Source: Actinomycetes bacterium (lineage in GTDB: Bacteria; Actinomycetota; CALGFH01). Taken from it: a stretch of 64,000 bases of DNA. Location: contig DASYUT010000265.1 of assembly GCA_036000965.1 (NCBI GenBank), positions 24,555 through 88,554 on the forward strand. The letters run 5' to 3'. The position numbers and the translations under genes are program-made. Of this stretch, positions 1 to 64,000 are shown one piece after another (within the stretch, counting starts at the first letter, position 1; every line of letters starts with the position of its first letter). The notes beneath the pieces were generated by a model. It saw only the letters and a list, made by a program, of their open reading frames with translations. It had not been told where the DNA came from and ran no database searches.

Positions 1-1316
1 TGGCCGGGCGCCTGGGGCGCCCTGGCCGGTCGCAGGCGACCAGACAGCGGCCGCAGGCGGTCGGAGAGGGCCAGGCGGGGCGGGGCGGGGGCTCTCCCGG
101 CCGAGTGCAGCAGCCCCCAGGCCGACAGGGCGAGGCCGCCGAGGCAGATCCACGCGAGCGCCCACAGCCCGGGGGCCGGGCCGAACGGGACGGCGGTGGC
201 CACGGCCGCCGCCGCCACCCAGCAGAGCTGGAAGATCGTCTCGTAGCGGGCAAAGGTCCGGGCGCGCACGTGGTCGGGTGCCTCGTGCTGCACCAGGCTG
301 TCGAACGCCAGCCGGCCGGCACCCGCCGAGAAGCCGACCAGGGCGGCGACAACGCCGGCGCGCAGCAGCCCGAAGCCGAAGGCCGCCCACACGGCGGCCA
401 CCACGGTCAGGGCCAGCGAGGCGAGCAGCTGCACCGGCTCCCGCAGCACCGCCCGGAGTGCCGGCGCGGTCACCGAGCCGGCGAACCCTCCGGCCGCCGC
501 GGCGGCCACCGTGATCGCGAGCCCCTTGCCGCCCTGGCCGTCGGCCCGGAGCAGGAAGGCGAGCAGGAAGGTGGCGAAGCCGACCGCGGAGCGCAGCGTG
601 GCCATGGCGATGCCACCGGCCAGCAGGCGGGGCGTGAGCAGCTCCTGGTAGCGCCGGATCCGTTCCCGCGGCCTGGCCTCACCCTCGCCCTCGCCGTTCG
701 GCAGCCCGGTCGCGGCCAGCACGCCGGCAGCGAACACCACCGCGGCGGTCCACAGGGTGGCGCCCGTCCCCACCCAGTGGTTCAGCGCGAGCGCGGGGCC
801 GGACGCGGCGGCGCCGGCGCCGACCGAGATGACCGCCACCCGGCCGTTGGCCCACATCAGGGAGCGGTCCGGGGGCCTCGCCTCCGGCACCAGGGCGCAG
901 CGGCTCACGCCGTGCACGCGCGACAGCACGAGCAGGCCGAAGGCGAGCGGGTAGAGCGCGAGCTGCTGGACGCGGCTCGACAGCAGGACCGCGAGCACGA
1001 CCCGGCCGGCCATGGCCGCCACGATCGCGACCCGGTAGGAGCCGGCCCGGCGGTCCAGCCACGGCCCCACCAGCGGCGAGAGCACCGCGAAGGGCGCCAT
1101 CGTGAGGGCGAGGTACAGCGCGACCTTGGCCCGGGCCTCCCCCAGCGGCACCGAGAAGAACACCGTGTCGGCCAGGGCCACGGCCACCAGCACGTCGCCC
1201 GCGGCGTGGGCGGCCTGGGTCTCGAGCAGCCGCCGGAAGGCCCGCCAGCGCCAGCTCGCCGCCCTGGTCTGGCTACCGGGCGGTCGCGCCTCGGGCGTGC
1301 CGGCGGGCGGGGTCAT
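1..1316 (-). CDS. MFS transporter, partial (3' end runs off the window start)
   Basis: The minus-strand reading frame is open from the ATG at 1316 to position 1. Its translation (MTPPAGTPEARPPGSQTRAASWRWRAFRRLLETQAAHAAGDVLVAVALADTVFFSVPLGEARAKVALYLALTMAPFAVLSPLVGPWLDRRAG...) is hydrophobic, multi-TM and MFS-like. The track's 105..1406 + ORF is its antisense. Confidence 0.55.
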   Translation of the reverse strand, partial: MTPPAGTPEARPPGSQTRAASWRWRAFRRLLETQAAHAAGDVLVAVALADTVFFSVPLGEARAKVALYLALTMAPFAVLSPLVGPWLDRRAGSYRVAIVAAMAGRVVLAVLLSSRVQQLALYPLAFGLLVLSRVHGVSRCALVPEARPPDRSLMWANGRVAVISVGAGAAASGPALALNHWVGTGATLWTAAVVFAAGVLAATGLPNGEGEGEARPRERIRRYQELLTPRLLAGGIAMATLRSAVGFATFLLAFLLRADGQGGKGLAITVAAAAAGGFAGSVTAPALRAVLREPVQLLASLALTVVAAVWAAFGFGLLRAGVVAALVGFSAGAGRLAFDSLVQHEAPDHVRARTFARYETIFQLCWVAAAAVATAVPFGPAPGLWALAWICLGGLALSAWGLLHSAGRAPAPPRLALSDRLRPLSGRLRPARAPQAPG

Positions 1317-1546
1317 GACCCCAGTATGGGGCGGCCCGCCCGGGCGCGGAACCCTCGGTCGCCGGGTCATGCCAGGGTCACCGGGTCTCCGAGGATGCCC
1401 CGGTGACGTCCTGCTGGGACTGCACCAGCCGGCCCTCCCCGTGTGCCGCGGTCGATGCCCCTCCTGGTATTCTCCCCGACCCGGCCGACACCGCGCCCGC
1501 TGAGCAAGCCAGTCGAGTAGTGATGAAAGGGTGCCGGAGGGCGGAA

Positions 1547-2623
1547 AGTGACGATGTGGTGAGTCGAGGCACGTACCGGTCAAGAAGCTGGGCGAGGCGG
1601 GCAGCGGGCCGCTGGAGCGGCATGCTGGCGCGGCGCCACCCGGGCGTCCAGGCCCCCCGGCCGGAGCCGCCGGTCCGCATCCGGCCGGCTACCGTGCTGC
1701 TGCTGCTCGGCGGCCTGTTCGCCGTGCACCTGCTGCTGCCCCAAGTCGGGGAGCTGCGCCAGACGCTCGACGCGCTCGAGCACGCGCGCTGGCCCTGGCT
1801 GGTGGCCGCGCTGGCGGCGGCGGCGATGAGCTACCCTGCCGCCGGCCTGGCCCTGGTGGGCTCGGCCGGCCAGGAGCTGGCGCTCGGCCGCACCACCGCG
1901 GTGCAGCTCGCCGCGTCGTTCGCCAACCCGATGGCGCCCGCCGGTCTCGGCGGCGCCGGCCTCAACGCCCGCTACCTGGAACGCGCCGGGCTCAGCCGGG
2001 CCCAGGCCACCGCCGCGGTCGCGGTGAACCTCGCCGCCGGCGCGCTCATCCACGTCGCCGCCCTGCTGGCCGCGGCCATCCTGACCGGCCACGCCCGCAC
2101 CGGCGAGGTCCGCCTGCCGAGCCGCTGGCCGGTGCTCGTCGCCGTCGTCACGGTGCTCACCCTGGCCGGCGTGGTGGTGGTCTGGTCGCCGGCCCTGCGC
2201 CGGCGTGTGCTGCCGCGGGCGGTGCGGGCACGGGTGCTGTGGCCGGCATGGACGGGGGTGCGCAGCCTGGGCGCGACCCTTCGCCGTCCGGGCAAGGCGA
2301 CCCGGCTGCTCGGCGGGTCGGCCGGCGTGACCGCCTGCTACATCCTCGCGCTGTATGCCAGCCTGGAGGCGTTCGGCGCCCACCTCCCCCTGGCCAGGGT
2401 GGCCGTGGTCTTCCTGGGCGGCTGGGCGGTCGCCTCGCTCAGCCCAACCCCGGGTGGGCTGGGGGCGGTGGAGGCCGCGCTGGTGGCCGGGCTCACCGCG
2501 GTCGGCGCGCCCGCCGGGCCGGCGATCGCCGGTGTGCTGACGTTCCGGCTGCTGACGTTCTGGCTGCCCGTGCTACCGGGCTGGCTGGCCTTCCGCGCCC
2601 TGCGGGCCCGCGGCACCGTTTGA
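1547..2623 (+). CDS. YbhN/UPF0104 family membrane protein (lysylphosphatidylglycerol-synthase TM-region-like flippase-like domain)
   Basis: ORF 1403..2623. GGAGG at 1536-1540 lies 6 nt before an in-frame GTG at 1547. The protein is multi-TM with the C-terminal motif RLLTFWLPVLPGWLAFRAL typical of the family. Confidence 0.6.
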   Translation, partial: SDDVVSRGTYRSRSWARRAAGRWSGMLARRHPGVQAPRPEPPVRIRPATVLLLLGGLFAVHLLLPQVGELRQTLDALEHARWPWLVAALAAAAMSYPAAGLALVGSAGQELALGRTTAVQLAASFANPMAPAGLGGAGLNARYLERAGLSRAQATAAVAVNLAAGALIHVAALLAAAILTGHARTGEVRLPSRWPVLVAVVTVLTLAGVVVVWSPALRRRVLPRAVRARVLWPAWTGVRSLGATLRRPGKATRLLGGSAGVTACYILALYASLEAFGAHLPLARVAVVFLGGWAVASLSPTPGGLGAVEAALVAGLTAVGAPAGPAIAGVLTFRLLTFWLPVLPGWLAFRALRARGTV

Positions 2624-2652
2624 GGCTGAGAGCCTGCAGCTTGGTGCTGCAG
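2624..2652 (+). terminator. Possible stem-loops after the YbhN-like stop (no U-tract)
   Basis: ggct-gag-agcc and ctgcagc-ttggt-gctgcag inverted repeats directly follow the TGA at 2621-2623. No T-run follows, so the call is weak. Confidence 0.2.
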
Positions 2653-2754
2653 ATCCGGGACTTGCCCTCGCAGCGGACGGCATCGATGCGGGCACCGTCC
2701 TCCGCCACCACGCAAGGCAGCGGTCGTCACCGTCGCCACCTCAGGCGGCGCACT

Positions 2755-2852
2755 GGGGGTCCGGCAGCGGCGCGGGAAGGGCCTCACTCGCCTGCCGCTC
2801 CCGGTCCACGTCTCGGTCTCGGGGGTCCGGCAGCGGGGCGGAAAGGCCCTCA
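2755..2852. repeat. ~33-bp direct repeat x2 (period ~65 bp) in an intergenic region
   Basis: gggggtccggcagcggcgcgggaagggcctcac at 2755-2787 and gggggtccggcagcggggcggaaaggccctcac at 2820-2852. Confidence 0.6.
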
Positions 2853-3971
2853 CCCTCTGGGCGGCAGCAGCGCGGTCGCCCAGCCCGGCCACACTCCCTC
2901 GTCACCAGGAGGCAGCAGGGCGGCGAGCGCGCCGAGAAGCGCCGCCGCGGTCGGCGGCCGCCGGGTCGGGTCGGGGTCCAGCAGCCGCCACAGCAGGACG
3001 TCCAGCTCCACGGGCACCCCGCTGTGCACCTCGCGCGCCCGCGGGCGCCGCGCGGCCAGCTGCGCCGGGCGGCCATGTCCGGCCAGCTGCGCCGGCCGGA
3101 CATGGCCGTCCTCGGCCCGCCCCGCCTCGTAGGCCGGCTCGCCGGTGACCACCTCGTACAGCACGACGCCGAGGGCGAACAGGTCCATGCTCGCCGCGGT
3201 CGGCTCGCGGCGGCACTGCTCCGGCGCCATGTAGTCGACCGTTCCGCGCGCGCGGCCGTATGGGGCAGGGCGGCCGAGCTCCCGGCACAGCTCGAGGTCG
3301 ATGACGACGGGACGCCCCTCGCGCAGCACCACGTTGCCGGGCTTCAGGTCGAGGTGTGCCAGGCCACAGCCGTGCAGGTAGTGCAGCGCGCCGGCGATCT
3401 GCATTCCGACAAGCACCGTGTCGATCGGGCTGAGCGGTCCCGCGTCGTCGACGAGGTCGCCCAGGGTGGGGCCTTCGACGTACTCGAAGAGCAGGTGCGG
3501 GCGGGCGGCGTCGAGCCGCCGTGCCAGCGGTCGCTGGAGACCGGGGTGGGCCAGCCCGTCCAGGCGGTCGGCCTCGCGCCGCAGCGAGGCAACGGCCCGC
3601 GGGTGGCCGAGGAATGCCGGCTTGGGCAGCTTTGCCGTGACCGGGCTCCAGTGCGCGACCGACCAGGCCAGCCACGTCTCGCAGCGTCGCCCGTCGCCAA
3701 GGCGCGCCCAGGCGTGCAGCCCGGGCTCGATCTCCTCGCCCTCGGCGAACGCCCACGGCTCGGCTTCCTCCGTGGCGCCCACCGCCGCTGGAGACCCCGG
3801 GACGCTCACCACGCGGGCGTCCGGCGGCGCCGACGCAACGGCCGCGGAGCACCGGGACCTCGGGTCATCTCGGGTCATCGTCGTCAGTCGAGCACCCGGA
3901 CCGAGTTCGGCAGGCTCAGCAGGCGCCGCGGAGCGCCGAGAGCTCGGGTCATCGTTGTCAGGGACGTGCAC
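2850..3971 (-). CDS. Ser/Thr protein kinase with atypical catalytic motifs (HLDLKPGN, DLE in place of DFG)
   Basis: The kinase domain carries HLDLKPGNVVL, VVIDLELCRELG and VDYMAPE. GGAGG lies 6 nt upstream of the GTG at 3971 on the minus strand. The N-terminus is low-complexity with a short DNA repeat. Confidence 0.7.
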   Translation of the reverse strand: MHVPDNDDPSSRRSAAPAEPAELGPGARLTTMTRDDPRSRCSAAVASAPPDARVVSVPGSPAAVGATEEAEPWAFAEGEEIEPGLHAWARLGDGRRCETWLAWSVAHWSPVTAKLPKPAFLGHPRAVASLRREADRLDGLAHPGLQRPLARRLDAARPHLLFEYVEGPTLGDLVDDAGPLSPIDTVLVGMQIAGALHYLHGCGLAHLDLKPGNVVLREGRPVVIDLELCRELGRPAPYGRARGTVDYMAPEQCRREPTAASMDLFALGVVLYEVVTGEPAYEAGRAEDGHVRPAQLAGHGRPAQLAARRPRAREVHSGVPVELDVLLWRLLDPDPTRRPPTAAALLGALAALLPPGDEGVWPGWATALLPPRG

Positions 3972-4125
3972 CGTGCACCTCCGGGAGGACCGGGGCCGGC
4001 GACACGGGAGGCCGCCGGCCCCGGTTTGGACCGTCAGTCGCAGGACTGCGACCGGCTGCTGCAGGACCTGCTGGTCGTGCTGGTACGCCAGCCGCAGCCA
4101 GCCGCGTGCACCTGGGCGAGGCCCT

Positions 4126-5967
4126 TCACCCCGCCACTCCGGAAGGCAGACGACACCGAATCACCTCCTTCCCGGTCTGTTGGCCTGCGGGATGTGACCC
4201 GTCGCTCGGGACGGGGTGCCAGAGGGCCCAGAGGCGGGCGTACGCGCCGCCCTCGGCCAGCAGCTCGGCCGGCGGCCCCTGCTCGACCACCCGGCCCTGA
4301 TCGAGGACGACGACGCGGTCGGCGGCCGCGGCGAGGGACAGCCGGTGCGACACCATCAGCACGGTCCGGCCACGGGCGATGCGCGCGAGCGCCTCGACGA
4401 CGAGCGCCTCGGCGGCGGCGTCCAGCCCGCTGGTCGGCTCGTCAAGCAGGAGCAGGTCGGCGCGGCGCAGCACCGCCCGGGCGATCGCGATCCGGCGCCG
4501 CTGCCCGCCGGAGAGCAGGCCGCCCGCCTCCCCCACCGGCGTGTCGTAGCCGTGTCGCAGATGCCGCGCGAACTCGTCGACCAGCGCCTCCTTCGCCACG
4601 GCGAGCAGTTCCTCGTCGGTCACGTCCGGACGTCCGAAGGCGATGTTGTCCCGCACCGTGCCGTCCATCAGCCACGGCTCCTGCGGGACCAGGGCGACCC
4701 GGGCCCGCAGCGCGGCCGGCGCGCAGGCCGACAGGTCGACGCCGTCGACGAGGACAGCGCCGGAGTCCGGCTCGTAGAGGCGGAGCAGGACGTCGAGCAG
4801 GGTCGACTTGCCACTCCCGGACGGCCCGACGACGCAGACCGTCTCGCCCGTCCGGACGGTCAGCGACACCCGCTGCAGCACCGGCACCCCGGGCGTGTAG
4901 GCGAAGGAGACCCGGTCGAGCCGCAGCTCGCGGCGGAACGGTGGAACCGGCAGCGGGTGCGCCGGCTCGGCGACGGCCTCGTCGCTTCGCAGCACCTCGA
5001 GCAGCCGCTCGCCGCTCGCGGCTCCGCGCGCCACCGTGCTCGACATCCGGGTCAACGACCGGATCGGGCCGTAGAGGCTGGCCAGGTAGGACAGCACCAC
5101 GAGCAGGGTGCCGAGGGTGATCCGGCCGCTCTGCACGCGCTGCACACCAAGCCACAGCACCGCCCCGCTGCCGAACGCGAGCGCGAGGTCGGCCAGGGGG
5201 GAGAACCGGGCCTCCACCTTGAGCGCGTGCAGCGCCGCCCCGGTGCTCGCCACGTTGTGCCCGGCGAACCTGTCACGGGACAGCGCCTCCTGGCCGAACG
5301 CCTGCACCACCCGGACGTTGCGGAGAAGGTCTGCGGCGCTGGCCGACAGCCGCCCGCTCGCCGTCCGGGCCGCCCGCTGGGTCGCACGAACCCGGCGCCA
5401 GCGCACGACGGCGAGCCCAGCGAGCAGCGGGGTGACCACCAGGGCGGCGAAGGCGAGGACCGGGTCGACCCGCAGCAGCACGACCAGCATCCCGAGCAGC
5501 AGCAGCACCTCCGGGACCACGACCGTGAACCCCGCGACCAGGTAGTCCTCGACCCGGTTCACGTCGCCGACCAGCCGGGTCACCAGCTCGCCGCTGCGGT
5601 TGCGGTCGTGGAAACGGAGCCTGAGGCTCAGCAGCCGGTCCATCAGAGCCTGGCGCAGGTCGGCGCCGACACGCTCCGCCGCCGCCCCCGTCAGGATCCT
5701 GATGAGGTAGCCGACCAGGCCAGACACTCCCACCAGCAGCACGGAGCCGCCGGCGGCGGCACCGCTGAGCGCGGCAGGCGACAGGCCGGACAGAGGGGAC
5801 AGCCAGCCCGGGAGCGGATGGTCCCCGAGCGCGTTGTCGATCGCAAGCTTCAGCGGCCACGGCCTGGCCAGTTCGAGCAGGATCTCGGCCAGGGTCAGCC
5901 CGATCGCCACCGCGAGCGATGCGCGGTACGCCATCAAGTACGACCACAGGGACGCTGGGCCCCTCAT
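4126..5967 (-). CDS. ABC transporter, fused permease/ATP-binding protein (type I exporter, MsbA-like)
   Basis: N-terminal six-TM region, then Walker A GPSGSGKST, signature LSGGQRRRIAIARA and Walker B LLLLDE. Start ATG at 5967 (MRGPASLWSYL...) with GGAGGTGG 6 nt upstream. Confidence 0.8.
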   Translation of the reverse strand: MRGPASLWSYLMAYRASLAVAIGLTLAEILLELARPWPLKLAIDNALGDHPLPGWLSPLSGLSPAALSGAAAGGSVLLVGVSGLVGYLIRILTGAAAERVGADLRQALMDRLLSLRLRFHDRNRSGELVTRLVGDVNRVEDYLVAGFTVVVPEVLLLLGMLVVLLRVDPVLAFAALVVTPLLAGLAVVRWRRVRATQRAARTASGRLSASAADLLRNVRVVQAFGQEALSRDRFAGHNVASTGAALHALKVEARFSPLADLALAFGSGAVLWLGVQRVQSGRITLGTLLVVLSYLASLYGPIRSLTRMSSTVARGAASGERLLEVLRSDEAVAEPAHPLPVPPFRRELRLDRVSFAYTPGVPVLQRVSLTVRTGETVCVVGPSGSGKSTLLDVLLRLYEPDSGAVLVDGVDLSACAPAALRARVALVPQEPWLMDGTVRDNIAFGRPDVTDEELLAVAKEALVDEFARHLRHGYDTPVGEAGGLLSGGQRRRIAIARAVLRRADLLLLDEPTSGLDAAAEALVVEALARIARGRTVLMVSHRLSLAAAADRVVVLDQGRVVEQGPPAELLAEGGAYARLWALWHPVPSDGSHPAGQQTGKEVIRCRLPSGVAG

Positions 5968-6084
5968 CGGAACCACCTCCAGCAGCTGACACCCGGCCCG
6001 GCACTCGCTGATGTGCAACCCGGCGAGCCCGGCCAGGCCGGCGAAGGCCGCGGGATGGGGTCGCACCGAACCGACCCAGACCCT

Positions 6085-6217
6085 GAGCGTGAGAGCTCGT
6101 CACCAAGGCCATCGGTTCTTCCCGGCACGACCCTGAGGGCCCGCCACCACGGCCATCGGTTCTTCCCAGCCTGACCCTGAGGGCCCGCCACCACGGCGGC
6201 CGGTTCTCCCGGGCACG
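6085..6217. repeat. ~44-bp tandem repeat x~3 in a divergent promoter region
   Basis: gaccctgagggcccgccaccacggccatcggttcttcccagcct and gaccctgagggcccgccaccacggcggccggttctcccgggcac, preceded by a degenerate copy. Confidence 0.6.
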
Positions 6218-6364
6218 ACCACCGCCTGGGAGCTGGCTCCCGGTTCGGATGAGGCCGGGAGCCCTCGCGACCGCCCTCAGCGGGCCTCCTCAAGCGTGAC
6301 CAAAACGGTGTTTCATGGAGGCCGGTGGCGGCAGGGGCCGGCGTTCGGCGGAGGAGTTGCTGGC

Positions 6365-7351
6365 ATGAGAATGGAATCCTCGGTGGTGTCCGTCTCCTGG
6401 ATCCCGTGGGGCGCTGTCGAAGGGATGGTCAAGGTCCCTTTCGAGATGGGTGTCGCCCACTACGACATGCCGCCCCCGGACCGGCTCACCGACCTCCAGG
6501 CGCTGCTGGCCTCCAGCGCCGTCCGGTTCGCCAACGAGCTGCGGGCCTGGGTCGAGATGGACGGTGGCAAGGTCACCGGGTGCGGGCACGTCGGCAAGGG
6601 GCACATGGGGTCCACCAGCATGCGCGTGGCCGGCCTGGGCGTGACCTTCCCCGGGGTCAGCTTCCCCGACCTGCGCGGCGAGCCCGAGGTCCGGGAGGAC
6701 GCTGTGCGCTTCACCCAGACGGTCGGTGGACGGGCCGGCATGCCGGCGCCCCGCCGCGTCCGCCGCAGGCCGTTCGCGCAACTCGCCGCGCCGACCGTCT
6801 GGTCGACCCTCGCCCTGACCATCTACGCGGACGGGTCCTCGGACTTCGAGGTGGTGGGGGCGAGCCCGTTCCCCCGCCACTGGATCTACGACCACGACGG
6901 CCGGCTCGCGGCCAAGACCGGCTTCATCGACTTCGAGACCTGGTACCGGGAGTCGTTCGGCGACAAGAGCCCGTGGGGTGACGAGGAGTCGCCGGTGATC
7001 GTGACCGCGGTGGAGAGCGCCCTGGAACGGGAGCTCTCCCGCCTCATCATCGGGTCCGACCCGCCGTTTCGGCGGCTGTCGCCCGGGGAGGCGCTGGTCG
7101 AGCAGGGCGAACCGGGCGAGGAGCTGTTCCTGCTGTTCGACGGCATCCTGTCGCTCGAGCAGGACGGCCGGCCGGTCGTCGAGATCGGCCCTGGAGCGAT
7201 CCTCGGCGAGATGGCGCTGCTCGAAGGGGGCCGTCGCACGGCGACGCTGCGCGCCGTGACCCCGTGCCGGGTCGCGGTCGTGCACGGCGACCGTGTCAAC
7301 CGGGAGATGCTCACCGAGCTCGCTCGGCGGCGCCGCGGGGACGCGCCCTGA
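6365..7351 (+). CDS. Cyclic-nucleotide-binding (cNMP/CAP-effector) domain protein with an uncharacterised N-terminal domain
   Basis: The C-terminal segment GEELFLLFDGILSL...IGPGAILGEMALLEGGRRTATLRAVTPCRVAVV matches the cNMP-binding fold. GGAGGAG lies upstream of the ATG at 6365. Confidence 0.6.
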   Translation: MRMESSVVSVSWIPWGAVEGMVKVPFEMGVAHYDMPPPDRLTDLQALLASSAVRFANELRAWVEMDGGKVTGCGHVGKGHMGSTSMRVAGLGVTFPGVSFPDLRGEPEVREDAVRFTQTVGGRAGMPAPRRVRRRPFAQLAAPTVWSTLALTIYADGSSDFEVVGASPFPRHWIYDHDGRLAAKTGFIDFETWYRESFGDKSPWGDEESPVIVTAVESALERELSRLIIGSDPPFRRLSPGEALVEQGEPGEELFLLFDGILSLEQDGRPVVEIGPGAILGEMALLEGGRRTATLRAVTPCRVAVVHGDRVNREMLTELARRRRGDAP

Positions 7352-7409
7352 CCGCGGTGACAGCCTATCCTGGTGCTCCTCCGTCCAGCGACAGCCGTGG
7401 AGGGCGGGC

Positions 7410-10196
7410 GTGACCTGCGCGAACTGTGGAGAGGTCAACCCCGGTCAGGCGCGGTTCTGCCTCAACTGCGGTGCGCCGCTGGGTGCCGGCGGGCGGTGGC
7501 GCGGCGCCCGCAAGGTGGTGACCGTCGTCTTCAGCGACGTCACCGGCTCGACCGCGCTCGGCGAGCGGCTCGACACCGAGTCGCTCAGCCGGATCATGGC
7601 CCGCTACTTCGACGCGATGCGGACGCTGGTCGAGTGGCACCACGGCGTGGTGCAGAAGTTCGTCGGGGACGCGGTCGTCGCGGTGTTCGGCGTCCCGATC
7701 GTGCGCGAGGACGACGCACTACGGGCCGTCCGGGCCGCCGCAGCCATGCAGGACCACCTTGCGGAGCTGAATGCCGCCCTCGCCCGGGACTGGGGTGTCG
7801 GTCTGAGGATCCGCATCGGGGTCAGCACCGGGGAGGTGATGGTCGGCGACGCGCGCCTCGGCGGCGCGCTGGTGATCGGCGACACGGTCAACCTGGCCAC
7901 CCGGCTCGAGGCGGCGGCCAGGCCTGGGGAGATCCTGCTGGACCGGAGGACCTGGCACCTGGCCCGCGACGCAGTGGTGGTGGTCGAGGTGACGCCCGAG
8001 CAGCTCGCCGGCAGTGGCATCCCCGGCGCTGCCTACCGGCTCATCGACGTCTCGCCCGACGTCCCTGGCCACCTCCGCCGCCAGGACAGCCCGCTGGTCG
8101 GCCGTGACGACGAGCTCCGGCTCTTCGACTGGATCCGCCGACGGAGCACCAGGGAGTCCACCTGCCACCTGCTCACCGTGCTGGGCGCCGCCGGGGTGGG
8201 CAAGTCGCGCCTGGTCGCCGAGGCCGTCGGCGCTGCCGGCAGGCAGGCCACCGCCCTGGTCGGGCACTGCCCCCCCGACGCCGAGGGCAACACCTTCTGG
8301 CCGATCGCCGAGGTCGTCCGTGGGGCGGCCGAGGTCAAGAGCGCCGACTCGCCCGACGAGGCCCAGGGCAAGCTGACCGAGCTGCTCTCCGACGCCCCCG
8401 ACGGGCCACGGGTCGCGGGCCGCATCGGCCGGCTCATCGGCCTGGAGGCGACGCCGCTGCCGGCGGAGGAGACGGGCTGGGCCGTCCGGCGGTTCCTCGA
8501 GGTGCTGGCCAGCCGCAAGACCCTGGTGGCCCGCCTCGACCACCTCGACGGCTGGGAGCGGGCGGTGCTGGAGCGGGGCGCGGTCGTCGGCGAGGTGTTC
8601 GAGCGGGCGGCAGTGGTCGAGCTGTCACCGTCGGACGTCCGACCGGCCGTCCCGGACCACCTGCTCTCGCTCATCAGGAAGGAGCTGCTGCGCTCGGCCC
8701 GGTCCGGGCTGTCCGGCGGGGAGGCGTTCCGGTTCCGCCACCTGCTCGTCCGCGACGCCGCCTACGGCGCCATGCCCAAGCAGGCCAGGGCCGACCTGCA
8801 CGAGCGCTTCGCGGCCTGGCTGGAGCGAACCGTGGGCGAGCGGGTGCGCGAGTACGAGGAGATCATCGGCCACCACCTCGAGCAGGCCTACCGCTACCGC
8901 TCCGAGCTGGGACCGACCGACGCCGGGGCGCGAGCCGTCGCCGCCCGGGCCGCCGGGCAGCTGGCCGCAGCCGGGAACCACGCCTTCGCACGGGCGGACA
9001 TGCCGGCAGCGGCCAACCTTCTCGGCCGCGCCGCCGCGCTGCTCCCGGACACCGACGCGGGGCGCCTGGAGCTGCTTCCGAACCTCGCCCGGGCGCTCAC
9101 CGACAGCGGCAGGTTGTCCCTGGCGGAGGCGACGCTCACGCAGGCGACCGAGCTCGCCCGCGCCACCGGTGACCGCCGCGCCGAGGCCCACGCCGAGCTG
9201 GGGCGGTACTGGCTGCGGTACTACGCCGGGCGCGGAGGCTGGCTCGAGGACACCATGCGTGGCGCGGAGCAGCTCATCCCGGTCTTCGAGCGGCTCGGCG
9301 ACGACGCCGGCCTCGCCAAGACGTGGCGGCTGCTCTCCGAGGTGCACCTGACCCGCCTCCACATCGCCGCCAGCGAGGCGGCGGCGGCGCGCGCCGTCGA
9401 GCACGCCCGGCGGGCCGGAGACGAAAATGCGGAGGCGTCCGGCCTCGGCCACCTCGCCGTCGCCGGGGCATGGGGACGCAGGCCCGTGCCTGACGGCATC
9501 CGTCGCACCGAGGCCATCCTGGCAGAGGCCCGGGGCCGCCGGGACGTCGAGGCCGCCGCGTTGAAGGGGCTTGCCGGCCTGCGGGCGATGAGCGGCGACT
9601 TCGACGCGGCCAGGGAGCTCATGGCCCGCCACCGGGCGATCATCCAGGAGATCGGGCGCAAGCTGGTGCTCGGCGGGAGCGCGCAGATGGCCGCCTACGT
9701 GGAGATGCTGGCCGGCGACGCCCGCGGTGCCGAGCGGGAGCTGCGCCGTGGCTACGAGATCCTGGACTCGGCCAGCGACCGCGCCTACCTGCCGGCCGTG
9801 GCCGCCATGCTCGCCCACGCGCTCGAAGCCCAGGGCCGCTACCAGGAGGCCGAGCGGTATCTCGAGCGAGCCTGGGCCATGGCGGTCAGCAGGCGAACTG
9901 CCAGGCTGCCCACCGGTCGGCGAGCCGTGCGTAGACGGCCTCGTGCTGGCAGGCCGAGTCCTCCCAACGGAACCGGGTCGCCACCCGCCGCCCCGCCGCA
10001 CCGAGTCGCGCCCGCAGCTCGCTGTCGGTCGCCGTCGTGCGCATCGCGTCCGCCAGTGCGGCGACGTCGCCCGGGGCCACCAGGAGCGCGTCCCTCCCGC
10101 CGACCAGGTATTCGCGGAACACGGGAATGTCGGTGGCGATCACGGGGAGACGCGCGGCCATCGCTTCGAGCACCACCAGGCCCCAACCCTCCTTGA
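7410..10196 (+). CDS. Adenylate/guanylate cyclase (class III) with N-terminal zinc ribbon, central AAA/NB-ARC-like ATPase and C-terminal TPR region
   Basis: Zinc ribbon CANCGEVNPGQARFCLNCGAPL. Cyclase motifs VVTVVFSDVTGSTAL, FVGDAVVAVFG and IGDTVNLATRLE, then a P-loop GAAGVGKS and TPR-like repeats. GGAGGG lies 5 nt before the GTG at 7410. The last ~100 aa are low-complexity and overlap the convergent GT gene, so the true C-terminus is uncertain. Confidence 0.75.
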   Translation: MTCANCGEVNPGQARFCLNCGAPLGAGGRWRGARKVVTVVFSDVTGSTALGERLDTESLSRIMARYFDAMRTLVEWHHGVVQKFVGDAVVAVFGVPIVREDDALRAVRAAAAMQDHLAELNAALARDWGVGLRIRIGVSTGEVMVGDARLGGALVIGDTVNLATRLEAAARPGEILLDRRTWHLARDAVVVVEVTPEQLAGSGIPGAAYRLIDVSPDVPGHLRRQDSPLVGRDDELRLFDWIRRRSTRESTCHLLTVLGAAGVGKSRLVAEAVGAAGRQATALVGHCPPDAEGNTFWPIAEVVRGAAEVKSADSPDEAQGKLTELLSDAPDGPRVAGRIGRLIGLEATPLPAEETGWAVRRFLEVLASRKTLVARLDHLDGWERAVLERGAVVGEVFERAAVVELSPSDVRPAVPDHLLSLIRKELLRSARSGLSGGEAFRFRHLLVRDAAYGAMPKQARADLHERFAAWLERTVGERVREYEEIIGHHLEQAYRYRSELGPTDAGARAVAARAAGQLAAAGNHAFARADMPAAANLLGRAAALLPDTDAGRLELLPNLARALTDSGRLSLAEATLTQATELARATGDRRAEAHAELGRYWLRYYAGRGGWLEDTMRGAEQLIPVFERLGDDAGLAKTWRLLSEVHLTRLHIAASEAAAARAVEHARRAGDENAEASGLGHLAVAGAWGRRPVPDGIRRTEAILAEARGRRDVEAAALKGLAGLRAMSGDFDAARELMARHRAIIQEIGRKLVLGGSAQMAAYVEMLAGDARGAERELRRGYEILDSASDRAYLPAVAAMLAHALEAQGRYQEAERYLERAWAMAVSRRTARLPTGRRAVRRRPRAGRPSPPNGTGSPPAAPPHRVAPAARCRSPSCASRPPVRRRRPGPPGARPSRRPGIRGTRECRWRSRGDARPSLRAPPGPNPP

Positions 10197-11121
10197 GGGA
10201 GGGGAACACGAACGCGTCGGCTGCCTGGTACCAGCAGGGAAGCTCCTGGTCCGGGACCGTGCCGAGCAGGACGACGTCCCGGCCCAGCTCGAGTCCTGAC
10301 GCCCGAGCCCGGGTCAGGACGCGGTCGCGGTAGGCGGCGTAGTCCTGGAACGAGTGGCCGCCGACGACCGCGAGCACGGGCGAGGGCTGCAGGGTGCGCC
10401 GCAGCGCGGCCATTGCCTCGATGAGCTCGGCGGCGCCTTTGCGTGGCTCGATGCCGCCGACGGTGAGGAAGAGGAAGCGGCCCTCCGCGCCCACCCTGGC
10501 GCGGAACGGACCTGGGTCGAAGGCCGGCACCCGGGCGAAGCGCTCGGCGTCGACCCCGTTGCGCACGACCTCGGCCGCCACGCCGTACTCCTCCTCGAGC
10601 ACCCGCCGCCACCAGTGGCTCACCACGAGGACGTGGTCGGGCTCGAGGATGGCCCGGCGCTGGCACTCGACCAGCGCCTGCGTGGTGAAGTCGTCGACGT
10701 GGTGGACGGTCCGCACCACCAGCACCGGCGCGCCGAGGTCGCGGACGCGCGCGGCGGCCCGGGCCGAGATGCAGTCCTGGGCGTGGAGGATGCGGGAGGC
10801 GGGCTGCAGGGCGGCCAGCCCTTCGGCGAGGACGTCGACCGACCGGAACACCCGCTCCTCGAGGTCGGGTGCTGGCGGCGGCGTGGGGATGATGGTGTGC
10901 TGGACCGTCGTGGGCCGGAAGAAGCCGGCCTCCGGGTCGCCGAGCGCCACGACGCGCACGGGCATGCCGAGCCGGTGGAGCGCCTCGGCCAGCTGCAGCG
11001 TGTGCACCACACCGCCCCGGGGCCTGGTCGAGTACGTCACCAGGACGACGTCGGCGCTGACCGGGCGCTCCTCCTGCTCCCGACCGGGCCCCGGCCCGCC
11101 CGCCGACGTAACGGGGGCCAC
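9886..11121 (-). CDS. GT4 family glycosyltransferase (MshA/MSMEG_0565-like)
   Basis: The N-terminal domain (VVLVTYSTRPRGGVVHTLQLAEALHRLGMPVRVVAL) and the C-terminal EGWGLVVLEAMAARLPVIATD motif fit GT4. The stop TGA is at 9886. The start is ambiguous: GTG at 11121 or GTG at 11181 inside the tandem repeat. Confidence 0.7.
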   Translation of the reverse strand: MAPVTSAGGPGPGREQEERPVSADVVLVTYSTRPRGGVVHTLQLAEALHRLGMPVRVVALGDPEAGFFRPTTVQHTIIPTPPPAPDLEERVFRSVDVLAEGLAALQPASRILHAQDCISARAAARVRDLGAPVLVVRTVHHVDDFTTQALVECQRRAILEPDHVLVVSHWWRRVLEEEYGVAAEVVRNGVDAERFARVPAFDPGPFRARVGAEGRFLFLTVGGIEPRKGAAELIEAMAALRRTLQPSPVLAVVGGHSFQDYAAYRDRVLTRARASGLELGRDVVLLGTVPDQELPCWYQAADAFVFPSLKEGWGLVVLEAMAARLPVIATDIPVFREYLVGGRDALLVAPGDVAALADAMRTTATDSELRARLGAAGRRVATRFRWEDSACQHEAVYARLADRWAAWQFAC

Positions 11122-11127
11122 CCCCGC

Positions 11128-11274
11128 TGGCCTCACGGGAACCCGCCCGCCGGCGTCACGGGGCCCGCCCGCCGGCGTCACGGGACCCCGCCCGCCGGCG
11201 TCACGGGACCCCGCCCGCCGGCGTCACGGGGCCCCGCCCGCCGGCGTCACGGGGCCCCGCCCGCGGTCTCGGGG
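11128..11274. repeat. 22/23-bp tandem repeat x~6 (ccccgcccgccggcgtcacgggg)
   Basis: Units at 11142, 11164, 11186, 11209 and 11232, plus a partial copy at 11255. The unit is not a multiple of 3. The array spans the fdrA stop codon and the GT 5' region. Confidence 0.8.
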
Positions 11275-12809
11275 CGACGGGCGGCGACGGCGGCGGCCAC
11301 GACCGCGCCGCGGGCCGCCGTCGGCACCACGATGCAGCCGGCGTCCAGCAGCTTCCGGCACTGCTCCCAGCGGCCCTGCGGGTCGCGGTCGGTGCCGAGG
11401 ACGTAGGCGACCACCTGCGGCCCGCCGCGCTGGGCCATCACCTCGGCGCAGGCCGGGGCCAGCACGCCGGCCGGATCGGGATGGACGCCGTGACCGAGGA
11501 CCACGTCGACGAGCACCACTGCCGTGGACGGGTCGCGCCCCTCTCGGAGGATGGGCTCGGTGCGCGCGCCGGGGTCGAGCATCGGGTGTGGGCGGCCCCT
11601 GGTGAACTCCTCCTCGCCGACGTCGAGGCAGATGTGGCCGGCCGGCGGGGCCGGGAGGCCCCAGGCCGGCCGCAGCGGCGTGTTGGAGTGGACGGGCCCG
11701 AGCCGGGCCGACAGCACCACCATCGCCTCGTAGCAGAGGGTGCCGCCGGAGAACACGCCCCGCACCGCACGCCGGCCCGGCGCGAGCCGCGCGCAGGCAC
11801 GCCCGGCCGCCTCCGCGAGCCCGGCCCCGGGGTCGGGGCACGACCTGCCGAGCTTGGCGAGGACGTCGAGCACGCCCCGCTCGGCGGTGGCGGCCGCCGT
11901 CACCCCCCGCCGCTCCGGGATCGGCGCGTCGAGCCCGATCAGGACGGCCACCAGCGGCTTGGTGCCGGCCGTGTCGAGCACGGCCGCGGCCACGTCCTCG
12001 TCGGGCGGCTTGGACACCAGCAGGATCGCCTCGGTGGCCTCGTCGCGCTCGAGGGCCTCGATGGCGAGGCGGGCCATGCGCCCACCGACCTGGCGGGAGA
12101 GGTCGCGGCCGCCGACGCCGATCACGTGGGAGACGCCTGCGCCCCACCGGTCGAGCAGGCTCATGACCTCCTGGGCTCCCGTGCCCGCGGCAGCCACGAT
12201 CCCCACCGGGCCCCGGGCGACCGCGTTGGCAAACCCCAGCCCGATCCCGCCCAGCATGGCCGTGCCAGCGCCCGGGCCCATCACCAGGCGCCCGGCCGCC
12301 TGGGCCCGGGCCTTGAGCGCCGCCTCCTGCTCCACCGGCACGTTGTCGCTGAACAGCAGGACGTGCAGCCCGGCCGACAGCGCCTTGTGAGCCTCGAGCA
12401 CCGCGTAGGGGCCGGGCACGGAGACGACCGCCGTGTTGGCCCCCGGGAGCAGGGCGAGCCCCTCGTCGAGCGTCCTCGGCCGCGGCTCGCGTCCCGCCTG
12501 GCACCCGCGTCCCGCCTGGGGCTCGCGCCCGGGCTCGCCGAGGAGCGCCCGCTCGGCGGTTGCCAGCGCCGCCCCGGCGGCCTCGGCGGAGGCCGCCCGC
12601 ACAGCTAGCACGAGGTCGTTGGCACCGACCGTGGGCAGCTCCCCGGACCCGAAGCCCTCCGACTCGAGCATCTGGAGATTCGCCGGGGTGCCCATCAGCG
12701 CCCCCGCCCACGCCACCCCCGGCGTCTCGAGCATCGCCCGGGAGCCGGCCATCAGCCGGACCGAGTCGAGGTAGGTGGCCGGGTGGACACGGGTGCGCGC
12801 GACCGTCAC
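11247..12809 (-). CDS. fdrA: FdrA family protein (acyl-CoA-synthetase NDP-forming-like; oxamate carbamoyltransferase subunit AllF-like)
   Basis: Collinear similarity to E. coli FdrA throughout: an N-terminus ending YLDSVRLMAGS, then LVMGPGAGTAM, GVSHVIGVGGRDLS, LVSKPP and GRPHPMLDP. The GTG start at 12809 overlaps the upstream ORF's TGA (GTGA). Confidence 0.8.
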   Translation of the reverse strand: MTVARTRVHPATYLDSVRLMAGSRAMLETPGVAWAGALMGTPANLQMLESEGFGSGELPTVGANDLVLAVRAASAEAAGAALATAERALLGEPGREPQAGRGCQAGREPRPRTLDEGLALLPGANTAVVSVPGPYAVLEAHKALSAGLHVLLFSDNVPVEQEAALKARAQAAGRLVMGPGAGTAMLGGIGLGFANAVARGPVGIVAAAGTGAQEVMSLLDRWGAGVSHVIGVGGRDLSRQVGGRMARLAIEALERDEATEAILLVSKPPDEDVAAAVLDTAGTKPLVAVLIGLDAPIPERRGVTAAATAERGVLDVLAKLGRSCPDPGAGLAEAAGRACARLAPGRRAVRGVFSGGTLCYEAMVVLSARLGPVHSNTPLRPAWGLPAPPAGHICLDVGEEEFTRGRPHPMLDPGARTEPILREGRDPSTAVVLVDVVLGHGVHPDPAGVLAPACAEVMAQRGGPQVVAYVLGTDRDPQGRWEQCRKLLDAGCIVVPTAARGAVVAAAVAARRPETAGGAP

Positions 12810-12946
12810 GCGAACTGCCCGTCCCGCAGGTGGCCCTCGGCCTCGTCCGCGGTCATCGCGTTGGCCTGCTGCTCCTCGAACGTGCCAGCTTGATCGGCGC
12901 GGGTCAGGGCGTTGCCGCCCAAGGCCAGGACGACGGTCTGCTTCAT
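12806..12946 (-). CDS. 46-aa ORF resembling the N-terminus of carbamate kinase / amino-acid-kinase family; translationally coupled to fdrA (possible gene remnant)
   Basis: MKQTVVLALGGNALTRADQAGTFEEQQANAMTADEAEGHLRDGQFA* shows the AAK-family N-terminal motif (VV-ALGGNAL). GAGGA lies 10 nt upstream of the ATG at 12946. The stop overlaps the fdrA GTG. Confidence 0.35.
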   Translation of the reverse strand: MKQTVVLALGGNALTRADQAGTFEEQQANAMTADEAEGHLRDGQFA

Positions 12947-13094
12947 GCTGGGCACGTCCTCGTTCCCGCATGGAGGCGCGCACGGTCCGTGGCGACCAGG
13001 CCCGGCCTCTTGATCGACGATAGCGAACGCAGCGTTTAGGATAGTTCACGCAAGGAAGCTGGCACAACGGTTCCACGCCGCTGCTGGAGGCGCG

Positions 13095-13763
13095 ATGATC
13101 CCTGCCATGCCTCCCGACCCTGCGAGCCCCCAGGGCGAGGTCCCGGACGAGGTCGTGCGCCGCTGGCGTGCTGCCGAGGAGCAGCTCTACCCGGTCGTCA
13201 TGACCCGGCCCGACCTCTACGAGCGCAGCATCCAGCTCGTGCGGGCCGTGGCCGACGAGCTGCGGCCGCTCACCACCCCGGCGGCGCTGCTGGCGGCGTA
13301 CGCGGGCGCCGCCGAGCTCGTGGCCGTCGTGATCCAGCGACAGGACCTGGCCGTCGAGGGCCTGGACTTCGGGCTCGCGACCGACGCCGCGTTCAGCCTG
13401 CGCTACCGCGAGGTCCTTGGCGAGGTCGCCCGGGAGCAGGCCATGGAGCGGGTCCGGGCGGCCAGGGAGCGGGGCGACGAGTGGGTGCTCCTGCACGAGA
13501 GCGGCACGCTCGCCCACGCACCGGCGGTGCCCTACCGCCGACTCGAGATGCGCCTCCGGGACGGCGCCGGCCTGCACATGTTCGTCCAGCAGGACCCGGC
13601 CACGGCCGGGCCGCTGTACGGGGTCGAGGCGGTGCAGCTCGACCCCCACACCGGCGACTGGCTGACCGACGCGGCCCCCTGGGCGCGGTCCGAGACGTTC
13701 GGCCAGCCGGAGCCCTGGCGGCGGCTGGCCGAGGAGCTGCGCGGGCGCCGGCAGAACCCTTGA
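13095..13763 (+). CDS. Hypothetical protein
   Basis: Clean 222-aa ORF with GGAGG 5 nt before the ATG. The composition is not an antisense artefact. It is the first gene of the plus-strand cassette ahead of the amidohydrolase, rSAM-like and GNAT genes. Confidence 0.5.
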   Translation: MIPAMPPDPASPQGEVPDEVVRRWRAAEEQLYPVVMTRPDLYERSIQLVRAVADELRPLTTPAALLAAYAGAAELVAVVIQRQDLAVEGLDFGLATDAAFSLRYREVLGEVAREQAMERVRAARERGDEWVLLHESGTLAHAPAVPYRRLEMRLRDGAGLHMFVQQDPATAGPLYGVEAVQLDPHTGDWLTDAAPWARSETFGQPEPWRRLAEELRGRRQNP

Positions 13764-13860
13764 CACCCTCCGCACCAAGCCCCCGACACCCTCCGCACCA
13801 ACCCTTGACACACCTTCCGCACCGTGGAAGATTTCCTTTAGTAGATGCCACTCTTCCAAA
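13759..13860 (+). promoter_or_regulatory. Three ~22-bp direct repeats each carrying TTGACA/CCGACA, followed by an AT-richer stretch; candidate promoter for the amidohydrolase/rSAM/GNAT genes
   Basis: ccTTGACAccctccgcaccaagccc, ccgacaccctccgcaccaaccc and TTGACAcaccttccgcaccgtgg, then gaagatttcctttagtagatg. Confidence 0.4.
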
Positions 13861-13898
13861 AGTGATCGGCCCGGGCCGGTCAAGTGAGAGGTGGGCAC

Positions 13899-14759
13899 AT
13901 GGCCAGCGAGCGAGTCCCCCGGCGAGTGATCGACGGCCATAGCCACATCGGAGAGATGGCGGCGTGGCGCTTCTACGACCTGAAGGAGCCGGTCAAGCCC
14001 ACGGTCTACGAGTTCGCCACCACCGGGGACTACATGGCCCACCTGGACCGTCTCGGCGTCGAGCGGGCACTGGTGATCTCCAACTACGGGATCCCCCAGC
14101 AGGAGCAGCCGTTCTCCCTGAACCCGCTCGTGCTCGACTCGGTGCAGGCCTCTGACCGGCTCTGCGGTGCGCTCTGGGTCTCGTTCCTGCCGCAGAACAG
14201 GGAGCGGACCCTCGAGGCGCTGAAGCACGCCGGCGAGGCGCGCGTCGTCGCCCTCAAGACGACCTTCCTGCTCGGCGGCAACCCGAACCCGGAGACCTGG
14301 GACGAGGAGACGGCCGCGCTGGCCGAGGCCTGCTTCGCCGCCGCCGAAGAGCACGACCTGGTGTTCCACTTCCACACCAGCCCCGGCGGCGCCTCGGACA
14401 TCAGCAACTTCATCCCGCTGGTCGAGCGGTACGGCAGGCGGGTGAAGCTCTACCTCGTCCACTTCGGCGGCGGCGTCAGCGGGCACATCCGGCTGGTGCC
14501 GCGGTTCCTGGACTGGGTCGAGGAGGGGTACAAGGTCTACACCGACACCACGTGGTGCATCGGCTTCGGCCCCCGCTGGCTGCTCAGCGAGATCGAGCGC
14601 CGCGACGTCGGGCACGACCGGGTGATCTTCGCCTCCGACGAGCCGTGGAGCGACTTCTGGGGCGAGTACTGGAAGATCGCCGGCGCCCGCGCCAGCTCGG
14701 AGCTGAAGGAGCGGGTCTTCCACCAGAACTTCGAGGACCTGTATGGGCACCGGTGGTGA
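13899..14759 (+). CDS. Amidohydrolase family 2 (TIM-barrel metal-dependent hydrolase)
   Basis: VIDGHSHIG at the N-terminus, an HFH motif and a C-terminal acidic residue pattern. GAGAGGTGGG precedes the ATG at 13899. Confidence 0.75.
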   Translation: MASERVPRRVIDGHSHIGEMAAWRFYDLKEPVKPTVYEFATTGDYMAHLDRLGVERALVISNYGIPQQEQPFSLNPLVLDSVQASDRLCGALWVSFLPQNRERTLEALKHAGEARVVALKTTFLLGGNPNPETWDEETAALAEACFAAAEEHDLVFHFHTSPGGASDISNFIPLVERYGRRVKLYLVHFGGGVSGHIRLVPRFLDWVEEGYKVYTDTTWCIGFGPRWLLSEIERRDVGHDRVIFASDEPWSDFWGEYWKIAGARASSELKERVFHQNFEDLYGHRW

Positions 14760-15918
14760 CGCCCGGCCGGACCGCCTGGAGCGCGCGAGGCCCGTGGTGA
14801 CGCCGGAGCTCGGCCGCGTGATCACCGAGCTGCAGAGCGAGGGCTTGCGGATCGAGCAGCCGGTGGAGGCCCGGCGGGGCGGCGCCGGGCCCTCCGACGC
14901 CGGGATGATCTGGGTCGAGGGCATCCCGGTGACCGTCCCCGTGAGTGCCGACTACGTCGCCGGCTCCCCGTTCGTGCTGCGCCGGGAGGACCAGGGCTGG
15001 GGGATCTACCGCCGCGGGCAGCGGGTCGCCTCCGCCGACCCGCTCGAGCGGCCCCGCTTCTACGACCTCAGCACCGCCGACGGCATCCCGTACTGGAAGA
15101 TCGCACTGCTCCACCTCGACTCGCTGGCCAGCACCGTGCTGCAGACCTGCGCCTACTGGGGCACCGACGACCAGTGCCACTTCTGCGGCATCGAGCTGTC
15201 GCTCGAGGCCGGTCGGACGATCGCGGTGAAGCGCCCGGAGCAGCTCGCCGAGGTCGCCGTGGCCGCCAAGGCGCTCGACGGCGTGGTCGACGTGACCCTC
15301 ACGACCGGCAGCACCCACGGCCCCGACCGGGGCGCGCGGTACCTGGGCCGCTGTGCTCACGCGGTCAAGCAGGCGAGCGGGCTGCCCGTCGAGGGGCAGT
15401 TCGAGCCGCCCGCCGACCTCGGCGTCCTGGACGAGGTCCACGAAGCGGGCCTGGACTCGGTCGGCATGCACGTGGAGTCGTTCGACCCGCAGGTGCTGGC
15501 CCGGATCGCGCCGGCCAAGGCCCGCACCGGCATCGACGGGTACTTCCGGGCCTGGGAGCGGGCGGTCGAGGTGTTCGGCGCAGGCCAGGTCTCGACCTAC
15601 GTGATCCTCGGCATGGGCGAGGACCCCGGGGTGACCGTCGAGGGCTGCCGGCGGGCCATCGACATGGGCGTCTACCCGTTCGTCGTGCCGCTCCGGCCCG
15701 TGCCAGGCAGCCTCATGGAGCACTGCCGGCCCCCCACCGCCGACGACATGGACGCCGTGTACCGCCAGGTGGCCCCCTACCTGGTGGCCCGGGGGGTGGC
15801 GTCGTGGGACGTCCGCGCCGGCTGCGCCCGTTGCCAGGCGTGCTCGGCCATCTCCATCCTGGAGCGGGACCTTGCCAGCGACCAGCGCACCCATCTCCCC
15901 ATTCTCGACGTGCGCTGA
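14743..15918 (+). CDS. Putative radical-SAM-like protein with a non-canonical CX9CX2C cysteine motif (resembles the Nit1C/MSMEG_0568-cluster radical SAM)
   Basis: The cluster CAYWGTDDQCHFCG sits in a region consistent with a SAM-radical core. The ATG overlaps the amidohydrolase stop, with GAGGA 6 nt upstream. Confidence 0.5.
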   Translation: MGTGGDARPDRLERARPVVTPELGRVITELQSEGLRIEQPVEARRGGAGPSDAGMIWVEGIPVTVPVSADYVAGSPFVLRREDQGWGIYRRGQRVASADPLERPRFYDLSTADGIPYWKIALLHLDSLASTVLQTCAYWGTDDQCHFCGIELSLEAGRTIAVKRPEQLAEVAVAAKALDGVVDVTLTTGSTHGPDRGARYLGRCAHAVKQASGLPVEGQFEPPADLGVLDEVHEAGLDSVGMHVESFDPQVLARIAPAKARTGIDGYFRAWERAVEVFGAGQVSTYVILGMGEDPGVTVEGCRRAIDMGVYPFVVPLRPVPGSLMEHCRPPTADDMDAVYRQVAPYLVARGVASWDVRAGCARCQACSAISILERDLASDQRTHLPILDVR

Positions 15919-16399
15919 CCTCGAGGCGGCCGTCGGCGCGGACGCGACGGTCGGCTGCCGCCTGGTCGCCACGACCGCCGAGCGCGAGCTGCACCTGCGC
16001 ATCCGGGCGGAGGTCTTCGTCAACGAGCAAGGCCTGTTCGCCGTGACCGACCGGGACGCCCACGACGACGACCCGGGCACGCTGCACGTACTCGGGCTGT
16101 GCGGCCCCGTGGCCGCCGGCGCCGTGCGCCTGTACCCGCTGGACGAGCCGGGGCGCTGGAAGGGCGACCGCCTGGCCGTGCTGCCCGCGCTCCGCAAGCA
16201 CGGCCTCGGGGCGCCGCTGGTGCGGTTCGCGGTGCGCACGGCCGGCGAGCGGGGTGGCCGGGAGATGCTCGCCCACGTGCAGCTCCGCAACGTCGCCTTC
16301 TTCGAGCAGCTCGGCTGGCACCGGCTCGGCGAGCCGGCCGACTACTGCGGCCGGCCGCACCAGCGCATGCGCATCGGCCTGCGACCGCCCCGCACCTGA
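15872..16399 (+). CDS. GNAT family N-acetyltransferase
   Basis: The acetyl-CoA-binding region VRLYPLDEPGRWKGDRLAVLPALRKHGLGAPLV...NVAFFEQLGW fits GNAT. The probable TTG start at 15872 has GGAG upstream. Confidence 0.6.
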   Translation: MPATSAPISPFSTCADLEAAVGADATVGCRLVATTAERELHLRIRAEVFVNEQGLFAVTDRDAHDDDPGTLHVLGLCGPVAAGAVRLYPLDEPGRWKGDRLAVLPALRKHGLGAPLVRFAVRTAGERGGREMLAHVQLRNVAFFEQLGWHRLGEPADYCGRPHQRMRIGLRPPRT

Positions 16400-16442
16400 G
16401 CTGGAGGCGGCCCGGCCCGCACCTGAGCGGGAGGCGGCCCGG

Positions 16443-17417
16443 TCAGCGCGGCACCCGGGCCCGGGTTCCGAGGCCCGTCACCGTCTCGCGGTGCAGGTCC
16501 AGGACGAGTGCCTCCGCCCCGCCGAGGCGAGCCCGCAGCGCCCCCGAGCCGTCCAGGACGGCGACCGGCTCGCAGGCGAGGCCACGGTCGAGGAACGGCG
16601 CCCGGCAGGCGTCCACCTTGCCGGGCGGCGCGCAGAGCAGGAACGCGAAGGCTGGGAAGGCGACGAGCCAGCGGGCCAGGGACACCCCGGCCGGGCGGGG
16701 CAGGGCGTCCAGGTCGACGGTGGCGCCCAGCCTGCCGTACTCGAGCAGCATCGCAAGCGAGCCGAGCAGCCCCGCCATGCTGACGTCCTTGGCCGCCACG
16801 CAGGCACCCGACTCGGCCACGCGGGGCAGCAGGCGGACGTCGTCGGCGACGGCGGCGCCGCGCTGCGGCAGCGACGCGAAGAACGGGAAGTCCTCCCGCA
16901 TCGTCCCGTCCAGGCAGCAGGCGACCAGCAGGGTCTGGCCGGGGGCGGCCGCGCGCACCGACAGCACGCGTGCCGCCCGGCCGAGGCCGAACGCCGAGAT
17001 CCCCGGCGGGCCGTCCCGGATCGTGAGGTGGCCCCCCACCACGGGCACCCGGTACAGCTCGGACGCGTGCCGCATGCCCTCCAGGGCGCGCCGGGCGAGC
17101 GGCTCGGAGGCGACCACGGTGTCCACGATCGCCAGCGGCCAGGCCCCCATGGCGGCCAGGTCGTTCACGTTGGTGAGCACCGCGGCGACGCCGGCGGCGA
17201 ACGGGTCGGCCTCCACGAAGCGGGTCAGGAGCGCCTCGCCTCCGACCACCAGCGAGCAGGCTCCGTCGCTGACGACGGCCCCGTCGTCACCCGGCCCGCT
17301 GCGCCAGTCCGTGGGCCCGAGCACCTCGGTCACCAGCCCCAGCGGGGACTTGCCGCGCAGGCCGGCGTGCGCGCGGACCCCGTTCACGACCTCCTCGAGC
17401 AGCGCCGCCGCTCCCAT
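16443..17417 (-). CDS. AIR synthase-related (PurM-like superfamily) protein
   Basis: PurM-like motifs DDGAVV, NVNDLAAMGAWPL and VVGGHLT. ATG at 17417 with GGGGAGGAG 6 nt upstream. Confidence 0.7.
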   Translation of the reverse strand: MGAAALLEEVVNGVRAHAGLRGKSPLGLVTEVLGPTDWRSGPGDDGAVVSDGACSLVVGGEALLTRFVEADPFAAGVAAVLTNVNDLAAMGAWPLAIVDTVVASEPLARRALEGMRHASELYRVPVVGGHLTIRDGPPGISAFGLGRAARVLSVRAAAPGQTLLVACCLDGTMREDFPFFASLPQRGAAVADDVRLLPRVAESGACVAAKDVSMAGLLGSLAMLLEYGRLGATVDLDALPRPAGVSLARWLVAFPAFAFLLCAPPGKVDACRAPFLDRGLACEPVAVLDGSGALRARLGGAEALVLDLHRETVTGLGTRARVPR

Positions 17418-17418
17418 C

Positions 17419-17506
17419 CCTGCTCCTCCCCGGCGTGCGCGCACGCCTCTTGAGGAAGATCCCATGACCGTCTTGAGGAAGATCACATGCCCGTTTACTA
17501 TACGAA
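17419..17506. promoter_or_regulatory. Divergent promoter region with a 16-bp perfect palindrome and a 23-bp direct repeat
   Basis: GGCGTGCGCGCACGCC at 17428-17443. cttgaggaagatcccatgaccgt and cttgaggaagatcacatgcccgt at 17447-17492. The AT-richer stretch tttactatacgaaatg precedes the ComA start. Confidence 0.5.
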
Positions 17507-18301
17507 ATGATGGCCAGCACCGGCTTCCTCGACCTCCCGCCCCGCAGTTCCAAGCCTCGACAGGCGGGGGTCACCCACGTGCTCGACAAGGGCCTCCCCC
17601 TGGCCGAGATGGAGCCGCTCCTGGCCATCCTCGCCGACCACGTCGACCTGTGGAAGCTGGGCTGGGGGACCGCGTACCTCGACCCGACCGTCGGTGACAA
17701 GGTCGCCCTGCTGGCCCGGCACGACGTGCGCGCCTGCGTCGGCGGGACCCTCCTCGAGGTCGCCTGGGCCCAGGGCAAGGCCGAGGCCTGCCTGGCCTGG
17801 GCCTCCGGGCTCGACTTCCCCTGCGTGGAGGTGTCCAACGGCGCGGTCGGCATGCCGCTGGCCGAGAAGCGACGGCTGATCGCCGAGGCCGCCGAGGGCT
17901 TCACGGTCCTGGCCGAGGTCGGCGCGAAGGACCCGAGCGTCCCGGTCTCGCCCTCCGGCTGGGCCGCGGAGATGCTCGGCGACCTCGAGGCCGGGGCGTC
18001 CTGGGCGGTGGCCGAGGGGCGCGAGAGCGGCACCGTCGGCCTGTACCGGCCGGACGGCTCGGTACGGGAGGACGTGGTCGACGCCGTGGTGGGCGCCGTC
18101 GGCCTGCGCCCGCTGCTCTTCGAGGCCCCGGCAAAGCACCAGCAGGCCTGGCTCATCCGCCGCTTCGGCTCCGACGTGAGCCTCGGCAACGTGCCGGCCC
18201 CGGAGGTGCTCGGCCTGGAGACGCTCCGCCTCGGGCTGCGGGCCGACACGATCGAGCTGGCGCGCTCGCGCGGCACGGCCATGAGCGCGGCGGGGCCGTG
18301 A
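17507..18301 (+). CDS. comA: Phosphosulfolactate synthase (ComA) family protein
   Basis: GVTHVLDKG...HVDLWKLGWGTAYL is the ComA family pattern (GWGTS/A). First gene of a tightly coupled operon. Confidence 0.75.
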   Translation: MMASTGFLDLPPRSSKPRQAGVTHVLDKGLPLAEMEPLLAILADHVDLWKLGWGTAYLDPTVGDKVALLARHDVRACVGGTLLEVAWAQGKAEACLAWASGLDFPCVEVSNGAVGMPLAEKRRLIAEAAEGFTVLAEVGAKDPSVPVSPSGWAAEMLGDLEAGASWAVAEGRESGTVGLYRPDGSVREDVVDAVVGAVGLRPLLFEAPAKHQQAWLIRRFGSDVSLGNVPAPEVLGLETLRLGLRADTIELARSRGTAMSAAGP

Positions 18302-19182
18302 GGAACCTCGTCCCCGGCCGCTACCGCGACGTGTCGGTCGCCAGCGTCGACGGCAGCCTCAGCGCCGAGAGCCTCGGGCGCCACTTCCTCGGCCGCGAGG
18401 CCTACCGCCGCACCCGCTACGTGATCGCCCGCCGGGGCCCCGAGGCGGCCCTGGTCCAGGTGACCAAGGCGTCCGAGGTACCGCTGCTCTCGCCGATCGT
18501 CGGCGTCCGGGTGCTCGCCCCACCCGGCGAGTGCGCCGTGGTCGACGCCCCCGAGGTCGACACCGGCGTCCCCTCCCAGCTCGCGCGGGCCGCCCGCGAG
18601 CTGGCCCCCGGCGCCCGCTGCGTGGTCGTGCAGGGGCGCTACCGCCACGTCAGCTTCATCCTCGACCCCGACCCGATCCGGGTCCGCGTGGTCGAGGTCG
18701 TCCCACCGGAGCCGCCGAAGCTGCTGGACCAGGCGCGCCGGGTGCTGGAGATGGCCGAGGACCTCCCCCCGATCGAGCTGCTCCCGGTCCTCACCGACCT
18801 CACCGAGCTGGCCGGGCGGCGGCCCGCCCGGCGCTACCTGCTCCCGTGCCGGGGCTCGGGCATCCGCATCGACGGCGCCGAGACCAGGTTCCTGGACGAG
18901 CGGCCCGCCAGGGAGGAGTGGGTGCTCCTCGGCTGCACCCGCTCCCGCGAGCTGCACGGATGGTTCTACGGAGAGGAGGCCGAGGTGGTGGACATGTGCC
19001 CCCGCCGGCTGGCCGGACCGGCCGGGACCACCCCCGTGCTCACCAAGTGCTGCCTGCTCGAGGAGCACGTCGAGCGCGACGGCGCCCGCGTGACCGTCCC
19101 CTGGGGCGCCTCGCTCGACCTCGTGCGCGAGGGGCTGGCCCGCATCGCGGCCATGGCGGAGCCGGCATGGTCGCCCGCCTGA
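18298..19182 (+). CDS. Hypothetical protein
   Basis: 294-aa ORF whose GTG start overlaps the comA stop (GTGA). No recognisable family. Confidence 0.45.
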   Translation: MRNLVPGRYRDVSVASVDGSLSAESLGRHFLGREAYRRTRYVIARRGPEAALVQVTKASEVPLLSPIVGVRVLAPPGECAVVDAPEVDTGVPSQLARAARELAPGARCVVVQGRYRHVSFILDPDPIRVRVVEVVPPEPPKLLDQARRVLEMAEDLPPIELLPVLTDLTELAGRRPARRYLLPCRGSGIRIDGAETRFLDERPAREEWVLLGCTRSRELHGWFYGEEAEVVDMCPRRLAGPAGTTPVLTKCCLLEEHVERDGARVTVPWGASLDLVREGLARIAAMAEPAWSPA

Positions 19183-20543
19183 GCGACTCCGAGCTGTACG
19201 CCCACCTGTGGGGGACCGGCGAGCTGCGCGCGGTGTTCGAGGAGCGCGCCCGCCTGCAGTCCTGGCTCGACATCCTGGCCGCCCTGGCCCAGGCCCAGGC
19301 CGAGCTTGGCATCATCCCGGCCGAGGCCGCCGCGGCCGTCGCCAGGTCGGCGTCGGTGGACCGGCTCGACCTGGCGTTCGTGGCCGCCGAGACCCGGCGG
19401 ACCTCGCACTCCACGCTCGGGATCATCCGCGGCCTGGAGCGCGTGCTGCCACCCGAGGCGCACGAGTACGTCTACTACGGCGCGACCGTCCAGGACGTCA
19501 CCGACACCTGGACGGCGCTCGCGGTACGCAGGGTCGGCGCGGTCGCCTGGCGCGACCTGCGCCGGATCCGGGCCCACCTGGTCGACCTGGCGGAGCGGCA
19601 CCGCGACACGGTCATGGCCGGGCGCACGCACGGGCAGCCGGGCGCCGCGGTCACGTTCGGGTTCAAGGCCGCCTCCTGGGCCGACGAGGTCCACCGGCAC
19701 GTCGCCCGCCTGCGCGAGGGCGCGTCCCGCTGGCTGGTCGGCCAGCTCGCCGGCGCGGTGGGGACGGTGGCGTTCTTCGGCGACCAGGGGCTCGCCCTGC
19801 GGGCCCGCTTCTGCGCCCGCCTGGGGCTCGCCGACCCGGGCATCTCCTGGCTCACCTCCCGCGACCGCCTGGCCGAGTTCGGCCACCTCCTGGCCATGGT
19901 CACGGCCACCCTGGCCCGGATCGGGACCGAGGTGTACGAGCTGCAGCGGCCCGAGATCGGCGAGCTGCGCGAGCCGGCCGGGCACGAGGCGGTCGGGAGC
20001 ATCACCATGCCCCACAAGCGCAACCCGGAAGGCGCCGAGCACCTGGCCACCCTCGCCCGCCTGGTCAGGGCCCAGTCCGGCGTCCTGACCGAGAGCATGG
20101 TGGCCGAGCACGAGCGCGACGGGCGGGCCTGGAAGGCGGAGTGGCTGGCGTTCCCCGAGGCCTGCCTGCTCGCGGGCGCCGCCCTCGAGCAGGCCGAGCG
20201 GCTGCTGGCCGGGCTCGAGGTGAACACCAGGGCGATGGCGGCCAACCTGGCCGCCGGGCGTGGCTACCTCGCTTCCGAGCAGGTCCTGGCCATGCTGGCG
20301 CCCACGGTCGGCAAGCACCGGGCCCAGGCCCTGCTCCAGGAGGCGCTGCGGGCGGGGTCGGCCCTGGGCCAGCCGCTCGGGGACGCCCTGCTGGCGAGCG
20401 CGGCGCTGCGGCCGCACCTCGACCCCGACGCCCTGCGGCCGCTCCTGGCCGCCCCCGACGCCGGCTCCGCCGCCGCCATGGCCGACGAGGTCGTCCGGCG
20501 GATCCGCGCCGACGGGCAGCGCGAGGCGGGCGGGTGGCCGTGA
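19167..20543 (+). CDS. Aspartase/fumarase-superfamily lyase, adenylosuccinate-lyase-like
   Basis: Signature GSITMPHKRNPEGAEH (GSSxMPxKxNP). The N-terminal region fits the lyase_1 fold. The ATG at 19167 overlaps the upstream gene by 16 nt. Confidence 0.8.
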   Translation: MVARLSDSELYAHLWGTGELRAVFEERARLQSWLDILAALAQAQAELGIIPAEAAAAVARSASVDRLDLAFVAAETRRTSHSTLGIIRGLERVLPPEAHEYVYYGATVQDVTDTWTALAVRRVGAVAWRDLRRIRAHLVDLAERHRDTVMAGRTHGQPGAAVTFGFKAASWADEVHRHVARLREGASRWLVGQLAGAVGTVAFFGDQGLALRARFCARLGLADPGISWLTSRDRLAEFGHLLAMVTATLARIGTEVYELQRPEIGELREPAGHEAVGSITMPHKRNPEGAEHLATLARLVRAQSGVLTESMVAEHERDGRAWKAEWLAFPEACLLAGAALEQAERLLAGLEVNTRAMAANLAAGRGYLASEQVLAMLAPTVGKHRAQALLQEALRAGSALGQPLGDALLASAALRPHLDPDALRPLLAAPDAGSAAAMADEVVRRIRADGQREAGGWP

Positions 20544-21523
20544 ACCCGTCCGGCCGCTTCCGGCTCGCCACGCTCCCGACGCCGCTGGCCCGCGCGGCAC
20601 GGCTCGAGCGGGCGCTGGGCGCCCCGCCGCTGTATGTCAAGCGCGACGACCTCACCGGGTTCGCGCTCGCCGGCAACAAGGCCCGCCAGCTCGAGCTGCT
20701 CGTCGGTGACGCGGTCGGCCGCGGCTGCGACGCGCTCGTCACCGGGGCCGGCCCCGGCTCGAACTTCTGCCAGGCGGCGGCGCTGGCGGCCCGGGTCGCC
20801 GGCCTCGGCTGCGTCCTGGTCATGTACGGCGCCGAGCCGGCCTCGCCCCATCCCAACCTCGCGCTCGCCCGCGCCTCCGGGGCCGAGATCCGCTTCACCG
20901 GCCGCCCGGAGCGCGAGTCCGTCGACCCGGTCCTGGACGAGGCGGCGGCCGAGCTCGAGGCCGAGGGACGCCGGCCGTACCTGGTCCCCCGCGGCGGGTC
21001 CAGCGGTGTCGGCGCGGCCGGCTACGCCCTGGCCGCCACCGAGCTCGCCGCCCAGCTCGACGCCGAGCGGGTCGCGCCAGAGCTGGTCCTGGTCGCCGCC
21101 GGCTCCGGCAGCACCCAGGCCGGCCTGGTCGCCGGCACGGTGGCCGGGGGCCACCCCTGGCGGGTGGCGGGCGCGTCGGTCAGCCGCCCGGTGGCCGAGT
21201 GCGCCGACCAGGTGCTGCGGCTCGCCCGCGCCGCCGCGGCACTCCTCGGCCAGCCGGCCGCGGAGGCCCGGCACGTCGAGGTGTGGGACGCCCGCGGTCC
21301 CGGCTACGGGATCCCCTCCCCGGAAGGCGAGCGGGCCGCCCGGGTGGCCGCCGACACCGAAGGCCTCCTGCTGGACCCGGTGTTCACGGCCAAGGCGCTC
21401 GCCCTCCTGCCCCGTCTCGTGCACGACGGCGTCCGCGGTCCGGTCGTCTTCTGGCACACCGGCGGGACTCCCGGTGCGCTCGCGCACCTGACACGAGGAG
21501 GTGGGCGGTGCGGCAACCGGTGA
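20540..21523 (+). CDS. PLP-dependent enzyme of the ACC deaminase / D-cysteine desulfhydrase family
   Basis: LYVKRDDLTGFALAGNKARQLELL matches the KRDDL...GGNKxRKLE motif. Glycine-rich PLP loop. The GTG start overlaps the upstream stop (GTGA). Confidence 0.8.
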   Translation: MNPSGRFRLATLPTPLARAARLERALGAPPLYVKRDDLTGFALAGNKARQLELLVGDAVGRGCDALVTGAGPGSNFCQAAALAARVAGLGCVLVMYGAEPASPHPNLALARASGAEIRFTGRPERESVDPVLDEAAAELEAEGRRPYLVPRGGSSGVGAAGYALAATELAAQLDAERVAPELVLVAAGSGSTQAGLVAGTVAGGHPWRVAGASVSRPVAECADQVLRLARAAAALLGQPAAEARHVEVWDARGPGYGIPSPEGERAARVAADTEGLLLDPVFTAKALALLPRLVHDGVRGPVVFWHTGGTPGALAHLTRGGGRCGNR

Positions 21524-23007
21524 GCAGGGGGCTGGGGCCGGCGGCGGAGGCGCCCGCCCCGGAGCTGGTCGAGGCCGGCTTCGCCCTCGAGGTGGCCGAC
21601 GCGCCGCTGCTCCACCACGGGCTGAACCTGGCCGACATGGCGCACGTCCTGGACCTGCGCGCCCGCCGGGTGATGCCGGAGGAGCCGGCCCGCCGGCTGC
21701 TCCGGCTCCTGCTCGTCGCCCACCAGACGCCGGCCGCCGAGTTCCCCTACGACCCGGTCCACGGCGAGGTCTACAACTGCCGCGAGCGGTTCTTCGTCGA
21801 GCGGCTCGGCGACGACGCCGGCTGGCTGCACGCCGGGCGGCCCCGGCGCGAGGCCGGCCGGGTGGCGCTCCGGCTGCTCCTGCGGGTCCTCGTGGCCGAG
21901 CTGGTGTCGGACACGGCCGCGTTCGCCCGCGCGGTGGCCGGGCAGGCCGGCGAGCACGCCGAGACCCTCATGCCCGACCAGACCTACCTGCAGCAGGCGC
22001 AGCCGTCCACGTTCGGCCACTACGTGCTCGCCTTCGCCTACCCCGCCCTGCGCGACGCCGAGCGCCTGCTGCAGGGACTCGACTGGGTCGACCGCAGCCC
22101 GGCCGGCGCGGGCTGCGTCAACGGCAGCCGGCTGCTGGCCGACCGGACCCGGCCGGCCGACCTGCTCGGCTTCCCCGCCGTCATCGAGCACACCCGCGAC
22201 GCGATGTGGCAGACCGACGGCCTCGTCGACTTCCTGGCCACGTCGGCCAGCCTCGTCACCAACCAGAGCAAGCTGGCCGAGGACCTCGAGATCTGGGACA
22301 GCCAGGAGTTCGACTTCGTCGACCTGGCCGGCCCCTACACCCGGGCCAGCGTGCTCATGCCGCAGAAGCGCAACCCGTACGCGCTGTCCATCGTCCGGGG
22401 CGCGGCCGGGATCCTCATCGGGCGCCTCTCCGGGTTCCTGGCTGTGGTCAAGACGCCGTCGGCACGCAGCGACAACCTGATCTTCGCCTACGGGGAGGTG
22501 CCGCGCTCCCTCGAGCTGGCCGGCAGGATCACCCGCCTGACGACCGGCGTGGTGGCGAGCCTCACCGTGAACCGCGAGCGGATGCGGGAGGTGCTCCTGT
22601 CCGGCTTCTGCCAGGCCACCGACCTGGCCGAGTTCGTCATGCAGGCGTGCGGGGTCGACTACCGCACAGCCTACCTGGTGGTCGGCAGGGCGGTCCGCCA
22701 GGCCAGCCGGCAGGGGCTGCGCGGGATCGACCTGACCGGCGAGCTGCTCGACGCGGCGGCGCGCGAGCAGATCGGCCGGCCGCTCGGGCTCACCGGTCGG
22801 GACCTCGCCGAGGTCCTCGACCCGCGGGCGATCGTGCTGACCCGGCTGGCCCCCGGCGGCGCCGCACCGGAGGTCGTGCGGGGCATGGCCCGCTCCTGCA
22901 CCGAGGCCGCCGACCGGCTCCTCGCCGTGGCCGCCGGGCACGCCGAGCGCTTCCGCCTGGCCGAGGAAGCCCTGCTCAACCAGGCGCGGGAGGTGGCTCG
23001 TGGCTAG
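21508..23007 (+). CDS. Aspartase/fumarase-superfamily lyase, argininosuccinate-lyase-like
   Basis: SVLMPQKRNPYALSIVRG is the ArgH-type signature. GAGGAGG lies 6 nt before the GTG at 21508. Confidence 0.8.
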   Translation: MRQPVSRGLGPAAEAPAPELVEAGFALEVADAPLLHHGLNLADMAHVLDLRARRVMPEEPARRLLRLLLVAHQTPAAEFPYDPVHGEVYNCRERFFVERLGDDAGWLHAGRPRREAGRVALRLLLRVLVAELVSDTAAFARAVAGQAGEHAETLMPDQTYLQQAQPSTFGHYVLAFAYPALRDAERLLQGLDWVDRSPAGAGCVNGSRLLADRTRPADLLGFPAVIEHTRDAMWQTDGLVDFLATSASLVTNQSKLAEDLEIWDSQEFDFVDLAGPYTRASVLMPQKRNPYALSIVRGAAGILIGRLSGFLAVVKTPSARSDNLIFAYGEVPRSLELAGRITRLTTGVVASLTVNRERMREVLLSGFCQATDLAEFVMQACGVDYRTAYLVVGRAVRQASRQGLRGIDLTGELLDAAAREQIGRPLGLTGRDLAEVLDPRAIVLTRLAPGGAAPEVVRGMARSCTEAADRLLAVAAGHAERFRLAEEALLNQAREVARG

Positions 23008-23090
23008 GCGGGTCCGCCACGACGAACTCGAGCTCCGGCTGCCCGCGCAGCCGGTACGCCCCTTCCCAGCGGGCCGTCACCTCCATCACC

Positions 23091-24527
23091 GTGAACGCTA
23101 ACCCCCCGCCCCGGCGCGATCCAGTCCTGCTCCCCGGCGAGGTGCGGGTCGTCAACCTCGGCCTGCCGGTGTTCGGCGACGCGGTCCGGGCCCAGGGGGC
23201 GGCCGCGGTCGACGTCGACTGGCGCATCCCCGCCGGCGGCCACCCGGAGCTGGTCGCCGCCCTGGAGCGGCTCTGCGGGCCCCTCTCGGGCCGGGTGGAG
23301 ACGGCCAACCGCGAGGTGGTCCGCCGGCTCGACGAGGGGACGCCGGCCCTGACCGGGATCGCCCCGGCCGCCGAGGTGGTCCCGGGGGTGGACGCCCGGA
23401 CCGTCCTGCACTGCGGCCCTCCCCTGGACTGGGAGGACTTCTGCGACCCGCTGCGCCGCTCGGTCCGGGCCTCGGTGCTGGCCGAGGGATGGGCGTCCTC
23501 GCCGGAGGATGCCGAGCGGCTGGTGGCCACGGGACGCGTGCGGCTCGAGCCGGCCAACCATCACGCCGCGGTCGTGCCGATGGCGACCACCCTCGGCCCC
23601 TCCGCTCCCGTGTTCGTGGTCGAGAACCACCAGGGCGGGAACCGCGCGTTCTCCGGGCTCAACCAGGGGCCGGGCGCGACGGCCTGGTTCGGGATGGACG
23701 CTCCAGCGGCGGTCGAGCGGCTGGTCTGGCTGCGCGACGTCGCCGCCCCGGTGCTGGGCGCCACGATCGCCGGGACCGGGCCGGTCGAGCTGTTCCCGCT
23801 GGTCGCCCAGGGCCTACAGATGGGCGACGACGTCCACATGCGGACGCAGGCGACCACGAACCTGCTCCTGCGCCACCTGCTCCCGCAGCTCGTGGCGGTC
23901 GACTCCCCGCTCCTGGTCGAGGTGGCCCGGTTCCTGTCAGGCAACCACCTGTTCTTCCTGAACCTGGCCATGGCCGCGGCCAAGGCGGTCGCCGACTGGG
24001 CCGGCCAGGTCGCGGACTCGAGCGTGGTGGTGGGGATGGCCCGCAACGGCACCACGTTCGGCATCCGGCTGGCCGGCACCGACGGCGACGCCTGGTTCGT
24101 CGCCCCCGCCCCGCCGGTCGGCCGGGCGCTCTACTACCCGGGGTTCGGCCCGGAGGTGAGCGCGCCCGACATCGGCGACAGCGCGGTCCTCGAGCTGGTC
24201 GGGCTGGGCGGGCCGGCGGCGGCCGCGTCCCCGGCGGTGGCCGCCTTCCTGGGCGGGACGATGGCCGACGCGGCGGCGGCCACCGAGGCTGCGGACCATG
24301 TCTGCGCCGGCCGGAGCAGCCGCTTCAAGCTCCCGCTGCTCGACTTCCGTGGCGCCCCGATCGGCGTGGACGTGCGCAAGGCGGTGGAGCTCGAGATCAC
24401 CCCGTCGATCAACACCGGCATCCTCCACGCCACCGCAGGGACCGGCCAGGTCGGCGCCGGGATCGCGGAGGCGCCGATCGAGTGCTTCCGCCGGGCGCTG
24501 CTCGCCCTCGACGAGCGGCTGCGGTGA
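23091..24527 (+). CDS. ylbE: YlbE family protein (DUF1116; oxamate carbamoyltransferase subunit AllG-like)
   Basis: Strong collinear similarity to E. coli YlbE, including VFVVENHQGGNRAFSGLNQG and FFLNLAMAAAKA. The start is uncertain (GTG at 23091 or at 23142). Confidence 0.75.
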   Translation: MNANPPPRRDPVLLPGEVRVVNLGLPVFGDAVRAQGAAAVDVDWRIPAGGHPELVAALERLCGPLSGRVETANREVVRRLDEGTPALTGIAPAAEVVPGVDARTVLHCGPPLDWEDFCDPLRRSVRASVLAEGWASSPEDAERLVATGRVRLEPANHHAAVVPMATTLGPSAPVFVVENHQGGNRAFSGLNQGPGATAWFGMDAPAAVERLVWLRDVAAPVLGATIAGTGPVELFPLVAQGLQMGDDVHMRTQATTNLLLRHLLPQLVAVDSPLLVEVARFLSGNHLFFLNLAMAAAKAVADWAGQVADSSVVVGMARNGTTFGIRLAGTDGDAWFVAPAPPVGRALYYPGFGPEVSAPDIGDSAVLELVGLGGPAAAASPAVAAFLGGTMADAAAATEAADHVCAGRSSRFKLPLLDFRGAPIGVDVRKAVELEITPSINTGILHATAGTGQVGAGIAEAPIECFRRALLALDERLR

Positions 24528-24535
24528 CCAGGGCG

Positions 24536-24675
24536 GGCGCACCGGGAGCCCTGGCCCGGCTGGTGGGCGCGCCAGGCCGCACCGCAGGCGCACCGGGAGC
24601 CGCACCTGGGAGGGAGGTGCGCCGCTGCGCAGGCTGGGCGTACCAGGAGCCGCACGTGGGGAGGCGGGTGCGCCG
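24536..24675. repeat. Direct repeats (gcgcaccgggagcc...gggaggNggtgcgccg) x3 between ylbE and ylbF
   Basis: Copies at 24536, 24589 and 24638, each containing a GGGAGG-like element. Confidence 0.5.
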
Positions 24676-25446
24676 GTGAGGGCCCTCCTGGCCGGCGCGG
24701 CGGCGGCCCGCGCCCTGGCTCCCCGGGGGGACGGGGTGGTCGTGGCCTGGTTCCCGAAGGCGACCTACGTCCGGATGCCGGGAGGGCTCCTGGCCCTGAC
24801 CGCCCCGGCCGTGCCCCCAGGACCGCTGCACATGGTCCTCGACGCGCCGCTGGCGGCACGGCCGGGAGCGCCGGTGACCCGGTCGGGGAACCGGCTCCTG
24901 GTGGGCCCGGCCTGCGTCGAGCTGCACGGCGTCCGGACGTGGGCCGGGCCGCTGCCAAGCCCCGTTGAGGTGCGCCGCAGCGCCGGGCTGGTGATCGAGG
25001 CGGCGTCGGGGACGGCGGCCGGTTCGGCCCTGCTCGCCCACCCGTACCGGGAGCCGGCCCTGCACGCGCTCGAGCGCCTGCGCGCGGAAGACCTGGCCGG
25101 GGCGGTCGGGCTGCTTGCCGGCCTCGGGCCCGGGCTCACCCCGGCGGGCGACGACGCCCTGGCCGGCATGCTGCTGGCCCGGCGGGCGCTCGACGGCCCT
25201 GGCGCCGAGGCCCGGCTCCGGTCGGCGCTCAGGGCCGCCAGGACCAGCGCGTTGAGCCTGGCGTTCCTTGGCTGCGCCGCCGCCGGGCAGTCCATCGACC
25301 CGGTGCACCAGCTCCTCGGGGCCGCCGCGCGGCGGGACCCCGGGACGGCGGTGACGGCGGCCAGGGCCCTCGCAGAAGTCGGCGCCTCGTCGGGCGCCGA
25401 CTTCTGCTTCGGGCTGCTGGCCGTCCTGCCGGCCGGCGCTGGGTAG
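24676..25446 (+). CDS. ylbF: YlbF family protein (DUF2877; AllH-like)
   Basis: GLGPGLTPAGDDALAGMLLA matches the DUF2877 GxGxGLTPxGDD motif. GTG at 24676. Confidence 0.6.
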   Translation: MRALLAGAAAARALAPRGDGVVVAWFPKATYVRMPGGLLALTAPAVPPGPLHMVLDAPLAARPGAPVTRSGNRLLVGPACVELHGVRTWAGPLPSPVEVRRSAGLVIEAASGTAAGSALLAHPYREPALHALERLRAEDLAGAVGLLAGLGPGLTPAGDDALAGMLLARRALDGPGAEARLRSALRAARTSALSLAFLGCAAAGQSIDPVHQLLGAAARRDPGTAVTAARALAEVGASSGADFCFGLLAVLPAGAG

Positions 25447-25448
25447 GC

Positions 25449-25937
25449 TCAGACCGTCCAGGTGTTGAGCTGGAAGGCCCCGGCCCGCCAGGCGGCCAGC
25501 GCCGAGTCCAGCACGTCGAGCGGGTTGAACGCCTTCACCCCTTCGATCAGGTCGTCCTCCCGGAACCCGTACAGGGCTCCCATGGCGAAGCGGCAGGCGT
25601 AGACGTGGGCGCCCTCCTTGAGGAGGGTCTTGATCTGGTTGTTGATGGCCAGGTTGCCGGGGAAGCCTTCCTTGCCCACCGACGGGTAGCCACGGGTGGC
25701 CGACGCCATCAGGACGCCCGGCCCGTAGAGGACGACGTGGACGTCGAAGCCCTTGCGGACCAGGCGGGTGGCGGTGAGGAGGTTCACCAGGCCGACCGAG
25801 CCCTCGTAGGGAACGGTGTGCATGAACACGAAGGCCTTCTCGCCCGGGTTCGCCTGGATGTCCTCGAACACCTTCTCCTCGGTGTTGTAGAGGTAGGCCC
25901 CCTCCTCGGCCCGTGGCGTGTCGACGGTCTTTGGCAT
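25449..25937 (-). CDS. DsrE/DsrF-like (sulfur-relay fold) family protein
   Basis: 163-aa protein (AFVFMHTVPYEGSVGLVNLLTATRLVRKGFDVHVVLYGPG) with a conserved Cys. GGAGGAG lies 10 nt upstream of the ATG at 25937. Family assignment is tentative. Confidence 0.5.
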   Translation of the reverse strand: MPKTVDTPRAEEGAYLYNTEEKVFEDIQANPGEKAFVFMHTVPYEGSVGLVNLLTATRLVRKGFDVHVVLYGPGVLMASATRGYPSVGKEGFPGNLAINNQIKTLLKEGAHVYACRFAMGALYGFREDDLIEGVKAFNPLDVLDSALAAWRAGAFQLNTWTV

Positions 25938-25975
25938 GGTGTCCGCTCCTCCTGCTCGGGGTCGGGATGCTCTGG

Positions 25976-26263
25976 CTAGGCGGTGGGCTGGCGGCGGACC
26001 GGCCGCCGGGCCACCCCGCCTGAAGCGCGCGAGGCCTGCCAGCGGCGACGATGGCTGCCGGGGAGTACCTGGATGACGGACCGCCGCAGCCCCCATGGAA
26101 GGCGCCGGTAGACGGGTACGAACACGCGCCGCCAGAAGAAGGGGCCCAGACCCGCTTCCTGCACCGGCCCCGGGCGGTCCAGGTACCGCCGGGCCAGGTC
26201 GGCCTGCGCGCGCTCGAGCAGGTAGCGCTCGGCGTTGGCGCGCAGCCACTGCGAGAAGCTCAC
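25976..26263 (-). CDS. Small hypothetical protein (95 aa)
   Basis: The GTG start has AGGAGG 6 nt upstream, overlapping the stop of the upstream oxidoreductase gene. Confidence 0.35.
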   Translation of the reverse strand: MSFSQWLRANAERYLLERAQADLARRYLDRPGPVQEAGLGPFFWRRVFVPVYRRLPWGLRRSVIQVLPGSHRRRWQASRASGGVARRPVRRQPTA

Positions 26264-26266
26264 CCA

Positions 26267-27601
26267 TCACCTCCTGATTGACGCCAGGCCGTTCTGGGCG
26301 GCCAGGGCGATCGGCTCGTTCAGCGCCCCGATGGGCGGCGAGTAGACGTTCTCCATCCAGGCCAGGTCCTCGAGGGTCACCCCGGTCTTGATGGCCATGG
26401 CCAGGAAGTCGGCCCGCTCCTTGATCCCCTCCTGGCCGACCAGCTGGGCGCCGATCAGCCGCAGGCTGCCCGGCGAGGCCAGCAGCTTCACCCGGAGCTT
26501 CTTCACCCCCGGGTAGTAGCGGGCCCGGGAGATGCCCTCGGCCACGCCCATGACGAACGGGATGCCGAGCGCGGTCGCGGTCGTCTCCCCGAACGAGGCG
26601 CCGCCGATCATCCACTTGCCGGCCACCATCCCCCAGGGCACGTAGACCGGCTGGTAGGTCCGGGTCCCACCGGCGGCGCCGGACCCGGCCACCTTGCCCT
26701 GGGCGTACGCGTGGCTGCCGGACAGCCCCTGGATCGGGATGTTGGTGATCCCGTGGGGCAGCTCCACGCAGTCGCCGGCCGCGAACACGCCCTCCACCGA
26801 CGTGGCCATGCGCTCGTCGACCACGACCCCACCGGTGGAGCCGATCTGGACGCCGGCCCGGCGGGCGAGGGTGTTGTTGGGCTGCTTGTGGGTGCACACC
26901 ACCACGACCTCGGCTGGCAGCTCGCCCTCGGAGGTGGCCACCGCGCGCACCCTCCGGTCGCCCACGAACGCCGTCACCCGGGTGTTGAAGTGCGTCTTCG
27001 CGCCGAGCTCGGCCCACGACTCCTCGACCGGCCGCATGATGTCGGGGTCGGCCGCCTCGGCCAGCGGCCACGGACGCGGGTCGACCAGGTGGGTCTCGAT
27101 GCCGCGATGGGCCAGAGCGGTGACCATCTCGAGGCCGAGCGGCGACGCCTCGACCACGACCGCGACCCGCACGTCGTCGAGGACCCGGTCCCATTCCATG
27201 GCCTGGCGGATGTTCTTGACGTAGTACAGGCCCTCGAGGTCCGACCCTGGGACGCCCGGGTCGGCGTAGTCGAAGCCGGTGGCCAGCACCAGGCGATCGA
27301 AGGGGACGTCGCCCTCGCCCTCGACGGCGACCCGTCTCTGCTCGAGGGCGAGGGCGGTCACCCGGGTCTCGTAGTGGATGTCGATGCCGGCCCGCTCGTA
27401 GGCCTCCTTGCCCTGCAGGAACAGGGACTCGAAGTCGGCGATCTCGCGGCCGTGGACGTAGGGGATGCCGCAGGGGCTGTAGGCGGCGTCCTCGTACTCG
27501 GTGTAGACGGTCACCCGCGCATCCGGGTCGACCTGCTTGGCGCTGCCGGCAGCTCCGATGCCCGCGGCGCCACCCCCCACGATGACGATCTGCGGCGCCA
27601 T
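26267..27601 (-). CDS. FAD-dependent pyridine nucleotide-disulfide oxidoreductase, CoA-disulfide reductase / NADH oxidase family (single-Cys type)
   Basis: N-terminal IVIVGGGAAG, redox Cys in YSPCGIPY, a second dinucleotide fold and a C-terminal dimerisation domain. Confidence 0.8.
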   Translation of the reverse strand: MAPQIVIVGGGAAGIGAAGSAKQVDPDARVTVYTEYEDAAYSPCGIPYVHGREIADFESLFLQGKEAYERAGIDIHYETRVTALALEQRRVAVEGEGDVPFDRLVLATGFDYADPGVPGSDLEGLYYVKNIRQAMEWDRVLDDVRVAVVVEASPLGLEMVTALAHRGIETHLVDPRPWPLAEAADPDIMRPVEESWAELGAKTHFNTRVTAFVGDRRVRAVATSEGELPAEVVVVCTHKQPNNTLARRAGVQIGSTGGVVVDERMATSVEGVFAAGDCVELPHGITNIPIQGLSGSHAYAQGKVAGSGAAGGTRTYQPVYVPWGMVAGKWMIGGASFGETTATALGIPFVMGVAEGISRARYYPGVKKLRVKLLASPGSLRLIGAQLVGQEGIKERADFLAMAIKTGVTLEDLAWMENVYSPPIGALNEPIALAAQNGLASIRR

Positions 27602-27625
27602 CCTCGCCCCCAGGGGTCACCATTT

Positions 27626-27690
27626 CGGCAGCTGGTACATTCGACAGTTGGTACATGTGCGACAGTTGGCACACGTGCGACAGCTAATTC
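27626..27690. promoter_or_regulatory. 18-bp tandem repeats (cgacagttggtacatgtg x~3.5) in the divergent promoter between the oxidoreductase operon and the XRE regulator: candidate operator
   Basis: ggcagctggtacattcga, cagttggtacatgtgcga, cagttggcacacgtgcga, cagctaattcacc. Each carries an ACATGT/ACACGT palindromic core. The region is locally AT-richer. Confidence 0.55.
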
Positions 27691-27693
27691 ACC

Positions 27694-28449
27694 ATGATGA
27701 ACGCAGCATCGCCTATACTACTCGGTGCATCCAGAGCGTCAAGGAGCGAGGTAGCCTTGGGTGGAGAAGACGTGCGGGTGAGCGCCGACGGAGCAGCCGC
27801 CTCGCCGAAGCCGGGCCGGGCCCGTGGAGCCGCGCGGGCCGCCGTCAGGGCGCGCAGGTCGGCGTCGGCCGGGCGGGACGACCAGCTCGGCCAGATCATC
27901 GAGTCGATCGGGCCGAAGGTCCGCCATCTCCGCCAGCTCAAGGGCCTGTCGCTCCAGCAGCTCGGCGAGCGGTCCGACATCTCCGCCGCCGCCATCCACA
28001 AGATCGAGCGCAACGGGATGGTCCCGACCATCACGACGCTCATGAAGCTCGCCGTCGCCCTCAACCGGCCCCTGTCGTACTTCGTGGAGGAGGACACGAC
28101 CGCCGACGGCCCGGTGGTCTTCATTCCCGCCGGCGAGCGCAAGCCGGTCTTCACCTCCAAGGCAGGGCTCGAGCTGCGCAGCATCACCGGCCCGTACGGC
28201 CGGTTCTTCATGGCCGGGGCCGCGGCCAGGGTCCAGCCCCTGGCCGACAGCGGCGAGAAGCCGATGGAGCACCCCGGCGAGGAGCTCGTCTTCCTGCTCG
28301 AGGGTGCGCTCGAGCTCGAGGTCGACGGCGAGACCTACCGGCTCTCCGCGGGCGACTCCCTGCACTTTCGCACCGACCGCCCGCACCGCTGGCGCAACCC
28401 GCGGCAGCAGGAGGCCCGCGCCGTCTGGATGGCGCTGCGCCCCATGTAG
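27694..28449 (+). CDS. XRE-family HTH + cupin-domain transcriptional regulator
   Basis: HTH region IGPKVRHLRQLKGLSLQQLGERSDISAAAIHKIERN. C-terminal cupin region GEELVFLLEGALELEVDGETYRLSAGDSLHF. The start is uncertain because the N-terminal 70 aa are low-complexity. Confidence 0.7.
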   Translation: MMNAASPILLGASRASRSEVALGGEDVRVSADGAAASPKPGRARGAARAAVRARRSASAGRDDQLGQIIESIGPKVRHLRQLKGLSLQQLGERSDISAAAIHKIERNGMVPTITTLMKLAVALNRPLSYFVEEDTTADGPVVFIPAGERKPVFTSKAGLELRSITGPYGRFFMAGAAARVQPLADSGEKPMEHPGEELVFLLEGALELEVDGETYRLSAGDSLHFRTDRPHRWRNPRQQEARAVWMALRPM

Positions 28450-28577
28450 CCACGGCGGTGAGACGGCGCCCGCCAGACCATGACCGCCCACTCGTGGCGG
28501 CCCGCCCGGCTCCCTTGTCGCACATGACGCCTGATGCGATGGTAAGCGCGCGATGAGCCACCACCTCGACGTATCGC

Positions 28578-28690
28578 TCAGGGAGCTGATCGAGGCCGAG
28601 GCATGCGACGGGAACGACGCCAAGTCGTCAGGGAGCTGATCGAGGCCGAGGCATGCAACGGGAACGAGGCGCGTCAACGGGAACGAGGCC
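28578..28690. repeat. ~43-bp direct repeat x2 (period 50 bp) upstream of the GT39 gene
   Basis: tcagggagctgatcgaggccgaggcatgcgacgggaacgacgc and tcagggagctgatcgaggccgaggcatgcaacgggaacgaggc, then gcgtcaacgggaacgaggcc. Confidence 0.7.
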
Positions 28691-28719
28691 AGGTCGTCTT
28701 GGAGTTGCCGACCAGGGAA

Positions 28720-30474
28720 ATGACCCCCGAGCATGACAAGGGAACGGCCGGGGGGACGTGGGCTCCCGATCGCATCGCGCTGCGGTCGCCCATCGCGGCG
28801 ACCGCCATCGTCGTCTTCCTGCTCGGCCAGATGGCGGTTGCCATGTCGCTGTCCAGCCGGGGCGACACGGCGACCTATGACGAGCCTGCGGGCCTCGCGG
28901 CCGGTATCGCGTACACGAACCAGCACGACCTGCGGCTGAACTACGAGCATCCGCCCCTGGCCAAGATCCTCGCCGCCCTGCCGGTCGCCCACAGCGGCGT
29001 GAGGCTGCCGTCGACCGCGGAGTTCGGCGCCGGGGACCAGTGGGAGCTCGGGCGGCGGATCCTGTTCGACAACGGCGCCGGCCCCGGCGGGGTGCTATGG
29101 CTCGCGCGCCTGCCCATGATGCTGCTCACGCTCGCCTTCGCGCTGGTGGTGTACGCGTTCGCACGCGACCTGTTTGGCGCGTGGGCGGCGCTGGTCCCGT
29201 TGGCGGTGGTGACACTCGACCCCAACCTGGTGGCCCACGGGCGGCTGGTGACGACCGACGTCCCGGTCGCCGGCTTCCTGCTCCTCACCCTTTGGCTCTT
29301 GGCGAGGGCCTCGCGAGCGCCGTCGCCGTGGGGGCTGCTGGTGGCGGGCGGCGCAGCCTACGGCCTGGCGCTCGCGTCCAAGTACTCGGCGCTGGTGCTC
29401 GCGCCGGTCGTGGTGCTGCTCGCTTTCCTCGTCGGCACCCGCGCATCGCGGCCCTGGCTACGGCGGCTGGCGCGTGGTGCGCTCGCGGCCGCCCTTGTGG
29501 TCGCGGCTGGCCTCGCGATCGTCTGGGGCGTGTACCTGGCCGTGGACCCGGGCCTGCGCTTCTCCGTCGAGCAGCCGCAGGCCCCCGGGGTCCTGGCGTC
29601 CACCGCCCGGCTGCTCCCCGTCCCCAAGCCGTACCGGGCGGGCGTCGAGTTCCAGATCATCGCCGACAAGAGCAGGCGCCCCGCGTTCCTGTTCGGCCGG
29701 CACTACGACGGCGGGCTGCCCGTCTACTACCCCGCGCTCCTCGCAGTCAAGAACCCGCTCGGTACGATCGCGCTCTGGGCGCTCAGCGCACTCGTGGCGC
29801 TACGCTCGCCCCGGCGCCGGGACCTGGTGCTGTTCGTGCTCCTCCCAGCCGCGTGGGTCCTGGGGGTCGGCATGCAGTCGAACACCAACATCGGCTACCG
29901 CCACATCCTGCTCGTCCCGCTGGTCCTCGCGGTCGCGACGGGGACGGTGGCGGCCACCGGACGCAGGGCCTGGACGATGGCCGTGCTCGTGCTCCTGCTC
30001 GCCACAGCCGTGAGCACCTGGCGTGCCCACCCGTTCTACCTGTCCTATGTCAACGAGGTGTTCGGGGGACCGGCGCACGCCCACGCCCTGTTGAGCGACT
30101 CGAACGTCGACTGGGGCCAGGACGCCGCGCGGCTGGGCCGCTACCTGCGGGAGCACCACCTGGACGGCCGGGTCTCGCTGCTCTGGTCCAGCAGCGTCCC
30201 ACCCGCCGAGTACGGCATCCGGGCGCGTGACCTGTGCACGATCCCACCGGGCGAAGTCCGCGGGGTGGTGGTCGCGTCGGTCACGGCGCTGAACAGCATC
30301 TACGGGGCGAAGTTCGACTTCCTCCGGCTCGGCTACCGGCCCGTCGCCGAGGTCGGGCGCTCGATCCTCGTCTACGACGTCGACGGGTCTGGCCCGCCGC
30401 GCGGCGACCTCGCCCCGCCGAGATGCCCCGTCCACGACCTCATGTGGCCGGCCCACCAGGGGCGGCGGCCGTGA
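28720..30474 (+). CDS. GT39 / ArnT-like (GT-C) membrane glycosyltransferase (protein-O-mannosyltransferase-like)
   Basis: About 12 TM segments. N-terminal loop TYDEPAGLAAGIAY...HPPLAKIL fits the Pmt/GT39 DE-motif loop. Large C-terminal periplasmic domain. Start taken at the ATG at 28720. Confidence 0.65.
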   Translation: MTPEHDKGTAGGTWAPDRIALRSPIAATAIVVFLLGQMAVAMSLSSRGDTATYDEPAGLAAGIAYTNQHDLRLNYEHPPLAKILAALPVAHSGVRLPSTAEFGAGDQWELGRRILFDNGAGPGGVLWLARLPMMLLTLAFALVVYAFARDLFGAWAALVPLAVVTLDPNLVAHGRLVTTDVPVAGFLLLTLWLLARASRAPSPWGLLVAGGAAYGLALASKYSALVLAPVVVLLAFLVGTRASRPWLRRLARGALAAALVVAAGLAIVWGVYLAVDPGLRFSVEQPQAPGVLASTARLLPVPKPYRAGVEFQIIADKSRRPAFLFGRHYDGGLPVYYPALLAVKNPLGTIALWALSALVALRSPRRRDLVLFVLLPAAWVLGVGMQSNTNIGYRHILLVPLVLAVATGTVAATGRRAWTMAVLVLLLATAVSTWRAHPFYLSYVNEVFGGPAHAHALLSDSNVDWGQDAARLGRYLREHHLDGRVSLLWSSSVPPAEYGIRARDLCTIPPGEVRGVVVASVTALNSIYGAKFDFLRLGYRPVAEVGRSILVYDVDGSGPPRGDLAPPRCPVHDLMWPAHQGRRP

Positions 30475-32705
30475 CCGCCGCGTCGCCACGGCCCGGCGAC
30501 CCTTCGCGGGTCGGCCCGTACGTCGTGCTCGAACGGCTCGGCCACGGCACGAAGGGCACCGTCTACCTTGGCCAGGCGGAGGACGGTAGGCTCGTCGCCC
30601 TCAGGACGATCCGCCCCGACTGGGCGCGGGACGACGAGTTTCGCGCCTGGTTGCGCCTTGCGGCCCACGCCGCCCGCCAGGTGGGGCGGCTCTGTACCGC
30701 CCCGGTCCTGGAGATCCAGCTCGACGCCGACCCTCCCTACCTTGTCACCGAGTACGTGGACGGCCCCAGCCTGCAGGCCTTCGTCGACGAGAACGGGCCG
30801 CTCGCCACCACGGCCCTCGACGGGCTCGCGGTTGCCACAGCCGCGGCGCTGATGGCGATGCACGCCGCTGACGTGGTGCACCACGACCTCAAGCCTACGA
30901 ACGTGCTGCTCTCCCCGCAGGGTCCCTGGGTTGTCGACGTCGCGATCGCCAAGGCGTTCCAGTCCGCAGTCGCCCTCGGCCGCACCGAGCTGGCCGCCAC
31001 GCCCGGCTTCCTCGCCCCTGAGCAGGTGCTTGGGAGGCAGGTGACGGCCGCCGCCGACGTCTTCGCCTGGGGCGGGGTCATCGCCTTCGCCGCGACGGGA
31101 CGGCCGCCCTTCGGCTCAGGCCCGCTGGGGGACGTGTCGCACCGGGTCGTCCACGAGGAGCCCCGGCTCGACAGCATGCCCGGCCCCCTGCGCGAGCTGG
31201 TCGCGGCCGCGATGCGGAAGGAGCCGAAGGCCCGCCCGGTGGCCCGGGACCTGTTCGAAGCCCTGACCGGCGGTACCGCCGCTGGCGACCCGCGCGCGGT
31301 CGTCCGGCAGGTGCTGGAGCACACCTGGAGCGAGGTCGGTCGCAGTGCCGCCGCGACGGCCAGCCCGAGCGCGGCACCGCAGCGGCCGGCTCCGCGCACG
31401 CCTGTCGGCCCCCCGCCCGCACCCGCCGCGGCCGACCCCGTGCACGCGCCCGCCGCACCCGCGTCCGCCGCGGCCGACCCCGCGCACGCGCCCGCCGCAC
31501 CCGCGTCCTCCGCGGCCAGCCCCGCGCGCGCACCCGCAGCGCCCGCGGCCAGCGCGGCCGACCCCGCGCGCGCACCCGCAGCGGCCGGGTCCGCGCCCGC
31601 GGCCGGCGACGCGGCGAACCAGGCGACCCCCCCGGCTGCGACTGCCGCCCCGGCCGGCGCGGACCGGGAGCGGGGCGCGGACCGGGAGCGGGTGGAGTGG
31701 ACCCAGCCACAATGGACGCCGCGCCTGGGGCGAAGACACCGTGGGTGGCCGCGGAGGCTGCTCGCGTTCGTCGCCGGCCTCGCGGTGGTCCTGGCGGCGC
31801 TCGTCGTCCCGGGCTGGCGAGACATCGTGGGCAGGGTGACGGCACCCCGGTGGCACCGGCTCGCCGACTTGCCCATCCCCGTGGCGGCCGCCGGGGTCAC
31901 CGCCTTCCAGGGGCGGCTGTGGGTCGCCGGCGGCATCACCACGCGCGACAACCAGCCGCAACCGGTACGTGACGTGCAGGTGTACGACCCGAAGGCCAGG
32001 CGCTGGAGCGCCGGCCCCAGCCTGCCGCGGCCGACGAGCTTCGCCCCGCTCGTGTCCACCGGGACGGCGCTGCTCCTGGTCGGTGGCCTGGTGTCGGACG
32101 GCTCCACCGCGACAGTCCTCCGCCTCGACGCGGCTGGCGGCAGGTGGGTCGAGGACACGCCGTTGCCCTCGCCGCGAGGCGCTGGCGCCGCTGCCTGGGA
32201 CGGGTCCCAGCTCGTGTTCGGGGGCGGCGTGCGGCGTGACCACAAGGCCGCTGACGACGTGTGGGCCATGAGGGAAGGGACCTGGAGGCCGATCGGCAGG
32301 CTGCAACGGCCTCGCGAGCAGCTCGCTGCCGGCACAGACGGCCGCGGCAACGTCTGGTTCCTGGCTGGCCGCGACCCCAGCCTTGCCGGCCACCAGAACC
32401 TTGGCACGGTCGACGTCGTGAAGAGCGGCCGCGTGCACCCGGCCCCGCAGCAGGTGACCCCCGTGCATGGCCCGAGCGCCGTGTGGTGGCCGGGCACGGG
32501 CGTCTGCCTTCTCGGTGGACAGCTCGCGAGCGGGTACTCCGGGCGGGTGGAATGCCTCGGCCGGCAGGATCGCGAAGGGCAGCTGCCGCCGTTGCCGGCG
32601 CCCCGGGCTGGGCTCGGCGCCGCCGTGATCGGCGACGTGGTCTACGTGGTCGGGGGCTACGGACTCGGCTTCTGGGGCAGCCCGCGGACCGAGTCGTTCC
32701 GGTGA
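30471..32705 (+). CDS. Ser/Thr kinase-like (probable pseudokinase: VALR, HHD, DVA variants) with Pro/Ala-rich repeat linker, TM segment and C-terminal Kelch/beta-propeller domain
   Basis: Kinase fold LERLGHGTKGTVY, HHDLKPTNVLL and GFLAPEQ. The beta3 Lys is replaced by Arg and DFG reads DVA. Kelch-like repeats from ~aa 520. The GTG at 30471 overlaps the upstream TGA. Confidence 0.7.
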   Translation: MTAASPRPGDPSRVGPYVVLERLGHGTKGTVYLGQAEDGRLVALRTIRPDWARDDEFRAWLRLAAHAARQVGRLCTAPVLEIQLDADPPYLVTEYVDGPSLQAFVDENGPLATTALDGLAVATAAALMAMHAADVVHHDLKPTNVLLSPQGPWVVDVAIAKAFQSAVALGRTELAATPGFLAPEQVLGRQVTAAADVFAWGGVIAFAATGRPPFGSGPLGDVSHRVVHEEPRLDSMPGPLRELVAAAMRKEPKARPVARDLFEALTGGTAAGDPRAVVRQVLEHTWSEVGRSAAATASPSAAPQRPAPRTPVGPPPAPAAADPVHAPAAPASAAADPAHAPAAPASSAASPARAPAAPAASAADPARAPAAAGSAPAAGDAANQATPPAATAAPAGADRERGADRERVEWTQPQWTPRLGRRHRGWPRRLLAFVAGLAVVLAALVVPGWRDIVGRVTAPRWHRLADLPIPVAAAGVTAFQGRLWVAGGITTRDNQPQPVRDVQVYDPKARRWSAGPSLPRPTSFAPLVSTGTALLLVGGLVSDGSTATVLRLDAAGGRWVEDTPLPSPRGAGAAAWDGSQLVFGGGVRRDHKAADDVWAMREGTWRPIGRLQRPREQLAAGTDGRGNVWFLAGRDPSLAGHQNLGTVDVVKSGRVHPAPQQVTPVHGPSAVWWPGTGVCLLGGQLASGYSGRVECLGRQDREGQLPPLPAPRAGLGAAVIGDVVYVVGGYGLGFWGSPRTESFR
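31431..31598 (+). repeat. 42-bp in-frame tandem repeat x4 encoding (ADPxHAPAAPASxA)n in the kinase linker
   Basis: gccgaccccgtgcacgcgcccgccgcacccgcgtccgccgcg and three near copies. Confidence 0.7.
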
Positions 32706-32774
32706 CCGCCCACCGGGAGGTCCTGATGGGCATTGACACCCCCGTCAGCTCACCGTCAACAGCGGCGATACCAT

Positions 32775-32926
32775 CGGCGTGAGGACGGAAAGCCCGCGGC
32801 GTGAGGAACGGAGAGCCCGTCGAGATCCGGGTCCCGGCGGTGGTGGCGCACTGGCCTCACGAGCGCAACGACCGGGGGTGGCGGACTGGCCTCACGAGAG
32901 CAACGACCGGGTGGTGGCGCACTGAC
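32775..32926. repeat. Two sets of direct repeats (22-bp x2; ~37-bp x2.4) upstream of the beta-PGM/GH65 gene
   Basis: ggcgtgaggacggaaagcccgc / ggcgtgaggaacggagagcccg, then ggtggtggcgcactggcctcacgagcgcaacgaccggg / ggtggcggactggcctcacgagagcaacgaccggg / tggtggcgcactgacc. Confidence 0.65.
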
Positions 32927-32948
32927 CCCCTACGGGAGGAACGACCAG

Positions 32949-35900
32949 GTGGTGACGGTCATGGCGTACCAAGGTGCGATCTTCGACGTGGACGGCGTCC
33001 TGGTCGACTCGCCACACGAGCTGGCCTGGCGCGAGGCGCTCAGGCAGCTGATGGACGGCGACTGGCGCGACATCCGCGACCAGACGGCCTACACCCCTGA
33101 ACGCTTCACCCCCACGGTGTACCAGCAGGTGATGGCCGGCATGCCCCGGATGGCCGGCGCCCGCGCCGCCCTGGAGTACTTCGGGGTGCCCGACGTCGAC
33201 CGCCGGGCCGAGCAGTACGCGGCCGGCAAGCAGGAGCGCGTGGTCGAGCTGATCGAGGCAGGCGAGTTCGTGGCGTTCGCCGACGCGCTCCGGTTCATCC
33301 TGGCCGTCAAGGACCTCGGAATCGCGACCGCAGCCGCGTCGTCGTCCAAGAACGCCAACCTGTTCCTGCAAAGGATCCGCCTGGACACCTTCGCCGCCGA
33401 GCAGCGGCTGGACTACCAGTTCATCCGGCCCGGGCTCACCCTGCTCGACCTGTTCGACGCCGACATCTCCGGACGCGACTTCCCGCGCGGCAAGCCGGAC
33501 CCGACGATCTTCTTGACCGCGGCCGAGGAGCTGGGCGTCCGCCCGAGCACCTGTTTCGTGGTCGAGGATGCATCCAGCGGGATCCAGGCGGCCAAGGCGG
33601 CCACGATGGCGGCCCTCGGCGTGGCCCGCCTCGGCGACGAGGAGCTGCTGGCCAAGGCCGGCGCGGACCTGGTCGTGACCACGCTCGACGACGTCTCCCT
33701 GGACGCCCTGGCCGAAGGCCGGCTCGAGGAGCGGCGGGCGGCCGGGGAGCGCCGGCGGCGGCATACCGAGCGGCCGCCGAGCGTCTGGTCCCTCGTCTAC
33801 GACGGCTTCGACCCGGAGTGTCAGGGGCTGCGCGAGACGCTGTGCGCCCTGGGCAACGGATTCTTCGTGACCCGCGGCGCCCTGCCCGAGGCCCAAGCGG
33901 ACGGGGTCAACTATCCGGGCACCTACGTGGCCGGCCTGTACAACCGGCTCAAGACCAAGATCGCCGGCCGCACGGTCGAGAACGAGGACCTCGTCAACGT
34001 CCCGAACTGGCTGCCTCTCAGGTTCCGGGCCGCCGACGGGCCGTGGTTCGACGTCCGCAGCGCCGACGTCCTGGACCACAGCCTCGAGCTCGACCTGCGC
34101 GAGGGGACGCTCACCAGGCACCTGCGCTGGCAGGACCCGGATGGCCGCCGCACGGGCATGGTGCAGCGCCGGCTCGTCAGCATGAAGGACGAGCACCTGG
34201 CCGGCCTGGAGACCACCTTCACGGCCGAGAACTGGTCGGGGACGCTGGAGGTCCTCTCGGGACTGGACGGCCGGGTCGTGAACGCCGGGGTGAAGCGCTA
34301 CCGCGACCTGAACGGCCGCCACCTGGACGTGCTCCACGCGGGCGAGGTGGACCCCGACACGGTCGAGCTGCAGGTGGAGACCAACCAGTCCCACATCCGG
34401 GTGGCGCTCACGGCCCGCACCAGGCTCCTGCTGGACGGCCGGCGCGCAGCCGACCGGCGCCTGGTCGCCGAGCCCGGGTTCGTCGGCCACGCGCTCACGC
34501 TCAACCTGGAGCAGGGCCGGCCAGCCACGGTCGAGAAGGTGGTCGCCCTCTACACCTCCCGAGACCGCGCGATCTCCGAGAGCCTGCTGGACGCGCGCGA
34601 GGCGGCGCGGCGCGCGCCCGACTTCGACGAGCTCCTGGCCCGGCACAGGGGTGCCTGGAGCCTCCTGTGGAACCGCTTCGACCTCCAGCTGGACAGCGCC
34701 AACGAGTGGATCGAGACGGTCCTGCACCTCCACATCTTCCACCTGCTGCAGACCGTGTCGCCGTACGCGACCCACCTCGACGTCGGCGTCCCGGCGCGTG
34801 GCTGGCACGGGGAGGCGTACCGGGGCCACATCTTCTGGGACGAGCTGTTCATCTTCCCGTTCCTGAACTTCCAGCGACCGATCCTGGCGGGCGCGCTGCT
34901 CAACTACCGCCACGCCCGCATCGGTGCGGCCCGCGCGGCGGCCCGGGAGGCCGGGTACCGTGGGGCGATGTTCCCGTGGCAGAGCGGCAGCAACGGGCGC
35001 GAGGAGACCCAGGAGCTGCACCTGAACCCGCGCTCCGGTCGCTGGCTGCCCGACCACTCCCACCTGCAGCGCCACGTCAACATCGCGATCGCGTACAACG
35101 TCTGGCAGCACTTCATGGTGACCGGGAGCATCCAGTTCCTCCGCTTCACCGGCGCCGAGCTGCTGCTCGAGATCGCGCGGTTCTGGTCCAGCATCGCCAC
35201 CTACGACCCGGAGCTGGACCGCTACGAGATCCTCGGCGTGATGGGACCGGACGAGTACCACGACGCCTACCCTGACAGCGACCGGCCCGGCGTGAGCAAC
35301 AACACCTACACCAACGTCGGGGCGGTCTGGGTGCTGCTCCGGGCCCTTGAGACCCTCGAGGTGCTGCCGCCGCACTACCGGCAGGAGGTGACCGAGGAGC
35401 TGCGGCTCGGTGAGGACGAGCTCGACCGCTGGCGCGCCATCACCCGCAAGATGCGGGTCGTCTTCCACGCCGACGGCGTGCTCAGCCAGTTCGAGGGCTA
35501 CGAGCAGCTGCAGGAGTTCGACTGGGAGGGCTACCGGGCCAAGTACGGCGACATCCAGCGGCTCGACCGGGTGCTCGAGGCCGAAGGCGACAGCCCCAAC
35601 CGGTACAAGGTCTCCAAGCAGGCCGACGTCCTGATGCTGCTGTACCTGCTGTCCCGCGACGAGCTGCGGGAGCTGCTGCGCAACCTCGGCTACGAGGTGA
35701 CGCAGGACCAGCTCGCCCGGACCGTCACCTATTATCTCGAGCGCACCTCGCACGGGTCCACGCTCAGCGGCGTGGTGCACGCCTGGGTGCTCGCGCGCAT
35801 GGACCCGGAGCAGGCGTGGCAGTTCCTGCTCCGGGCGCTGGAGAGCGACATCGCCGACGTCCAGGGCGGGACCACCGCCGAGGGCATCCACTTGGGGGCG

Positions 35901-36179
35901 ATGGCCGGCACGGTGGACGTCGTGCAGCGCTGCCTGACCGGCATGCGGGCGCAGGGGGAGGTGCTCCGCTTCGACCCGGCGCTGCCCCCGCAGGTGAAGC
36001 AGCTCGACTTCAGCGTCCACTACCGGGGGCACCGGATCGAGGTCATGCTGGCCGAGGACCGCATGCGGGTCAGCCCGCGCCCCTCCGCAGCCCCGCCCAT
36101 CAAGCTCCGCATCCGCGGCAGGGCTGTCGGGCTCGAGCCCGGCCGGCAGGCGGACTTCCAGCTGGAGCCCAGGCCGTGA
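32949..36179 (+). CDS. Fusion protein: beta-phosphoglucomutase (HAD) + glycoside hydrolase family 65 disaccharide phosphorylase
   Basis: N-terminus AIFDVDGVLVDS...GKPDP (HAD beta-PGM). Central and C-terminal GH65 regions (HIFWDELFIFPFL, catalytic acid region). GGGAGGA lies 8 nt before the GTG at 32949. Confidence 0.8.
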   Translation: MVTVMAYQGAIFDVDGVLVDSPHELAWREALRQLMDGDWRDIRDQTAYTPERFTPTVYQQVMAGMPRMAGARAALEYFGVPDVDRRAEQYAAGKQERVVELIEAGEFVAFADALRFILAVKDLGIATAAASSSKNANLFLQRIRLDTFAAEQRLDYQFIRPGLTLLDLFDADISGRDFPRGKPDPTIFLTAAEELGVRPSTCFVVEDASSGIQAAKAATMAALGVARLGDEELLAKAGADLVVTTLDDVSLDALAEGRLEERRAAGERRRRHTERPPSVWSLVYDGFDPECQGLRETLCALGNGFFVTRGALPEAQADGVNYPGTYVAGLYNRLKTKIAGRTVENEDLVNVPNWLPLRFRAADGPWFDVRSADVLDHSLELDLREGTLTRHLRWQDPDGRRTGMVQRRLVSMKDEHLAGLETTFTAENWSGTLEVLSGLDGRVVNAGVKRYRDLNGRHLDVLHAGEVDPDTVELQVETNQSHIRVALTARTRLLLDGRRAADRRLVAEPGFVGHALTLNLEQGRPATVEKVVALYTSRDRAISESLLDAREAARRAPDFDELLARHRGAWSLLWNRFDLQLDSANEWIETVLHLHIFHLLQTVSPYATHLDVGVPARGWHGEAYRGHIFWDELFIFPFLNFQRPILAGALLNYRHARIGAARAAAREAGYRGAMFPWQSGSNGREETQELHLNPRSGRWLPDHSHLQRHVNIAIAYNVWQHFMVTGSIQFLRFTGAELLLEIARFWSSIATYDPELDRYEILGVMGPDEYHDAYPDSDRPGVSNNTYTNVGAVWVLLRALETLEVLPPHYRQEVTEELRLGEDELDRWRAITRKMRVVFHADGVLSQFEGYEQLQEFDWEGYRAKYGDIQRLDRVLEAEGDSPNRYKVSKQADVLMLLYLLSRDELRELLRNLGYEVTQDQLARTVTYYLERTSHGSTLSGVVHAWVLARMDPEQAWQFLLRALESDIADVQGGTTAEGIHLGAMAGTVDVVQRCLTGMRAQGEVLRFDPALPPQVKQLDFSVHYRGHRIEVMLAEDRMRVSPRPSAAPPIKLRIRGRAVGLEPGRQADFQLEPRP

Positions 36180-36200
36180 CCGCATCAGACATGCCTTCGG

Positions 36201-37262
36201 TCAATAGCTCAGCGCGATCTTGACGGCCGCTTGCGGGTGCTGGTCGATCCACTGGTAGGCCGCCGGCGCGTCCTCGAACGTGAACGCTCGGCCGAGCAGG
36301 CCGTCGACTGAGACCTGGTCGGTGTACAGCAGCCGCGTGGCGGTGCCCATGACCCGGCGCCGGTGCCACAGCGGCGCATGCCGGTCGGGCGCACCCCAGG
36401 CGCCGATGGACGCGATCAGCGACAGCCGGTTGTGGTGGAACTCCTCACCGAGCCGCACGTTGGCCGCGCCGCCCTGGTAGAAGCCGGCCGCGACCACCGT
36501 GCCACCCAGCCCGGCCGCGGCCAGCGCGCCCTGCAGCCCCCGGTCCGACCCCGACACCTCGATGGCGACGTCGACGCCGGCGCCGCCGTTGAGCTCCCGG
36601 ACCCGCAGGCCGACCGGAGGGTCGGCGGTCGGGTCGAGCACCCGCGTCGCGCCCAAGTCCATGGCCAGCTGCCGCCGGTGGGGGTCGGGGTCGACCGCGA
36701 AGACGTTCTGGATGCCCTCCAGCGTGCACATCTGCACCGCCAGCAGGCCGATCGCGCCCAGCCCGTGGACGCTGACCGCGTCGCCGAGCTTGATCTCGGC
36801 GTCGTGGACGGCCTGCAGCGCCACCGCGGCCAGGCTGATGAACAGCGCCCGCTCGGGACGCTCGGCCGTGGGCAGCCGCACCAGCGGGTAGGTGGCCGCC
36901 AGCGATGCCGCCACGTCCAGGACCGTCTCCTCCTGATGGGGGGTGCCGGTGTGGACCAGGTCACCGACCCGCACCTCGGTGACGTCCGGGGCGGCCTCGA
37001 CGACCTCGGCGAGCATCTCGTAGCCGAGCGTCACCGGGTAGGTGGCCACGGTGCCGGCGGGCGGGGCGACGAAGGCGCGCAGGCCCCGGTCGAAGACCTT
37101 GTCGGTGAACGCCGACGTGCCGCGGTAGAGGCTCAGCTCGGTGCCGTGGCTGATGGCGCTGAGGCGGGCGCGCAGCCGGATCTCGCCGGGCCGCAACGGA
37201 CGGGAAGCCTGCTCGGACAGCCGCAGCTGGCGTGGGCCGTCGAGGACGAGCGTGCGGGGCAT
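36201..37262 (-). CDS. Medium-chain dehydrogenase/reductase (zinc-independent ADH-like, sorbitol/threonine DH fold)
   Basis: MDR fold with GLGAIGLLAVQ in the Rossmann region and SHGTE in place of the Cys zinc ligand. GGAAGGAG upstream of the ATG at 37262. Confidence 0.7.
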   Translation of the reverse strand: MPRTLVLDGPRQLRLSEQASRPLRPGEIRLRARLSAISHGTELSLYRGTSAFTDKVFDRGLRAFVAPPAGTVATYPVTLGYEMLAEVVEAAPDVTEVRVGDLVHTGTPHQEETVLDVAASLAATYPLVRLPTAERPERALFISLAAVALQAVHDAEIKLGDAVSVHGLGAIGLLAVQMCTLEGIQNVFAVDPDPHRRQLAMDLGATRVLDPTADPPVGLRVRELNGGAGVDVAIEVSGSDRGLQGALAAAGLGGTVVAAGFYQGGAANVRLGEEFHHNRLSLIASIGAWGAPDRHAPLWHRRRVMGTATRLLYTDQVSVDGLLGRAFTFEDAPAAYQWIDQHPQAAVKIALSY

Positions 37263-37367
37263 CGGGTGTGTGCTCCTTCCGAGGAACTATGCTCAGCGTA
37301 CGACGCGAGCGGGCTCGGCAGCCGCCAACCACAGCCCAGCGTCCGCCCCGGGGAGGGTCTGGTGAGC

Positions 37368-38174
37368 ATGAAGCTTTCGTGCCAGGAGCAGCTGCTGCCA
37401 GGCACCAGCCTGGAGGCCAAGTTCGACTTCGCGCGCCGGGCCGGGTTCGCCGGCATCGAGCTGCGCGCCCGTGGTGACGGCCAGTTCGCTGCGCGCCTGC
37501 CCGAGTTCCGCGCCGCCGCGCGCGCCGGCGTGGTCATGGCGACGGTGTGCCCGGAGACCGACCATTTCATCGGCGACTTCGACGCCGACAAGCGGCGCGA
37601 CGCGGTCGCGCAACTCCGCTCGCAGCTCAGCGTCATCGCCGAGCTCGGCGGCGAGGGGGTCCTCACCCCGGCCAGCTGGGGGATGTTCAGCCTGCGGCTG
37701 CCGCCGTTCGTACCACCCCGCGCGCAGCGCGAGGACCGCAAGGTGCTGCTGGACGCGCTGGCGGTGCTGGGCGAGCACGCCGCGCGCGAAGGCGTCTGGC
37801 TGGCCCTCGAACCGCTCAACCGCTTCGAGGACTACATGGTCAACCGGCTCGACCAGGCCGTCAGTCTCGCCGAGGAGGTCGAGCGGGAGCTCGGGCTGGA
37901 CTCGGTGCGGGTGTGCGCGGACCTGTTCCACATGAACATCGAGGAGGACGACCTTGCCAAGGCCATCGTCGACACCGGCCCGCGGCTCGCCCACGTCCAC
38001 GTCGACGACTCCAACCGGCTCCAACCCGGCACGGGCCACCTGGACTTCGCCGCGGTGCTCGATGCGCTGCGCACCGTCGGCTACGACGGCTGGCTGACCC
38101 TCGAATGCCGCCTCCGCGGCGACCCGGAGGAGGCACTGCCGGCCACCTCCCAGTTTCTGGCGCGCTACCTGTAG
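37368..38174 (+). CDS. Sugar phosphate isomerase/epimerase (xylose-isomerase-like TIM barrel)
   Basis: LALEPLNRFE...LFHMNIEE...HVHVDD are AP-endonuclease-2/TIM-barrel family motifs. GGGGAGGG upstream of the ATG at 37368. Confidence 0.75.
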   Translation: MKLSCQEQLLPGTSLEAKFDFARRAGFAGIELRARGDGQFAARLPEFRAAARAGVVMATVCPETDHFIGDFDADKRRDAVAQLRSQLSVIAELGGEGVLTPASWGMFSLRLPPFVPPRAQREDRKVLLDALAVLGEHAAREGVWLALEPLNRFEDYMVNRLDQAVSLAEEVERELGLDSVRVCADLFHMNIEEDDLAKAIVDTGPRLAHVHVDDSNRLQPGTGHLDFAAVLDALRTVGYDGWLTLECRLRGDPEEALPATSQFLARYL

Positions 38175-38415
38175 GGGCGGGCTTCACGGCTGGCCAGCGC
38201 CGCGCACGGAGGCCGCATGCCGGTTCAGCCGGTGTGCGGCCCGCCTCGAGCATCTCGTTCGCCCGCCTCGTCGCAGCGTTCCCCTTGCGGAGCCCCCGCT
38301 CGAGCTCCCCCTGCTCGTCGAGCTCCCCCTGCTCGGCCGGGTGGGCCGGTCGATTCGGCGGCCCTGGTCGGCTTCAGCCTGACGCCAGCCGACCTGGGTG
38401 GGTCGGGGAACCTGG

Positions 38416-39237
38416 TCAGCGGGCCACCTTGCCGCCCTGGACGCTGTCGGACCCGGCCAGCCGCTGCGCGAGGTAGACGGGGACGACGGACAACAGGATC
38501 GCGATCACGCCGACCGCGTTGACGATGGGTCCCTGGTTCGGCCGCGAGTAGTTGCGCAGGATCCAGATGGGCAGCGTGGGGTCGTCGCCCACCGTGAACG
38601 TGGTCACGATGACCTCGTCGAAGCTGAGAGCGAAGGCCAGCAGCGCGCCGGCCAGCAGCGCGGTCCGAACGGCTGGGAAGGTCACGAAGCGGAAGGTCTG
38701 CCAGGGGTCCGCACCAAGATCGAGCGACGCCTCCTCCAGGTTGCGGGCGGTGCGGCGCAGGCGGGCGACCACGTTGTTGAACACGATCACGATGCAGAAC
38801 GTCGCGTGGCCAACGATGATCGTGAAGGTGCCGAACGGCAGGCCGCCCAGCAGCGGCGCCTCCGAGAACGTCGCGTTGAGGGCCATGCCGGTCACGATCC
38901 CGGGCAGCGCGATGGGGATCACCACCAGGAACGAGACGGTGTCCCGGCCGAAGAACCGGTAGCGCTGCACCGCGAAGGCGGCCAGGGTGCCGAGGACCAG
39001 GGCGATGAGCGTCGCCCCCAGCCCGACCCTCACCGAGGTGAGCAGCGCGGCGCGGGCGCCCGCGTTGGTCAGCGCCCGGCCGAACCACTCCAGGGAGAGT
39101 CCGTCGATCGGCCAGCGCTGCACCCGCGAGCGGTTGAACGCGTACACGGTGAGCACGACGATCGGCGCGTACAGGAAGGCGAGCGTGAACGCGCTGCCGG
39201 CCCGCAGGGCGACCCTGGCCAGGCGCGACTGGATCAT
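38416..39237 (-). CDS. ABC transporter permease (PotC/PotI-like, spermidine/putrescine type)
   Basis: Six-TM permease with the EAA-like loop region. The ATG at 39237 overlaps the stop of the upstream permease (ATGA). Confidence 0.75.
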   Translation of the reverse strand: MIQSRLARVALRAGSAFTLAFLYAPIVVLTVYAFNRSRVQRWPIDGLSLEWFGRALTNAGARAALLTSVRVGLGATLIALVLGTLAAFAVQRYRFFGRDTVSFLVVIPIALPGIVTGMALNATFSEAPLLGGLPFGTFTIIVGHATFCIVIVFNNVVARLRRTARNLEEASLDLGADPWQTFRFVTFPAVRTALLAGALLAFALSFDEVIVTTFTVGDDPTLPIWILRNYSRPNQGPIVNAVGVIAILLSVVPVYLAQRLAGSDSVQGGKVAR

Positions 39238-40142
39238 CACAGGCTCTCGAACGCTCCCAGCCTGCGGGCGATCAGCAGGTAGACGATCATGATGAGGATG
39301 GGCACGGTCGCGAAGGCCGCCGCGAGCGGCAGGTTGCCCGCCACGCCCACGTTGGCATACACGACGTTGCCGATGAACTGGGTGCTGGAGACGAGCTGGG
39401 GCGTGATGTAGTCGCCCAGCGTCAGCGAGAACGTGAAGATCGACCCGGCCGCCACAGCGGGGAGCGCCAGTGGCAGGATCACCCGCCGGAAGGTGGTCGT
39501 CGTCGGAGCGCCGAGGTCGCCCGACGCCTCCAGCAGGGAGTCCGGGATCCTCTCCAGGCCGGCGTAGATCGGCAGGATCATGTACGGCAGCCACAGGTAG
39601 CTGAACACCAGCCAGGTGGCGACGTTGCCGAAGCCCGGGCCCCGGAGCCCCAGCGGCTCCAGCACCCAGTTCACCACGCCGTCCTCGGACAGCATGATCC
39701 GCCAGGCGTACACCTTGACCAGATAGCTGGCCCACAGGGGCATGAGCACGGCGACCACCAGCAGCCGGCGCGCGCGCGGCGTGGCCACCTTGGCCATGGT
39801 GAAGGCGACCGGGAACGCCAGCACGGCGGTGGTCAGCGTCACTGCGGCGGCGATCGCGGCCGTCCGCAGCGTGATCGACCGGTAGACCGGCTCCTGGACG
39901 AGCTGCCGGAAGTTGCCGAGGCCGAACTCCTTGACGAGGTTGCCGAAGTCGCCCAGCCGCCAGAACGCGGCTGCCAGCAGGACCGCGAGCGCGCCGAAGT
40001 AGGCGATCACCAGCCAGCCGACCGGGCCGGCGAGCAGCAGACCGAGCTGGAGCCGGCGGCGGCCGCGGAGCAGCCTCGCCACGCGCCGCACGAGCCCCGG
40101 TGAGGCACGCCCGGCAGGCGCGGTGGTGGCCGTGGTCACCAC
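39237..40142 (-). CDS. ABC transporter permease (PotB/PotH-like)
   Basis: TM permease, second of the pair. GTG start assigned at 40142, downstream of the SBP stop. Confidence 0.7.
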   Translation of the reverse strand: MVTTATTAPAGRASPGLVRRVARLLRGRRRLQLGLLLAGPVGWLVIAYFGALAVLLAAAFWRLGDFGNLVKEFGLGNFRQLVQEPVYRSITLRTAAIAAAVTLTTAVLAFPVAFTMAKVATPRARRLLVVAVLMPLWASYLVKVYAWRIMLSEDGVVNWVLEPLGLRGPGFGNVATWLVFSYLWLPYMILPIYAGLERIPDSLLEASGDLGAPTTTTFRRVILPLALPAVAAGSIFTFSLTLGDYITPQLVSSTQFIGNVVYANVGVAGNLPLAAAFATVPILIMIVYLLIARRLGAFESL

Positions 40143-40176
40143 CGCGCCCCAGGCGCCGGCAGCCCGGAGGGGGCTG

Positions 40177-41379
40177 TCAGCCCTTGATCTCCGTCCATGC
40201 CCGGACCCACTCGGAGTAGTCCTTGCACACGCTGCCGCGGTCGTCGCCACACTTCTTCACCGGCGTGGTCCAGTACGCCACGCGGCTGAAGTAGGCCTCG
40301 TCGTCGGCGTGAAACGTCTTGCAGTGGTTCTTGTCGGCCGTCTCCTGGCACGACAACCGGTTGGCCGGCGCCTCGCCGAAGAACTCGGCAACCTGTGCGT
40401 TGGCCTTGGGGGACACGATCCAGTCCATCCACAGGTACATGCAGTTGGGGTGCTTGGCCTTGGACGAGATCATCCAGGTGTCGGACCAGCCCGTGGCGCC
40501 CTCCTTGGGCAGGGTGACCCCGACCGGCACCTTCTCGGCCTCCAGCAGGTTGGCGATCACCTGCCAGGTCGTGCCGACCACCGAGTTGCGGTTGGTGAAC
40601 GCGGCGACCTCCTTGGTGTAGTCCGACCAGTACTCGCCGATGACGGACCGCTGCCCCTTGAGCAGGTCGACGGAGGCTTGGAGCTGCCGGTCGTCCAGCT
40701 CGTACGGGTTGGTGATGCCGAGCTCGGGCTTGGTCGCCTTCAGGTACAGCGCGGCGTCGGCGATGTAGATCGGACTGTCGTAGGCCGTGACCTTGCCCTT
40801 GTAGGGGGAGTTCGGGTCGAACACCACGCCCCAGCTGTCCGGCGCCTGCTTGACCACGTCCGAGCGCCACATGAGCAGATTCGCGCCGCGGCCGTGGGGG
40901 ATGCCGTAGTTGACGCCGTCCACGGTGTTGTGCGGCTTGTCCTTGAGCCCGTCGAACACCTCCTTGTAGCTGGGGACAAGGTCGACGTTGACAGGGCTCA
41001 CCTCACCCGTGGCGATCAGCCGCAGGGTCGCGTCGCCGGAGGCGGAGACGCCGTCGTACTTGCCGCTCTTCATCAGCGTGACCATCTCGTCGGAGGTGTT
41101 GCCAACGGTGACGTTGACGTTGCAGCCGGTCTTCTTCTCGAAGGGCGTCACCCAGTCCACCTTCGGGTCGGTCGAGCCGTCCTCCACGTAGCCGGCCCAC
41201 GCGACCAGGTCGACCCGGCCCTCACCCTGGCCGAGCTGGGCGAGGGCCGTGGGCTTGGACGCCCCGGTGTCCCCTCCACCCCCGCCCCCGCTGCCGCCGC
41301 CATCGCCCCCGCAGGCGGCAAGCAGCAGGAGCAGTCCGATGACGAGGATGGCTGTCCGTCGACGTACCACGGTCCCCAC
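40177..41379 (-). CDS. ABC transporter substrate-binding lipoprotein (PotD/PotF-like polyamine-binding)
   Basis: Signal peptide with lipobox LLLAACGG. Periplasmic-binding-protein fold similar to spermidine/putrescine SBPs. Confidence 0.8.
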   Translation of the reverse strand: MGTVVRRRTAILVIGLLLLLAACGGDGGGSGGGGGGDTGASKPTALAQLGQGEGRVDLVAWAGYVEDGSTDPKVDWVTPFEKKTGCNVNVTVGNTSDEMVTLMKSGKYDGVSASGDATLRLIATGEVSPVNVDLVPSYKEVFDGLKDKPHNTVDGVNYGIPHGRGANLLMWRSDVVKQAPDSWGVVFDPNSPYKGKVTAYDSPIYIADAALYLKATKPELGITNPYELDDRQLQASVDLLKGQRSVIGEYWSDYTKEVAAFTNRNSVVGTTWQVIANLLEAEKVPVGVTLPKEGATGWSDTWMISSKAKHPNCMYLWMDWIVSPKANAQVAEFFGEAPANRLSCQETADKNHCKTFHADDEAYFSRVAYWTTPVKKCGDDRGSVCKDYSEWVRAWTEIKG

Positions 41380-41395
41380 CTTTCTGTCGCGGCCG

Positions 41396-42637
41396 TCACT
41401 CCGGCAGCAGCAGGTTGTGCTGCCGGTCCCACACCAGCCGGACCGGCCGCCCCTTGGCGGCCAGCACCTCCATCGACGAGGTGGCGAGGTTCTGCTGGGT
41501 CACGACCAGCTCGCCGCCCACGTCCAGGCGCACCACGAAGCGCGTCTGCGAGCCGAGGTAGGCGACGTCGGCGACGACTCCGGTGGCGGTGCTCTCGCCG
41601 GCGCCTGGCGTCCCGTCCAGCTCGGTGATCCGGATCTTCTCGGGCCGGACGGTGAAGGTGCCGTCCCGGCCGGTGACCGCCCGCGCGGCCTCGCCCCCGA
41701 GGAGGTTCGACGTGCCCACAAAGCCGGCCACGAACGCGCTGCCCGGTCGCTCGTACAGCTCGGCCGGCGTGGCGATCTGCTCGATCCGGCCTTGGCTGAA
41801 GACGGCGATGCGGTCGCTCATCGTGAGAGCCTCGTCCTGGTCGTGGGTGACGAACACGAACGTGATCCCCACCTCGTGCTGGATCGCCTTCAGCTCGCGC
41901 TGCATCTCCTCGCGCAGCTTGCGGTCCAGGGCGCCGAGGGGCTCGTCGAGCAGCAGCACACTCGGCCGGTTGACCAGCGCCCTGGCCAGCGCCACGCGCT
42001 GGCGCTGCCCGCCGGACAGCTGGGAAGGCCGCCGGCCGCCGAAGCCCTCCAGCCGGACCAGACGCAGTGCGTCGGCCACGCGCGCGGTGCGCTCCGCCTT
42101 GGCCACCTTCTTCACCAGCAGCCCGTAGGCCACGTTGCCGGCGACGCTCATGTGCGGGAAGAGGGCGTAGTCCTGGAACACGGTATTGACGTCGCGCTCG
42201 TAGGGCGGGCGGTCGGTGACGTCCTCACCGTGGAGCAGGACCCGGCCCGCAGTCGGCGTCTCGAAGCCGGCGATCAGCCGCAGGCAGGTGGTCTTGCCGG
42301 AGCCGGAGGGGCCGAGCAGCGAGAAGAACTCGCCAGCGCGGACCTCCAGATCGACCCCGGCCACGGCCTCGACGTCGCCGAACCGCTTGACCACCCCGGC
42401 GAGGCGGACGGCCGCCTGGCCAGGTGACGCGGCTGGGGCCCGCCCGTCGACGCCGGGCTGGTCCGCGCCCGGCCGCCTGGCCCGCCCGAGGGTGTCCAGC
42501 GCCCAGGCGCCCCCACCCTGGCCGGATGCAGGCTGGCCGGATCCAGGCTGGCCGGATCCAGGCTGGCCGGATCCAAGCTGGCCGGATCCAAGCTGGCCGG
42601 ATCCAAGTTGGGAGGGAGCCTCGTCAGGACCTGTCAT
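41396..42637 (-). CDS. ABC transporter ATP-binding protein (PotA/PotG-like) with N-terminal (L/PGSGQ)6 repeat extension
   Basis: Walker A GPSGSGKTT, signature LSGGQRQRVALARAL, Walker B VLLLDEPLGALD and a C-terminal TOBE-like domain. ATG at 42637 with GAGGAGGGG immediately upstream. Confidence 0.8.
   Translation of the reverse strand: MTGPDEAPSQLGSGQLGSGQLGSGQPGSGQPGSGQPASGQGGGAWALDTLGRARRPGADQPGVDGRAPAASPGQAAVRLAGVVKRFGDVEAVAGVDLEVRAGEFFSLLGPSGSGKTTCLRLIAGFETPTAGRVLLHGEDVTDRPPYERDVNTVFQDYALFPHMSVAGNVAYGLLVKKVAKAERTARVADALRLVRLEGFGGRRPSQLSGGQRQRVALARALVNRPSVLLLDEPLGALDRKLREEMQRELKAIQHEVGITFVFVTHDQDEALTMSDRIAVFSQGRIEQIATPAELYERPGSAFVAGFVGTSNLLGGEAARAVTGRDGTFTVRPEKIRITELDGTPGAGESTATGVVADVAYLGSQTRFVVRLDVGGELVVTQQNLATSSMEVLAAKGRPVRLVWDRQHNLLLPE
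42518..42607 (-). repeat. 15-bp in-frame tandem repeat x6 (ctggccggatccagg) encoding (L/P)GSGQ repeats
   Basis: Six consecutive 15-bp units. The translation is LGSGQLGSGQLGSGQPGSGQPGSGQPASGQ. Confidence 0.75.
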
Positions 42638-42732
42638 CCCCCTCCTCTTCCGCAGGCCAGACAGCGGCCTTCCACCGAGGCCGAGCCGCTGAGGCCAAAG
42701 CATGACGGGAGAGCAAGCACCCAGCAAGAGCA

Positions 42733-45210
42733 TCACTCCGCCCAGGTTCGAGCGAGCGACTGCAGGGCCTCGACAGCCGGGCCGACATCGATCTGCTGCT
42801 CACCCTCCTGCCCGGCCGGGACGAGGGGGAGGAGCATCTGATGGGCGGGGCGGAGCGCCGTTCCGAGGTCGGCGGGGGTCAGGCCGCGGCGTGCCACCGC
42901 CCAGGATGCCACCAACGCCTCGATCCCGACGACCACCCATGCACTCTGGAGCAGCCGCTCCGCCTCGGCCAGCGCATGGGGCGCGAGACCGGCGACATCC
43001 TCCACCCCTTCCGCGAGCTGCCCGTGGTAGTGGGGGGTGACCGGCATCGCCGCGATCGACGAGGTTGCGACGTGGGCGGCGACGATGTAGCTGAGGTTGA
43101 GGAACTGGGCTCCGCCCGAGGCGCCCGCCTCGGCGGCCAGTCCCATGGGAAGGCCGCTGAAGCTCGACCAGTGCAGCTTGTGGGTTCGTTCCGCGCTCGC
43201 CCGAAGCGCCTTGGCCAGCGCCAGCCTGAGCGCGTCCATGGTGATGGCGAGCAGCGTCGTCTCCGGGTTGCCGTGAGACACCAGCTCGCCGGTTGCCAAG
43301 TCGACCAGGGGGTTGTCGACCGTCGCGTTGAGCTCCCGCTCCCAGGTCTGCCAGGTCCAGGCGAGGGTCTCCCGGCCCGCGCCGCTCACCTGGGGGACGC
43401 AGCGGAAGCTGAGCGGGTCCTGGAGGAACCGCGGTTCGCCGGGTCGCCACAGGCGACTGCCCGCAAGCAGCCGGCGGAGCCGTTCCCCCGCCCACCGGTG
43501 GCCGGGCTGGGGGTGGGCCTGGTCGACGACGGCGCTCCATGCCTGCGGGTTGCCGCGGAAGCCCTCCAGCGCCAGCGCCGCGGCGATGTCCATGGCGATG
43601 AGGAGCCTGCGCGCCTCTGCCAGGACGAGCGCGCCGCGACCGAGGGTGAGGCTGTTGTTGTTGACGAGGGCCAGCGCCTCCTTCGGTGCGGGGGAAGCGG
43701 GCGCGGCCGGCGGCTGCTCCGGCCCGCGCCCGTCGCCCGCGAGCAGCGTGCCGCCACCGACCAGGGGCAGCGCCAGCTGCGCGAGCGCCACGAGGTCCGA
43801 GGCGCCCACCGAGCTGCCGAGGTCGACTGCTGGCAAGCGGTCGTCGCGCAGGTTGGCCAGCAACCATTCGACCAGCGCGGGCCGGACCCCGGAGCGCCCG
43901 CTGGCAAAGAGGTTCACCTGGATCGCCATGCAGGCGCGCACGAGCTCCGCCGGCGCCACGGGCCCGGGCGAGCGCGTGGCGTGTGCGTAGAGCAGCTGCC
44001 GGTTGAACTCCTGCAGCCGCTCCGTCTCGATCATGTAGTCCTTCTGGGAGCCCACCCCTGTCGTGGTGCCGTACGCCCGCACGCGCTGGTCCACGAGCTG
44101 CTCGACCACGGCTCGCCCCCGGGCGATCCGCTGCCACGCCGCTTGCGGGACCTCGACTGTGGCCGTGCCGCTGGCGATGCGTTCCACGTCGTCGATCCGA
44201 AGGCTCTCGCCGTCGAGCAGCACGGGAGCCGTGCTGGGACCGGCCTCGTCCAGGACGCCCTGCCGCGTCGGCATGGGGACCCTCCGCTTGGCCGCGTGCA
44301 TGAGGTGGAGCAGTAGCCGGATCACCGTGTCGGACGTCGTCTGGCCGACGTCCAGCGAGGGGAGGAGGCCGACGACGCAGACGCCGACGACCCTGCCGCG
44401 CGCCGAGAGGCCGCGCAGCAGGGCGGCTGCCTCGTGGAAGAGCAGGCCGCCCTGGCGTGGGCGGCTCGTCCCTGGCGCGATCGACGGGTCGAGGCCGTCC
44501 ACGTCCAGGGTGACGAGGAACCGCCCGCCTTCCGGAAGCCGGCCCAGCAGCCAGTCCACGCCGTGCATCCGCACGTCGACGGCGTCGACCAGCAGCGTGC
44601 CGGCGTCCCGGGCGTCCCGGGCGTCCCGGGCGTCCCGATGCGCCTCGATCTGGACGACATGGGGTGGCCCCGAGCCCTCGTAGGCTTGGAGCACGCACTG
44701 TGGGATGGAGCCGTCGCCGCCGAGCACGATCGGCACGACGTCGCGTTCGACGAGCGCATGGACCACCCGGGTCGTGCCTTCCCGCTGGAGGGCCGGGTCA
44801 CGCGGGTCGGCAGGGACGTCGCCGCAGTCCACGAGCGACACGGGGCCGCCGTCGAGGACGTCGCCGGCGTCGTGCGAGAGCAACCCCGCGAACCGCTGCG
44901 AGCGTCGTCGGAGCACCGCTGGGGCGTCGCAGGCGTCGGACCCGGCCCCGTGAGCGTCCGACCCGGCCACGTGTGCGTCCGACCCGGCCCCGTGAGCGTC
45001 CGATGCAGCCCCGTGTGCGTCAGACCTGGCCACGTGTGCATCCGATGCAGCCCCGTGTGCGTCGGACCTGGTCCCGTGCGCGTCGGACGGTGCTCCGCAG
45101 GGCGCTCCGACCACCGCGAAGCCGGTGGCCACGGTAGACGGGTCGTGGTGCGCCGGAGCATCGAGGAAGGTGCCCGCCTCCCGGCCAGGTGGCAGCAGGG
45201 TGATGGCCAT
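42733..45210 (-). CDS. Fusion ORF: arginase/formiminoglutamase-family ureohydrolase domain (N-terminal) + histidine/aromatic ammonia-lyase-family domain (C-terminal) with degenerate MIO motif
   Basis: N-terminal domain VPIVLGGDGSI...LVTLDVDGLDP (ureohydrolase). C-terminal domain with a HAL-like N-terminus (LLDGESLRIDDV...AYGTTTGVGSQKD), but SVGAS-D replaces the Ala-Ser-Gly MIO triad. No stop separates the domains. ATG at 45210 with GGAGGAAGG upstream. Confidence 0.55.
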   Translation of the reverse strand: MAITLLPPGREAGTFLDAPAHHDPSTVATGFAVVGAPCGAPSDAHGTRSDAHGAASDAHVARSDAHGAASDAHGAGSDAHVAGSDAHGAGSDACDAPAVLRRRSQRFAGLLSHDAGDVLDGGPVSLVDCGDVPADPRDPALQREGTTRVVHALVERDVVPIVLGGDGSIPQCVLQAYEGSGPPHVVQIEAHRDARDARDARDAGTLLVDAVDVRMHGVDWLLGRLPEGGRFLVTLDVDGLDPSIAPGTSRPRQGGLLFHEAAALLRGLSARGRVVGVCVVGLLPSLDVGQTTSDTVIRLLLHLMHAAKRRVPMPTRQGVLDEAGPSTAPVLLDGESLRIDDVERIASGTATVEVPQAAWQRIARGRAVVEQLVDQRVRAYGTTTGVGSQKDYMIETERLQEFNRQLLYAHATRSPGPVAPAELVRACMAIQVNLFASGRSGVRPALVEWLLANLRDDRLPAVDLGSSVGASDLVALAQLALPLVGGGTLLAGDGRGPEQPPAAPASPAPKEALALVNNNSLTLGRGALVLAEARRLLIAMDIAAALALEGFRGNPQAWSAVVDQAHPQPGHRWAGERLRRLLAGSRLWRPGEPRFLQDPLSFRCVPQVSGAGRETLAWTWQTWERELNATVDNPLVDLATGELVSHGNPETTLLAITMDALRLALAKALRASAERTHKLHWSSFSGLPMGLAAEAGASGGAQFLNLSYIVAAHVATSSIAAMPVTPHYHGQLAEGVEDVAGLAPHALAEAERLLQSAWVVVGIEALVASWAVARRGLTPADLGTALRPAHQMLLPLVPAGQEGEQQIDVGPAVEALQSLARTWAE
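44932..45085 (-). repeat. 21-bp in-frame tandem repeat x7 encoding (SDAHGAx)n inside the arginase-like N-terminal region
   Basis: gcgtccgacccggccccgtga and its variants are repeated consecutively. Confidence 0.75.
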
Positions 45211-45388
45211 CCTTCCTCCGTGCTGTCGAGGGTCAGGGAACGGGGACGTCGCCACCGTGCCAGATATTCTTGCGCCTCGGGGCCTCCGCCGAGCCGTGCC
45301 GGACCCCTCGAGGCTGCGCCGAGCGTGCCGGACGCCTCCGGGCCTCCCCGAGGCGTGCCCGACCACGCCGATGCCGGCGGACCGCCGG

Positions 45389-45886
45389 TCAGGCCGCCGG
45401 GTCGAGCGGCCGCAGCTCCTCGGCGTAGCTGACCGAGACGCGGCGCATGACGCCGTCGGCGCCGAACGCGTACTGCCCGAGCCGCCAGAGCGGTGGCGAG
45501 TAGGCGTGGATGGTCACGCCGCCCTCGCGCTCGCCGCTCATCCGGTGGATGTGGTCGGGCCCGAAGCAGAACGACTGCCCCTCGGGCACCACGGTGACCA
45601 CGTGCTCGCTGCCGAGCCGTGGGTTGCACTCGATGACGGCGCCTCGCACGACGCGGACCGCCCCCGAGGAGATGTCGTGGTCGTGCCACCCGGTATCACT
45701 GGTCCAGGTCCAGCAGAGCAGCCACACGTCCACGTGCTCGTCACGGTGCAGGGAGACGTAGTGGCGCTTCTCGTCGGAGAACGCGACGTGCTCGCTCCAA
45801 AGCTCAGGGCGAGCCGCCAGGTCGTCGACGAGCGCTCGGAGCTCGTGCTTGTCGAGGACTCGGGCGGGCAGTGTCTCCCAGGTCAT
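45389..45886 (-). CDS. Cysteine dioxygenase type I-like cupin (thiol dioxygenase family)
   Basis: 165-aa cupin with a His-rich metal site (HVDVWLLCWTWTSDTGWHDHDISSG...HIHRM). AAGGAG lies 8 nt upstream of the ATG at 45886. Confidence 0.6.
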   Translation of the reverse strand: MTWETLPARVLDKHELRALVDDLAARPELWSEHVAFSDEKRHYVSLHRDEHVDVWLLCWTWTSDTGWHDHDISSGAVRVVRGAVIECNPRLGSEHVVTVVPEGQSFCFGPDHIHRMSGEREGGVTIHAYSPPLWRLGQYAFGADGVMRRVSVSYAEELRPLDPAA

Positions 45887-46782
45887 CCCATGGCTCCTTG
45901 GAGGTCGAGAAACCGGGTCGGATTCGTGGTGCGGATGGCGTGCGCGGCCGCCGCGCCAAGGCCGGGGTCGCTGGGGAGCGCGTACGGCCGGTCCGAGCCG
46001 AGCACGACGGCGTCGACGCCGAGGACGCGGACCATGGCATCGACCGCACGCGTGCCATAGGAGGAGCTCTCGACGAAGACCTCCGGGTCCACCGTGCCCC
46101 GGTCGCCGCCGCGCGCCCGCAGGCGCTCGCCATGCAGGGGAGCGAGGCCGGCGAGCATCGCGAAGCAGACCCGCAGCCGCGGATGGCGTGGCCGACCGAA
46201 GGCCCGGAAGGCGAACCAGGCGGCATGCATCTGCTGCACGTACGGCACCAGCGCGGGCCACCAGGCTGGGGCTCGGCGCGCTGCCAGCGGGGCGGCGCCC
46301 GGGTGGACGAAGAGCGGGCGGCCGTGGGTCTCGAGCAGGTCGAGCAGCGAGGCGCACCGCTCGTACCCCTGCGCGTCGAGCACCGCGGTCGCGGGGAGCT
46401 GCAGCCCGACGCAGCCGCGGCCCAGTTCCTTGCCGGCCTGGGCGGGGTCGATCTCGCTCAGGCACACCGAAGCCCAGGACAGGAACGGCGTGGGCAGCGC
46501 GAGCACGCCGTCGTGGTAGGTGTCCAGCAGCGGCAGCGCCTCCTCTGGCGGAAGCCATTCGATGCCGAGCGGGCTGGACAGGGATACGAGGACGAGGTCG
46601 AGCCCGTCCTCGCTCGCCTGGGCCTGGCGGCAGGCGACGTCATGGTCGGCAGGATCGACGGCGAAGTCTGGCTGGCCGTCCAGGACGAGGGTCCAGCCGA
46701 CCATCCTCGGCGCGTGCCGACGGCTCCGCAACGCGTCGACGAGCGCGTCGGGCCAGAGGTGCTGATGGACGTCGACGCGCAT
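45883..46782 (-). CDS. Amidohydrolase family 2 protein
   Basis: N-terminal VDVHQHLWP, typical of amidohydrolase_2 (ACMSD-like). GAGGCGG upstream of the ATG at 46782. The stop overlaps the downstream start (ATGA). Confidence 0.75.
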   Translation of the reverse strand: MRVDVHQHLWPDALVDALRSRRHAPRMVGWTLVLDGQPDFAVDPADHDVACRQAQASEDGLDLVLVSLSSPLGIEWLPPEEALPLLDTYHDGVLALPTPFLSWASVCLSEIDPAQAGKELGRGCVGLQLPATAVLDAQGYERCASLLDLLETHGRPLFVHPGAAPLAARRAPAWWPALVPYVQQMHAAWFAFRAFGRPRHPRLRVCFAMLAGLAPLHGERLRARGGDRGTVDPEVFVESSSYGTRAVDAMVRVLGVDAVVLGSDRPYALPSDPGLGAAAAHAIRTTNPTRFLDLQGAMG

Positions 46783-46810
46783 GCGACCGCCTCGAGGTTG
46801 AGCGATGCAG

Positions 46811-46856
46811 TGAGGTTAAGCGATTCAGTGAATCGATTAAGTGAAGCGCTTAACCA
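46811..46856. promoter_or_regulatory. Cluster of LacI-type operator-like palindromes (AAGCGCTT, AATCGATT) in a divergent promoter
   Basis: gttaagcgattcagtgaatcgattaagtgaagcgcttaac lies in a locally AT-richer stretch between the amidohydrolase/CDO operon and the lacI-family gene. Confidence 0.45.
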
Positions 46857-46896
46857 CGGCGGCGTCAAGCCGCCGGAGGCCGGCTGGCGGCTCGCG

Positions 46897-47014
46897 GCAG
46901 GTGGGCCCCTGGCCGGACCACGCCGCAGCGGGGACAGGTGGCCTCCGGCCAGACCGGGCCGCAGCGGGGACAGGTGGCCTCCGGCCGGACCGGACCGCAG
47001 CGGGACAGGAATCC
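46897..47014. repeat. 36-bp tandem repeat x~3 (ccgcagcggggacaggtggcctccggccNgaccggN)
   Basis: Copies at 46923 and 46959, with partial copies at 46897 and 46995. Confidence 0.7.
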
Positions 47015-47053
47015 TTCCGGGTCGCGACCGGTCGTCTCAGGTAGCCTGTGTCC

Positions 47054-48082
47054 ATGTCGCGGCCACGCAAGCGAGTCACGATCCAGCAGGTCGCCGAGGC
47101 CGTCGGGTTGTCGGCCGCGGCTGTCTCCTACGCCCTGCGCGGAAGCCACGTCTCCAAGGAGACCGAGGAGCGTGTCCGGCGGGTGGCCACCGAGCTGGGC
47201 TACGAGGCACACCCGATCGCCCGCGCGCTGGCGAGCGGCCGCACGAGCATGGTGGGGGTGATCTCGGGCTCGCTGGAGGACCTGTGGCAGCAGCAGGTGA
47301 GCGTCGGCATCGGGCGCGAACTGCTGGCCCGCGACCTGTACGCGCTCATCGTGGACGCGGGGGGCGACCCGGAGCGCGAGCAGGCCCTGGCGCTGCAACT
47401 GCGCGACCAGAGCGTCGACGGTCTCATCCTGTCCCCGCTGGACCCCTCCGCGCCGCTCTGGGCGGACCTCGCCGAGACCCTGCCCGTGGTGGCCATCGGG
47501 GACTCCCTGCAGGGCGCGCGACCGACCGGCGAGGTGCTGTTCGACAACCGGGCGGGCGTGACGCTGGCGCTGGAGCACCTGCACCAGCTCGGGCACCGGC
47601 GCATCGCGGTGCTGACCTCGACCCAGCCCAGCACCCCGGACCGCCCGGCAGACACCTACGTGCTGGCCGAGGCGCGGCGGCTCGGTCTCGACGTCGCCGT
47701 GCGGACCGCGCCCCACTCCCTCGCCGAGGCCACCAAGGTGGCCAGGAAGGTGCTCTCCGCAAACAGCCGGCCCACCGCGCTGTTCTGCTTCTCCGACTCG
47801 ATCGCCTACGGCGGGTATGCGGCAGCCCGGGACCTCTCCCTGCGGATCCCCGCCGACCTGTCGATCACCGGGTACGACAACCACCCGGTGTCGTGCCTGC
47901 TGTCCCCGCCCCTGACGACCTTCGACTGGGACCGCGAGGGGATCATCCGCACGGCGGTCCAGCTCGTGGTCGCCGCCATCAACGGCAGGCCGCGCCGGCG
48001 CCGGGTCGTCAAGACACCCGTGCTGCACCTGCGAGGGTCCACCGGCGCGCCCCCTCGACCCGGACCACGCCGCCGCTCCTGA
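47054..48082 (+). CDS. LacI family transcriptional regulator
   Basis: N-terminal HTH VTIQQVAEAVGLSAAAVSYALRG and a periplasmic-binding-protein-like effector domain. Alternative GTG start at 47048. Confidence 0.8.
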   Translation: MSRPRKRVTIQQVAEAVGLSAAAVSYALRGSHVSKETEERVRRVATELGYEAHPIARALASGRTSMVGVISGSLEDLWQQQVSVGIGRELLARDLYALIVDAGGDPEREQALALQLRDQSVDGLILSPLDPSAPLWADLAETLPVVAIGDSLQGARPTGEVLFDNRAGVTLALEHLHQLGHRRIAVLTSTQPSTPDRPADTYVLAEARRLGLDVAVRTAPHSLAEATKVARKVLSANSRPTALFCFSDSIAYGGYAAARDLSLRIPADLSITGYDNHPVSCLLSPPLTTFDWDREGIIRTAVQLVVAAINGRPRRRRVVKTPVLHLRGSTGAPPRPGPRRRS

Positions 48083-48300
48083 CCAGCTGTCGTTCCTGAC
48101 CGGCCGCCGCTCCCGGCGGCCGCTCCTGACCAGCCGCCGCACCCGACCAGCCGCCGCACCCGACCAGCCGCCGCACCGGACTGGCCGCCGCACCCGACCA
48201 GCCGCCGCACCCGACCAGCCGCCGCACCGGACTGGCCGCCGCACCGGACTGGCCGTCGCACCCGACCAGCCGTCGCACCCGACCCGCCGCGGTTCCCGAC
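48077..48300. repeat. 17-bp tandem repeat array x~12 (gaccagccgccgcaccc) filling the convergent intergenic region
   Basis: Consecutive 17-bp units run from the lacI stop codon to just before the ADH stop. The unit is not a multiple of 3. Confidence 0.85.
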
Positions 48301-48316
48301 CGGGGACGAGACCAGG

Positions 48317-49474
48317 TCACGACGCGGGCACCGCGCCGGCGAGCACCGGATCGAGGATCGCGACCGTGCGCGCCGCCCCGTCGCCCCGGCGGAGGCGGTC
48401 GAACGCCGCCTCGAGGCCGTCGAGGTCGGTGAGGTCGGAGACCCCCGTGGCGAGGTCGAGCAGCCCGTCGGCCGCCAGGCGCGCGAGCTCGGCGACGTCC
48501 GCGGCCGGATCCCCGGACCCGTAGTAGGAGCCCTTGAGGCCCTTCTCGGCGAGCAGCTCGATCCCCGGGACCGCCACCTCCACCCCCTTGGGCACGATCC
48601 CCACCACCACCGCGGTGGCGCCAGGTCGGAGCAGGTCCCAGGCCAGCCGGACCGTTTCGGGCTGCCCGACCACCTCGAACGCGTGGTCGACGCCGACGCT
48701 CGTGAGCCCGAGCGTCGCCGCGACCGGGTCGTCGCGCACCGAGTCCAGCACGTGCGTCGCCCCGGCCGCCAGCGCACGCTCGAGCTTGGCGGGGTCGCGG
48801 TCGACGGCGACAATGGGGTCGGCCCGGGCCAGGCGCGCGCCCGCGACGACCTGCAGGCCGACGCCCCCGCAGCCCACCACCGCCACGCTCTCGCCGGGCT
48901 CCACGCGCGCGGCGTGACGCACCGCGCCGACGCCGGTCACCACACCGCAGCCGATCACGGCCGCCTGCCACAGCGGCAGGACCGGCGGGATCGGGACGGC
49001 CGAACCAGCCGGGACCACGCTGCGCTCGGCGAAGCACGAGACGAAGTTGAAGTGCTTGAGTGGCCGGCCGTCAAGGAGCGACAGGCGCGAGGTCCCGTCG
49101 AGCAGGGTCCCCGCCCAGGACCGGCCGGCCGCCGTCCGGCACAAGTTGCGCCGTCCCGCCAGGCACTCAGGGCAGGTGCCGCAGCTCGGCACGAAGCAGA
49201 ACGCCACCGGGTCACCGGGCGCCACATGACCGACTCCCGCGCCCACCTCCTCGACCACGCCCGAGCCCTCGTGGCCGAGCACGGTCGGCCAGCGCCCATC
49301 CCCGAGGTGCCCCTCGGCGAGGTGCAGGTCGGAGTGGCAGACCCCGGCCGCCGCGACGCGCACGAGCACCTCGCCGGCGCGCGGCGGTTCCAGCCGGACC
49401 TCCTCGACCACGAGGGGCCTCCGGGCCTCGTGCAGCACCGCTGCCCGCACCGTGCGGGTCTCGTGCGCCACCAC
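48317..49474 (-). CDS. Zinc-dependent alcohol dehydrogenase (class III / formaldehyde-dehydrogenase-like)
   Basis: GVCHSDLH, GHEGSG and the structural-zinc Cys cluster CGTCPEC, with Rossmann GCGGVG. The GTG start has GAGG upstream. Confidence 0.8.
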   Translation of the reverse strand: MVAHETRTVRAAVLHEARRPLVVEEVRLEPPRAGEVLVRVAAAGVCHSDLHLAEGHLGDGRWPTVLGHEGSGVVEEVGAGVGHVAPGDPVAFCFVPSCGTCPECLAGRRNLCRTAAGRSWAGTLLDGTSRLSLLDGRPLKHFNFVSCFAERSVVPAGSAVPIPPVLPLWQAAVIGCGVVTGVGAVRHAARVEPGESVAVVGCGGVGLQVVAGARLARADPIVAVDRDPAKLERALAAGATHVLDSVRDDPVAATLGLTSVGVDHAFEVVGQPETVRLAWDLLRPGATAVVVGIVPKGVEVAVPGIELLAEKGLKGSYYGSGDPAADVAELARLAADGLLDLATGVSDLTDLDGLEAAFDRLRRGDGAARTVAILDPVLAGAVPAS

Positions 49475-49480
49475 CGGACC

Positions 49481-50587
49481 TCAGCCGACCCGGTAGGGCT
49501 CGAGGGCCTCGAGGTCGGGGGTGACGCCGAGGCCGGCACCGGGCGGGGGCGCGATCGTGCCGTCGGCGGCGACCTCGACCGGCTCGGGCAGCAGCCAGTC
49601 GCGGCGCTCCGCGGACCACAGCGGTGGGTCGAGCGGCACCTCGACGTACGGGCAGGTCGAGACCGCGAGCGCAAGGTGGAGGTTGGCCACCAGCCCGAGA
49701 CCGTTGCTCCAGGTGTGCGGCGAGAACATCCTGCCGCACAGGCTCGCCAGGGCGGCGATCCGCCGGCACCCGGCGATCCCGCCGGCGAGCACGGCGTCGG
49801 GCTGGACGACGTCGACCCCGCCGCGCAGCACGAGGTCGCGCGCCTCGTGGAGGTGCCGGACCATCTCGCCGGCCGCGAGCCGCATCGACGTGCGGTGTCG
49901 CAGCGCCCTGTAGCCGTCGACGTCGTCGGTCCGCAGCGGCTCCTCGAGCCAGTAGACGCCCAGCCGCTCGAGCTGGGCCGCGCACTGCGCGGCCGTCGGC
50001 ACGTCCCACCGGGGCGTGACGTCGCCGGCCATGCGCCATCCCTGGTTGGCGTCGACCATCAGCTCCACCTGGGAGCCGAGCGCGTCGCGCACCGCCTCCA
50101 CCACCTCGAGGTCGCGCCGCCAGTCGTGGTGGAAGCGCAGCTTCACCGCGCGGATGCCTCGCTGCTGCAGCTCCTTGACCCGACGCACCCGCTCCTCGGG
50201 CTCCACCAGCTCGCCGGTGGACGCATAGGCCACCAGCCGCTCCGAGCGCCCCCCGAGCAGCTGCCACAGCGGCAGGCCGAGCGCCCGCCCGACCAGGTCC
50301 CAGACGGCCACCTCAACGGTCCACGGGCGACCGCCGTGGAAGTCCACGGTCTCGCACAGCTCGAGGACGCGCTCGGTCCGCCGCGGGTCCACGCCGACCA
50401 GCAGCGCCTCGAGCTGGCGGGCGTCGGGCAGGTGGCCGCCGCTCGCGTAGCCGGCGAGCCCGTCGTCGGCGCGCACCACCACGATGGTGGCGTCGAGCGC
50501 CGCGCGGGGCGCCGGGTCCCAGGCGGCCCGGAACGCCGGCTCGAGCCGCGCGCGGTAGCGGCGGGTCTCGACGGCCGCGATGCGCAC
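49481..50587 (-). CDS. Enolase-superfamily enzyme (mandelate racemase / muconate lactonizing enzyme family)
   Basis: The MR/MLE N-terminal and C-terminal barrel domains carry conserved metal ligands (KLRFHHDW...VDANQGW...EEP...). GTG at 50587. Confidence 0.75.
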   Translation of the reverse strand: MRIAAVETRRYRARLEPAFRAAWDPAPRAALDATIVVVRADDGLAGYASGGHLPDARQLEALLVGVDPRRTERVLELCETVDFHGGRPWTVEVAVWDLVGRALGLPLWQLLGGRSERLVAYASTGELVEPEERVRRVKELQQRGIRAVKLRFHHDWRRDLEVVEAVRDALGSQVELMVDANQGWRMAGDVTPRWDVPTAAQCAAQLERLGVYWLEEPLRTDDVDGYRALRHRTSMRLAAGEMVRHLHEARDLVLRGGVDVVQPDAVLAGGIAGCRRIAALASLCGRMFSPHTWSNGLGLVANLHLALAVSTCPYVEVPLDPPLWSAERRDWLLPEPVEVAADGTIAPPPGAGLGVTPDLEALEPYRVG

Positions 50588-50605
50588 CCTCAGTCACCCC
50601 CACCC

Positions 50606-51127
50606 TCAGTCGCCCCCGTAGAAGGGCGTGCTCGCGGCCTCGCGGCGCGCCGCCAGCGCGGTGACCTCCTCTGCAGAGGGAGGCCGCAGCGCGTCGGCGA
50701 GCGCGCGGAAGGTGGCGCTGCGGCTGGCCTTGCGGACCGCGGTCTCGTCGTGGGCGGCGGGGTCGATCCAGACCGCGACGAGCAGCAGCAGCTCGGCCGC
50801 GTCACCAGGGTCGACCATCCCCTCGGCGACCGCGTCGAGCACGCCCTGGGCGATTCCGAGCTGGGCCGCGCCCCAGACGAGCCGGGACTGGGCCTGGTCC
50901 TCGAGCGGCGCCTTGTTCACGACCACGGTGGTGGGGCGCACCATCGCCCCACGCTCGAGGCAGGCGATGAACGGCAGGTGCCCGGGGCGCGGCGAAGCGA
51001 GCGCGGCCGCCACCGCGGCGCCCGTGGCCGAGCCGCGACGGGCCGCGACGACGTTGACGTGGCTGCCGTTGGGGTCCTCGCCGGCCCAGCCCTCGCCGAT
51101 GCGCCCGTCCACGGGGTCGGTGCCCAT
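50606..51127 (-). CDS. Formaldehyde-activating enzyme (Fae) family protein
   Basis: Collinear similarity to Fae: GEGWAGEDPNGSHVNVV...RGS, LDAVAEG and a C-terminal TPFY. The ATG is preceded by GGAGG, created by a 19-bp duplication of the upstream gene's end. Confidence 0.6.
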   Translation of the reverse strand: MGTDPVDGRIGEGWAGEDPNGSHVNVVAARRGSATGAAVAAALASPRPGHLPFIACLERGAMVRPTTVVVNKAPLEDQAQSRLVWGAAQLGIAQGVLDAVAEGMVDPGDAAELLLLVAVWIDPAAHDETAVRKASRSATFRALADALRPPSAEEVTALAARREAASTPFYGGD

Positions 51128-51146
51128 CACGCCTCCTTCACCGGGG

Positions 51147-52319
51147 TCATGCCTCCTTCACCGGAGTGCCTGCGCCGCCGGCCGGCCGCCGCCGCCGGCG
51201 TCGCTGCCGCCGCCGGGGCTCGAGCAGGACCCGGCGCGCCCCGCCCGAGCGTAGCAGCGCGAACGCTGCCTCGACCTCCTCGAGCGGCAAGCGGTGTGAG
51301 ATCAGGCGGTCGAGCGGGAGGCGCCCCGAGCGGTACAGCCCGAGGATCGTGGGGAAGTCCCGCGCCGGCTGCGTCGAGCCGTACGCGCTGCCGAGCACCC
51401 GGCGTTCCATCCGGGGGACCGAGAGCGCGGGCAGGCGCAGCTCGGCGTCGGCGCGCGGGATCCCCACCAGGACCGCGGCGCCGCGCGCGCGCGTCGACAG
51501 GAACGCCGCCTCGGCCACCTCGGGCCGGCCGCTGGCCTCGACCGCGTAGTCCACCCCGCCGCCGCTCGCCGCGCGCACCGCCTCGGCGGTCGCCTCAGGG
51601 TCGCCGGCCCAGCGCACGGCGTCGGTCGCGCCCAGCGCCAGGGCCGCCTCGAGCTTCTCGGGCGAGACGTCGACGGCCAGCACCGGTGCGGCGCCGGCCG
51701 CGACCGCGCCGAGGATGGCGGACAGCCCCACTCCGCCGCAGCCGAGCACGGCGACGCGCTCGCCCGGGCGCACGCCCGCGGTGTTCCAGACCGCCCCGAC
51801 GCCGGTCGCGACCGCGCACCCGACGAGCGCCGCCACCTCCAGCGGTACGTCCGCGTCGACCGGCACGCACGAGCGCTCGGCCACTACCGCGCGCTCGGCG
51901 AAAGTCGACAGCAGCGAGTAGTGGTAGACGGGCTCGCCCTGGCGCGACAGGCGCGGCGTGCCGTCGAGCAGGCCGCCGTGGCCCATGGCCCCCCAGGCCG
52001 TGCGGCACAGGTGGGCGAGGCCCCGCAGGCACTCCTCGCAGCGCCCGCACCACGGGATCCAGGAGAGCGCCACCGGCTGGCCGGGACGGAGCGCCACGCC
52101 CGGCCCCGCCTGCTCCACCACCCCGGCGCCCTCATGCCCCAGCACGACAGGGCAGCGTGTGGGCGCGGTGCCGTCGATGGCGTTGAGGTCGGAGTGGCAC
52201 ACGCCGCTGGCGTGGAGCCGCACGAGCACCTCGCCCGGCCCGGGCGGGGCGAGCTCGACCTCGGTCACTTCGAGCCTGGCGCCGGTCTCGGGCAGCACGA
52301 CGGCGAGGACCGTCGTCAC
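51147..52319 (-). CDS. Zinc-dependent alcohol dehydrogenase (second copy)
   Basis: GVCHSDLN, GHEGAG, CGRCEEC and GCGGVG. The GTG at 52319 overlaps the ATPase stop (GTGA). Confidence 0.75.
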   Translation of the reverse strand: MTTVLAVVLPETGARLEVTEVELAPPGPGEVLVRLHASGVCHSDLNAIDGTAPTRCPVVLGHEGAGVVEQAGPGVALRPGQPVALSWIPWCGRCEECLRGLAHLCRTAWGAMGHGGLLDGTPRLSRQGEPVYHYSLLSTFAERAVVAERSCVPVDADVPLEVAALVGCAVATGVGAVWNTAGVRPGERVAVLGCGGVGLSAILGAVAAGAAPVLAVDVSPEKLEAALALGATDAVRWAGDPEATAEAVRAASGGGVDYAVEASGRPEVAEAAFLSTRARGAAVLVGIPRADAELRLPALSVPRMERRVLGSAYGSTQPARDFPTILGLYRSGRLPLDRLISHRLPLEEVEAAFALLRSGGARRVLLEPRRRQRRRRRRPAGGAGTPVKEA

Positions 52320-54514
52320 GGCCCGGGCTCGGCCGTCACGCTCCCTGTCGCGCCCAGCTGCAGGCGCCGCAGCTCCTCGATGGGGATGTGGCAGCGTATG
52401 AGGTGGCCGGGCTCGACCTCGGCCAGCAGGGGCTCGCTCTGCTCGCAGATCGGGCCCAGCTTGCGGGGGCAGCGCGTGTGGAACACGCAGCCCGAGGGCG
52501 GGGAGGCGGCGCTCGGGATCTCGCCGGAGAGCCGGATGCGCTCGCGAGTCCCGCCGCGGCCCTGCTCCTGGCCGTGGCCGGTGGCCAGGATCGGCGCCGC
52601 CGACAAGAGCGCCTCGGTGTAGGGGTGGTGGGGCCCCCGGAACACGACGTCGGCCGGGCCCACCTCCATCAGGCGCCCGAGGTACAGCACCGCGATCCGG
52701 TCGGCGACGAAGCGCACCACGCCCAGGTCGTGGGAGATGAACAGGTAGGTGACGCCCTCGTCGCGCTGCAGGTCCACCAGCAGGTTGAGGATCGCGGCCT
52801 GCACCGAGACGTCGAGCGCGGAGGTGGGCTCGTCGCACACCACCACACGGGGCTCCCCGGCGAACGCACGGGCGATGGCCACACGCTGCTTGAGGCCCCC
52901 CGAGAGCTGTGCCGGCTTGGCGTCGAGCGCGGGCCGGTCGAGCCGGACCGAGCGCGTCAGCTCCATGATGCGCCGCTCGCGCTCGTCGCCGCGCAGCCCC
53001 AGGAGCTTGGCCAGCGCCCGGCCGATGATCCGGTGCACCGAGTGCCGGCGGTTGAGCGAGGAGTCGGGGTTCTGGAACACGATCTGGATCTCGCGCACCT
53101 GCTCCGGCGAGCGGTGCACGATCCTGGGATCCAGCGGCGCGTCGTCCAGCTCGACGACCGAGCCCTTGTCGGGTCCGGTGAGCCCGAGCAGCGACCGTGC
53201 CAGGGTGGTCTTGCCGCTGCCCGACTCGCCCACGAGGCCGAGCACCTCCCCGCGCCGGATCGCGAGCGAGATGTCGGTGAGCGCCTGCACCTCGCGCCCC
53301 TCCTGGTGGAACGTCTTGGACAGGTGGTCCAGCCGCACGACCGGCCCTGCCGCAGCCGGTGCCCCGGCGTCCGGCCGACCGTCCCCGCCCGGGCCCCGCG
53401 CGCCGGCGGGGGCCTCCCGCGCCGCCGAGGGCGGACCATCGCCGCCAGGGCCCCGCGCGCCGGCGGGCACCTCCCGCTCGACCGAGACCGGGAGCTCCTG
53501 GGCTCGCTCGTGGAAGAAGCAGCGGCTCTGGTGGCCGGCGCCCGTCTCGTAGAGGGCCGGCTCCTCCTGGCGGCAGCGCTCCTCGGCCAGCCCGCAGCGG
53601 TCGGCGAACACACACCCCGGGATCACCGCCCCGATGGGCGGGGGGAACCCGGGGATGGTGTCGAGCACGCCCCGGTCCTTGCTGTCGCCCCACTTGGGGA
53701 CGGCTCGCAGCAGGCCCACGGTGTAGGGGTGGCGCGGGTCGCCGAGCAGCGTGCTGGTCGCACCCTCCTCCACCAGCCGTCCGGCGTACAGGACCCCGAT
53801 GCGGTCGCACATGCGCGCGATCACGCCGAGGTTGTGGCTGATGAACAGCACGCTCGTCTGGTACTCGCGCCGCAGCGCCGCCACCAGGTCGAGCACCTCC
53901 GCCTCCACCGTCGCGTCGAGCCCGGTGGTGGGCTCGTCGAGGATCAGCAGCGAGGGGTTGGCCGCCAGCGCCATCGCGATGACCACCCGCTGCTGCATGC
54001 CGCCGGAGAGCTGGTGGGGGTAGCGGCGCATCACGCCAACGGGGTCGGAGATCTGGACCTTCTGGAGCATCGCGCGGGCACGCTGGTGCGTCTCGTCCTT
54101 GGCCGTGCCCAGGACCCGGAAGGACTCGGCCACCTGGTCGCCAACCCGGATCGAGGGGTTCAGGGCGGTCCCGGGGTTCTGGTAGACCATCGAGACGGTA
54201 TGGGAGCGCAGCCGCCTGAGCCCCTCCTCGTCCATGCGGAACAGGTCGGCGCCGTCGATGCGGATCTCGCCCGACGTCACCCGCGCGTTGCGGGGCAGGT
54301 AGCGCATGGCGGCGAAGGCGACCGTGGACTTGCCGCAGCCGGACTCGCCGACCAGCCCGTAGGACTCGCCGCGGGCCACCTCGAAGCTGACGCCGCGGAC
54401 AGCCTCCCGGTCCCTGCCCCGCACGCGGTAGGCGAGCCTGAAGTCCGACACCTCGAGGGCCGGGACGGCCGCGGGCACGGTGGCACCGGGCTCGAGCGGC
54501 GCAGCGGCGCTCAC
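52316..54514 (-). CDS. ABC transporter ATP-binding protein, fused duplicated ATPase (DppD-DppF / OppD-OppF type)
   Basis: Two complete NBDs (GESGCGKST...LSGGMQQRVVIAMAL...LILDEPTTGLD and GESGSGKTT...LSGGLKQRVAIARAF...VVCDEPTSALD), each with a C-terminal oligopeptide-type extension. The GTG overlaps the permease stop. Confidence 0.85.
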   Translation of the reverse strand: MSAAAPLEPGATVPAAVPALEVSDFRLAYRVRGRDREAVRGVSFEVARGESYGLVGESGCGKSTVAFAAMRYLPRNARVTSGEIRIDGADLFRMDEEGLRRLRSHTVSMVYQNPGTALNPSIRVGDQVAESFRVLGTAKDETHQRARAMLQKVQISDPVGVMRRYPHQLSGGMQQRVVIAMALAANPSLLILDEPTTGLDATVEAEVLDLVAALRREYQTSVLFISHNLGVIARMCDRIGVLYAGRLVEEGATSTLLGDPRHPYTVGLLRAVPKWGDSKDRGVLDTIPGFPPPIGAVIPGCVFADRCGLAEERCRQEEPALYETGAGHQSRCFFHERAQELPVSVEREVPAGARGPGGDGPPSAAREAPAGARGPGGDGRPDAGAPAAAGPVVRLDHLSKTFHQEGREVQALTDISLAIRRGEVLGLVGESGSGKTTLARSLLGLTGPDKGSVVELDDAPLDPRIVHRSPEQVREIQIVFQNPDSSLNRRHSVHRIIGRALAKLLGLRGDERERRIMELTRSVRLDRPALDAKPAQLSGGLKQRVAIARAFAGEPRVVVCDEPTSALDVSVQAAILNLLVDLQRDEGVTYLFISHDLGVVRFVADRIAVLYLGRLMEVGPADVVFRGPHHPYTEALLSAAPILATGHGQEQGRGGTRERIRLSGEIPSAASPPSGCVFHTRCPRKLGPICEQSEPLLAEVEPGHLIRCHIPIEELRRLQLGATGSVTAEPGP

Positions 54515-55401
54515 CGTTCGAACACCTGGGTGAGCGCGTCGGAGACGAGGTTCACGCCGACGACCAGGCTGGCGATGGCGATGGCCGGGAACAGCGTCGG
54601 CCACCAGATGCCGCCCGGGAGGAACCCGTAGTCGTTGAAGATCGTGACCCCCCAGTCCGGCGCGGGCGGCTGGATGCCGAACCCCAGGAACGACAGCGTG
54701 GCGATCAGAAAGATCGCATAGCCGAGCCGCACCGTGAACTCCACCAGGATCGGCGCGGTCACGTTGGGCAGGATCTCCACGAACATGACGTAGGGCGCGC
54801 GCTCGTTGCGGAGCTTGGCCGCCTGCACGTACTCGAGCTCGCGTTCGGCGAGCACCGCGGCCCGCACGGTGCGGGCGATGATCGGGGTGAACACGAGCCC
54901 GATCACCACGATCACCGTGACGTTCGACGGGCCGAGCGCCACCAGCGCGAGCAGCCCGACGACCACCGCCGGCAGCGCGAGGACGGCGTCGACCACGCGC
55001 ATGAGGATGTCGTCGACTGCGCCGCGGTAGTAGCCCGTCACGAGCCCGATGGCGGTCCCGGCGACCGTGCCGATCGCGGTCGCGAGCGGGGCGACGACGA
55101 GGATGCCCCGCGCGCCCGCGATGACCCGCGAGAACACGTCCCGGCCGAGCTCGTCGGTCCCGAACCAGTTGCTCGACGACGGCCGGGCGAGCCGGTGGAG
55201 CACGTTGACCGCGAAGGGGTCGTGCGTCTCGATCAGGCTGCCGAAGACCGCGCACACGACCCAGAACCCGACGACCACCGCCCCCACCAGGAAGGTGGGC
55301 GAGCGGCGCAGCACGCGCCAGCGCTCCCCGCGGACGGCCCGCCGCCCCTGCCTGCCGCGGACGCTGTCGAGCTCGGCCGAGACCTGTTCGCCGACGCTCA
55401 T
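54511..55401 (-). CDS. ABC transporter permease (DppC/OppC-like)
   Basis: TM permease with the BPD_transp_1 signature region. Confidence 0.8.
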   Translation of the reverse strand: MSVGEQVSAELDSVRGRQGRRAVRGERWRVLRRSPTFLVGAVVVGFWVVCAVFGSLIETHDPFAVNVLHRLARPSSSNWFGTDELGRDVFSRVIAGARGILVVAPLATAIGTVAGTAIGLVTGYYRGAVDDILMRVVDAVLALPAVVVGLLALVALGPSNVTVIVVIGLVFTPIIARTVRAAVLAERELEYVQAAKLRNERAPYVMFVEILPNVTAPILVEFTVRLGYAIFLIATLSFLGFGIQPPAPDWGVTIFNDYGFLPGGIWWPTLFPAIAIASLVVGVNLVSDALTQVFER

Positions 55402-55420
55402 TCCACACCCCTATGGACGC

Positions 55421-56374
55421 TCATTCCGTGCCCCCGTAGCGGATGCGCGGGTTGAGCAGCGAGTAGCCGATGTCGGCGAGCAGCGTGGTCAGCAGGTACA
55501 CGATCCCCATCACCATCACCGTGCCCTGCAGCAGGGGGAAGTCCTTCTTCGTGGCGGCCAGGAAGGTCAGCTGTCCGATCCCCTGGTAGTTGAAGATGAC
55601 CTCGATCACCACCAGCCCGCCGATGAGGTAGCCGGTCTGGGTGGCGACCACCGCGATCGTCGGCAGCAGCGCGTTGCGGAGCACGTGGCGGAAGATCACG
55701 GTCCGCTGCGAGATCCCCTTGAGCACCGCGGTGCGGGTGTAGTCGGCGTCCAGCGCCTCGATCATGCCCGCACGGGTGATCCGGGCGATGTAGCCGAACA
55801 GCACGAACACCAACGGGATCGCGGGCAGGAGGAGGTAGCGCAGCTGCGTGCCGGGCCCGCTTCCCCTGGGGGCCTGGGCGGTGACCGGGAGCCACTGCAG
55901 CTGCACGGCGAACACCAGGATGACCACGATGCTCCAGACGAACTCGGGCACCACGGTGGCGGACAGGCCGCCCACCGTCACGACGCGGTCCACCGCCCGG
56001 CCGTGGGAGAGCCCGGCCGCGATCCCGCCGAGGATGCCGAGCGGCACCACCAGCACGAACGCCACGAGCGCGAGCTTGAGCGAGTTGAGCAGCGCCGACC
56101 CGAGCAGCGAGGACACGGGGACCTGGAAAGAGAGCGACTCGCCCAGGTCACCACGCACCGCGCCGGACAGCCAGTCCCAGTACTGCACCGCGATGGGCCG
56201 GTCCGTCCCCAGCCGCTGGTTCAGAGCGGCGACGGCCTCGGGTGCGGCGAAGGGCCCCAGGATGCGGCGGCCGACGTCACCGGGGAGCACCTGCATCCCG
56301 ACGAAGACGATGGTCGCGAGCAGCCAGAGCGTCAGCACCGCAAGCCCGACGCGCCGGAGGACGAACCGGCCCAT
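55421..56374 (-). CDS. ABC transporter permease (DppB/OppB-like)
   Basis: TM permease with the EAA motif region. Upstream partner of the DppC-like gene. Confidence 0.8.
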   Translation of the reverse strand: MGRFVLRRVGLAVLTLWLLATIVFVGMQVLPGDVGRRILGPFAAPEAVAALNQRLGTDRPIAVQYWDWLSGAVRGDLGESLSFQVPVSSLLGSALLNSLKLALVAFVLVVPLGILGGIAAGLSHGRAVDRVVTVGGLSATVVPEFVWSIVVILVFAVQLQWLPVTAQAPRGSGPGTQLRYLLLPAIPLVFVLFGYIARITRAGMIEALDADYTRTAVLKGISQRTVIFRHVLRNALLPTIAVVATQTGYLIGGLVVIEVIFNYQGIGQLTFLAATKKDFPLLQGTVMVMGIVYLLTTLLADIGYSLLNPRIRYGGTE

Positions 56375-56526
56375 GCCTTACCTCACTCGTTCCTGTCTGA
56401 TGGCTGTCGCTGGGAACTCATCTACCGGTAGTCCTCGTTCGATGTGGGGGGAGCTCGCTCCCCCCACGGCCCCCCAAGAGCGCCTGTGCCATGGTCGGGG
56501 TACTCGGCGAATCCATCGGACAGGCC

Positions 56527-58212
56527 CTAGGCCAGTTGCCCTGCCTTGGTGAGCCGGATGTGGCCCATGGCCGTTGGCTCCACCCCGGCGATGTTGGTCT
56601 GCGTCGCGCTCATGTGGAAGTGGAAGTACGGGAAGAGGACCGGCGACTCATCCAGCAGCAGCTGCTCGATCTTTGCCGCAGCGGCCTTCTGCGCCTGCAC
56701 CTCGACCGCGGCCACGTACTGCTTGACCAGCGCGTCGTAGTCCTTGTTGTGGAAGTGCGCCGAGTTCCACGGGCCGCTCGAGGTGAGCGGGGCGCTGAGG
56801 AACACGTTGGGCACGCCGCGGTGGCCGTAGTCGGTGATCCCCATGGTCGAGTCGAGCCAGGGCGACTTCCCGAACACCGCCGACCCGTAGTAGGTGCTCG
56901 GGTTGGTCACGCTGAGGTTGATCGTGCCGCCGACCTGCTGCACCGCCTGCTTGATCGTCTGCGCGAGCAGCGGGATCTCGTAGCCGTTCCAGGTCGCGAG
57001 CGTCACCGTGAAGCTGGACTTCCCCGCGTCGGCGAGCAGCTGCTTGGCCTTGTCGACGTCCTTCGCGCGCTGCGCGACGGACGTGTCGGTCGAGGGGAAG
57101 ACAGGGGCGAACGGCGAGTCGTTGCCCATGTCGCCCTTGCCGCTCAGCAACCCCTGGACCAGCGCCGGGCGGTCCAGCAGCAGGGCGATGGCCTGCCGCA
57201 CCCGCTTGTCGGTGAAGGGCTCCTTGTCGGTGCGCATGTGCACCTGCCGGTGCGCGGCCGAGCGCAGCTCCAGGACCTTGACGTTGGGGTTGTTGAACAG
57301 GGGCTGGCCGGTGGAGGCGGAGAACTGGCTCACCACGTCGAGCTGCTTGCTCTGCAGTGCGAGCACGCGCGGCTGCTCGTCGGCGTAGAACTTGAGCGTG
57401 ACGGTGTCCAGGATGGGCGACCCCGCCTGCCAGTAGCTGGGGTTCTTCGCGTAGGCCACCTCCGACCCGGTCTTGAAGCTCGTCATCTTCCAGGGGCCCG
57501 TCCCGACGAACGAGGTCTCGTACTTGCCGCCGTAGTCGTAGTTGGCCGGCAGGATGATCGTGTTGTAGTTGTCCGAGCTCACCAGGTAGGGGAAGTTCCC
57601 GTTCGGGGCGTCGAGGTGGAAGGCCACCGTCTGGTCGTCGACCACCTGGACCCCGGCCGGCTTCAGCACCCCGGCGAACGCCGAGAGCGCGCTCGAGCCC
57701 CCCTTGGGGTCGGAGTGGGTCTTGAAGGTCTTTGCAACGTCCTCGGCCTTCAGCGGCTGGCCGTTGTTGAAGGTCACGCCCTGGCGGATCTTGAAGGTCC
57801 ACACCGAGCCGTCGGCGTTGGGCGACCAGCTCTCCGCGAGGACGGGCTGCAGGTTGAGCTTCTCGTCCGACCAGGTGAGGTACTCGCCGGCCTGCCCGAG
57901 CACGGCCAGCCCCCCCTCGTCGGCCACCGTGAGGGGGTTGACGGCCGCCGAGGGGGCGATGATCCCGACGGTCATCGTGCCGCCCTTCTTGACGGCCCCG
58001 GTGGCGCTGCTCCCGGTGGTCCCAGGCGTCGACGACCCCCCGCAGGCCGCAGCCAGGAAGCCGAGCACTCCCATCGACATCCCGAGCACCGTCCCACGCC
58101 GGATGAACTCCCGCCGCGAGATCCTGCCGGCGACCAGCTCGTCGATCAGGTGGTTGTCGAGCTCGGTCCGGCGGGCCCGAACCTCGTCGACCCGGCGCTG
58201 CAACTCCTCCAT
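56527..58212 (-). CDS. ABC transporter substrate-binding protein, family 5 (DppA/OppA/NikA-like), Tat/lipoprotein signal
   Basis: Tat-like SRREFIRRG, then the lipobox LAAACGG. SBP_bac_5 fold. GGAGGTG lies 6 nt upstream of the ATG at 58212. Confidence 0.8.
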   Translation of the reverse strand: MEELQRRVDEVRARRTELDNHLIDELVAGRISRREFIRRGTVLGMSMGVLGFLAAACGGSSTPGTTGSSATGAVKKGGTMTVGIIAPSAAVNPLTVADEGGLAVLGQAGEYLTWSDEKLNLQPVLAESWSPNADGSVWTFKIRQGVTFNNGQPLKAEDVAKTFKTHSDPKGGSSALSAFAGVLKPAGVQVVDDQTVAFHLDAPNGNFPYLVSSDNYNTIILPANYDYGGKYETSFVGTGPWKMTSFKTGSEVAYAKNPSYWQAGSPILDTVTLKFYADEQPRVLALQSKQLDVVSQFSASTGQPLFNNPNVKVLELRSAAHRQVHMRTDKEPFTDKRVRQAIALLLDRPALVQGLLSGKGDMGNDSPFAPVFPSTDTSVAQRAKDVDKAKQLLADAGKSSFTVTLATWNGYEIPLLAQTIKQAVQQVGGTINLSVTNPSTYYGSAVFGKSPWLDSTMGITDYGHRGVPNVFLSAPLTSSGPWNSAHFHNKDYDALVKQYVAAVEVQAQKAAAAKIEQLLLDESPVLFPYFHFHMSATQTNIAGVEPTAMGHIRLTKAGQLA

Positions 58213-58586
58213 CGCACACCTCCGGACCCGGAGCCGCACGACGGCTCCGCTCCTCGGTCGCTCGGCCGCGGGCAGGCTCTGCGTGCCTGCTTCCTGCGGA
58301 GCTTTCCTGCCAGGGAGAGCCCCTCTCTCTCCTTGAGACGCCGTCCTCGCGGAACGGGATCTTCCTCGTGCCTGGGGAGACTCGCCCTGCCGACGCATAG
58401 GATGCCCCTTTCCAGGATGCAGGGGAAGCCCGTCAGCCCCCTGGCGCGTCGCTCATGGAGCCGGCGCCGCACGCAGCGCCGGACCCTGCAGACAGCCCTG
58501 GACCTTGCGCGCCGCCCGGGGCCACGCAATCACCCCGAAACGGGATGCTTGACCGACGCTCCAGGTCATCGAGGCGCCCGCTCGAG

Positions 58587-59471
58587 TCAGGCCGATGCCG
58601 CGGTGGCGTCCGACCCGACCACGTCGGCGAGCCGATCCACCTGGTCGACATCGGCGACGGTGGGGTCGAAGACCAGCTCGTCCACGCCGAGCTCCTCGAA
58701 GGCCGCGGCCCGCTCCCGGACCGCGGCCGGTGTGCGGGGTGCGCCCATGGCGATCCCCTCCGCCCACTCACCGGCGAACCCGTAGTAGGTGCGCAGGTTG
58801 CGGACCGACTCCTCGGTGTGCTCCTCACCCAGCGAGAAATAGGACAGGACGACGATCCGCGGCTGCCCGTCGCCGCCGGCCTGCTCCCACGCGGCCCGAA
58901 AGGCCCCGATCACGCCGGCGGCCATCTCCGGCGAGGCCCCCCCGATGGTGTAGCCCGCGCGCCACCGGACCGCTCGTGGCGCCGCCAGATCCGGCCGCCC
59001 GCCGATCAGCAGCGGGATGCGGCCCCTCGTGGTCGGCGGGGCGACCGGGAACTGGCTCCCGGGGACCGGCTCGCCCGCCCAGGCCCGGTGGAGCAGTTCC
59101 AGGTCGGCATCGAACCGCTTGCCGCGGTCGGAGAACGACCGGCCGGTCAGCTGGAAGTCGTCGGCCCGCGCTCCCACCCCCAGCCCGAGGGTGAAGCGGC
59201 CGCCTGAGATCTGGTCGACGCTCGCCGTCACCTTGGCCAGCAGCACCGGGCTGTAGGCGGGTTCGAGGAGGATGTTGGTCAGCAGGCCGATCCGGTCGCT
59301 CACCGCCGCCGCCGCGGCCAGGGCCGTGAGCGAGTCGTAGCTGGGATAGGCGACCCGGTCGATCGTCGCGAGCGTGGAGAACCCGCGGTCCTGAGCGCGC
59401 CTGGCCCAGGTGAGCAGCAGCTCTCCAGGGACGTCGAGGACGGTGTTCGGGAGGCCGATGCCAATCTGCAT
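58587..59471 (-). CDS. LLM-class (luciferase-like) flavin/F420-dependent oxidoreductase
   Basis: N-terminal MQIGIGLPN and the TIM-barrel LLM pattern. GGAGGAA lies 8 nt upstream of the ATG at 59471. Confidence 0.7.
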   Translation of the reverse strand: MQIGIGLPNTVLDVPGELLLTWARRAQDRGFSTLATIDRVAYPSYDSLTALAAAAAVSDRIGLLTNILLEPAYSPVLLAKVTASVDQISGGRFTLGLGVGARADDFQLTGRSFSDRGKRFDADLELLHRAWAGEPVPGSQFPVAPPTTRGRIPLLIGGRPDLAAPRAVRWRAGYTIGGASPEMAAGVIGAFRAAWEQAGGDGQPRIVVLSYFSLGEEHTEESVRNLRTYYGFAGEWAEGIAMGAPRTPAAVRERAAAFEELGVDELVFDPTVADVDQVDRLADVVGSDATAASA

Positions 59472-59620
59472 GTCCAGTTCCTCCTCTGGCTCCCAGTGGT
59501 GACGAGGCCGGCAGGCGGCATTGTCGTCGAAGCGGGACGTCGGGCGGGCCCTCCTGCCTAGCCGGCCCAGCCGCTCATCGGTCGCCCGCTGGCCGTCGAG
59601 CTCCGCGGGCGGGCTCGAGG

Positions 59621-60079
59621 CTAGCCCTCGCCGATGTCCTCGTTCCAGATCTCGGGATGCTCGTGGATGAACCGTTCCATGAGATCCCCGCATTCAGGCG
59701 AGTCGACCACGGTGATCTCGACGCCTGACGCCCGGAGCCAATCGACCCCGCCGCGGAAGTGGCGGTCCTCTCCGACGACGACCCGGGGGATGCGGAACTG
59801 CCGGATCAGGCCGCTGCAGTACCAGCAGGGGGCCAGGGTTGTCACCATGGTGGTGCCGCGATAGCTCTGCTGCCGGCCAGCCTTCCGGAAGGCGTCGGTC
59901 TCACCGTGGATCGAGGGGTCGTCTTCCTGCACTCTCCGGTTGCGCCCCCGCCCCAGGAGCCGACCGTCCGCTGCGAACAGGGCGCCGCCCACCGGCACGC
60001 CGCCCTCGCTCAGCCCGATCCTGGCTTCCTCGATGGCGACTGCCAGCATGCGGTCGACTGCTCCCGTTTCGCCCGCCAT
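59621..60079 (-). CDS. Cytidine/deoxycytidylate deaminase-fold protein (nucleoside/nucleobase deaminase, TadA/GuaD-like)
   Basis: Zinc ligands HGETDA and PCWYCSG. Confidence 0.75.
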   Translation of the reverse strand: MAGETGAVDRMLAVAIEEARIGLSEGGVPVGGALFAADGRLLGRGRNRRVQEDDPSIHGETDAFRKAGRQQSYRGTTMVTTLAPCWYCSGLIRQFRIPRVVVGEDRHFRGGVDWLRASGVEITVVDSPECGDLMERFIHEHPEIWNEDIGEG

Positions 60080-60112
60080 CAGCGGCCTCCTTGGTGACGC
60101 CGTGCGTCGGGG

Positions 60113-60228
60113 TGGTGGCCCGTCGGGATGGTGGCCCGTCGGGATGGTGGCCCGACGGGGTGGTGGCCCGACGGGGTGGTGGCCCGACGGGGTGGTGGCC
60201 CGTCGGGGTGGTGGCCCGACGGAGCCTA
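60113..60228. repeat. 16-bp tandem repeat x7 (ggtggcccgNcgggNt) upstream of the deaminase gene
   Basis: Seven consecutive units lie between the amidohydrolase stop and the deaminase start. Confidence 0.8.
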
Positions 60229-60247
60229 CCCGGTTGGCTCGCGAGCC

Positions 60248-61198
60248 TCAGACCGGCAGGTCGAGCAGGCCGGCGGCGTTCGCTCCCAGGATCCGCTCCT
60301 TCTCGCCTGTCGAGAGCAGCGGCAGTTCCATGACCAGCCCGACCGTCCGATCCAAGTCGTACCAAGGGAAGTCGGTGCCGAACATGACCCGCTCGGTGCC
60401 GATCTCCTTGATCATGTGGGCCAGGTCCTCGTCCGTCGGAGCCTTCGGCGCTCCGGTCCACTCGACGATCTCGCAGAGGTCGAATGCCACCTTCGGGAAT
60501 GCCCGGGCCAGGCCGAGCGTCTGGCGCCAGCTCCCCCCGCCGAGATGGGCCAGGACCACGGTGAGGCGGGGGTGATGTTCGAGCACGCTGGCGAACGCCT
60601 GGGGCTCGGCGAACGGTTCCCCGCCCTTGGCGGACCCGGTGTGGGACAGCACCACCAGGCCCAGCTCCTCGCAGACGTCGTAGACAGGGCGCATGCGCGG
60701 GTCGTTCGGCTCGAACCGCTGCGCCACCGGGTGCAGCTTGATGCCGTGGGCCCCCCGGTTCGCCATGTCTCGCAGATGCTCGACGTTCTCGTCGGGTGAC
60801 AAGGCCCAGGGGTCCACCCCGACGTACGGGGTGAGCTGGGGAACCGGGGCAAGGGCGTCGACCAGCCACCGGTTGGCGGCGCGGAACCGCTCGGCCATGG
60901 TCGTTTCGATCTCGGCCACGGCCGCGGCCCGGTCCTCGCCTTGGAGGTCCTCCGGCAGCATCGCCACCGCCTCTTCCCGGAAGAGGTCCACACTCAACAG
61001 GTTCACGGCGATGCCGTGGCTGAACCCGGCCTCATCCATGGCCACGAGCGCGTCGCCGACCGTCCCGCTGGAACGGCTGAACGTGACCCCCTGCTTCTCT
61101 CCGTACTCCCAGATCTCGTAGCCGGCCTTCCACCAGTCTCCCGACTCCGCGGACGGATACAGGTGCATGTGGACGTCGACTCTGAGGGGGTCCGCCAT
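60248..61198 (-). CDS. Amidohydrolase family 2 protein
   Basis: N-terminal VDVHMHLYP, a HTGS motif and a C-terminal FGTDFP. Confidence 0.75.
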   Translation of the reverse strand: MADPLRVDVHMHLYPSAESGDWWKAGYEIWEYGEKQGVTFSRSSGTVGDALVAMDEAGFSHGIAVNLLSVDLFREEAVAMLPEDLQGEDRAAAVAEIETTMAERFRAANRWLVDALAPVPQLTPYVGVDPWALSPDENVEHLRDMANRGAHGIKLHPVAQRFEPNDPRMRPVYDVCEELGLVVLSHTGSAKGGEPFAEPQAFASVLEHHPRLTVVLAHLGGGSWRQTLGLARAFPKVAFDLCEIVEWTGAPKAPTDEDLAHMIKEIGTERVMFGTDFPWYDLDRTVGLVMELPLLSTGEKERILGANAAGLLDLPV

Positions 61199-61207
61199 CT
61201 CGCCTCC

Positions 61208-62224
61208 TCACGCGCCGCCGACGGCCCTGGCCGCGGCACGCCGTTCGGCCCGGGCGTCCCGCCACCGGGGCTGGTCGCAGATCCGGCCGAGGGACTCCAC
61301 AACGACGTGGGCGGCCAGGTACGAGGTCAGTCCCGTGCGGACGTCGAGCAAGGGGTTGACCTCGACGAGGTCGAGGCCGATCACCTCGGTCCGCTCGGCC
61401 ACGGCGAACATGGCGTCCCGCAGCTCGGCGTAGCTCATGCCATTCGGCTCCGCCGAGACGCAGCCCGGGATGAGGGACATGTCGAGGACGTCGATGTCGA
61501 CGCTGACATAGCACCGAGCCCCCTGGGGGATCCCGTCCAGCACCGAGTCGACGGGGCGATCCCGGAACTCCTCCATGGTCACGACCCGGTTGCCGTCGTG
61601 GAGCGAGTCCTCGTGCATCGTCTCCGTGTTGCGGATGCTCCGGATCCCTACCTGGTTGATGGACCGCACGTTCGGCATCAGGCGGATGTGCCGGAACGCG
61701 TGCTGGTTGGTGAACTCCAGCCCGTGGATGAACGGCATGTAGTCGATGTGCGCGTCGAAGTGGACGACGTGGAAGGGCTCCTTTCCCTCGAACGCCCGGA
61801 CCACCGGGAACGTGATCGCGTGGTCACCGCCCAGGGCCACAGGCATGGCCCCGCGCTCGATCACCTTGCGGGTGAGCCCGGTGATGTTGGCGAAGGTGTC
61901 CACCACGTTGGTGGGGAGCACGTCAGCGTCGCCCACGTCCACGATCCGCTGCTCCGCCATCTCCCGCTCGAGGAACCGCCGGCGGGCCTGGGGGTCGTAG
62001 TAGCCGCGGCCGTCGGTGACGAACCGGAGCGAGTGCTCCCGGATCGAGCGGGCACCGAACCGGGACCCCGGCATGAAGGGCGAGCCTTCGTCGGTCGGTA
62101 CGCCAAGGACCGCGATGTCGGCGTCGAGGCTGTCCAGGTCGGTGCAGACGGCCGACCCGAGGAACGAGGGGATCCCGGCGAACGGGAAGCTCGCCCGGCC
62201 GCCGTCGCCGTCAGCCAGTTCCAT
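61208..62224 (-). CDS. Agmatinase/arginase-family ureohydrolase
   Basis: GGDHAIT, DAHIDY and DIDVLD manganese-ligand motifs. Confidence 0.8.
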   Translation of the reverse strand: MELADGDGGRASFPFAGIPSFLGSAVCTDLDSLDADIAVLGVPTDEGSPFMPGSRFGARSIREHSLRFVTDGRGYYDPQARRRFLEREMAEQRIVDVGDADVLPTNVVDTFANITGLTRKVIERGAMPVALGGDHAITFPVVRAFEGKEPFHVVHFDAHIDYMPFIHGLEFTNQHAFRHIRLMPNVRSINQVGIRSIRNTETMHEDSLHDGNRVVTMEEFRDRPVDSVLDGIPQGARCYVSVDIDVLDMSLIPGCVSAEPNGMSYAELRDAMFAVAERTEVIGLDLVEVNPLLDVRTGLTSYLAAHVVVESLGRICDQPRWRDARAERRAAARAVGGA

Positions 62225-62298
62225 CCTGTGACCTCCTTGCCGAACGTGGACGCGCTGTGGACTATGCTGCCGTGACGCCGCCGCTGGCCGGGGAGCCC

Positions 62299-62919
62299 AT
62301 GAGGAACGAGTTCGTCCTGGTACCGGCCGGCGAGGCCCGGGTGGTCCACGTGGCCTCCGGCGGGCGGTTCCGCGTGGTCGACGTCGAGGGCGGACAGGTC
62401 GTGGACCTGTTCGCGTTCGCCGCCGACGACGTCGGGGAGTACGCCAGCGCCGAGCACACCAGGGTCTCGGTGAACCGGCTGTTCCCGCGGGTGGGCGAGG
62501 CGTTCGTCACGAACCGGCGCCGCCCGGTCCTCTGGTTCGAGGAGGACGACTCCCCCGGGGTGCACGACATGCTGTGCGCGGCCTGCGATCCTGTCCGGTA
62601 CCGGCTCCTCGGCGTGGACGGGTGGCATCCGTCCTGCCAGGAGAACCTCCAGCGGGTGATGGCCGGGCTCGGCCACGACCGGATCGAGGTGCCCCAGCCG
62701 ATCAACTTGTTCATGGCCGTGCGGGTCGAGCCGGACGGCTCCTTCACCTGGAGCTCGGCGCCCACCAAGGCCGGGGACGGTGTCGTCCTGCGCGCCGCGC
62801 TCGACTGCGTCGTCGTGGCGTCCGCGTGCCCGCAGGACCGCAACGAGATCAACCACTACCGGCCAACGCCCATCGGCATCGAGCTCCTCCAGCGGCTCCC
62901 GACTCCGGGAAGCTCGTAG
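62299..62919 (+). CDS. DUF1989 family protein (urea-carboxylase-associated family)
   Basis: Motifs VPAGEARVV...VVDVEGGQVVDL, TNRRRPVLWFEEDDSPGVHDML and LRAALDCVVVASACPQD match this family. Alternative GTG start at 62257. Confidence 0.6.
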   Translation: MRNEFVLVPAGEARVVHVASGGRFRVVDVEGGQVVDLFAFAADDVGEYASAEHTRVSVNRLFPRVGEAFVTNRRRPVLWFEEDDSPGVHDMLCAACDPVRYRLLGVDGWHPSCQENLQRVMAGLGHDRIEVPQPINLFMAVRVEPDGSFTWSSAPTKAGDGVVLRAALDCVVVASACPQDRNEINHYRPTPIGIELLQRLPTPGSS

Positions 62920-62984
62920 TCTCGAGCCTGCCCGGGGCGGTGAGCACCGCCGCGCGGATCATGCCCCGGTGAGCCGGTCGCCGC

Positions 62985-64000
62985 CTACGAGCCGGCCACC
63001 GTCGGGGGCGCCGCCATCTCCTGTACAGGGGCCACCACCCGGCCCCGCATCCCGACCAGGTAGACGGCGCCGCCGACCGCCATGCCGACCAGCCAGGACA
63101 GGTCGGCGCCGGAGAGGACGTTCTTCGAGATGAAGCCTTGGAGCGGCGTCACCAGGCCGAACTCGAACAGCCAGCCGGCGAGCAGCCCGAGGATGAAGGC
63201 CCCGATCCCGACCCAGTTCACGTCCCCGTAGGCGCTCCGGCCGGGCTCCGCGTAGAGCTGGTCCACGTCGATTCGCTGCTTCCTGAGCAGGTAGAAGTCG
63301 GCCAGGACCACCCCTGCCCACGGCGACATCCACAGGACCAGCCCGACCATCCAGTTGTCGAAGCTCTGGGCGAACGAGGGTGCGCGCAGGAAGTAGAGGG
63401 TCACCGCGTAGCCGACGACCCCGGCCAGGAGCCCCAGCGCGAACCGCGAGGCGCGGATGCCGGCACTGACCGCGGCCAGGGCCGAGGAGTAGACGTTGAG
63501 GATGTTCGTGGCCACCGGCCCGTGCAGCACCATCAGCATGACCAGCACGGCCACGACGCCCCCGAACACCGACGTCACGAGCTTCGACGGGTCGGTGGAC
63601 TGGCTGACGCTGGCGATGGTGGCGCCCAGGACCGCCAGCCACACCGTGGGGATGAACATCCCGATGTAGCTGTACCAGAACACCGATCTCGAGGGGATCC
63701 GCCTGGGCACGAAGCGCGAGTAGTCGGACGCCCAGGTCACCCAGGAGATCCCCCAGCCAACGCCGATGGCCGTGATGAGTCCCGTGATGGCCGAGAAGTG
63801 CGCCCCCCCGGTCAGCTTGGTCGTCAGGCTCCAGTTGACGACCCCCGGCCGGGACCAGGCCAGGACGCTCATGAGCAGCATGATCGCCGCTGTCACCGGG
63901 ACGGTGTACTTCTCGAAGGTCCGGATCAGGTAGAAGCCGTACACCCCGATCCCGACCTGGATGACCATGATGACGGTCACGACGATGAACTTGACCGCAA
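62985..64000 (-). CDS. NCS1 family (purine-cytosine/allantoin/uracil) permease, partial (5' end beyond the window)
   Basis: Multi-TM C-terminal portion typical of NCS1 transporters. The ORF is open to the window end. Confidence 0.6.
   Translation of the reverse strand, partial: AVKFIVVTVIMVIQVGIGVYGFYLIRTFEKYTVPVTAAIMLLMSVLAWSRPGVVNWSLTTKLTGGAHFSAITGLITAIGVGWGISWVTWASDYSRFVPRRIPSRSVFWYSYIGMFIPTVWLAVLGATIASVSQSTDPSKLVTSVFGGVVAVLVMLMVLHGPVATNILNVYSSALAAVSAGIRASRFALGLLAGVVGYAVTLYFLRAPSFAQSFDNWMVGLVLWMSPWAGVVLADFYLLRKQRIDVDQLYAEPGRSAYGDVNWVGIGAFILGLLAGWLFEFGLVTPLQGFISKNVLSGADLSWLVGMAVGGAVYLVGMRGRVVAPVQEMAAPPTVAGS

Follow-up and report, generated by a model that had tools for sequence, protein, structure and literature searches.

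The described systems closest to the locus analysed here are the locus-specific VNTRs of Mycobacterium tuberculosis (ETR/QUB) and of Burkholderia mallei and Burkholderia pseudomallei. In these systems a unit of 10-100 bp is repeated head to tail without a spacer, mostly in the intergenic DNA of a high-GC organism. The units carry point variants, and their copy number varies between strains. The units of the mycobacterial VNTRs are about 50-80 bp long. Another actinobacterial system is MIRU, that is, intergenic tandem units of 40-100 bp that touch a neighbouring gene's stop or start codon and vary in copy number. MIRU form one dispersed family, present at many loci. The tandem repeats of Borgs, which are archaeal extrachromosomal elements, are intergenic, start in the end of an ORF, or lie within genes with units divisible by three. 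They have many locus-specific units, evolve fast, are absent in relatives and break contigs (bioRxiv 10.1101/2022.05.18.492195).

In the present study we analysed a 64-kb stretch of DNA from an uncultured actinomycete (called the window below; G+C, 73%), which contains a 17-bp tandem array between two convergent genes. The array shares the features of the VNTRs listed above. It differs from them in that its unit is shorter than those of mycobacteria, that its host is an uncultured actinomycete, and that its origin from the stop-codon region of the upstream gene is directly visible. In contrast to MIRU, the unit is confined to one locus of the window, in which each array has its own unit; the unit did not occur at many loci, either in the window or in a scan of 185,579 species with a two-unit pattern, which matched one unrelated genome. 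The arrays of the window resemble the Borg repeats in the respects given above, but those are perfect and A-rich, whereas the arrays described here are imperfect, G+C-rich and placed in a bacterial chromosome-like context.

Position and units of the array

The gene upstream of the array encodes a LacI-family transcriptional regulator of 342 aa (47054-48082, + strand; Pfam LacI and Peripla_BP_3/1), which ends in ...RPGPRRRS*. Converging on it is a gene of the Zn-dependent alcohol dehydrogenase (ADH) family (48317-49474, - strand, 385 aa; Pfam ADH_N and ADH_zinc_N), and the spacer between the two genes is 234 bp. The LacI protein is 100% identical to HEV8652242.1 ('MAG TPA: Actinomycetes bacterium'), and its nearest named relatives are in Carbonactinospora, Thermomonospora and Actinomadura.

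TRF placed the array at 48058-48301, with a period of 17, 14.5 copies, 81% matches and a score of 253. It was clear that these contiguous head-to-tail copies are far beyond chance, because the TRF score was 254 in the observed DNA and at best <=95 in 20 dinucleotide shuffles of the whole window. Matches of the 17-mer with at most 3 mismatches numbered 12 in the window, as compared to 2.6 +/- 1.5 after dinucleotide shuffling; not one shuffle in 100 gave as many. Ten of the 12 matches sit in the array, and the 2 outside are at chance level.

We parsed the array by hand, cutting it at the GAC[C/T] anchor (all units are read on the + strand). Unit 1 (48063-48080, 18 bp; GACCACGCCGCCGCTCCT) codes for the C-terminal P-R-R-R-S of the LacI protein, and the LacI stop codon TGA (48080-48082) straddles the junction between units 1 and 2. 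Unit 2 (48081-48097; GACCAGCTGTCGTTCCT) is non-coding and copies the end of the ancestral gene. It contains GTCGTTCC followed by a second TGA at 48097-99, and this is the same as the coding end of the sister species. Unit 3, together with a nested 13-bp sub-repeat, occupies 48098-48127 (CCGGCCGCCGCTC / CCGGCGGCCGCTC, 2 copies; TRF row 48100-48126, period 13) and finishes at a third TGA (48127-29). Nine in-phase 17-bp core units follow at 48128-48280, each with 0-3 mismatches from GACCAGCCGCCGCACCC. That is, units 1-3 each close on TGA, and the core units, in which the stop has been lost, carry CGA at that place. The last unit (48281-48297; GACCCGCCGCGGTTCCC) is degenerate and is unchanged in three other alleles (L001, L002 and L005, described below). 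The short unique spacer before the ADH stop (48298-48316) is probably a remnant of an ancestral intergenic spacer of ~40 bp, a reading based on similarity by eye, not on a scored alignment, to the 42-bp LacI-ADH spacer of a sister species (L021).

Three variants occur in the core units. The first is CCAG to CTGG (GACTGG...), which is always accompanied by C to G in the base preceding the unit; the second is CCGCC to CCGTC; and the third is a terminal C to G (..ACCG). The order of the core units hints at a higher-order period of 51 bp (3 units), and a 51-bp period with 93% matches is found in allele L001. Since 51 bp is divisible by 3, we considered whether the array might be translated. This was rejected because GC3 supports only the LacI and ADH frames here and the array comes after the stop.

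In three arrays of the window (48128-48280; 60108-60222; 44933-45088) the unit variants are complement flips centred in short palindromes (CCAG<->CTGG, CCG[T/A]CGG and GTC[G/C]GAC). These flips could be a signature of template switching, or chance. For the change of CCAG to CTGG, an origin as a template-switch or inversion product was dropped, since the three linked changes misfit a simple inverted copy.

These results bear on the first-pass annotation of this DNA, which had described a 17-bp x12 repeat filling a convergent intergenic region. The array was recovered at that place by TRF, by the parse by hand and in the comparison with shuffles, and the flanking genes are those that had been named. 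The count of 12 is fair, with nine good units and 4-5 degenerate ones, and the GACTGG variant is genuine. The extent, given as running from the LacI stop to the ADH stop, needs correction at both ends, because the array starts ~20 bp inside the LacI gene and ends 16-19 bp before the ADH stop (48317-19). A CRISPR array, which likewise has short repeated units in non-coding DNA, had rightly been set aside: the units here abut without unique spacers of similar length, and the 17-bp unit is shorter than CRISPR repeats. A search of the genome for other copies of the 17-mer had been proposed. As searched in the window, there are none beyond chance outside the array.

Alleles, relatives and the origin of the array

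Genes for exactly this LacI protein are present on seven other contigs, which come from different metagenome assemblies; for six of them the DNA could be compared. Among these six same-species contigs, from six metagenome assemblies and with identical LacI protein, we found at least three alleles of the array. In L001, L002 and L005 there are 7 core units, and the 13-bp sub-repeat is present 3 times, as compared to 9 and 2 in the window. Allele L006 lacks the 13-bp repeat, and L003/L010 terminates in a junction that skips the core. A metagenome scan with a left-flank pattern gave no extra alleles and returned only an already-known contig. Of the seven contigs, four (L003-L006) break off within the array or shortly past it, with L005 reaching its last unit. 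Contig ends at repeats are usual in short-read assemblies. These copy numbers come from short-read metagenome assemblies, in which the exact structures of arrays longer than a read may be partly wrong; arrays shorter than 100 bp, which are less open to this doubt, also show whole-unit differences. Thus the comparison of copy number across assemblies that the first-pass annotation had suggested was carried out, and its idea of a VNTR-like locus held, since contigs of the same species from other metagenomes differ in both the number and the order of the units. As in a VNTR, copy number differs between close strains in these short-read assemblies.

The differences between these contigs are concentrated in tandem arrays. 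Over 7.1 kb of L002, all 7 substitutions and both indels with respect to the window lie inside the 17-bp array, and the remainder is identical. In L001, aligned over 8.4 kb, all 6 indels fall in tandem arrays, and four of them are whole units (30 = 2x15, 9, 21 and 36). The two indels in the 17-bp array itself (17 + 4 bp) sum to -21, that is, -2x17 + 13. Of the 22 substitutions in this alignment, 9 are in array DNA, which takes up 9% of the span. Four of the 5 indels of L010 (13.7 kb) are also in arrays. This distribution of differences indicates that the arrays are hypervariable sites of the population.

The sister species, in which the LacI protein is 92-94% identical and the DNA identity is ~92%, lack the array, and it is also absent in more distant relatives (LacI identity, 72-85%). 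In three sister-species loci (L018-L020) a lone proto-unit, GAGCCACGCCGTCGTTCC-TGA, is present, and the DNA after it is unrelated. This proto-unit is the single-copy counterpart of unit 1, and the gene there ends in ...CGA CCC GAG CCA CGC CGT CGT TCC TGA. In these three loci MR_MLE comes next after the LacI gene, and ADH is missing. In three others (L021-L023) the LacI gene stops six codons earlier, and a spacer of 42 bp leads to the ADH stop.

The coding end of the ancestor (..CCGTCGTTCC-TGA) is repeated in unit 2 of the window (..CTGTCGTTCC-TGA). Thus the array began when the final ~17 bp of the gene were duplicated along with the stop codon. The sister species are without the array, and one has a single proto-unit; these findings point to a recent origin by tandem duplication, followed by slippage. 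We therefore think that the array is very probably a young, locus-specific minisatellite (VNTR) that was born in situ from the end of the LacI gene.

The course of events would be as follows. At first the final ~17 bp of the LacI-family gene, stop codon included, would be duplicated in tandem. The first TGA still terminates the protein, so that the protein was left unchanged and non-coding DNA was added to the convergent spacer. Replication slippage or unequal recombination would then add and remove copies, 17 bp or the nested 13 bp at a time and perhaps 51 bp, while the inner copies lost the stop (TGA to CGA) and became homogenised. We infer slippage as the mechanism, and also neutrality, the latter from non-conservation only.

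The same first step, a duplication over a stop codon, is found independently elsewhere. In L013 a 33-bp sequence is duplicated (x2) over the stop of the orthologous LacI gene (about 8180-8250), where the relative L008 has one copy. In L018 there is, by eye, a duplication of roughly 65 bp over the MR_MLE stop (11030-11125). Both of these two-copy duplications have the appearance of minisatellites being born. Two arrays of the window, with units of 23 bp (13755-13823) and 27 bp (16385-16442), have the TGA of the upstream gene in their unit 1. A further case is the Kitasatospora array described below, which begins at the stop of an MFS gene. Stop-spanning duplications leave the protein as it is, and this accounts for their survival.

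The 23-bp units at 13755-13823 include a TTGACA-like string, CCTTGACAC, which also provides the TGA stop of the upstream gene. This array has the top sense-strand C/G ratio of the window, 3.8.

The surroundings of the LacI gene differ on its two sides. The divergent left neighbours (a gene for a 299-aa protein, CDO_I and an aromatic lyase) are conserved across relatives. The downstream gene varies in almost every lineage, being ADH, MR_MLE, amidohydrolase, DeoC, a response regulator, GAF or FMN_dh in a comparison of the window from 48083 onwards with L007, L011, L013, L015, L016, L018 and L021. Thus the 3' end of the LacI gene is also a synteny breakpoint. This variation downstream is the single hint in favour of the recombination hotspot that the first-pass annotation had put forward as a possibility. 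In the divergent promoter region 5' of the LacI gene there are AT-richer short repeats (AAGCGATTAAGTG-like, window 46794-46853), with counterparts in the sister species (CGCTTCAGTGAAC x2.5; L018 9872-9904 and L021 4055-4085). These repeats may be candidate operator sites.

Termination and other explanations

The explanation that survives best beside a young minisatellite is that the array is a zone of Rho-dependent termination, in which ~220 nt of untranslated, C-rich, G-poor and unstructured RNA loads Rho. Such a zone would stop transcription of the LacI gene before it enters the ADH gene in the antisense direction. This is compatible with an origin by slippage and would add a function to it. 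In segments of 78 nt, the C/G ratio of the LacI-sense strand had a mean of 1.87 and a maximum of 2.3, which is the 99th percentile of the window. That is, as judged by composition only, C-rich, G-poor, unstructured and untranslated RNA of at least ~80 nt does lie past the stop. The arrays that follow genes at 13755 (+) and 60108 (-) are also among the most C-rich sense-strand stretches, and the units after a stop in Kitasatospora (described below) are, by eye, also C-rich on the sense strand of the upstream gene. Furthermore, the + strand has no stable fold (z = +0.27) and the spacer has no intrinsic terminator. A rut-type Rho-dependent terminator is thus similar to the array, with its C/G of ~1.9 over more than 200 nt, its lack of structure and its place directly past the stop, but the likeness is one of composition, and the array is not conserved in the sister species.

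Several results speak against Rho loading. The sister species do with spacers of 42-93 bp and without an array, copy number varies freely, and other arrays of the window, read in the direction of their upstream gene, are rich in G or balanced. In addition, the pattern comprises 3-4 cases, and its basis is composition. We therefore consider a Rho-dependent zone improbable here, although it may be selection for Rho loading, and not chance, that makes the arrays after stop codons C-rich. The absence of the array in the sister species, together with its free variation in length, argues against a required function. Taken comprehensively, the array has no conserved sequence-specific function and at most gives the LacI transcript an untranslated tail that is C-rich and G-poor.

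The first-pass annotation had also offered a structured terminator, considered here as a hairpin serving as a bidirectional intrinsic terminator for both convergent genes. What favours this is a 9-bp G+C hairpin in the allele of the window (48101-48122, + strand; CGGCCGCCG-CTCC-CGGCGGCCG), which is the only solid hairpin of the array, and the 4-bp complementarity that the CCAG/CTGG variants give between adjacent units. However, the hairpin is created by a single C to G change in the second copy of the 13-bp sub-repeat and is absent from L001, L002 and L005, and an inverted-repeat search found only pairs made by one allele-specific base. Moreover, the minimum free energy of neither strand is better than that of shuffles: the + strand RNA folds at -110.1 kcal/mol as compared to -111.4 +/- 4.9 in shuffles (z = +0.27), and the - strand has z = -1.46. 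A scan of the spacer for promoter and terminator consensus found no promoter-like site, no stem with a T-run and no intrinsic terminator, so that a stable G+C hairpin with a T-run and a fold above background is lacking. Rfam gave no match at the gathering score in the whole window, and a permissive Rfam scan of the locus gave only a chance-level match (E = 0.31) outside the array. A hairpin terminator is therefore very improbable, and this suggestion had to be given up.

It is equally hard to credit that the 17-mer is a motif under selection or a mobile one, for instance an iteron bound by a protein or an element inserting at TGA-CC gene ends. This would account for one observation. When we searched 185,579 species (one genome each) with a two-unit degenerate pattern, a single place matched, in Kitasatospora sp. 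A2-31 (NZ_JAKNTA010000015.1, L009 2187-2304), a member of a distant genus. This is a 7-copy array of GACCGGCCGCCGCACCC, 1 mismatch from the unit of the window. It starts from the stop codon of a gene for an MFS transporter whose sequence ends in ...ARRS*, and it is situated upstream of an SDR gene. Its unit and that of the window converge on ...CCGCCGCACCCGACC. However, this is the one match among all these genomes, the window has no further copies beyond chance, and in the sister species the unit arises in place from the gene's own end. Both arrays share as their seed a common high-GC coding string, CGC-CGC-(Ser)-TGA-CC (Arg-Arg-Ser-stop), and by a rough estimate of our own, not computed by a tool, the chance of such a match is of the order of 0.05, which is not negligible. 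We read the likeness as convergence from similar seed sequences, perhaps aided by a (CCG)n-like core, although a shared cause may lie behind it. The 8-kb Kitasatospora locus contains six tandem-repeat arrays. A BLAST search of the array against plasmids gave a lone match, a Pro-rich coding repeat of a Kitasatospora plasmid, which was judged compositional.

Finally, that the array or its length is an artefact of assembly is scarcely believable, for although the data are short-read metagenomes and the contig ends mentioned above fall at the array, the array recurs in six independent assemblies (ENA, JGI) as well as in the window, each time with identical unique flanks and with its first three units and its last unit the same, and two of the six span it fully into the ADH gene.

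Tandem arrays across the window and their meaning

The view of the array as a young minisatellite agrees with the remainder of the window, in which TRF (score >= 50, period >= 7) found 27 arrays covering 2,326 bases, as compared to ~3 arrays and ~130 bases in shuffles. About 19 arrays were placed against a gene map based on GC3, and 16 of these 19 are in intergenic DNA, which is ~10% of the window (binomial P ~ 1e-13). Tandem repeat makes up about 23% of the intergenic bases of the window. Besides the 17-bp array, intergenic arrays with periods of 15-44 are located at 6090-6220, 11095-11264, 13755-13823, 16385-16442, 32839-32954, 42518-42605, 44933-45088, 45275-45364, 46898-47009 and 60108-60222. 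Every array has its own unit, and arrays are found in convergent, divergent and co-directional spacers. Two points had thus escaped the first-pass annotation, namely the derivation of the array from the gene's own 3' end, stop included, and its being one of many intergenic arrays.

The three arrays within genes (31416-31594, 44602-44637 and 53373-53486) have periods of 42, 9 and 57 bp, respectively, all divisible by three, and presumably encode amino-acid repeats. The 9-bp array shows a one-unit difference in L001. Whole-unit differences between same-species contigs were also seen in a 15-mer array (5.9 vs 3.9 copies), a 21-mer array (7.4 vs 6.4) and a 36-mer array (3.1 vs 2.1). The same process as at the LacI gene would act genome-wide, and selection would spare arrays only where they are harmless, that is, in intergenic DNA (including arrays that start within the end of a gene), or in genes if the unit is a multiple of 3.

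Between 10197 and 11246 there is a 1-kb gap between convergent genes without a confidently called gene. A 23-bp x7 array closes the gap and overlaps the gene at 11247-12812 (- strand) at its 3' end.

To compare the window with surveyed genomes, we made a SATFIND-like count, in which an array is an exact decamer occurring at least 4 times with regular spacing. This gave 4 arrays in 64 kb, about 62 per Mb, a value with wide sampling error since it comes from one window. The same count gave 0 arrays in 71 kb of the loci of relatives. By the original method, the number of satellites per Mb has a median of 0-3 in bacteria and is 4.2 in S. coelicolor and 21.9 in B. mallei chromosome II (Subirana & Messeguer 2019, PMC6749651).

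In conclusion, the array is an ordinary young VNTR in a satellite-rich uncultured soil actinomycete, of a kind that is already well known, and there is no sign of a conserved function. By itself it is of small importance, with a possible use as a marker for strain typing. It also serves as a warning that contigs of this lineage break at such arrays. The locus and its relatives together offer a clean birth series, from a single gene end through a stop-spanning duplication to a multi-copy homogenised array.

A bolder reading, which goes by the sequence of this one window, is that the lineage (near Streptosporangiales) may have an unusually active, genome-wide birth of minisatellites from the 3' ends of genes. 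Its arrays would number tens per Mb, more than 10 times the figure of typical bacteria, and would be comparable in kind to those of Borgs/Methanosarcina, with C-rich post-stop arrays retained as Rho-loading spacers. Taken as a whole we regard this reading as rather unlikely. The window does suggest a bacterial lineage with a satellite density far above that of the surveyed reference genomes, and if the high density is genome-wide, it would indicate a peculiarity of replication or repair.

What the first reader, a model, noticed from the sequence alone, without database searches (positions are those of the whole stretch)
48317..58212. Fae-like formaldehyde-activating enzyme embedded between two Zn-ADHs, an enolase-superfamily enzyme and a Dpp-type ABC importer, with an LLM oxidoreductase downstream
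Fae homologues normally act with H4MPT in methylotrophs. Here an Fae-like gene is chained to its neighbours by GTGA and near-overlaps, in an operon with a formaldehyde-DH-like ADH, a second ADH, an MR/MLE enolase and a peptide/opine-type ABC importer. A LacI regulator lies on the other side of a tandem-repeat array, beyond the 3' end of the operon. This hints at uptake and oxidation of a compound that releases formaldehyde, an uncommon context for Fae.
Basis: partly seen in the sequence, partly recalled or inferred. Interest (0 to 1): 0.55.

Follow-up and report, generated by a model that had tools for sequence, protein, structure and literature searches.

The report
Non-canonical Fae-like enzyme in catabolic operon
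The operon is real and conserved across dozens of uncultured soil actinobacteria (class Thermoleophilia), but its Fae-like protein belongs to an uncharacterised branch of the formaldehyde-activating-enzyme family that always sits next to alcohol/aldehyde dehydrogenases and nutrient importers, also in non-methylotrophs, so it probably does something other than classical methanopterin-dependent formaldehyde capture.

Summary
An eight-gene minus-strand operon (48317-58212) encodes a Dpp-type ABC importer, a Zn-ADH, a 173/174-aa Fae-family protein (Pfam E=7e-37; AF2 model TM 0.87-0.92 to PDB 1Y60), an enolase-superfamily enzyme and a second Zn-ADH.

The ADH-Fae-MR/MLE-ADH block recurs in most of 80 related species-level genomes. 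Nearly all are Thermoleophilia MAGs.

The Fae-like protein keeps the catalytic His. It falls below the NCBIfam Fae equivalog cut-off, is only about 28-30% identical to M. extorquens Fae, and carries its own signature (PNGSH.N, GH.P...C, W.DP).

The same clade occurs in cultured Bacillaceae beside a BCCT transporter, an ADH of the same subfamily and an SSADH-like aldehyde dehydrogenase. Sister 'H.N' Fae-likes in Streptomyces, Burkholderia/Caballeronia and Ensifer sit in 'oxidoreductase + Fae-like + SSADH-like ALDH + transporter' modules.

No H4MPT-linked gene was seen in the window or in the annotated related contexts. The 'formaldehyde-DH-like' label for the ADH is not supported. The LLM gene is not conserved.

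Best reading: an H4MPT-independent Fae-family hydro-lyase acts on a carbonyl intermediate made by its partner dehydrogenase during catabolism of an imported polar, probably nitrogenous, compound. The substrate is unknown. This is a new variant of a known kind, of moderate interest.

The parts
56527..58212 (-). Family-5 (Dpp/Opp/Nik/opine-type) substrate-binding protein with an N-terminal signal/lipobox-like segment
   Evidence: Pfam SBP_bac_5 E=4e-77. All NCBIfam equivalogs are below cut-off. Nearest PDB entry is 5U4O, E=4.5e-47, with an unnamed ligand. Conserved upstream of the block in most related loci.
55421..56374 (-). ABC permease 1 (DppB-like)
   Evidence: Pfam BPD_transp_1 plus BPD_transp_1_N.
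54511..55401 (-). ABC permease 2 (DppC-like)
   Evidence: Pfam BPD_transp_1 plus OppC_N. Its stop overlaps the ATPase start as GTGA.
52316..54514 (-). Fused double ATPase (DppD-DppF); the linker contains a 57-bp x 2 repeat
   Evidence: Two ABC_tran and two oligo_HPY domains. NF008453 scores 538 bits. Repeat found.
51147..52319 (-). Zn-dependent MDR alcohol dehydrogenase ADH1 (class I/III-like). It belongs to a subfamily that co-occurs with the Fae-like clade. It carries an Arg-rich C-terminal tail created by local repeats.
   Evidence: Pfam ADH_N plus ADH_zinc_N. Below every NCBIfam cut-off. 44-50% identical to most of the ADHs next to Fae-likes in Bacillota, 40% to one. An ADH lies directly upstream of Fae in 56 of 74 loci.
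50606..51130 (-). Non-canonical Fae-family protein (likely start ATG 51127, 173 aa)
   Evidence: PF08714 E=6.9e-37. TIGR03126 scores 101.5, below the 118.05 cut-off. Matches 1Y5Y/1Y60 by sequence and fold. Clade signature and invariant His24 shown.
49481..50587 (-). Enolase-superfamily (MR/MLE) enzyme. [quoted passage not shown] It has a KxR motif in place of KxK.
   Evidence: MR_MLE_C E=2e-60. 4GGB/4HPN E=2.4e-37; the identity of 4GGB is confirmed in PMC5698469. In 46 of 46 homologues K164, D194, E220, E246 and H296 are kept and K166 is replaced by R. Lies directly downstream of Fae in 62 of 73 loci.
48317..49474 (-). Second Zn-dependent MDR alcohol dehydrogenase ADH2, a paralogue of ADH1 (46% identity)
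   Evidence: An ADH follows the MR/MLE gene in 46 of 67 loci.
48058..48301 (.). 17-bp x 14.5 tandem repeat between the convergent 3' ends of LacI and ADH2
   Evidence: TRF score 253; sequence read. No function is assigned.
47048..48082 (+). LacI-family regulator, a candidate regulator linked by synteny only
   Evidence: Pfam LacI plus Peripla_BP_3. A homologue lies within 10 kb of the Fae-like gene in 13 of 57 loci. In the compact variants (L033, L036, L042-L044, L046, L059) it lies about 3 kb upstream of the Fae-like gene, at the head of a same-strand LacI-FAD-oxidase-cupin run.
46816..46853 (.). Cluster of LacI-type operator-like half-palindromes (TTAAGCGATTCA / TGAATCGATTAA / TGAAGCGCTTAA) in the divergent Amidohydro_2-LacI promoter region
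   Evidence: The window holds 5 matches against 1.15 expected. None lies upstream of the SBP gene.
45883..46782 (-). Amidohydrolase_2-type protein (HxH motif 'VDVHQHLWP') divergent from LacI, a frequent companion of the block
   Evidence: Sequence read; this ORF itself was not scanned against Pfam. No NCBIfam match. A homologue lies within 10 kb of the Fae-like gene in 25 of 57 loci. Homologues called in L002/L004 carry Pfam PF04909.

Best explanation
This is a conserved catabolic operon of an uncultured, very GC-rich actinobacterium, most likely of class Thermoleophilia.

Shown:
- A Dpp-type ABC importer is co-transcribed with two paralogous NAD(P)-type Zn-ADHs, an enolase-superfamily enzyme and a protein with the Fae fold.
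- The Fae-like protein has the catalytic His. It belongs to a distinct, uncharacterised 'H.N' branch of the Fae family.
- Across several phyla and classes, that branch is embedded in 'transporter + alcohol/aldehyde oxidoreductase + Fae-like + (usually) SSADH-like aldehyde dehydrogenase' modules. No H4MPT-linked C1 genes accompany it.

Inferred:
- The enzyme does not use H4MPT.
- It applies the family's chemistry to a pathway intermediate. That chemistry is acid-catalysed interconversion of carbonyl + amine, carbinolamine and iminium (a hydro-lyase reaction).
- Proposed sequence: ADH1 oxidises a hydroxyl of the imported polar, probably nitrogen-bearing compound to a carbonyl. The Fae-like enzyme then forms or splits the C-N (or C-O) adduct at that carbonyl and releases the amine part. 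The resulting (hydroxy)aldehyde/lactol is oxidised by ADH2; in other lineages an SSADH-like ALDH does this. The product is ring-opened or dehydrated by the MR/MLE enzyme.
- The Amidohydro_2 protein and LacI are accessory.
- The actual substrate is unknown.
For: - Operon anatomy and translational coupling.
- Fae family, fold and His.
- Divergence from canonical Fae: TIGR03126 below cut-off; 28-30% identity to M. extorquens Fae; clade-specific invariant residues (N26 for Asp24, H51, P53, C57, W121, D123, Y171).
- Conservation in 80 genome loci: ADH upstream 56/74, MR/MLE downstream 62/73, second ADH 46/67, ABC importer 46/62.
- Same clade in cultured Bacillaceae, as IclR | ADH-BCCT-Fae-ALDH.
- Bacillota-like contigs with an OpuA-type ABC importer and two ADHs.
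- The ADHs beside the Fae-likes form one subfamily.
- Sister Fae-likes: Streptomyces has OsmF-type ABC-Fae-HIBADH-like-SSADH. Burkholderia/Caballeronia has Fae-AKR-SSADH-MFS. Ensifer has AKR-Fae-ALDH-LysR-Dpp-type ABC.
- The nine ALDHs compared from these modules are mutually 40-73% identical (up to 89% within a genus); those scanned with NCBIfam (Halobacillus, two Streptomyces) are SSADH-like. The Ensifer ALDH has only a Pfam assignment.
- The oxidoreductase family is replaced non-orthologously (Zn-ADH, HIBADH, AKR) while the Fae-like and the ALDH stay. This argues that the Fae-like is a pathway enzyme.
- Three independent betaine/amine-type importer families (BCCT, OpuA, OsmF) point to cationic or zwitterionic N-compounds. 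No other enzyme in the compact modules could cut C-N.
- No H4MPT, folate or demethylase genes were seen in the window or in the annotated contexts (12-14, 44, 46, 52, 53, 84, 85, 77, 78, 90, 91).
- Published work states that the functions of non-canonical Fae groups are unknown (PMC11748545).
Against: - Everything about mechanism is inference from gene context and family chemistry. No substrate, cofactor or activity was tested.
- The Thermoleophilia operon lacks the ALDH and uses a Dpp-type importer, so it may not do the same job as the Bacillota, Streptomyces or proteobacterial modules.
- The typical substrates of BCCT/OpuA are quaternary ammonium compounds. They cannot form iminium ions, so a different chemistry would be needed, for example nucleophilic displacement by the clade-specific Cys57.
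- Whole genomes could not be searched, so H4MPT or other pterin pathways elsewhere in these organisms are not excluded.
- The retained His is equally compatible with genuine formaldehyde activation.
Confidence: 0.4

Rival explanations
1. The protein is a true formaldehyde-activating enzyme that couples formaldehyde released during catabolism of the imported compound to a carrier other than H4MPT (tetrahydrofolate, a thiol such as mycothiol or bacillithiol, or an amine). ADH1 then oxidises the adduct.
For: - Fae fold and catalytic His are kept.
- ADH1 and ADH2 are nearest to, though below the cut-offs of, the mycothiol/glutathione formaldehyde-dehydrogenase and NDMA-ADH families.
- An H4F-linked role has been suggested in the literature for a Fae paralogue (PMC11748545).
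- BHMT-like and other methyl-group or amino-acid catabolic genes lie near the cluster in some Thermoleophilia loci.
Against: - No formaldehyde-releasing enzyme is present in the core operon or in the compact 3-4 gene modules of other lineages.
- No folate, thioester-hydrolase or formate-dehydrogenase genes are adjacent.
- The ADHs fail all formaldehyde-dehydrogenase equivalog cut-offs and lack the GSH-binding residues.
- The constant partner elsewhere is an SSADH-like ALDH, not a C1 enzyme.
Confidence: 0.22
2. Canonical function. The protein is an H4MPT-dependent Fae feeding a methylene-H4MPT oxidation pathway encoded elsewhere in the genome.
For: - Pfam and NCBIfam best hits are Fae.
- JGI annotates homologues as 5,6,7,8-tetrahydromethanopterin hydro-lyase.
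- A ComA-like methanogen-type cofactor gene is present in the window, although it belongs to coenzyme M chemistry, not H4MPT.
Against: - The score is below the TIGR03126 equivalog cut-off.
- Asp24 is replaced by Asn, and the 47-57 and 121-124 segments differ from all canonical Fae sequences.
- No mch, mtd, ftr/fhc or H4MPT-biosynthesis families were found in the window or in the annotated loci.
- The clade is present in Bacillaceae and its sisters in Streptomyces, groups not known to make H4MPT. A review reports that the H4MPT pathway is absent from B. methanolicus and A. methanolica (PMC8879981).
Confidence: 0.05
3. Aldehyde-handling accessory. The pathway is a plain hydroxy-acid / sugar-acid oxidation (dehydrogenase, lactonase, enolase-type dehydratase, dehydrogenase). 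The Fae-like protein only speeds hydration/dehydration or lactol/ring-chain interconversion of the reactive (semi)aldehyde intermediate, or sequesters it. It cleaves no C-N bond.
For: - The MR/MLE enzyme is closest to lactone cycloisomerases and acid-sugar dehydratases.
- Amidohydro_2, a family that includes sugar lactonases (stated from general knowledge), and a LacI regulator are frequent companions.
- Transporter + oxidoreductase + SSADH would already be a complete omega-hydroxy-acid pathway.
- SDR (KduD-like), GlcD-like and FGGY-kinase genes accompany some modules.
Against: - Betaine-type importers (BCCT, OpuA, OsmF) are not expected for anionic hydroxy acids.
- No precedent was found in the PDB or is known to me for a dedicated enzyme of this kind. 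This was not specifically searched in the literature.
- The strict conservation of the Fae-like gene inside minimal modules suggests an essential step.
Confidence: 0.18
4. Non-catalytic role (sensor or regulator of aldehyde stress), as has been speculated for Fae paralogues.
For: Published work lists regulatory or sensing roles among the suggestions for Fae-like groups 2-4.
Against: - The gene is tightly coupled translationally inside an enzyme operon.
- The catalytic His and many pocket-like residues are invariant across phyla.
- Dedicated LacI, IclR or LysR regulators are already present.
Confidence: 0.05

Closest known systems
Formaldehyde-activating enzyme Fae of Methylorubrum extorquens AM1 (PDB 1Y5Y/1Y60; PF08714, TIGR03126)
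   Same: - Same fold: TM 0.84-0.92.
- Same length.
- Conserved His (His22 in Fae, His24 here) and family-wide residues E13, R32, P66, T68, N72, K73, G87, Q90, D99.
   Different: - Only 28-30% identity, and below the equivalog cut-off.
- Asp24 is replaced by Asn. The 'NNKHGFTSLLAV' segment is replaced by 'SPRPGHLPFIAC', and 'FIHW' by 'WIDP'.
- Gene context contains no H4MPT-linked C1 genes. Instead it holds ADHs, an enolase-superfamily enzyme and an ABC importer.
Fae paralogues of methylotrophs (Fae1-2, Fae2, Fae3; 'groups 2-4' in PMC11748545)
   Same: Non-canonical Fae-family proteins of unknown function. Fae3 fails to complement a fae mutant, and Fae1-2 does so only on solid medium, not in liquid culture.
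   Different: - Those paralogues occur in methylotrophs that also have canonical Fae and H4MPT.
- The present clade is in Thermoleophilia and Bacillaceae, with a fixed ADH partner.
- Its relation to groups 2-4 was not resolved here.
Gfa + glutathione-dependent formaldehyde dehydrogenase (Paracoccus) / mycothiol-dependent formaldehyde dehydrogenase
   Same: The gene pair has the same outline: an 'activating' enzyme next to a class-III-like Zn-ADH.
   Different: - Gfa is an unrelated Zn protein.
- ADH1 and ADH2 fail the curated models and lack the Asp55/Glu57/Arg114 equivalents.
- No thioester hydrolase is present.
[quoted passage not shown]
   Same: These are the nearest solved relatives of the operon's MR/MLE enzyme. 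Metal ligands D/E/E and the His acid/base are conserved.
   Different: The general-base Lys166 is Arg in all 46 homologues. The substrate is unknown.
Onium-compound catabolic clusters built as 'BCCT + lyase/oxygenase + dehydrogenase + semialdehyde dehydrogenase' (DMSP dddTBCD; carnitine cntAB clusters), recalled from memory and not tested
   Same: The architecture matches the Bacillaceae module: BCCT, alcohol dehydrogenase, SSADH-like ALDH, one 'unknown' enzyme, and in Domibacillus a malic enzyme.
   Different: - No DddD or CntAB homologue is present; the Fae-like protein would have to fill that role.
- The window's operon uses a Dpp-type importer and has no ALDH.

Membership tests
Fae family (Pfam PF08714) | Profile match above the gathering threshold over the full domain | tested here: met
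   E=6.9e-37, 127.3 bits against a cut-off of 27, profile positions 1-151 of 159.
Fae family (Pfam PF08714) | Fae alpha/beta fold | tested here: met
   AF2 model with pLDDT 92. Foldseek against 1Y60/1Y5Y gives E about 1e-17 and TM 0.84-0.92. No other meaningful hit.
Fae family (Pfam PF08714) | Catalytic His (His22 of M. extorquens Fae; its role as acid catalyst is recalled from the 2005 structure paper, which could not be read here) | tested here: met
   His24 aligns with His22 and is invariant in 64 clade members.
Functional Fae (5,6,7,8-tetrahydromethanopterin hydro-lyase; NCBIfam TIGR03126 equivalog) | Score above the curated equivalog cut-off | tested here: not met
   101.5 bits against a cut-off of 118.05.
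Functional Fae (5,6,7,8-tetrahydromethanopterin hydro-lyase; NCBIfam TIGR03126 equivalog) | Canonical motif residues around the active site (H-x-D; GF.S..V; F.HW) | tested here: not met
   The clade has H-x-N, GH.P...C and W.DP. Canonical representatives (at least 41% identical to M. extorquens Fae) keep H-x-D and F.HW.
Functional Fae (5,6,7,8-tetrahydromethanopterin hydro-lyase; NCBIfam TIGR03126 equivalog) | Genomic association with H4MPT-linked C1 genes (mtdB, mch, fhc) or H4MPT biosynthesis | tested here: not met
   None in the parts of the 64-kb window scanned with Pfam or in the Pfam- or record-annotated loci L001-L004, L085-L090, L092-L095, L097 and L098. Only local context could be examined.
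Functional Fae (5,6,7,8-tetrahydromethanopterin hydro-lyase; NCBIfam TIGR03126 equivalog) | Presence of H4MPT in the organism; catalysis of formaldehyde + H4MPT condensation | not testable with these tools
Class III ADH / S-(hydroxymethyl)glutathione or -mycothiol dehydrogenase | Score above the curated equivalog cut-offs (TIGR02818, TIGR03451) | tested here: not met
   ADH1 scores 267.7 against 543.95 and 281.6 against 512.9. ADH2 scores 267.6 and 244.5.
Class III ADH / S-(hydroxymethyl)glutathione or -mycothiol dehydrogenase | Glutathione-adduct binding residues (Asp55, Glu57, Arg114 of human ADH5; residue list and sequence recalled from memory) | tested here: not met
   The alignment shows A/T/W in ADH1 and non-equivalent residues in ADH2 and in the Bacillota ADHs.
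Medium-chain Zn-dependent ADH (MDR) superfamily | ADH_N and ADH_zinc_N domains, catalytic Cys/His/Cys and a structural four-Cys zinc site | tested here: met
   Pfam domains. The CHSD, GHEG, CxxCxxC...C and GC motifs are visible in the alignment.
Enolase superfamily, mandelate-racemase subgroup | Three carboxylate metal ligands, KxK on strand 2 and a His (with Asp) on strands 7/6 | tested here: inconclusive
   D194, E220, E246, H296 and K164 are conserved. K166 is Arg in 46 of 46 homologues. All NCBIfam equivalogs are below cut-off.
Dpp/Opp-type (PepT family) ABC importer | SBP_bac_5 binding protein, two BPD_transp_1 permeases, and two ABC ATPase domains with oligo_HPY C-terminal regions | tested here: met
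   NF008453 scores 538 bits against a cut-off of 408 for the ATPase. Substrate specificity is not assignable, because all SBP equivalogs are below cut-off.
LacI regulon of the adjacent regulator | A LacI-type palindromic operator upstream of the regulated operon | tested here: not met
   Operator-like sites occur only at 46816-46853, between Amidohydro_2 and LacI. None lies in 58190-58600 upstream of the SBP gene.

The most novel reading that the evidence does not exclude
The 'H.N' branch of the Fae family is a new kind of cofactor-independent C-N (amine/onium) hydro-lyase. Together with a partner NAD-dependent dehydrogenase and an SSADH-type aldehyde dehydrogenase (or, in Thermoleophilia, a second ADH plus an enolase-superfamily enzyme), it would form a widespread oxygen- and flavin-independent route for stripping the amine from hydroxylated amines or betaines. 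Examples would be carnitine- or gamma-butyrobetaine-like compounds or amino-acid/sugar conjugates, with release of trimethylamine or amino acids in soils and saline habitats.
Probability: 0.2. Interest if true: 0.8.

Novelty: new variant of a known kind. Interest (0 to 1): 0.55.

Why it matters
Genes called 'fae' are widely used as markers of methylotrophy and formaldehyde oxidation in metagenomes. One MAG study reports 12 non-methylotroph MAGs with fae and no other methylotrophy genes (PMC10994693).

This clade is abundant in soil Thermoleophilia. More than 3000 hits were found, and 140 relatives were found among species-representative genomes. Automatic annotation names it 5,6,7,8-tetrahydromethanopterin hydro-lyase.

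If it is H4MPT-independent, those marker-based inferences are wrong for a dominant soil lineage. It would also mean that a conserved and cheaply testable catabolic module remains to be assigned. That module is present in cultured Halobacillus, Domibacillus, Streptomyces clavuligerus, Burkholderia/Caballeronia and Ensifer. It could represent a new way of degrading amine or betaine-type osmolytes.

Tried and rejected
- Literature searches found no description of this cluster or clade. The Fae structure paper (JBC 2005) is not held, so H4MPT-contact residues could not be mapped.
- The listing of cluster members on ten family representatives gave only unnamed metagenome proteins.
- Rfam scan of 45000-64000 found no riboswitch that could name the ligand; there was only one chance hit on a GC hairpin.
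- Promoter/terminator consensus scans were uninformative at 74% GC.
- A LacI operator was looked for upstream of the operon and not found.
- The LLM oxidoreductase was considered as a Mer-like H4MPT enzyme and rejected. It is closest to the Rv2161c F420 family (135 bits, below cut-off), scores only about 32-35 bits against the Mer models, and is absent from all related loci.
- ADH1 as a glutathione/mycothiol formaldehyde dehydrogenase was rejected.
- MR/MLE as a dipeptide epimerase, which would match the Dpp importer, is not favoured. Acid-sugar dehydratase and lactone-cycloisomerase models score far higher (142 bits against 65).
- Plasmid homologues of the MR/MLE enzyme (Paroceanicella, Halorussus) have no Fae-like neighbour and gave no functional clue.
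- My own GC3-based ORF calling on the MAG loci was noisy. The tblastn-based counts are therefore lower bounds.

Full report
**1. What is in the sequence**

The window is about 70-78% G+C, so gene calls were made with third-position GC.

Between 48317 and 58212 eight genes lie head-to-tail on the minus strand:
- a family-5 substrate-binding protein (56527-58212);
- two permeases (55421-56374 and 54511-55401);
- a fused DppD/DppF ATPase (52316-54514);
- a Zn-dependent alcohol dehydrogenase, ADH1 (51147-52319);
- a Fae-family protein (50606-51130);
- an enolase-superfamily MR/MLE protein (49481-50587);
- a second Zn-ADH, ADH2 (48317-49474).

The junctions fit one transcript. permease2/ATPase and ATPase/ADH1 overlap as GTGA. 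The other enzyme genes are 6-19 bp apart and preceded by Shine-Dalgarno-like GGAGG or GGGTGG sequences.

A LacI-family gene (47048-48082, + strand) converges on the 3' end of the operon. A 17-bp x 14.5 tandem array (48058-48301) lies between them.

The luciferase-like (LLM) gene at 58587-59471 lies 5' of the operon on the same strand. The Fae-like start is more likely the ATG at 51127, because homologues are 171-173 aa. The LLM gene is upstream, not downstream.

**2. The Fae-like protein**

It matches Pfam Fae over the whole domain (E=6.9e-37). By sequence it matches the M. extorquens Fae structure (E=8e-18). By predicted fold (pLDDT 92) it matches 1Y60/1Y5Y with TM 0.84-0.92, and nothing else in the PDB is comparable.

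The His that aligns with Fae His22 is invariant in 64 relatives.

The protein is nevertheless not a standard Fae:
- It scores 101.5 bits against the NCBIfam equivalog model, whose cut-off is 118.05.
- It is only 28-30% identical to M. extorquens Fae.
- It carries a distinct signature: PNG[SV]H.N instead of ..AH.D, GH.P...C instead of GF.S..V, W.DP instead of F.HW, and a C-terminal N.FY.G.

In a search of 1.84 billion cluster representatives the whole family has only 609 clusters at E<=1e-3. Many non-canonical representatives share the H.N / GHP / W[DN]P pattern. Canonical ones (at least 41% identical to M. extorquens Fae) keep H.D / F.HW.

A 2024 paper states that only the canonical bacterial and archaeal Fae groups have a defined function. 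The other groups, including sequences from firmicutes and actinomycetes, are of unknown function (PMC11748545).

**3. Conservation of the operon**

The nearest relatives (62-94% identity, more than 3000 hits) are almost all from metagenomes. A scan of one genome per GTDB species found 140 relatives. The best 80 are nearly all MAGs of Thermoleophilia (Thermoleophilaceae, Solirubrobacteraceae, Gaiellales).

tblastn of the window's proteins against these loci gave the following counts:
- an ADH directly upstream of the Fae-like gene in 56 of 74 loci with enough flank;
- the MR/MLE gene directly downstream in 62 of 73;
- a further ADH after it in 46 of 67;
- the ABC importer within 8 kb upstream in 46 of 62;
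- an Amidohydro_2 like window 45883-46782 within 10 kb in 25 of 57;
- the LacI homologue in 13 of 57;
- the LLM gene in 0 of 57.

Gene calls with Pfam labels on four long contigs show the same order.

A compact variant has Amidohydro_2 divergent from a same-strand run of LacI, a GlcD-like FAD oxidase and a cupin. The Fae-MR/MLE-ADH2 block follows about 3 kb downstream of LacI, and an ADH1-like gene lies further on. This variant has no importer.

The core of the system is therefore ADH-Fae-MR/MLE-ADH, usually with the Dpp-type importer. LacI and Amidohydro_2 are frequent companions. The LLM gene is a chance neighbour.

**4. The partner enzymes**

ADH1 and ADH2 are 46% identical paralogues with all MDR zinc motifs. 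Their best curated matches are the Rxyl_3153 NDMA-ADH, mycothiol-FDH and class III ADH models. All scores are far below the cut-offs: 244-304 bits against 440-544.

The residues that bind the glutathione adduct in human ADH5 are not conserved (the ADH5 sequence and residue list are from memory). 'Formaldehyde-DH-like' is therefore not supported.

The MR/MLE protein is closest to 4GGB/4HPN, which is D-galactaro-1,4-lactone cycloisomerase of A. tumefaciens (PMC5698469). It is also close to acid-sugar dehydratase models.

All 46 homologues from the related loci keep the three metal ligands, Lys164 and His296. All have Arg in place of the general base Lys166. This is a subfamily-specific deviation whose meaning is unknown.

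**5. The clade outside Thermoleophilia**

Two of the 80 genome hits were cultured Domibacillus species (47% identity). A second protein search found the clade in Bacillus sp. F19 (on a plasmid), Peribacillus simplex, Halobacillus salinarum, H. campisalis and Pontibacillus salicampi.

In these organisms the module is an IclR regulator plus Zn-ADH, BCCT transporter, Fae-like and aldehyde dehydrogenase. It is either one operon or two divergent units.

The ADH is 49% identical to ADH1 and belongs to the same subfamily. The ALDH is SSADH-like: TIGR01780 scores 625 bits against a cut-off of 646.

Related metagenomic contigs show two further arrangements:
- ADH-Fae-OpuA-type ABC-ALDH-ADH;
- Fae-ALDH-ADH-ADH-SDR-GlcD-like-FGGY kinase.

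A tblastn search of annotated plasmids found more distant 'H.N' Fae-likes (34-43% identity to the window protein). All sit in the same kind of module:
- S. clavuligerus megaplasmid: OsmF-type glycine-betaine ABC importer, Fae-like, HIBADH-family dehydrogenase, SSADH.
- Streptomyces sp. NBC_01562: SSADH and IclR divergent from Fae-like and an HIBADH-like gene, with MFS, SDR, GlcD-like and FGGY genes nearby.
- Burkholderia sp. YI23 and Caballeronia grimmiae: Fae-like, aldo/keto reductase, SSADH, MFS.
- Ensifer adhaerens: aldo/keto reductase, Fae-like, ALDH, LysR, Dpp-type ABC.

The nine ALDHs compared (Ensifer not included) are 40-73% identical to each other across genera and up to 89% within a genus. 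No ALDH is encoded in the 64-kb window.

**6. What this implies**

*Shown.* A non-canonical Fae branch is embedded in small catabolic modules in Actinomycetota, Bacillota and Alpha- and Betaproteobacteria. The Fae-like gene and, outside Thermoleophilia, an SSADH-like ALDH stay constant. The alcohol/aldehyde oxidoreductase is exchanged between unrelated families (Zn-ADH, HIBADH, AKR). The transporter is exchanged between BCCT, OpuA/OsmF-type ABC, MFS and Dpp-type ABC.

None of the modules, and none of the parts of the window scanned with Pfam, contains H4MPT-linked, folate-linked or demethylating enzymes (and the context calls above).

*Inferred.* The Fae-like protein is a pathway enzyme rather than a formaldehyde scavenger. 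The compact modules contain nothing that could make formaldehyde. Three different betaine/amine-type importers imply a cationic or zwitterionic nitrogen compound, and no other encoded enzyme could remove that nitrogen.

Fae accelerates an otherwise spontaneous carbonyl-amine condensation (PMC8879981). The His-catalysed carbinolamine-to-iminium step is recalled from the 2005 structure paper. The most economical proposal is therefore the same chemistry on a pathway intermediate:
- The dehydrogenase creates a carbonyl.
- The Fae-like enzyme makes or breaks the C-N (or C-O) adduct.
- The ALDH, or ADH2 plus MR/MLE in Thermoleophilia, processes the carbon skeleton.

Candidate substrates are illustrations only, not results. 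They include carnitine- or gamma-butyrobetaine-like compounds, beta-hydroxy amines, and amino-acid/sugar conjugates.

For quaternary ammonium compounds iminium chemistry is impossible. A different mechanism would be required, for example attack by the clade-specific Cys57 on an alpha-ammonio ketone. This is a weakness of the model.

**7. Rivals**

- A genuine formaldehyde-activating role with tetrahydrofolate or a thiol remains possible. The His is kept, and the ADHs are distantly FDH-like.
- A canonical H4MPT role is unlikely, given the failed equivalog test, the altered motifs, the gene context and the occurrence in Bacillaceae and Streptomyces. It cannot be excluded without whole genomes.
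- A purely accessory aldehyde-handling role in a hydroxy-acid or sugar-acid pathway fits the MR/MLE, Amidohydro_2 and LacI genes. It fits the betaine-type importers poorly.

**8. Verdict**

The specific interpretation (H4MPT-type formaldehyde activation coupled to a formaldehyde dehydrogenase, with LLM and LacI as parts of the system) is only partly supported.

The finding is best filed as a new variant of a known kind: an uncharacterised, widely distributed Fae subfamily with a conserved dehydrogenase partnership.

It matters because 'fae' is used as a methylotrophy marker, and because the module is present in cultivable bacteria where its function can be tested directly. Interest 0.55.

Noticed in passing
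window 13866-23007: A cluster of five genes: Amidohydro_2 (13866-14759 +), radical SAM (14707-15918 +), an AIR-synthase-related protein (16443-17570 -), ComA / (2R)-phospho-3-sulfolactate synthase (17477-18301 +, Pfam E=1e-77) and a fumarase/argininosuccinate-lyase-family protein (20710-23007 +). ComA together with an aspartase/fumarase-type lyase recalls bacterial coenzyme M or sulfolactate chemistry, which is unusual for an actinobacterium.
   Followed up: no
window 42518-42605, 44933-45088, 46898-47009, 48058-48301, 51127-51216, 53373-53486, 60108-60222: The region is rich in short tandem repeats. Intergenic arrays: 17 bp x 14.5, 16 bp x 7.2, 36 bp x 3. In-frame coding repeats: GSGQ repeats at the N-terminus of a PotA-like ATPase, SDAHGAx repeats inside ORF 42733-45366, and a 57-bp duplication in the ATPase linker. 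A 20-bp duplication copies the ribosome-binding site in front of the Fae-like start. Together with a 17-bp x 3 repeat, it gives ADH1 an Arg-rich 16-18 aa C-terminal tail that homologues lack.
   Followed up: partly
window 42733-45366 (-): A long ORF combines an arginase-family C-terminal segment with a histidine-ammonia-lyase-like domain (NF006871, 262 bits, below cut-off). HAL-like genes recur near the Fae cluster in about 23 related loci. The fusion may be real or may reflect an over-extended ORF.
   Followed up: partly
window 39237-42799 and 60248-63980: The operon is flanked by other nitrogen-compound uptake and catabolism genes. On one side is a PotD/PotA-type ABC system, identified by reading the translations only. 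On the other side are a second Amidohydro_2 (60248-61198), an arginase-family ureohydrolase (61208-62224), DUF1989 (62257-62919) and an NCS1-like permease (62985-63980). In related Thermoleophilia loci the neighbours include genes that, judged by eye from the translations, look like BHMT-type methyltransferase, MetE-like, M20 peptidase, ornithine-cyclodeaminase-like, IclR and hydantoinase-like genes. Cysteine-dioxygenase-type (CDO_I), IclR and PALP neighbours also have Pfam support.
   Followed up: partly
window 56439-56465: A G+C-rich hairpin lies in the 152-bp gap between the substrate-binding-protein gene and the first permease gene. It produced a weak chance Rfam hit (blv_FSE, E=0.8). Such hairpins after SBP genes commonly stabilise the 5' part of the ABC operon transcript (stated from general knowledge).
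   Followed up: no
L094 6136-9873; L089 2109-6003; L036 7245-8962: In some modules, genes for a KduD-like SDR, a GlcD-like FAD oxidase and an FGGY-family kinase (L094, L089), or a GlcD-like FAD oxidase plus a small cupin (L036), travel with the Fae-like gene. This is seen in a Bacillota-like contig, Streptomyces sp. NBC_01562 and compact Thermoleophilia variants. It hints at an additional small polyol or hydroxy-acid branch of the pathway.
   Followed up: partly
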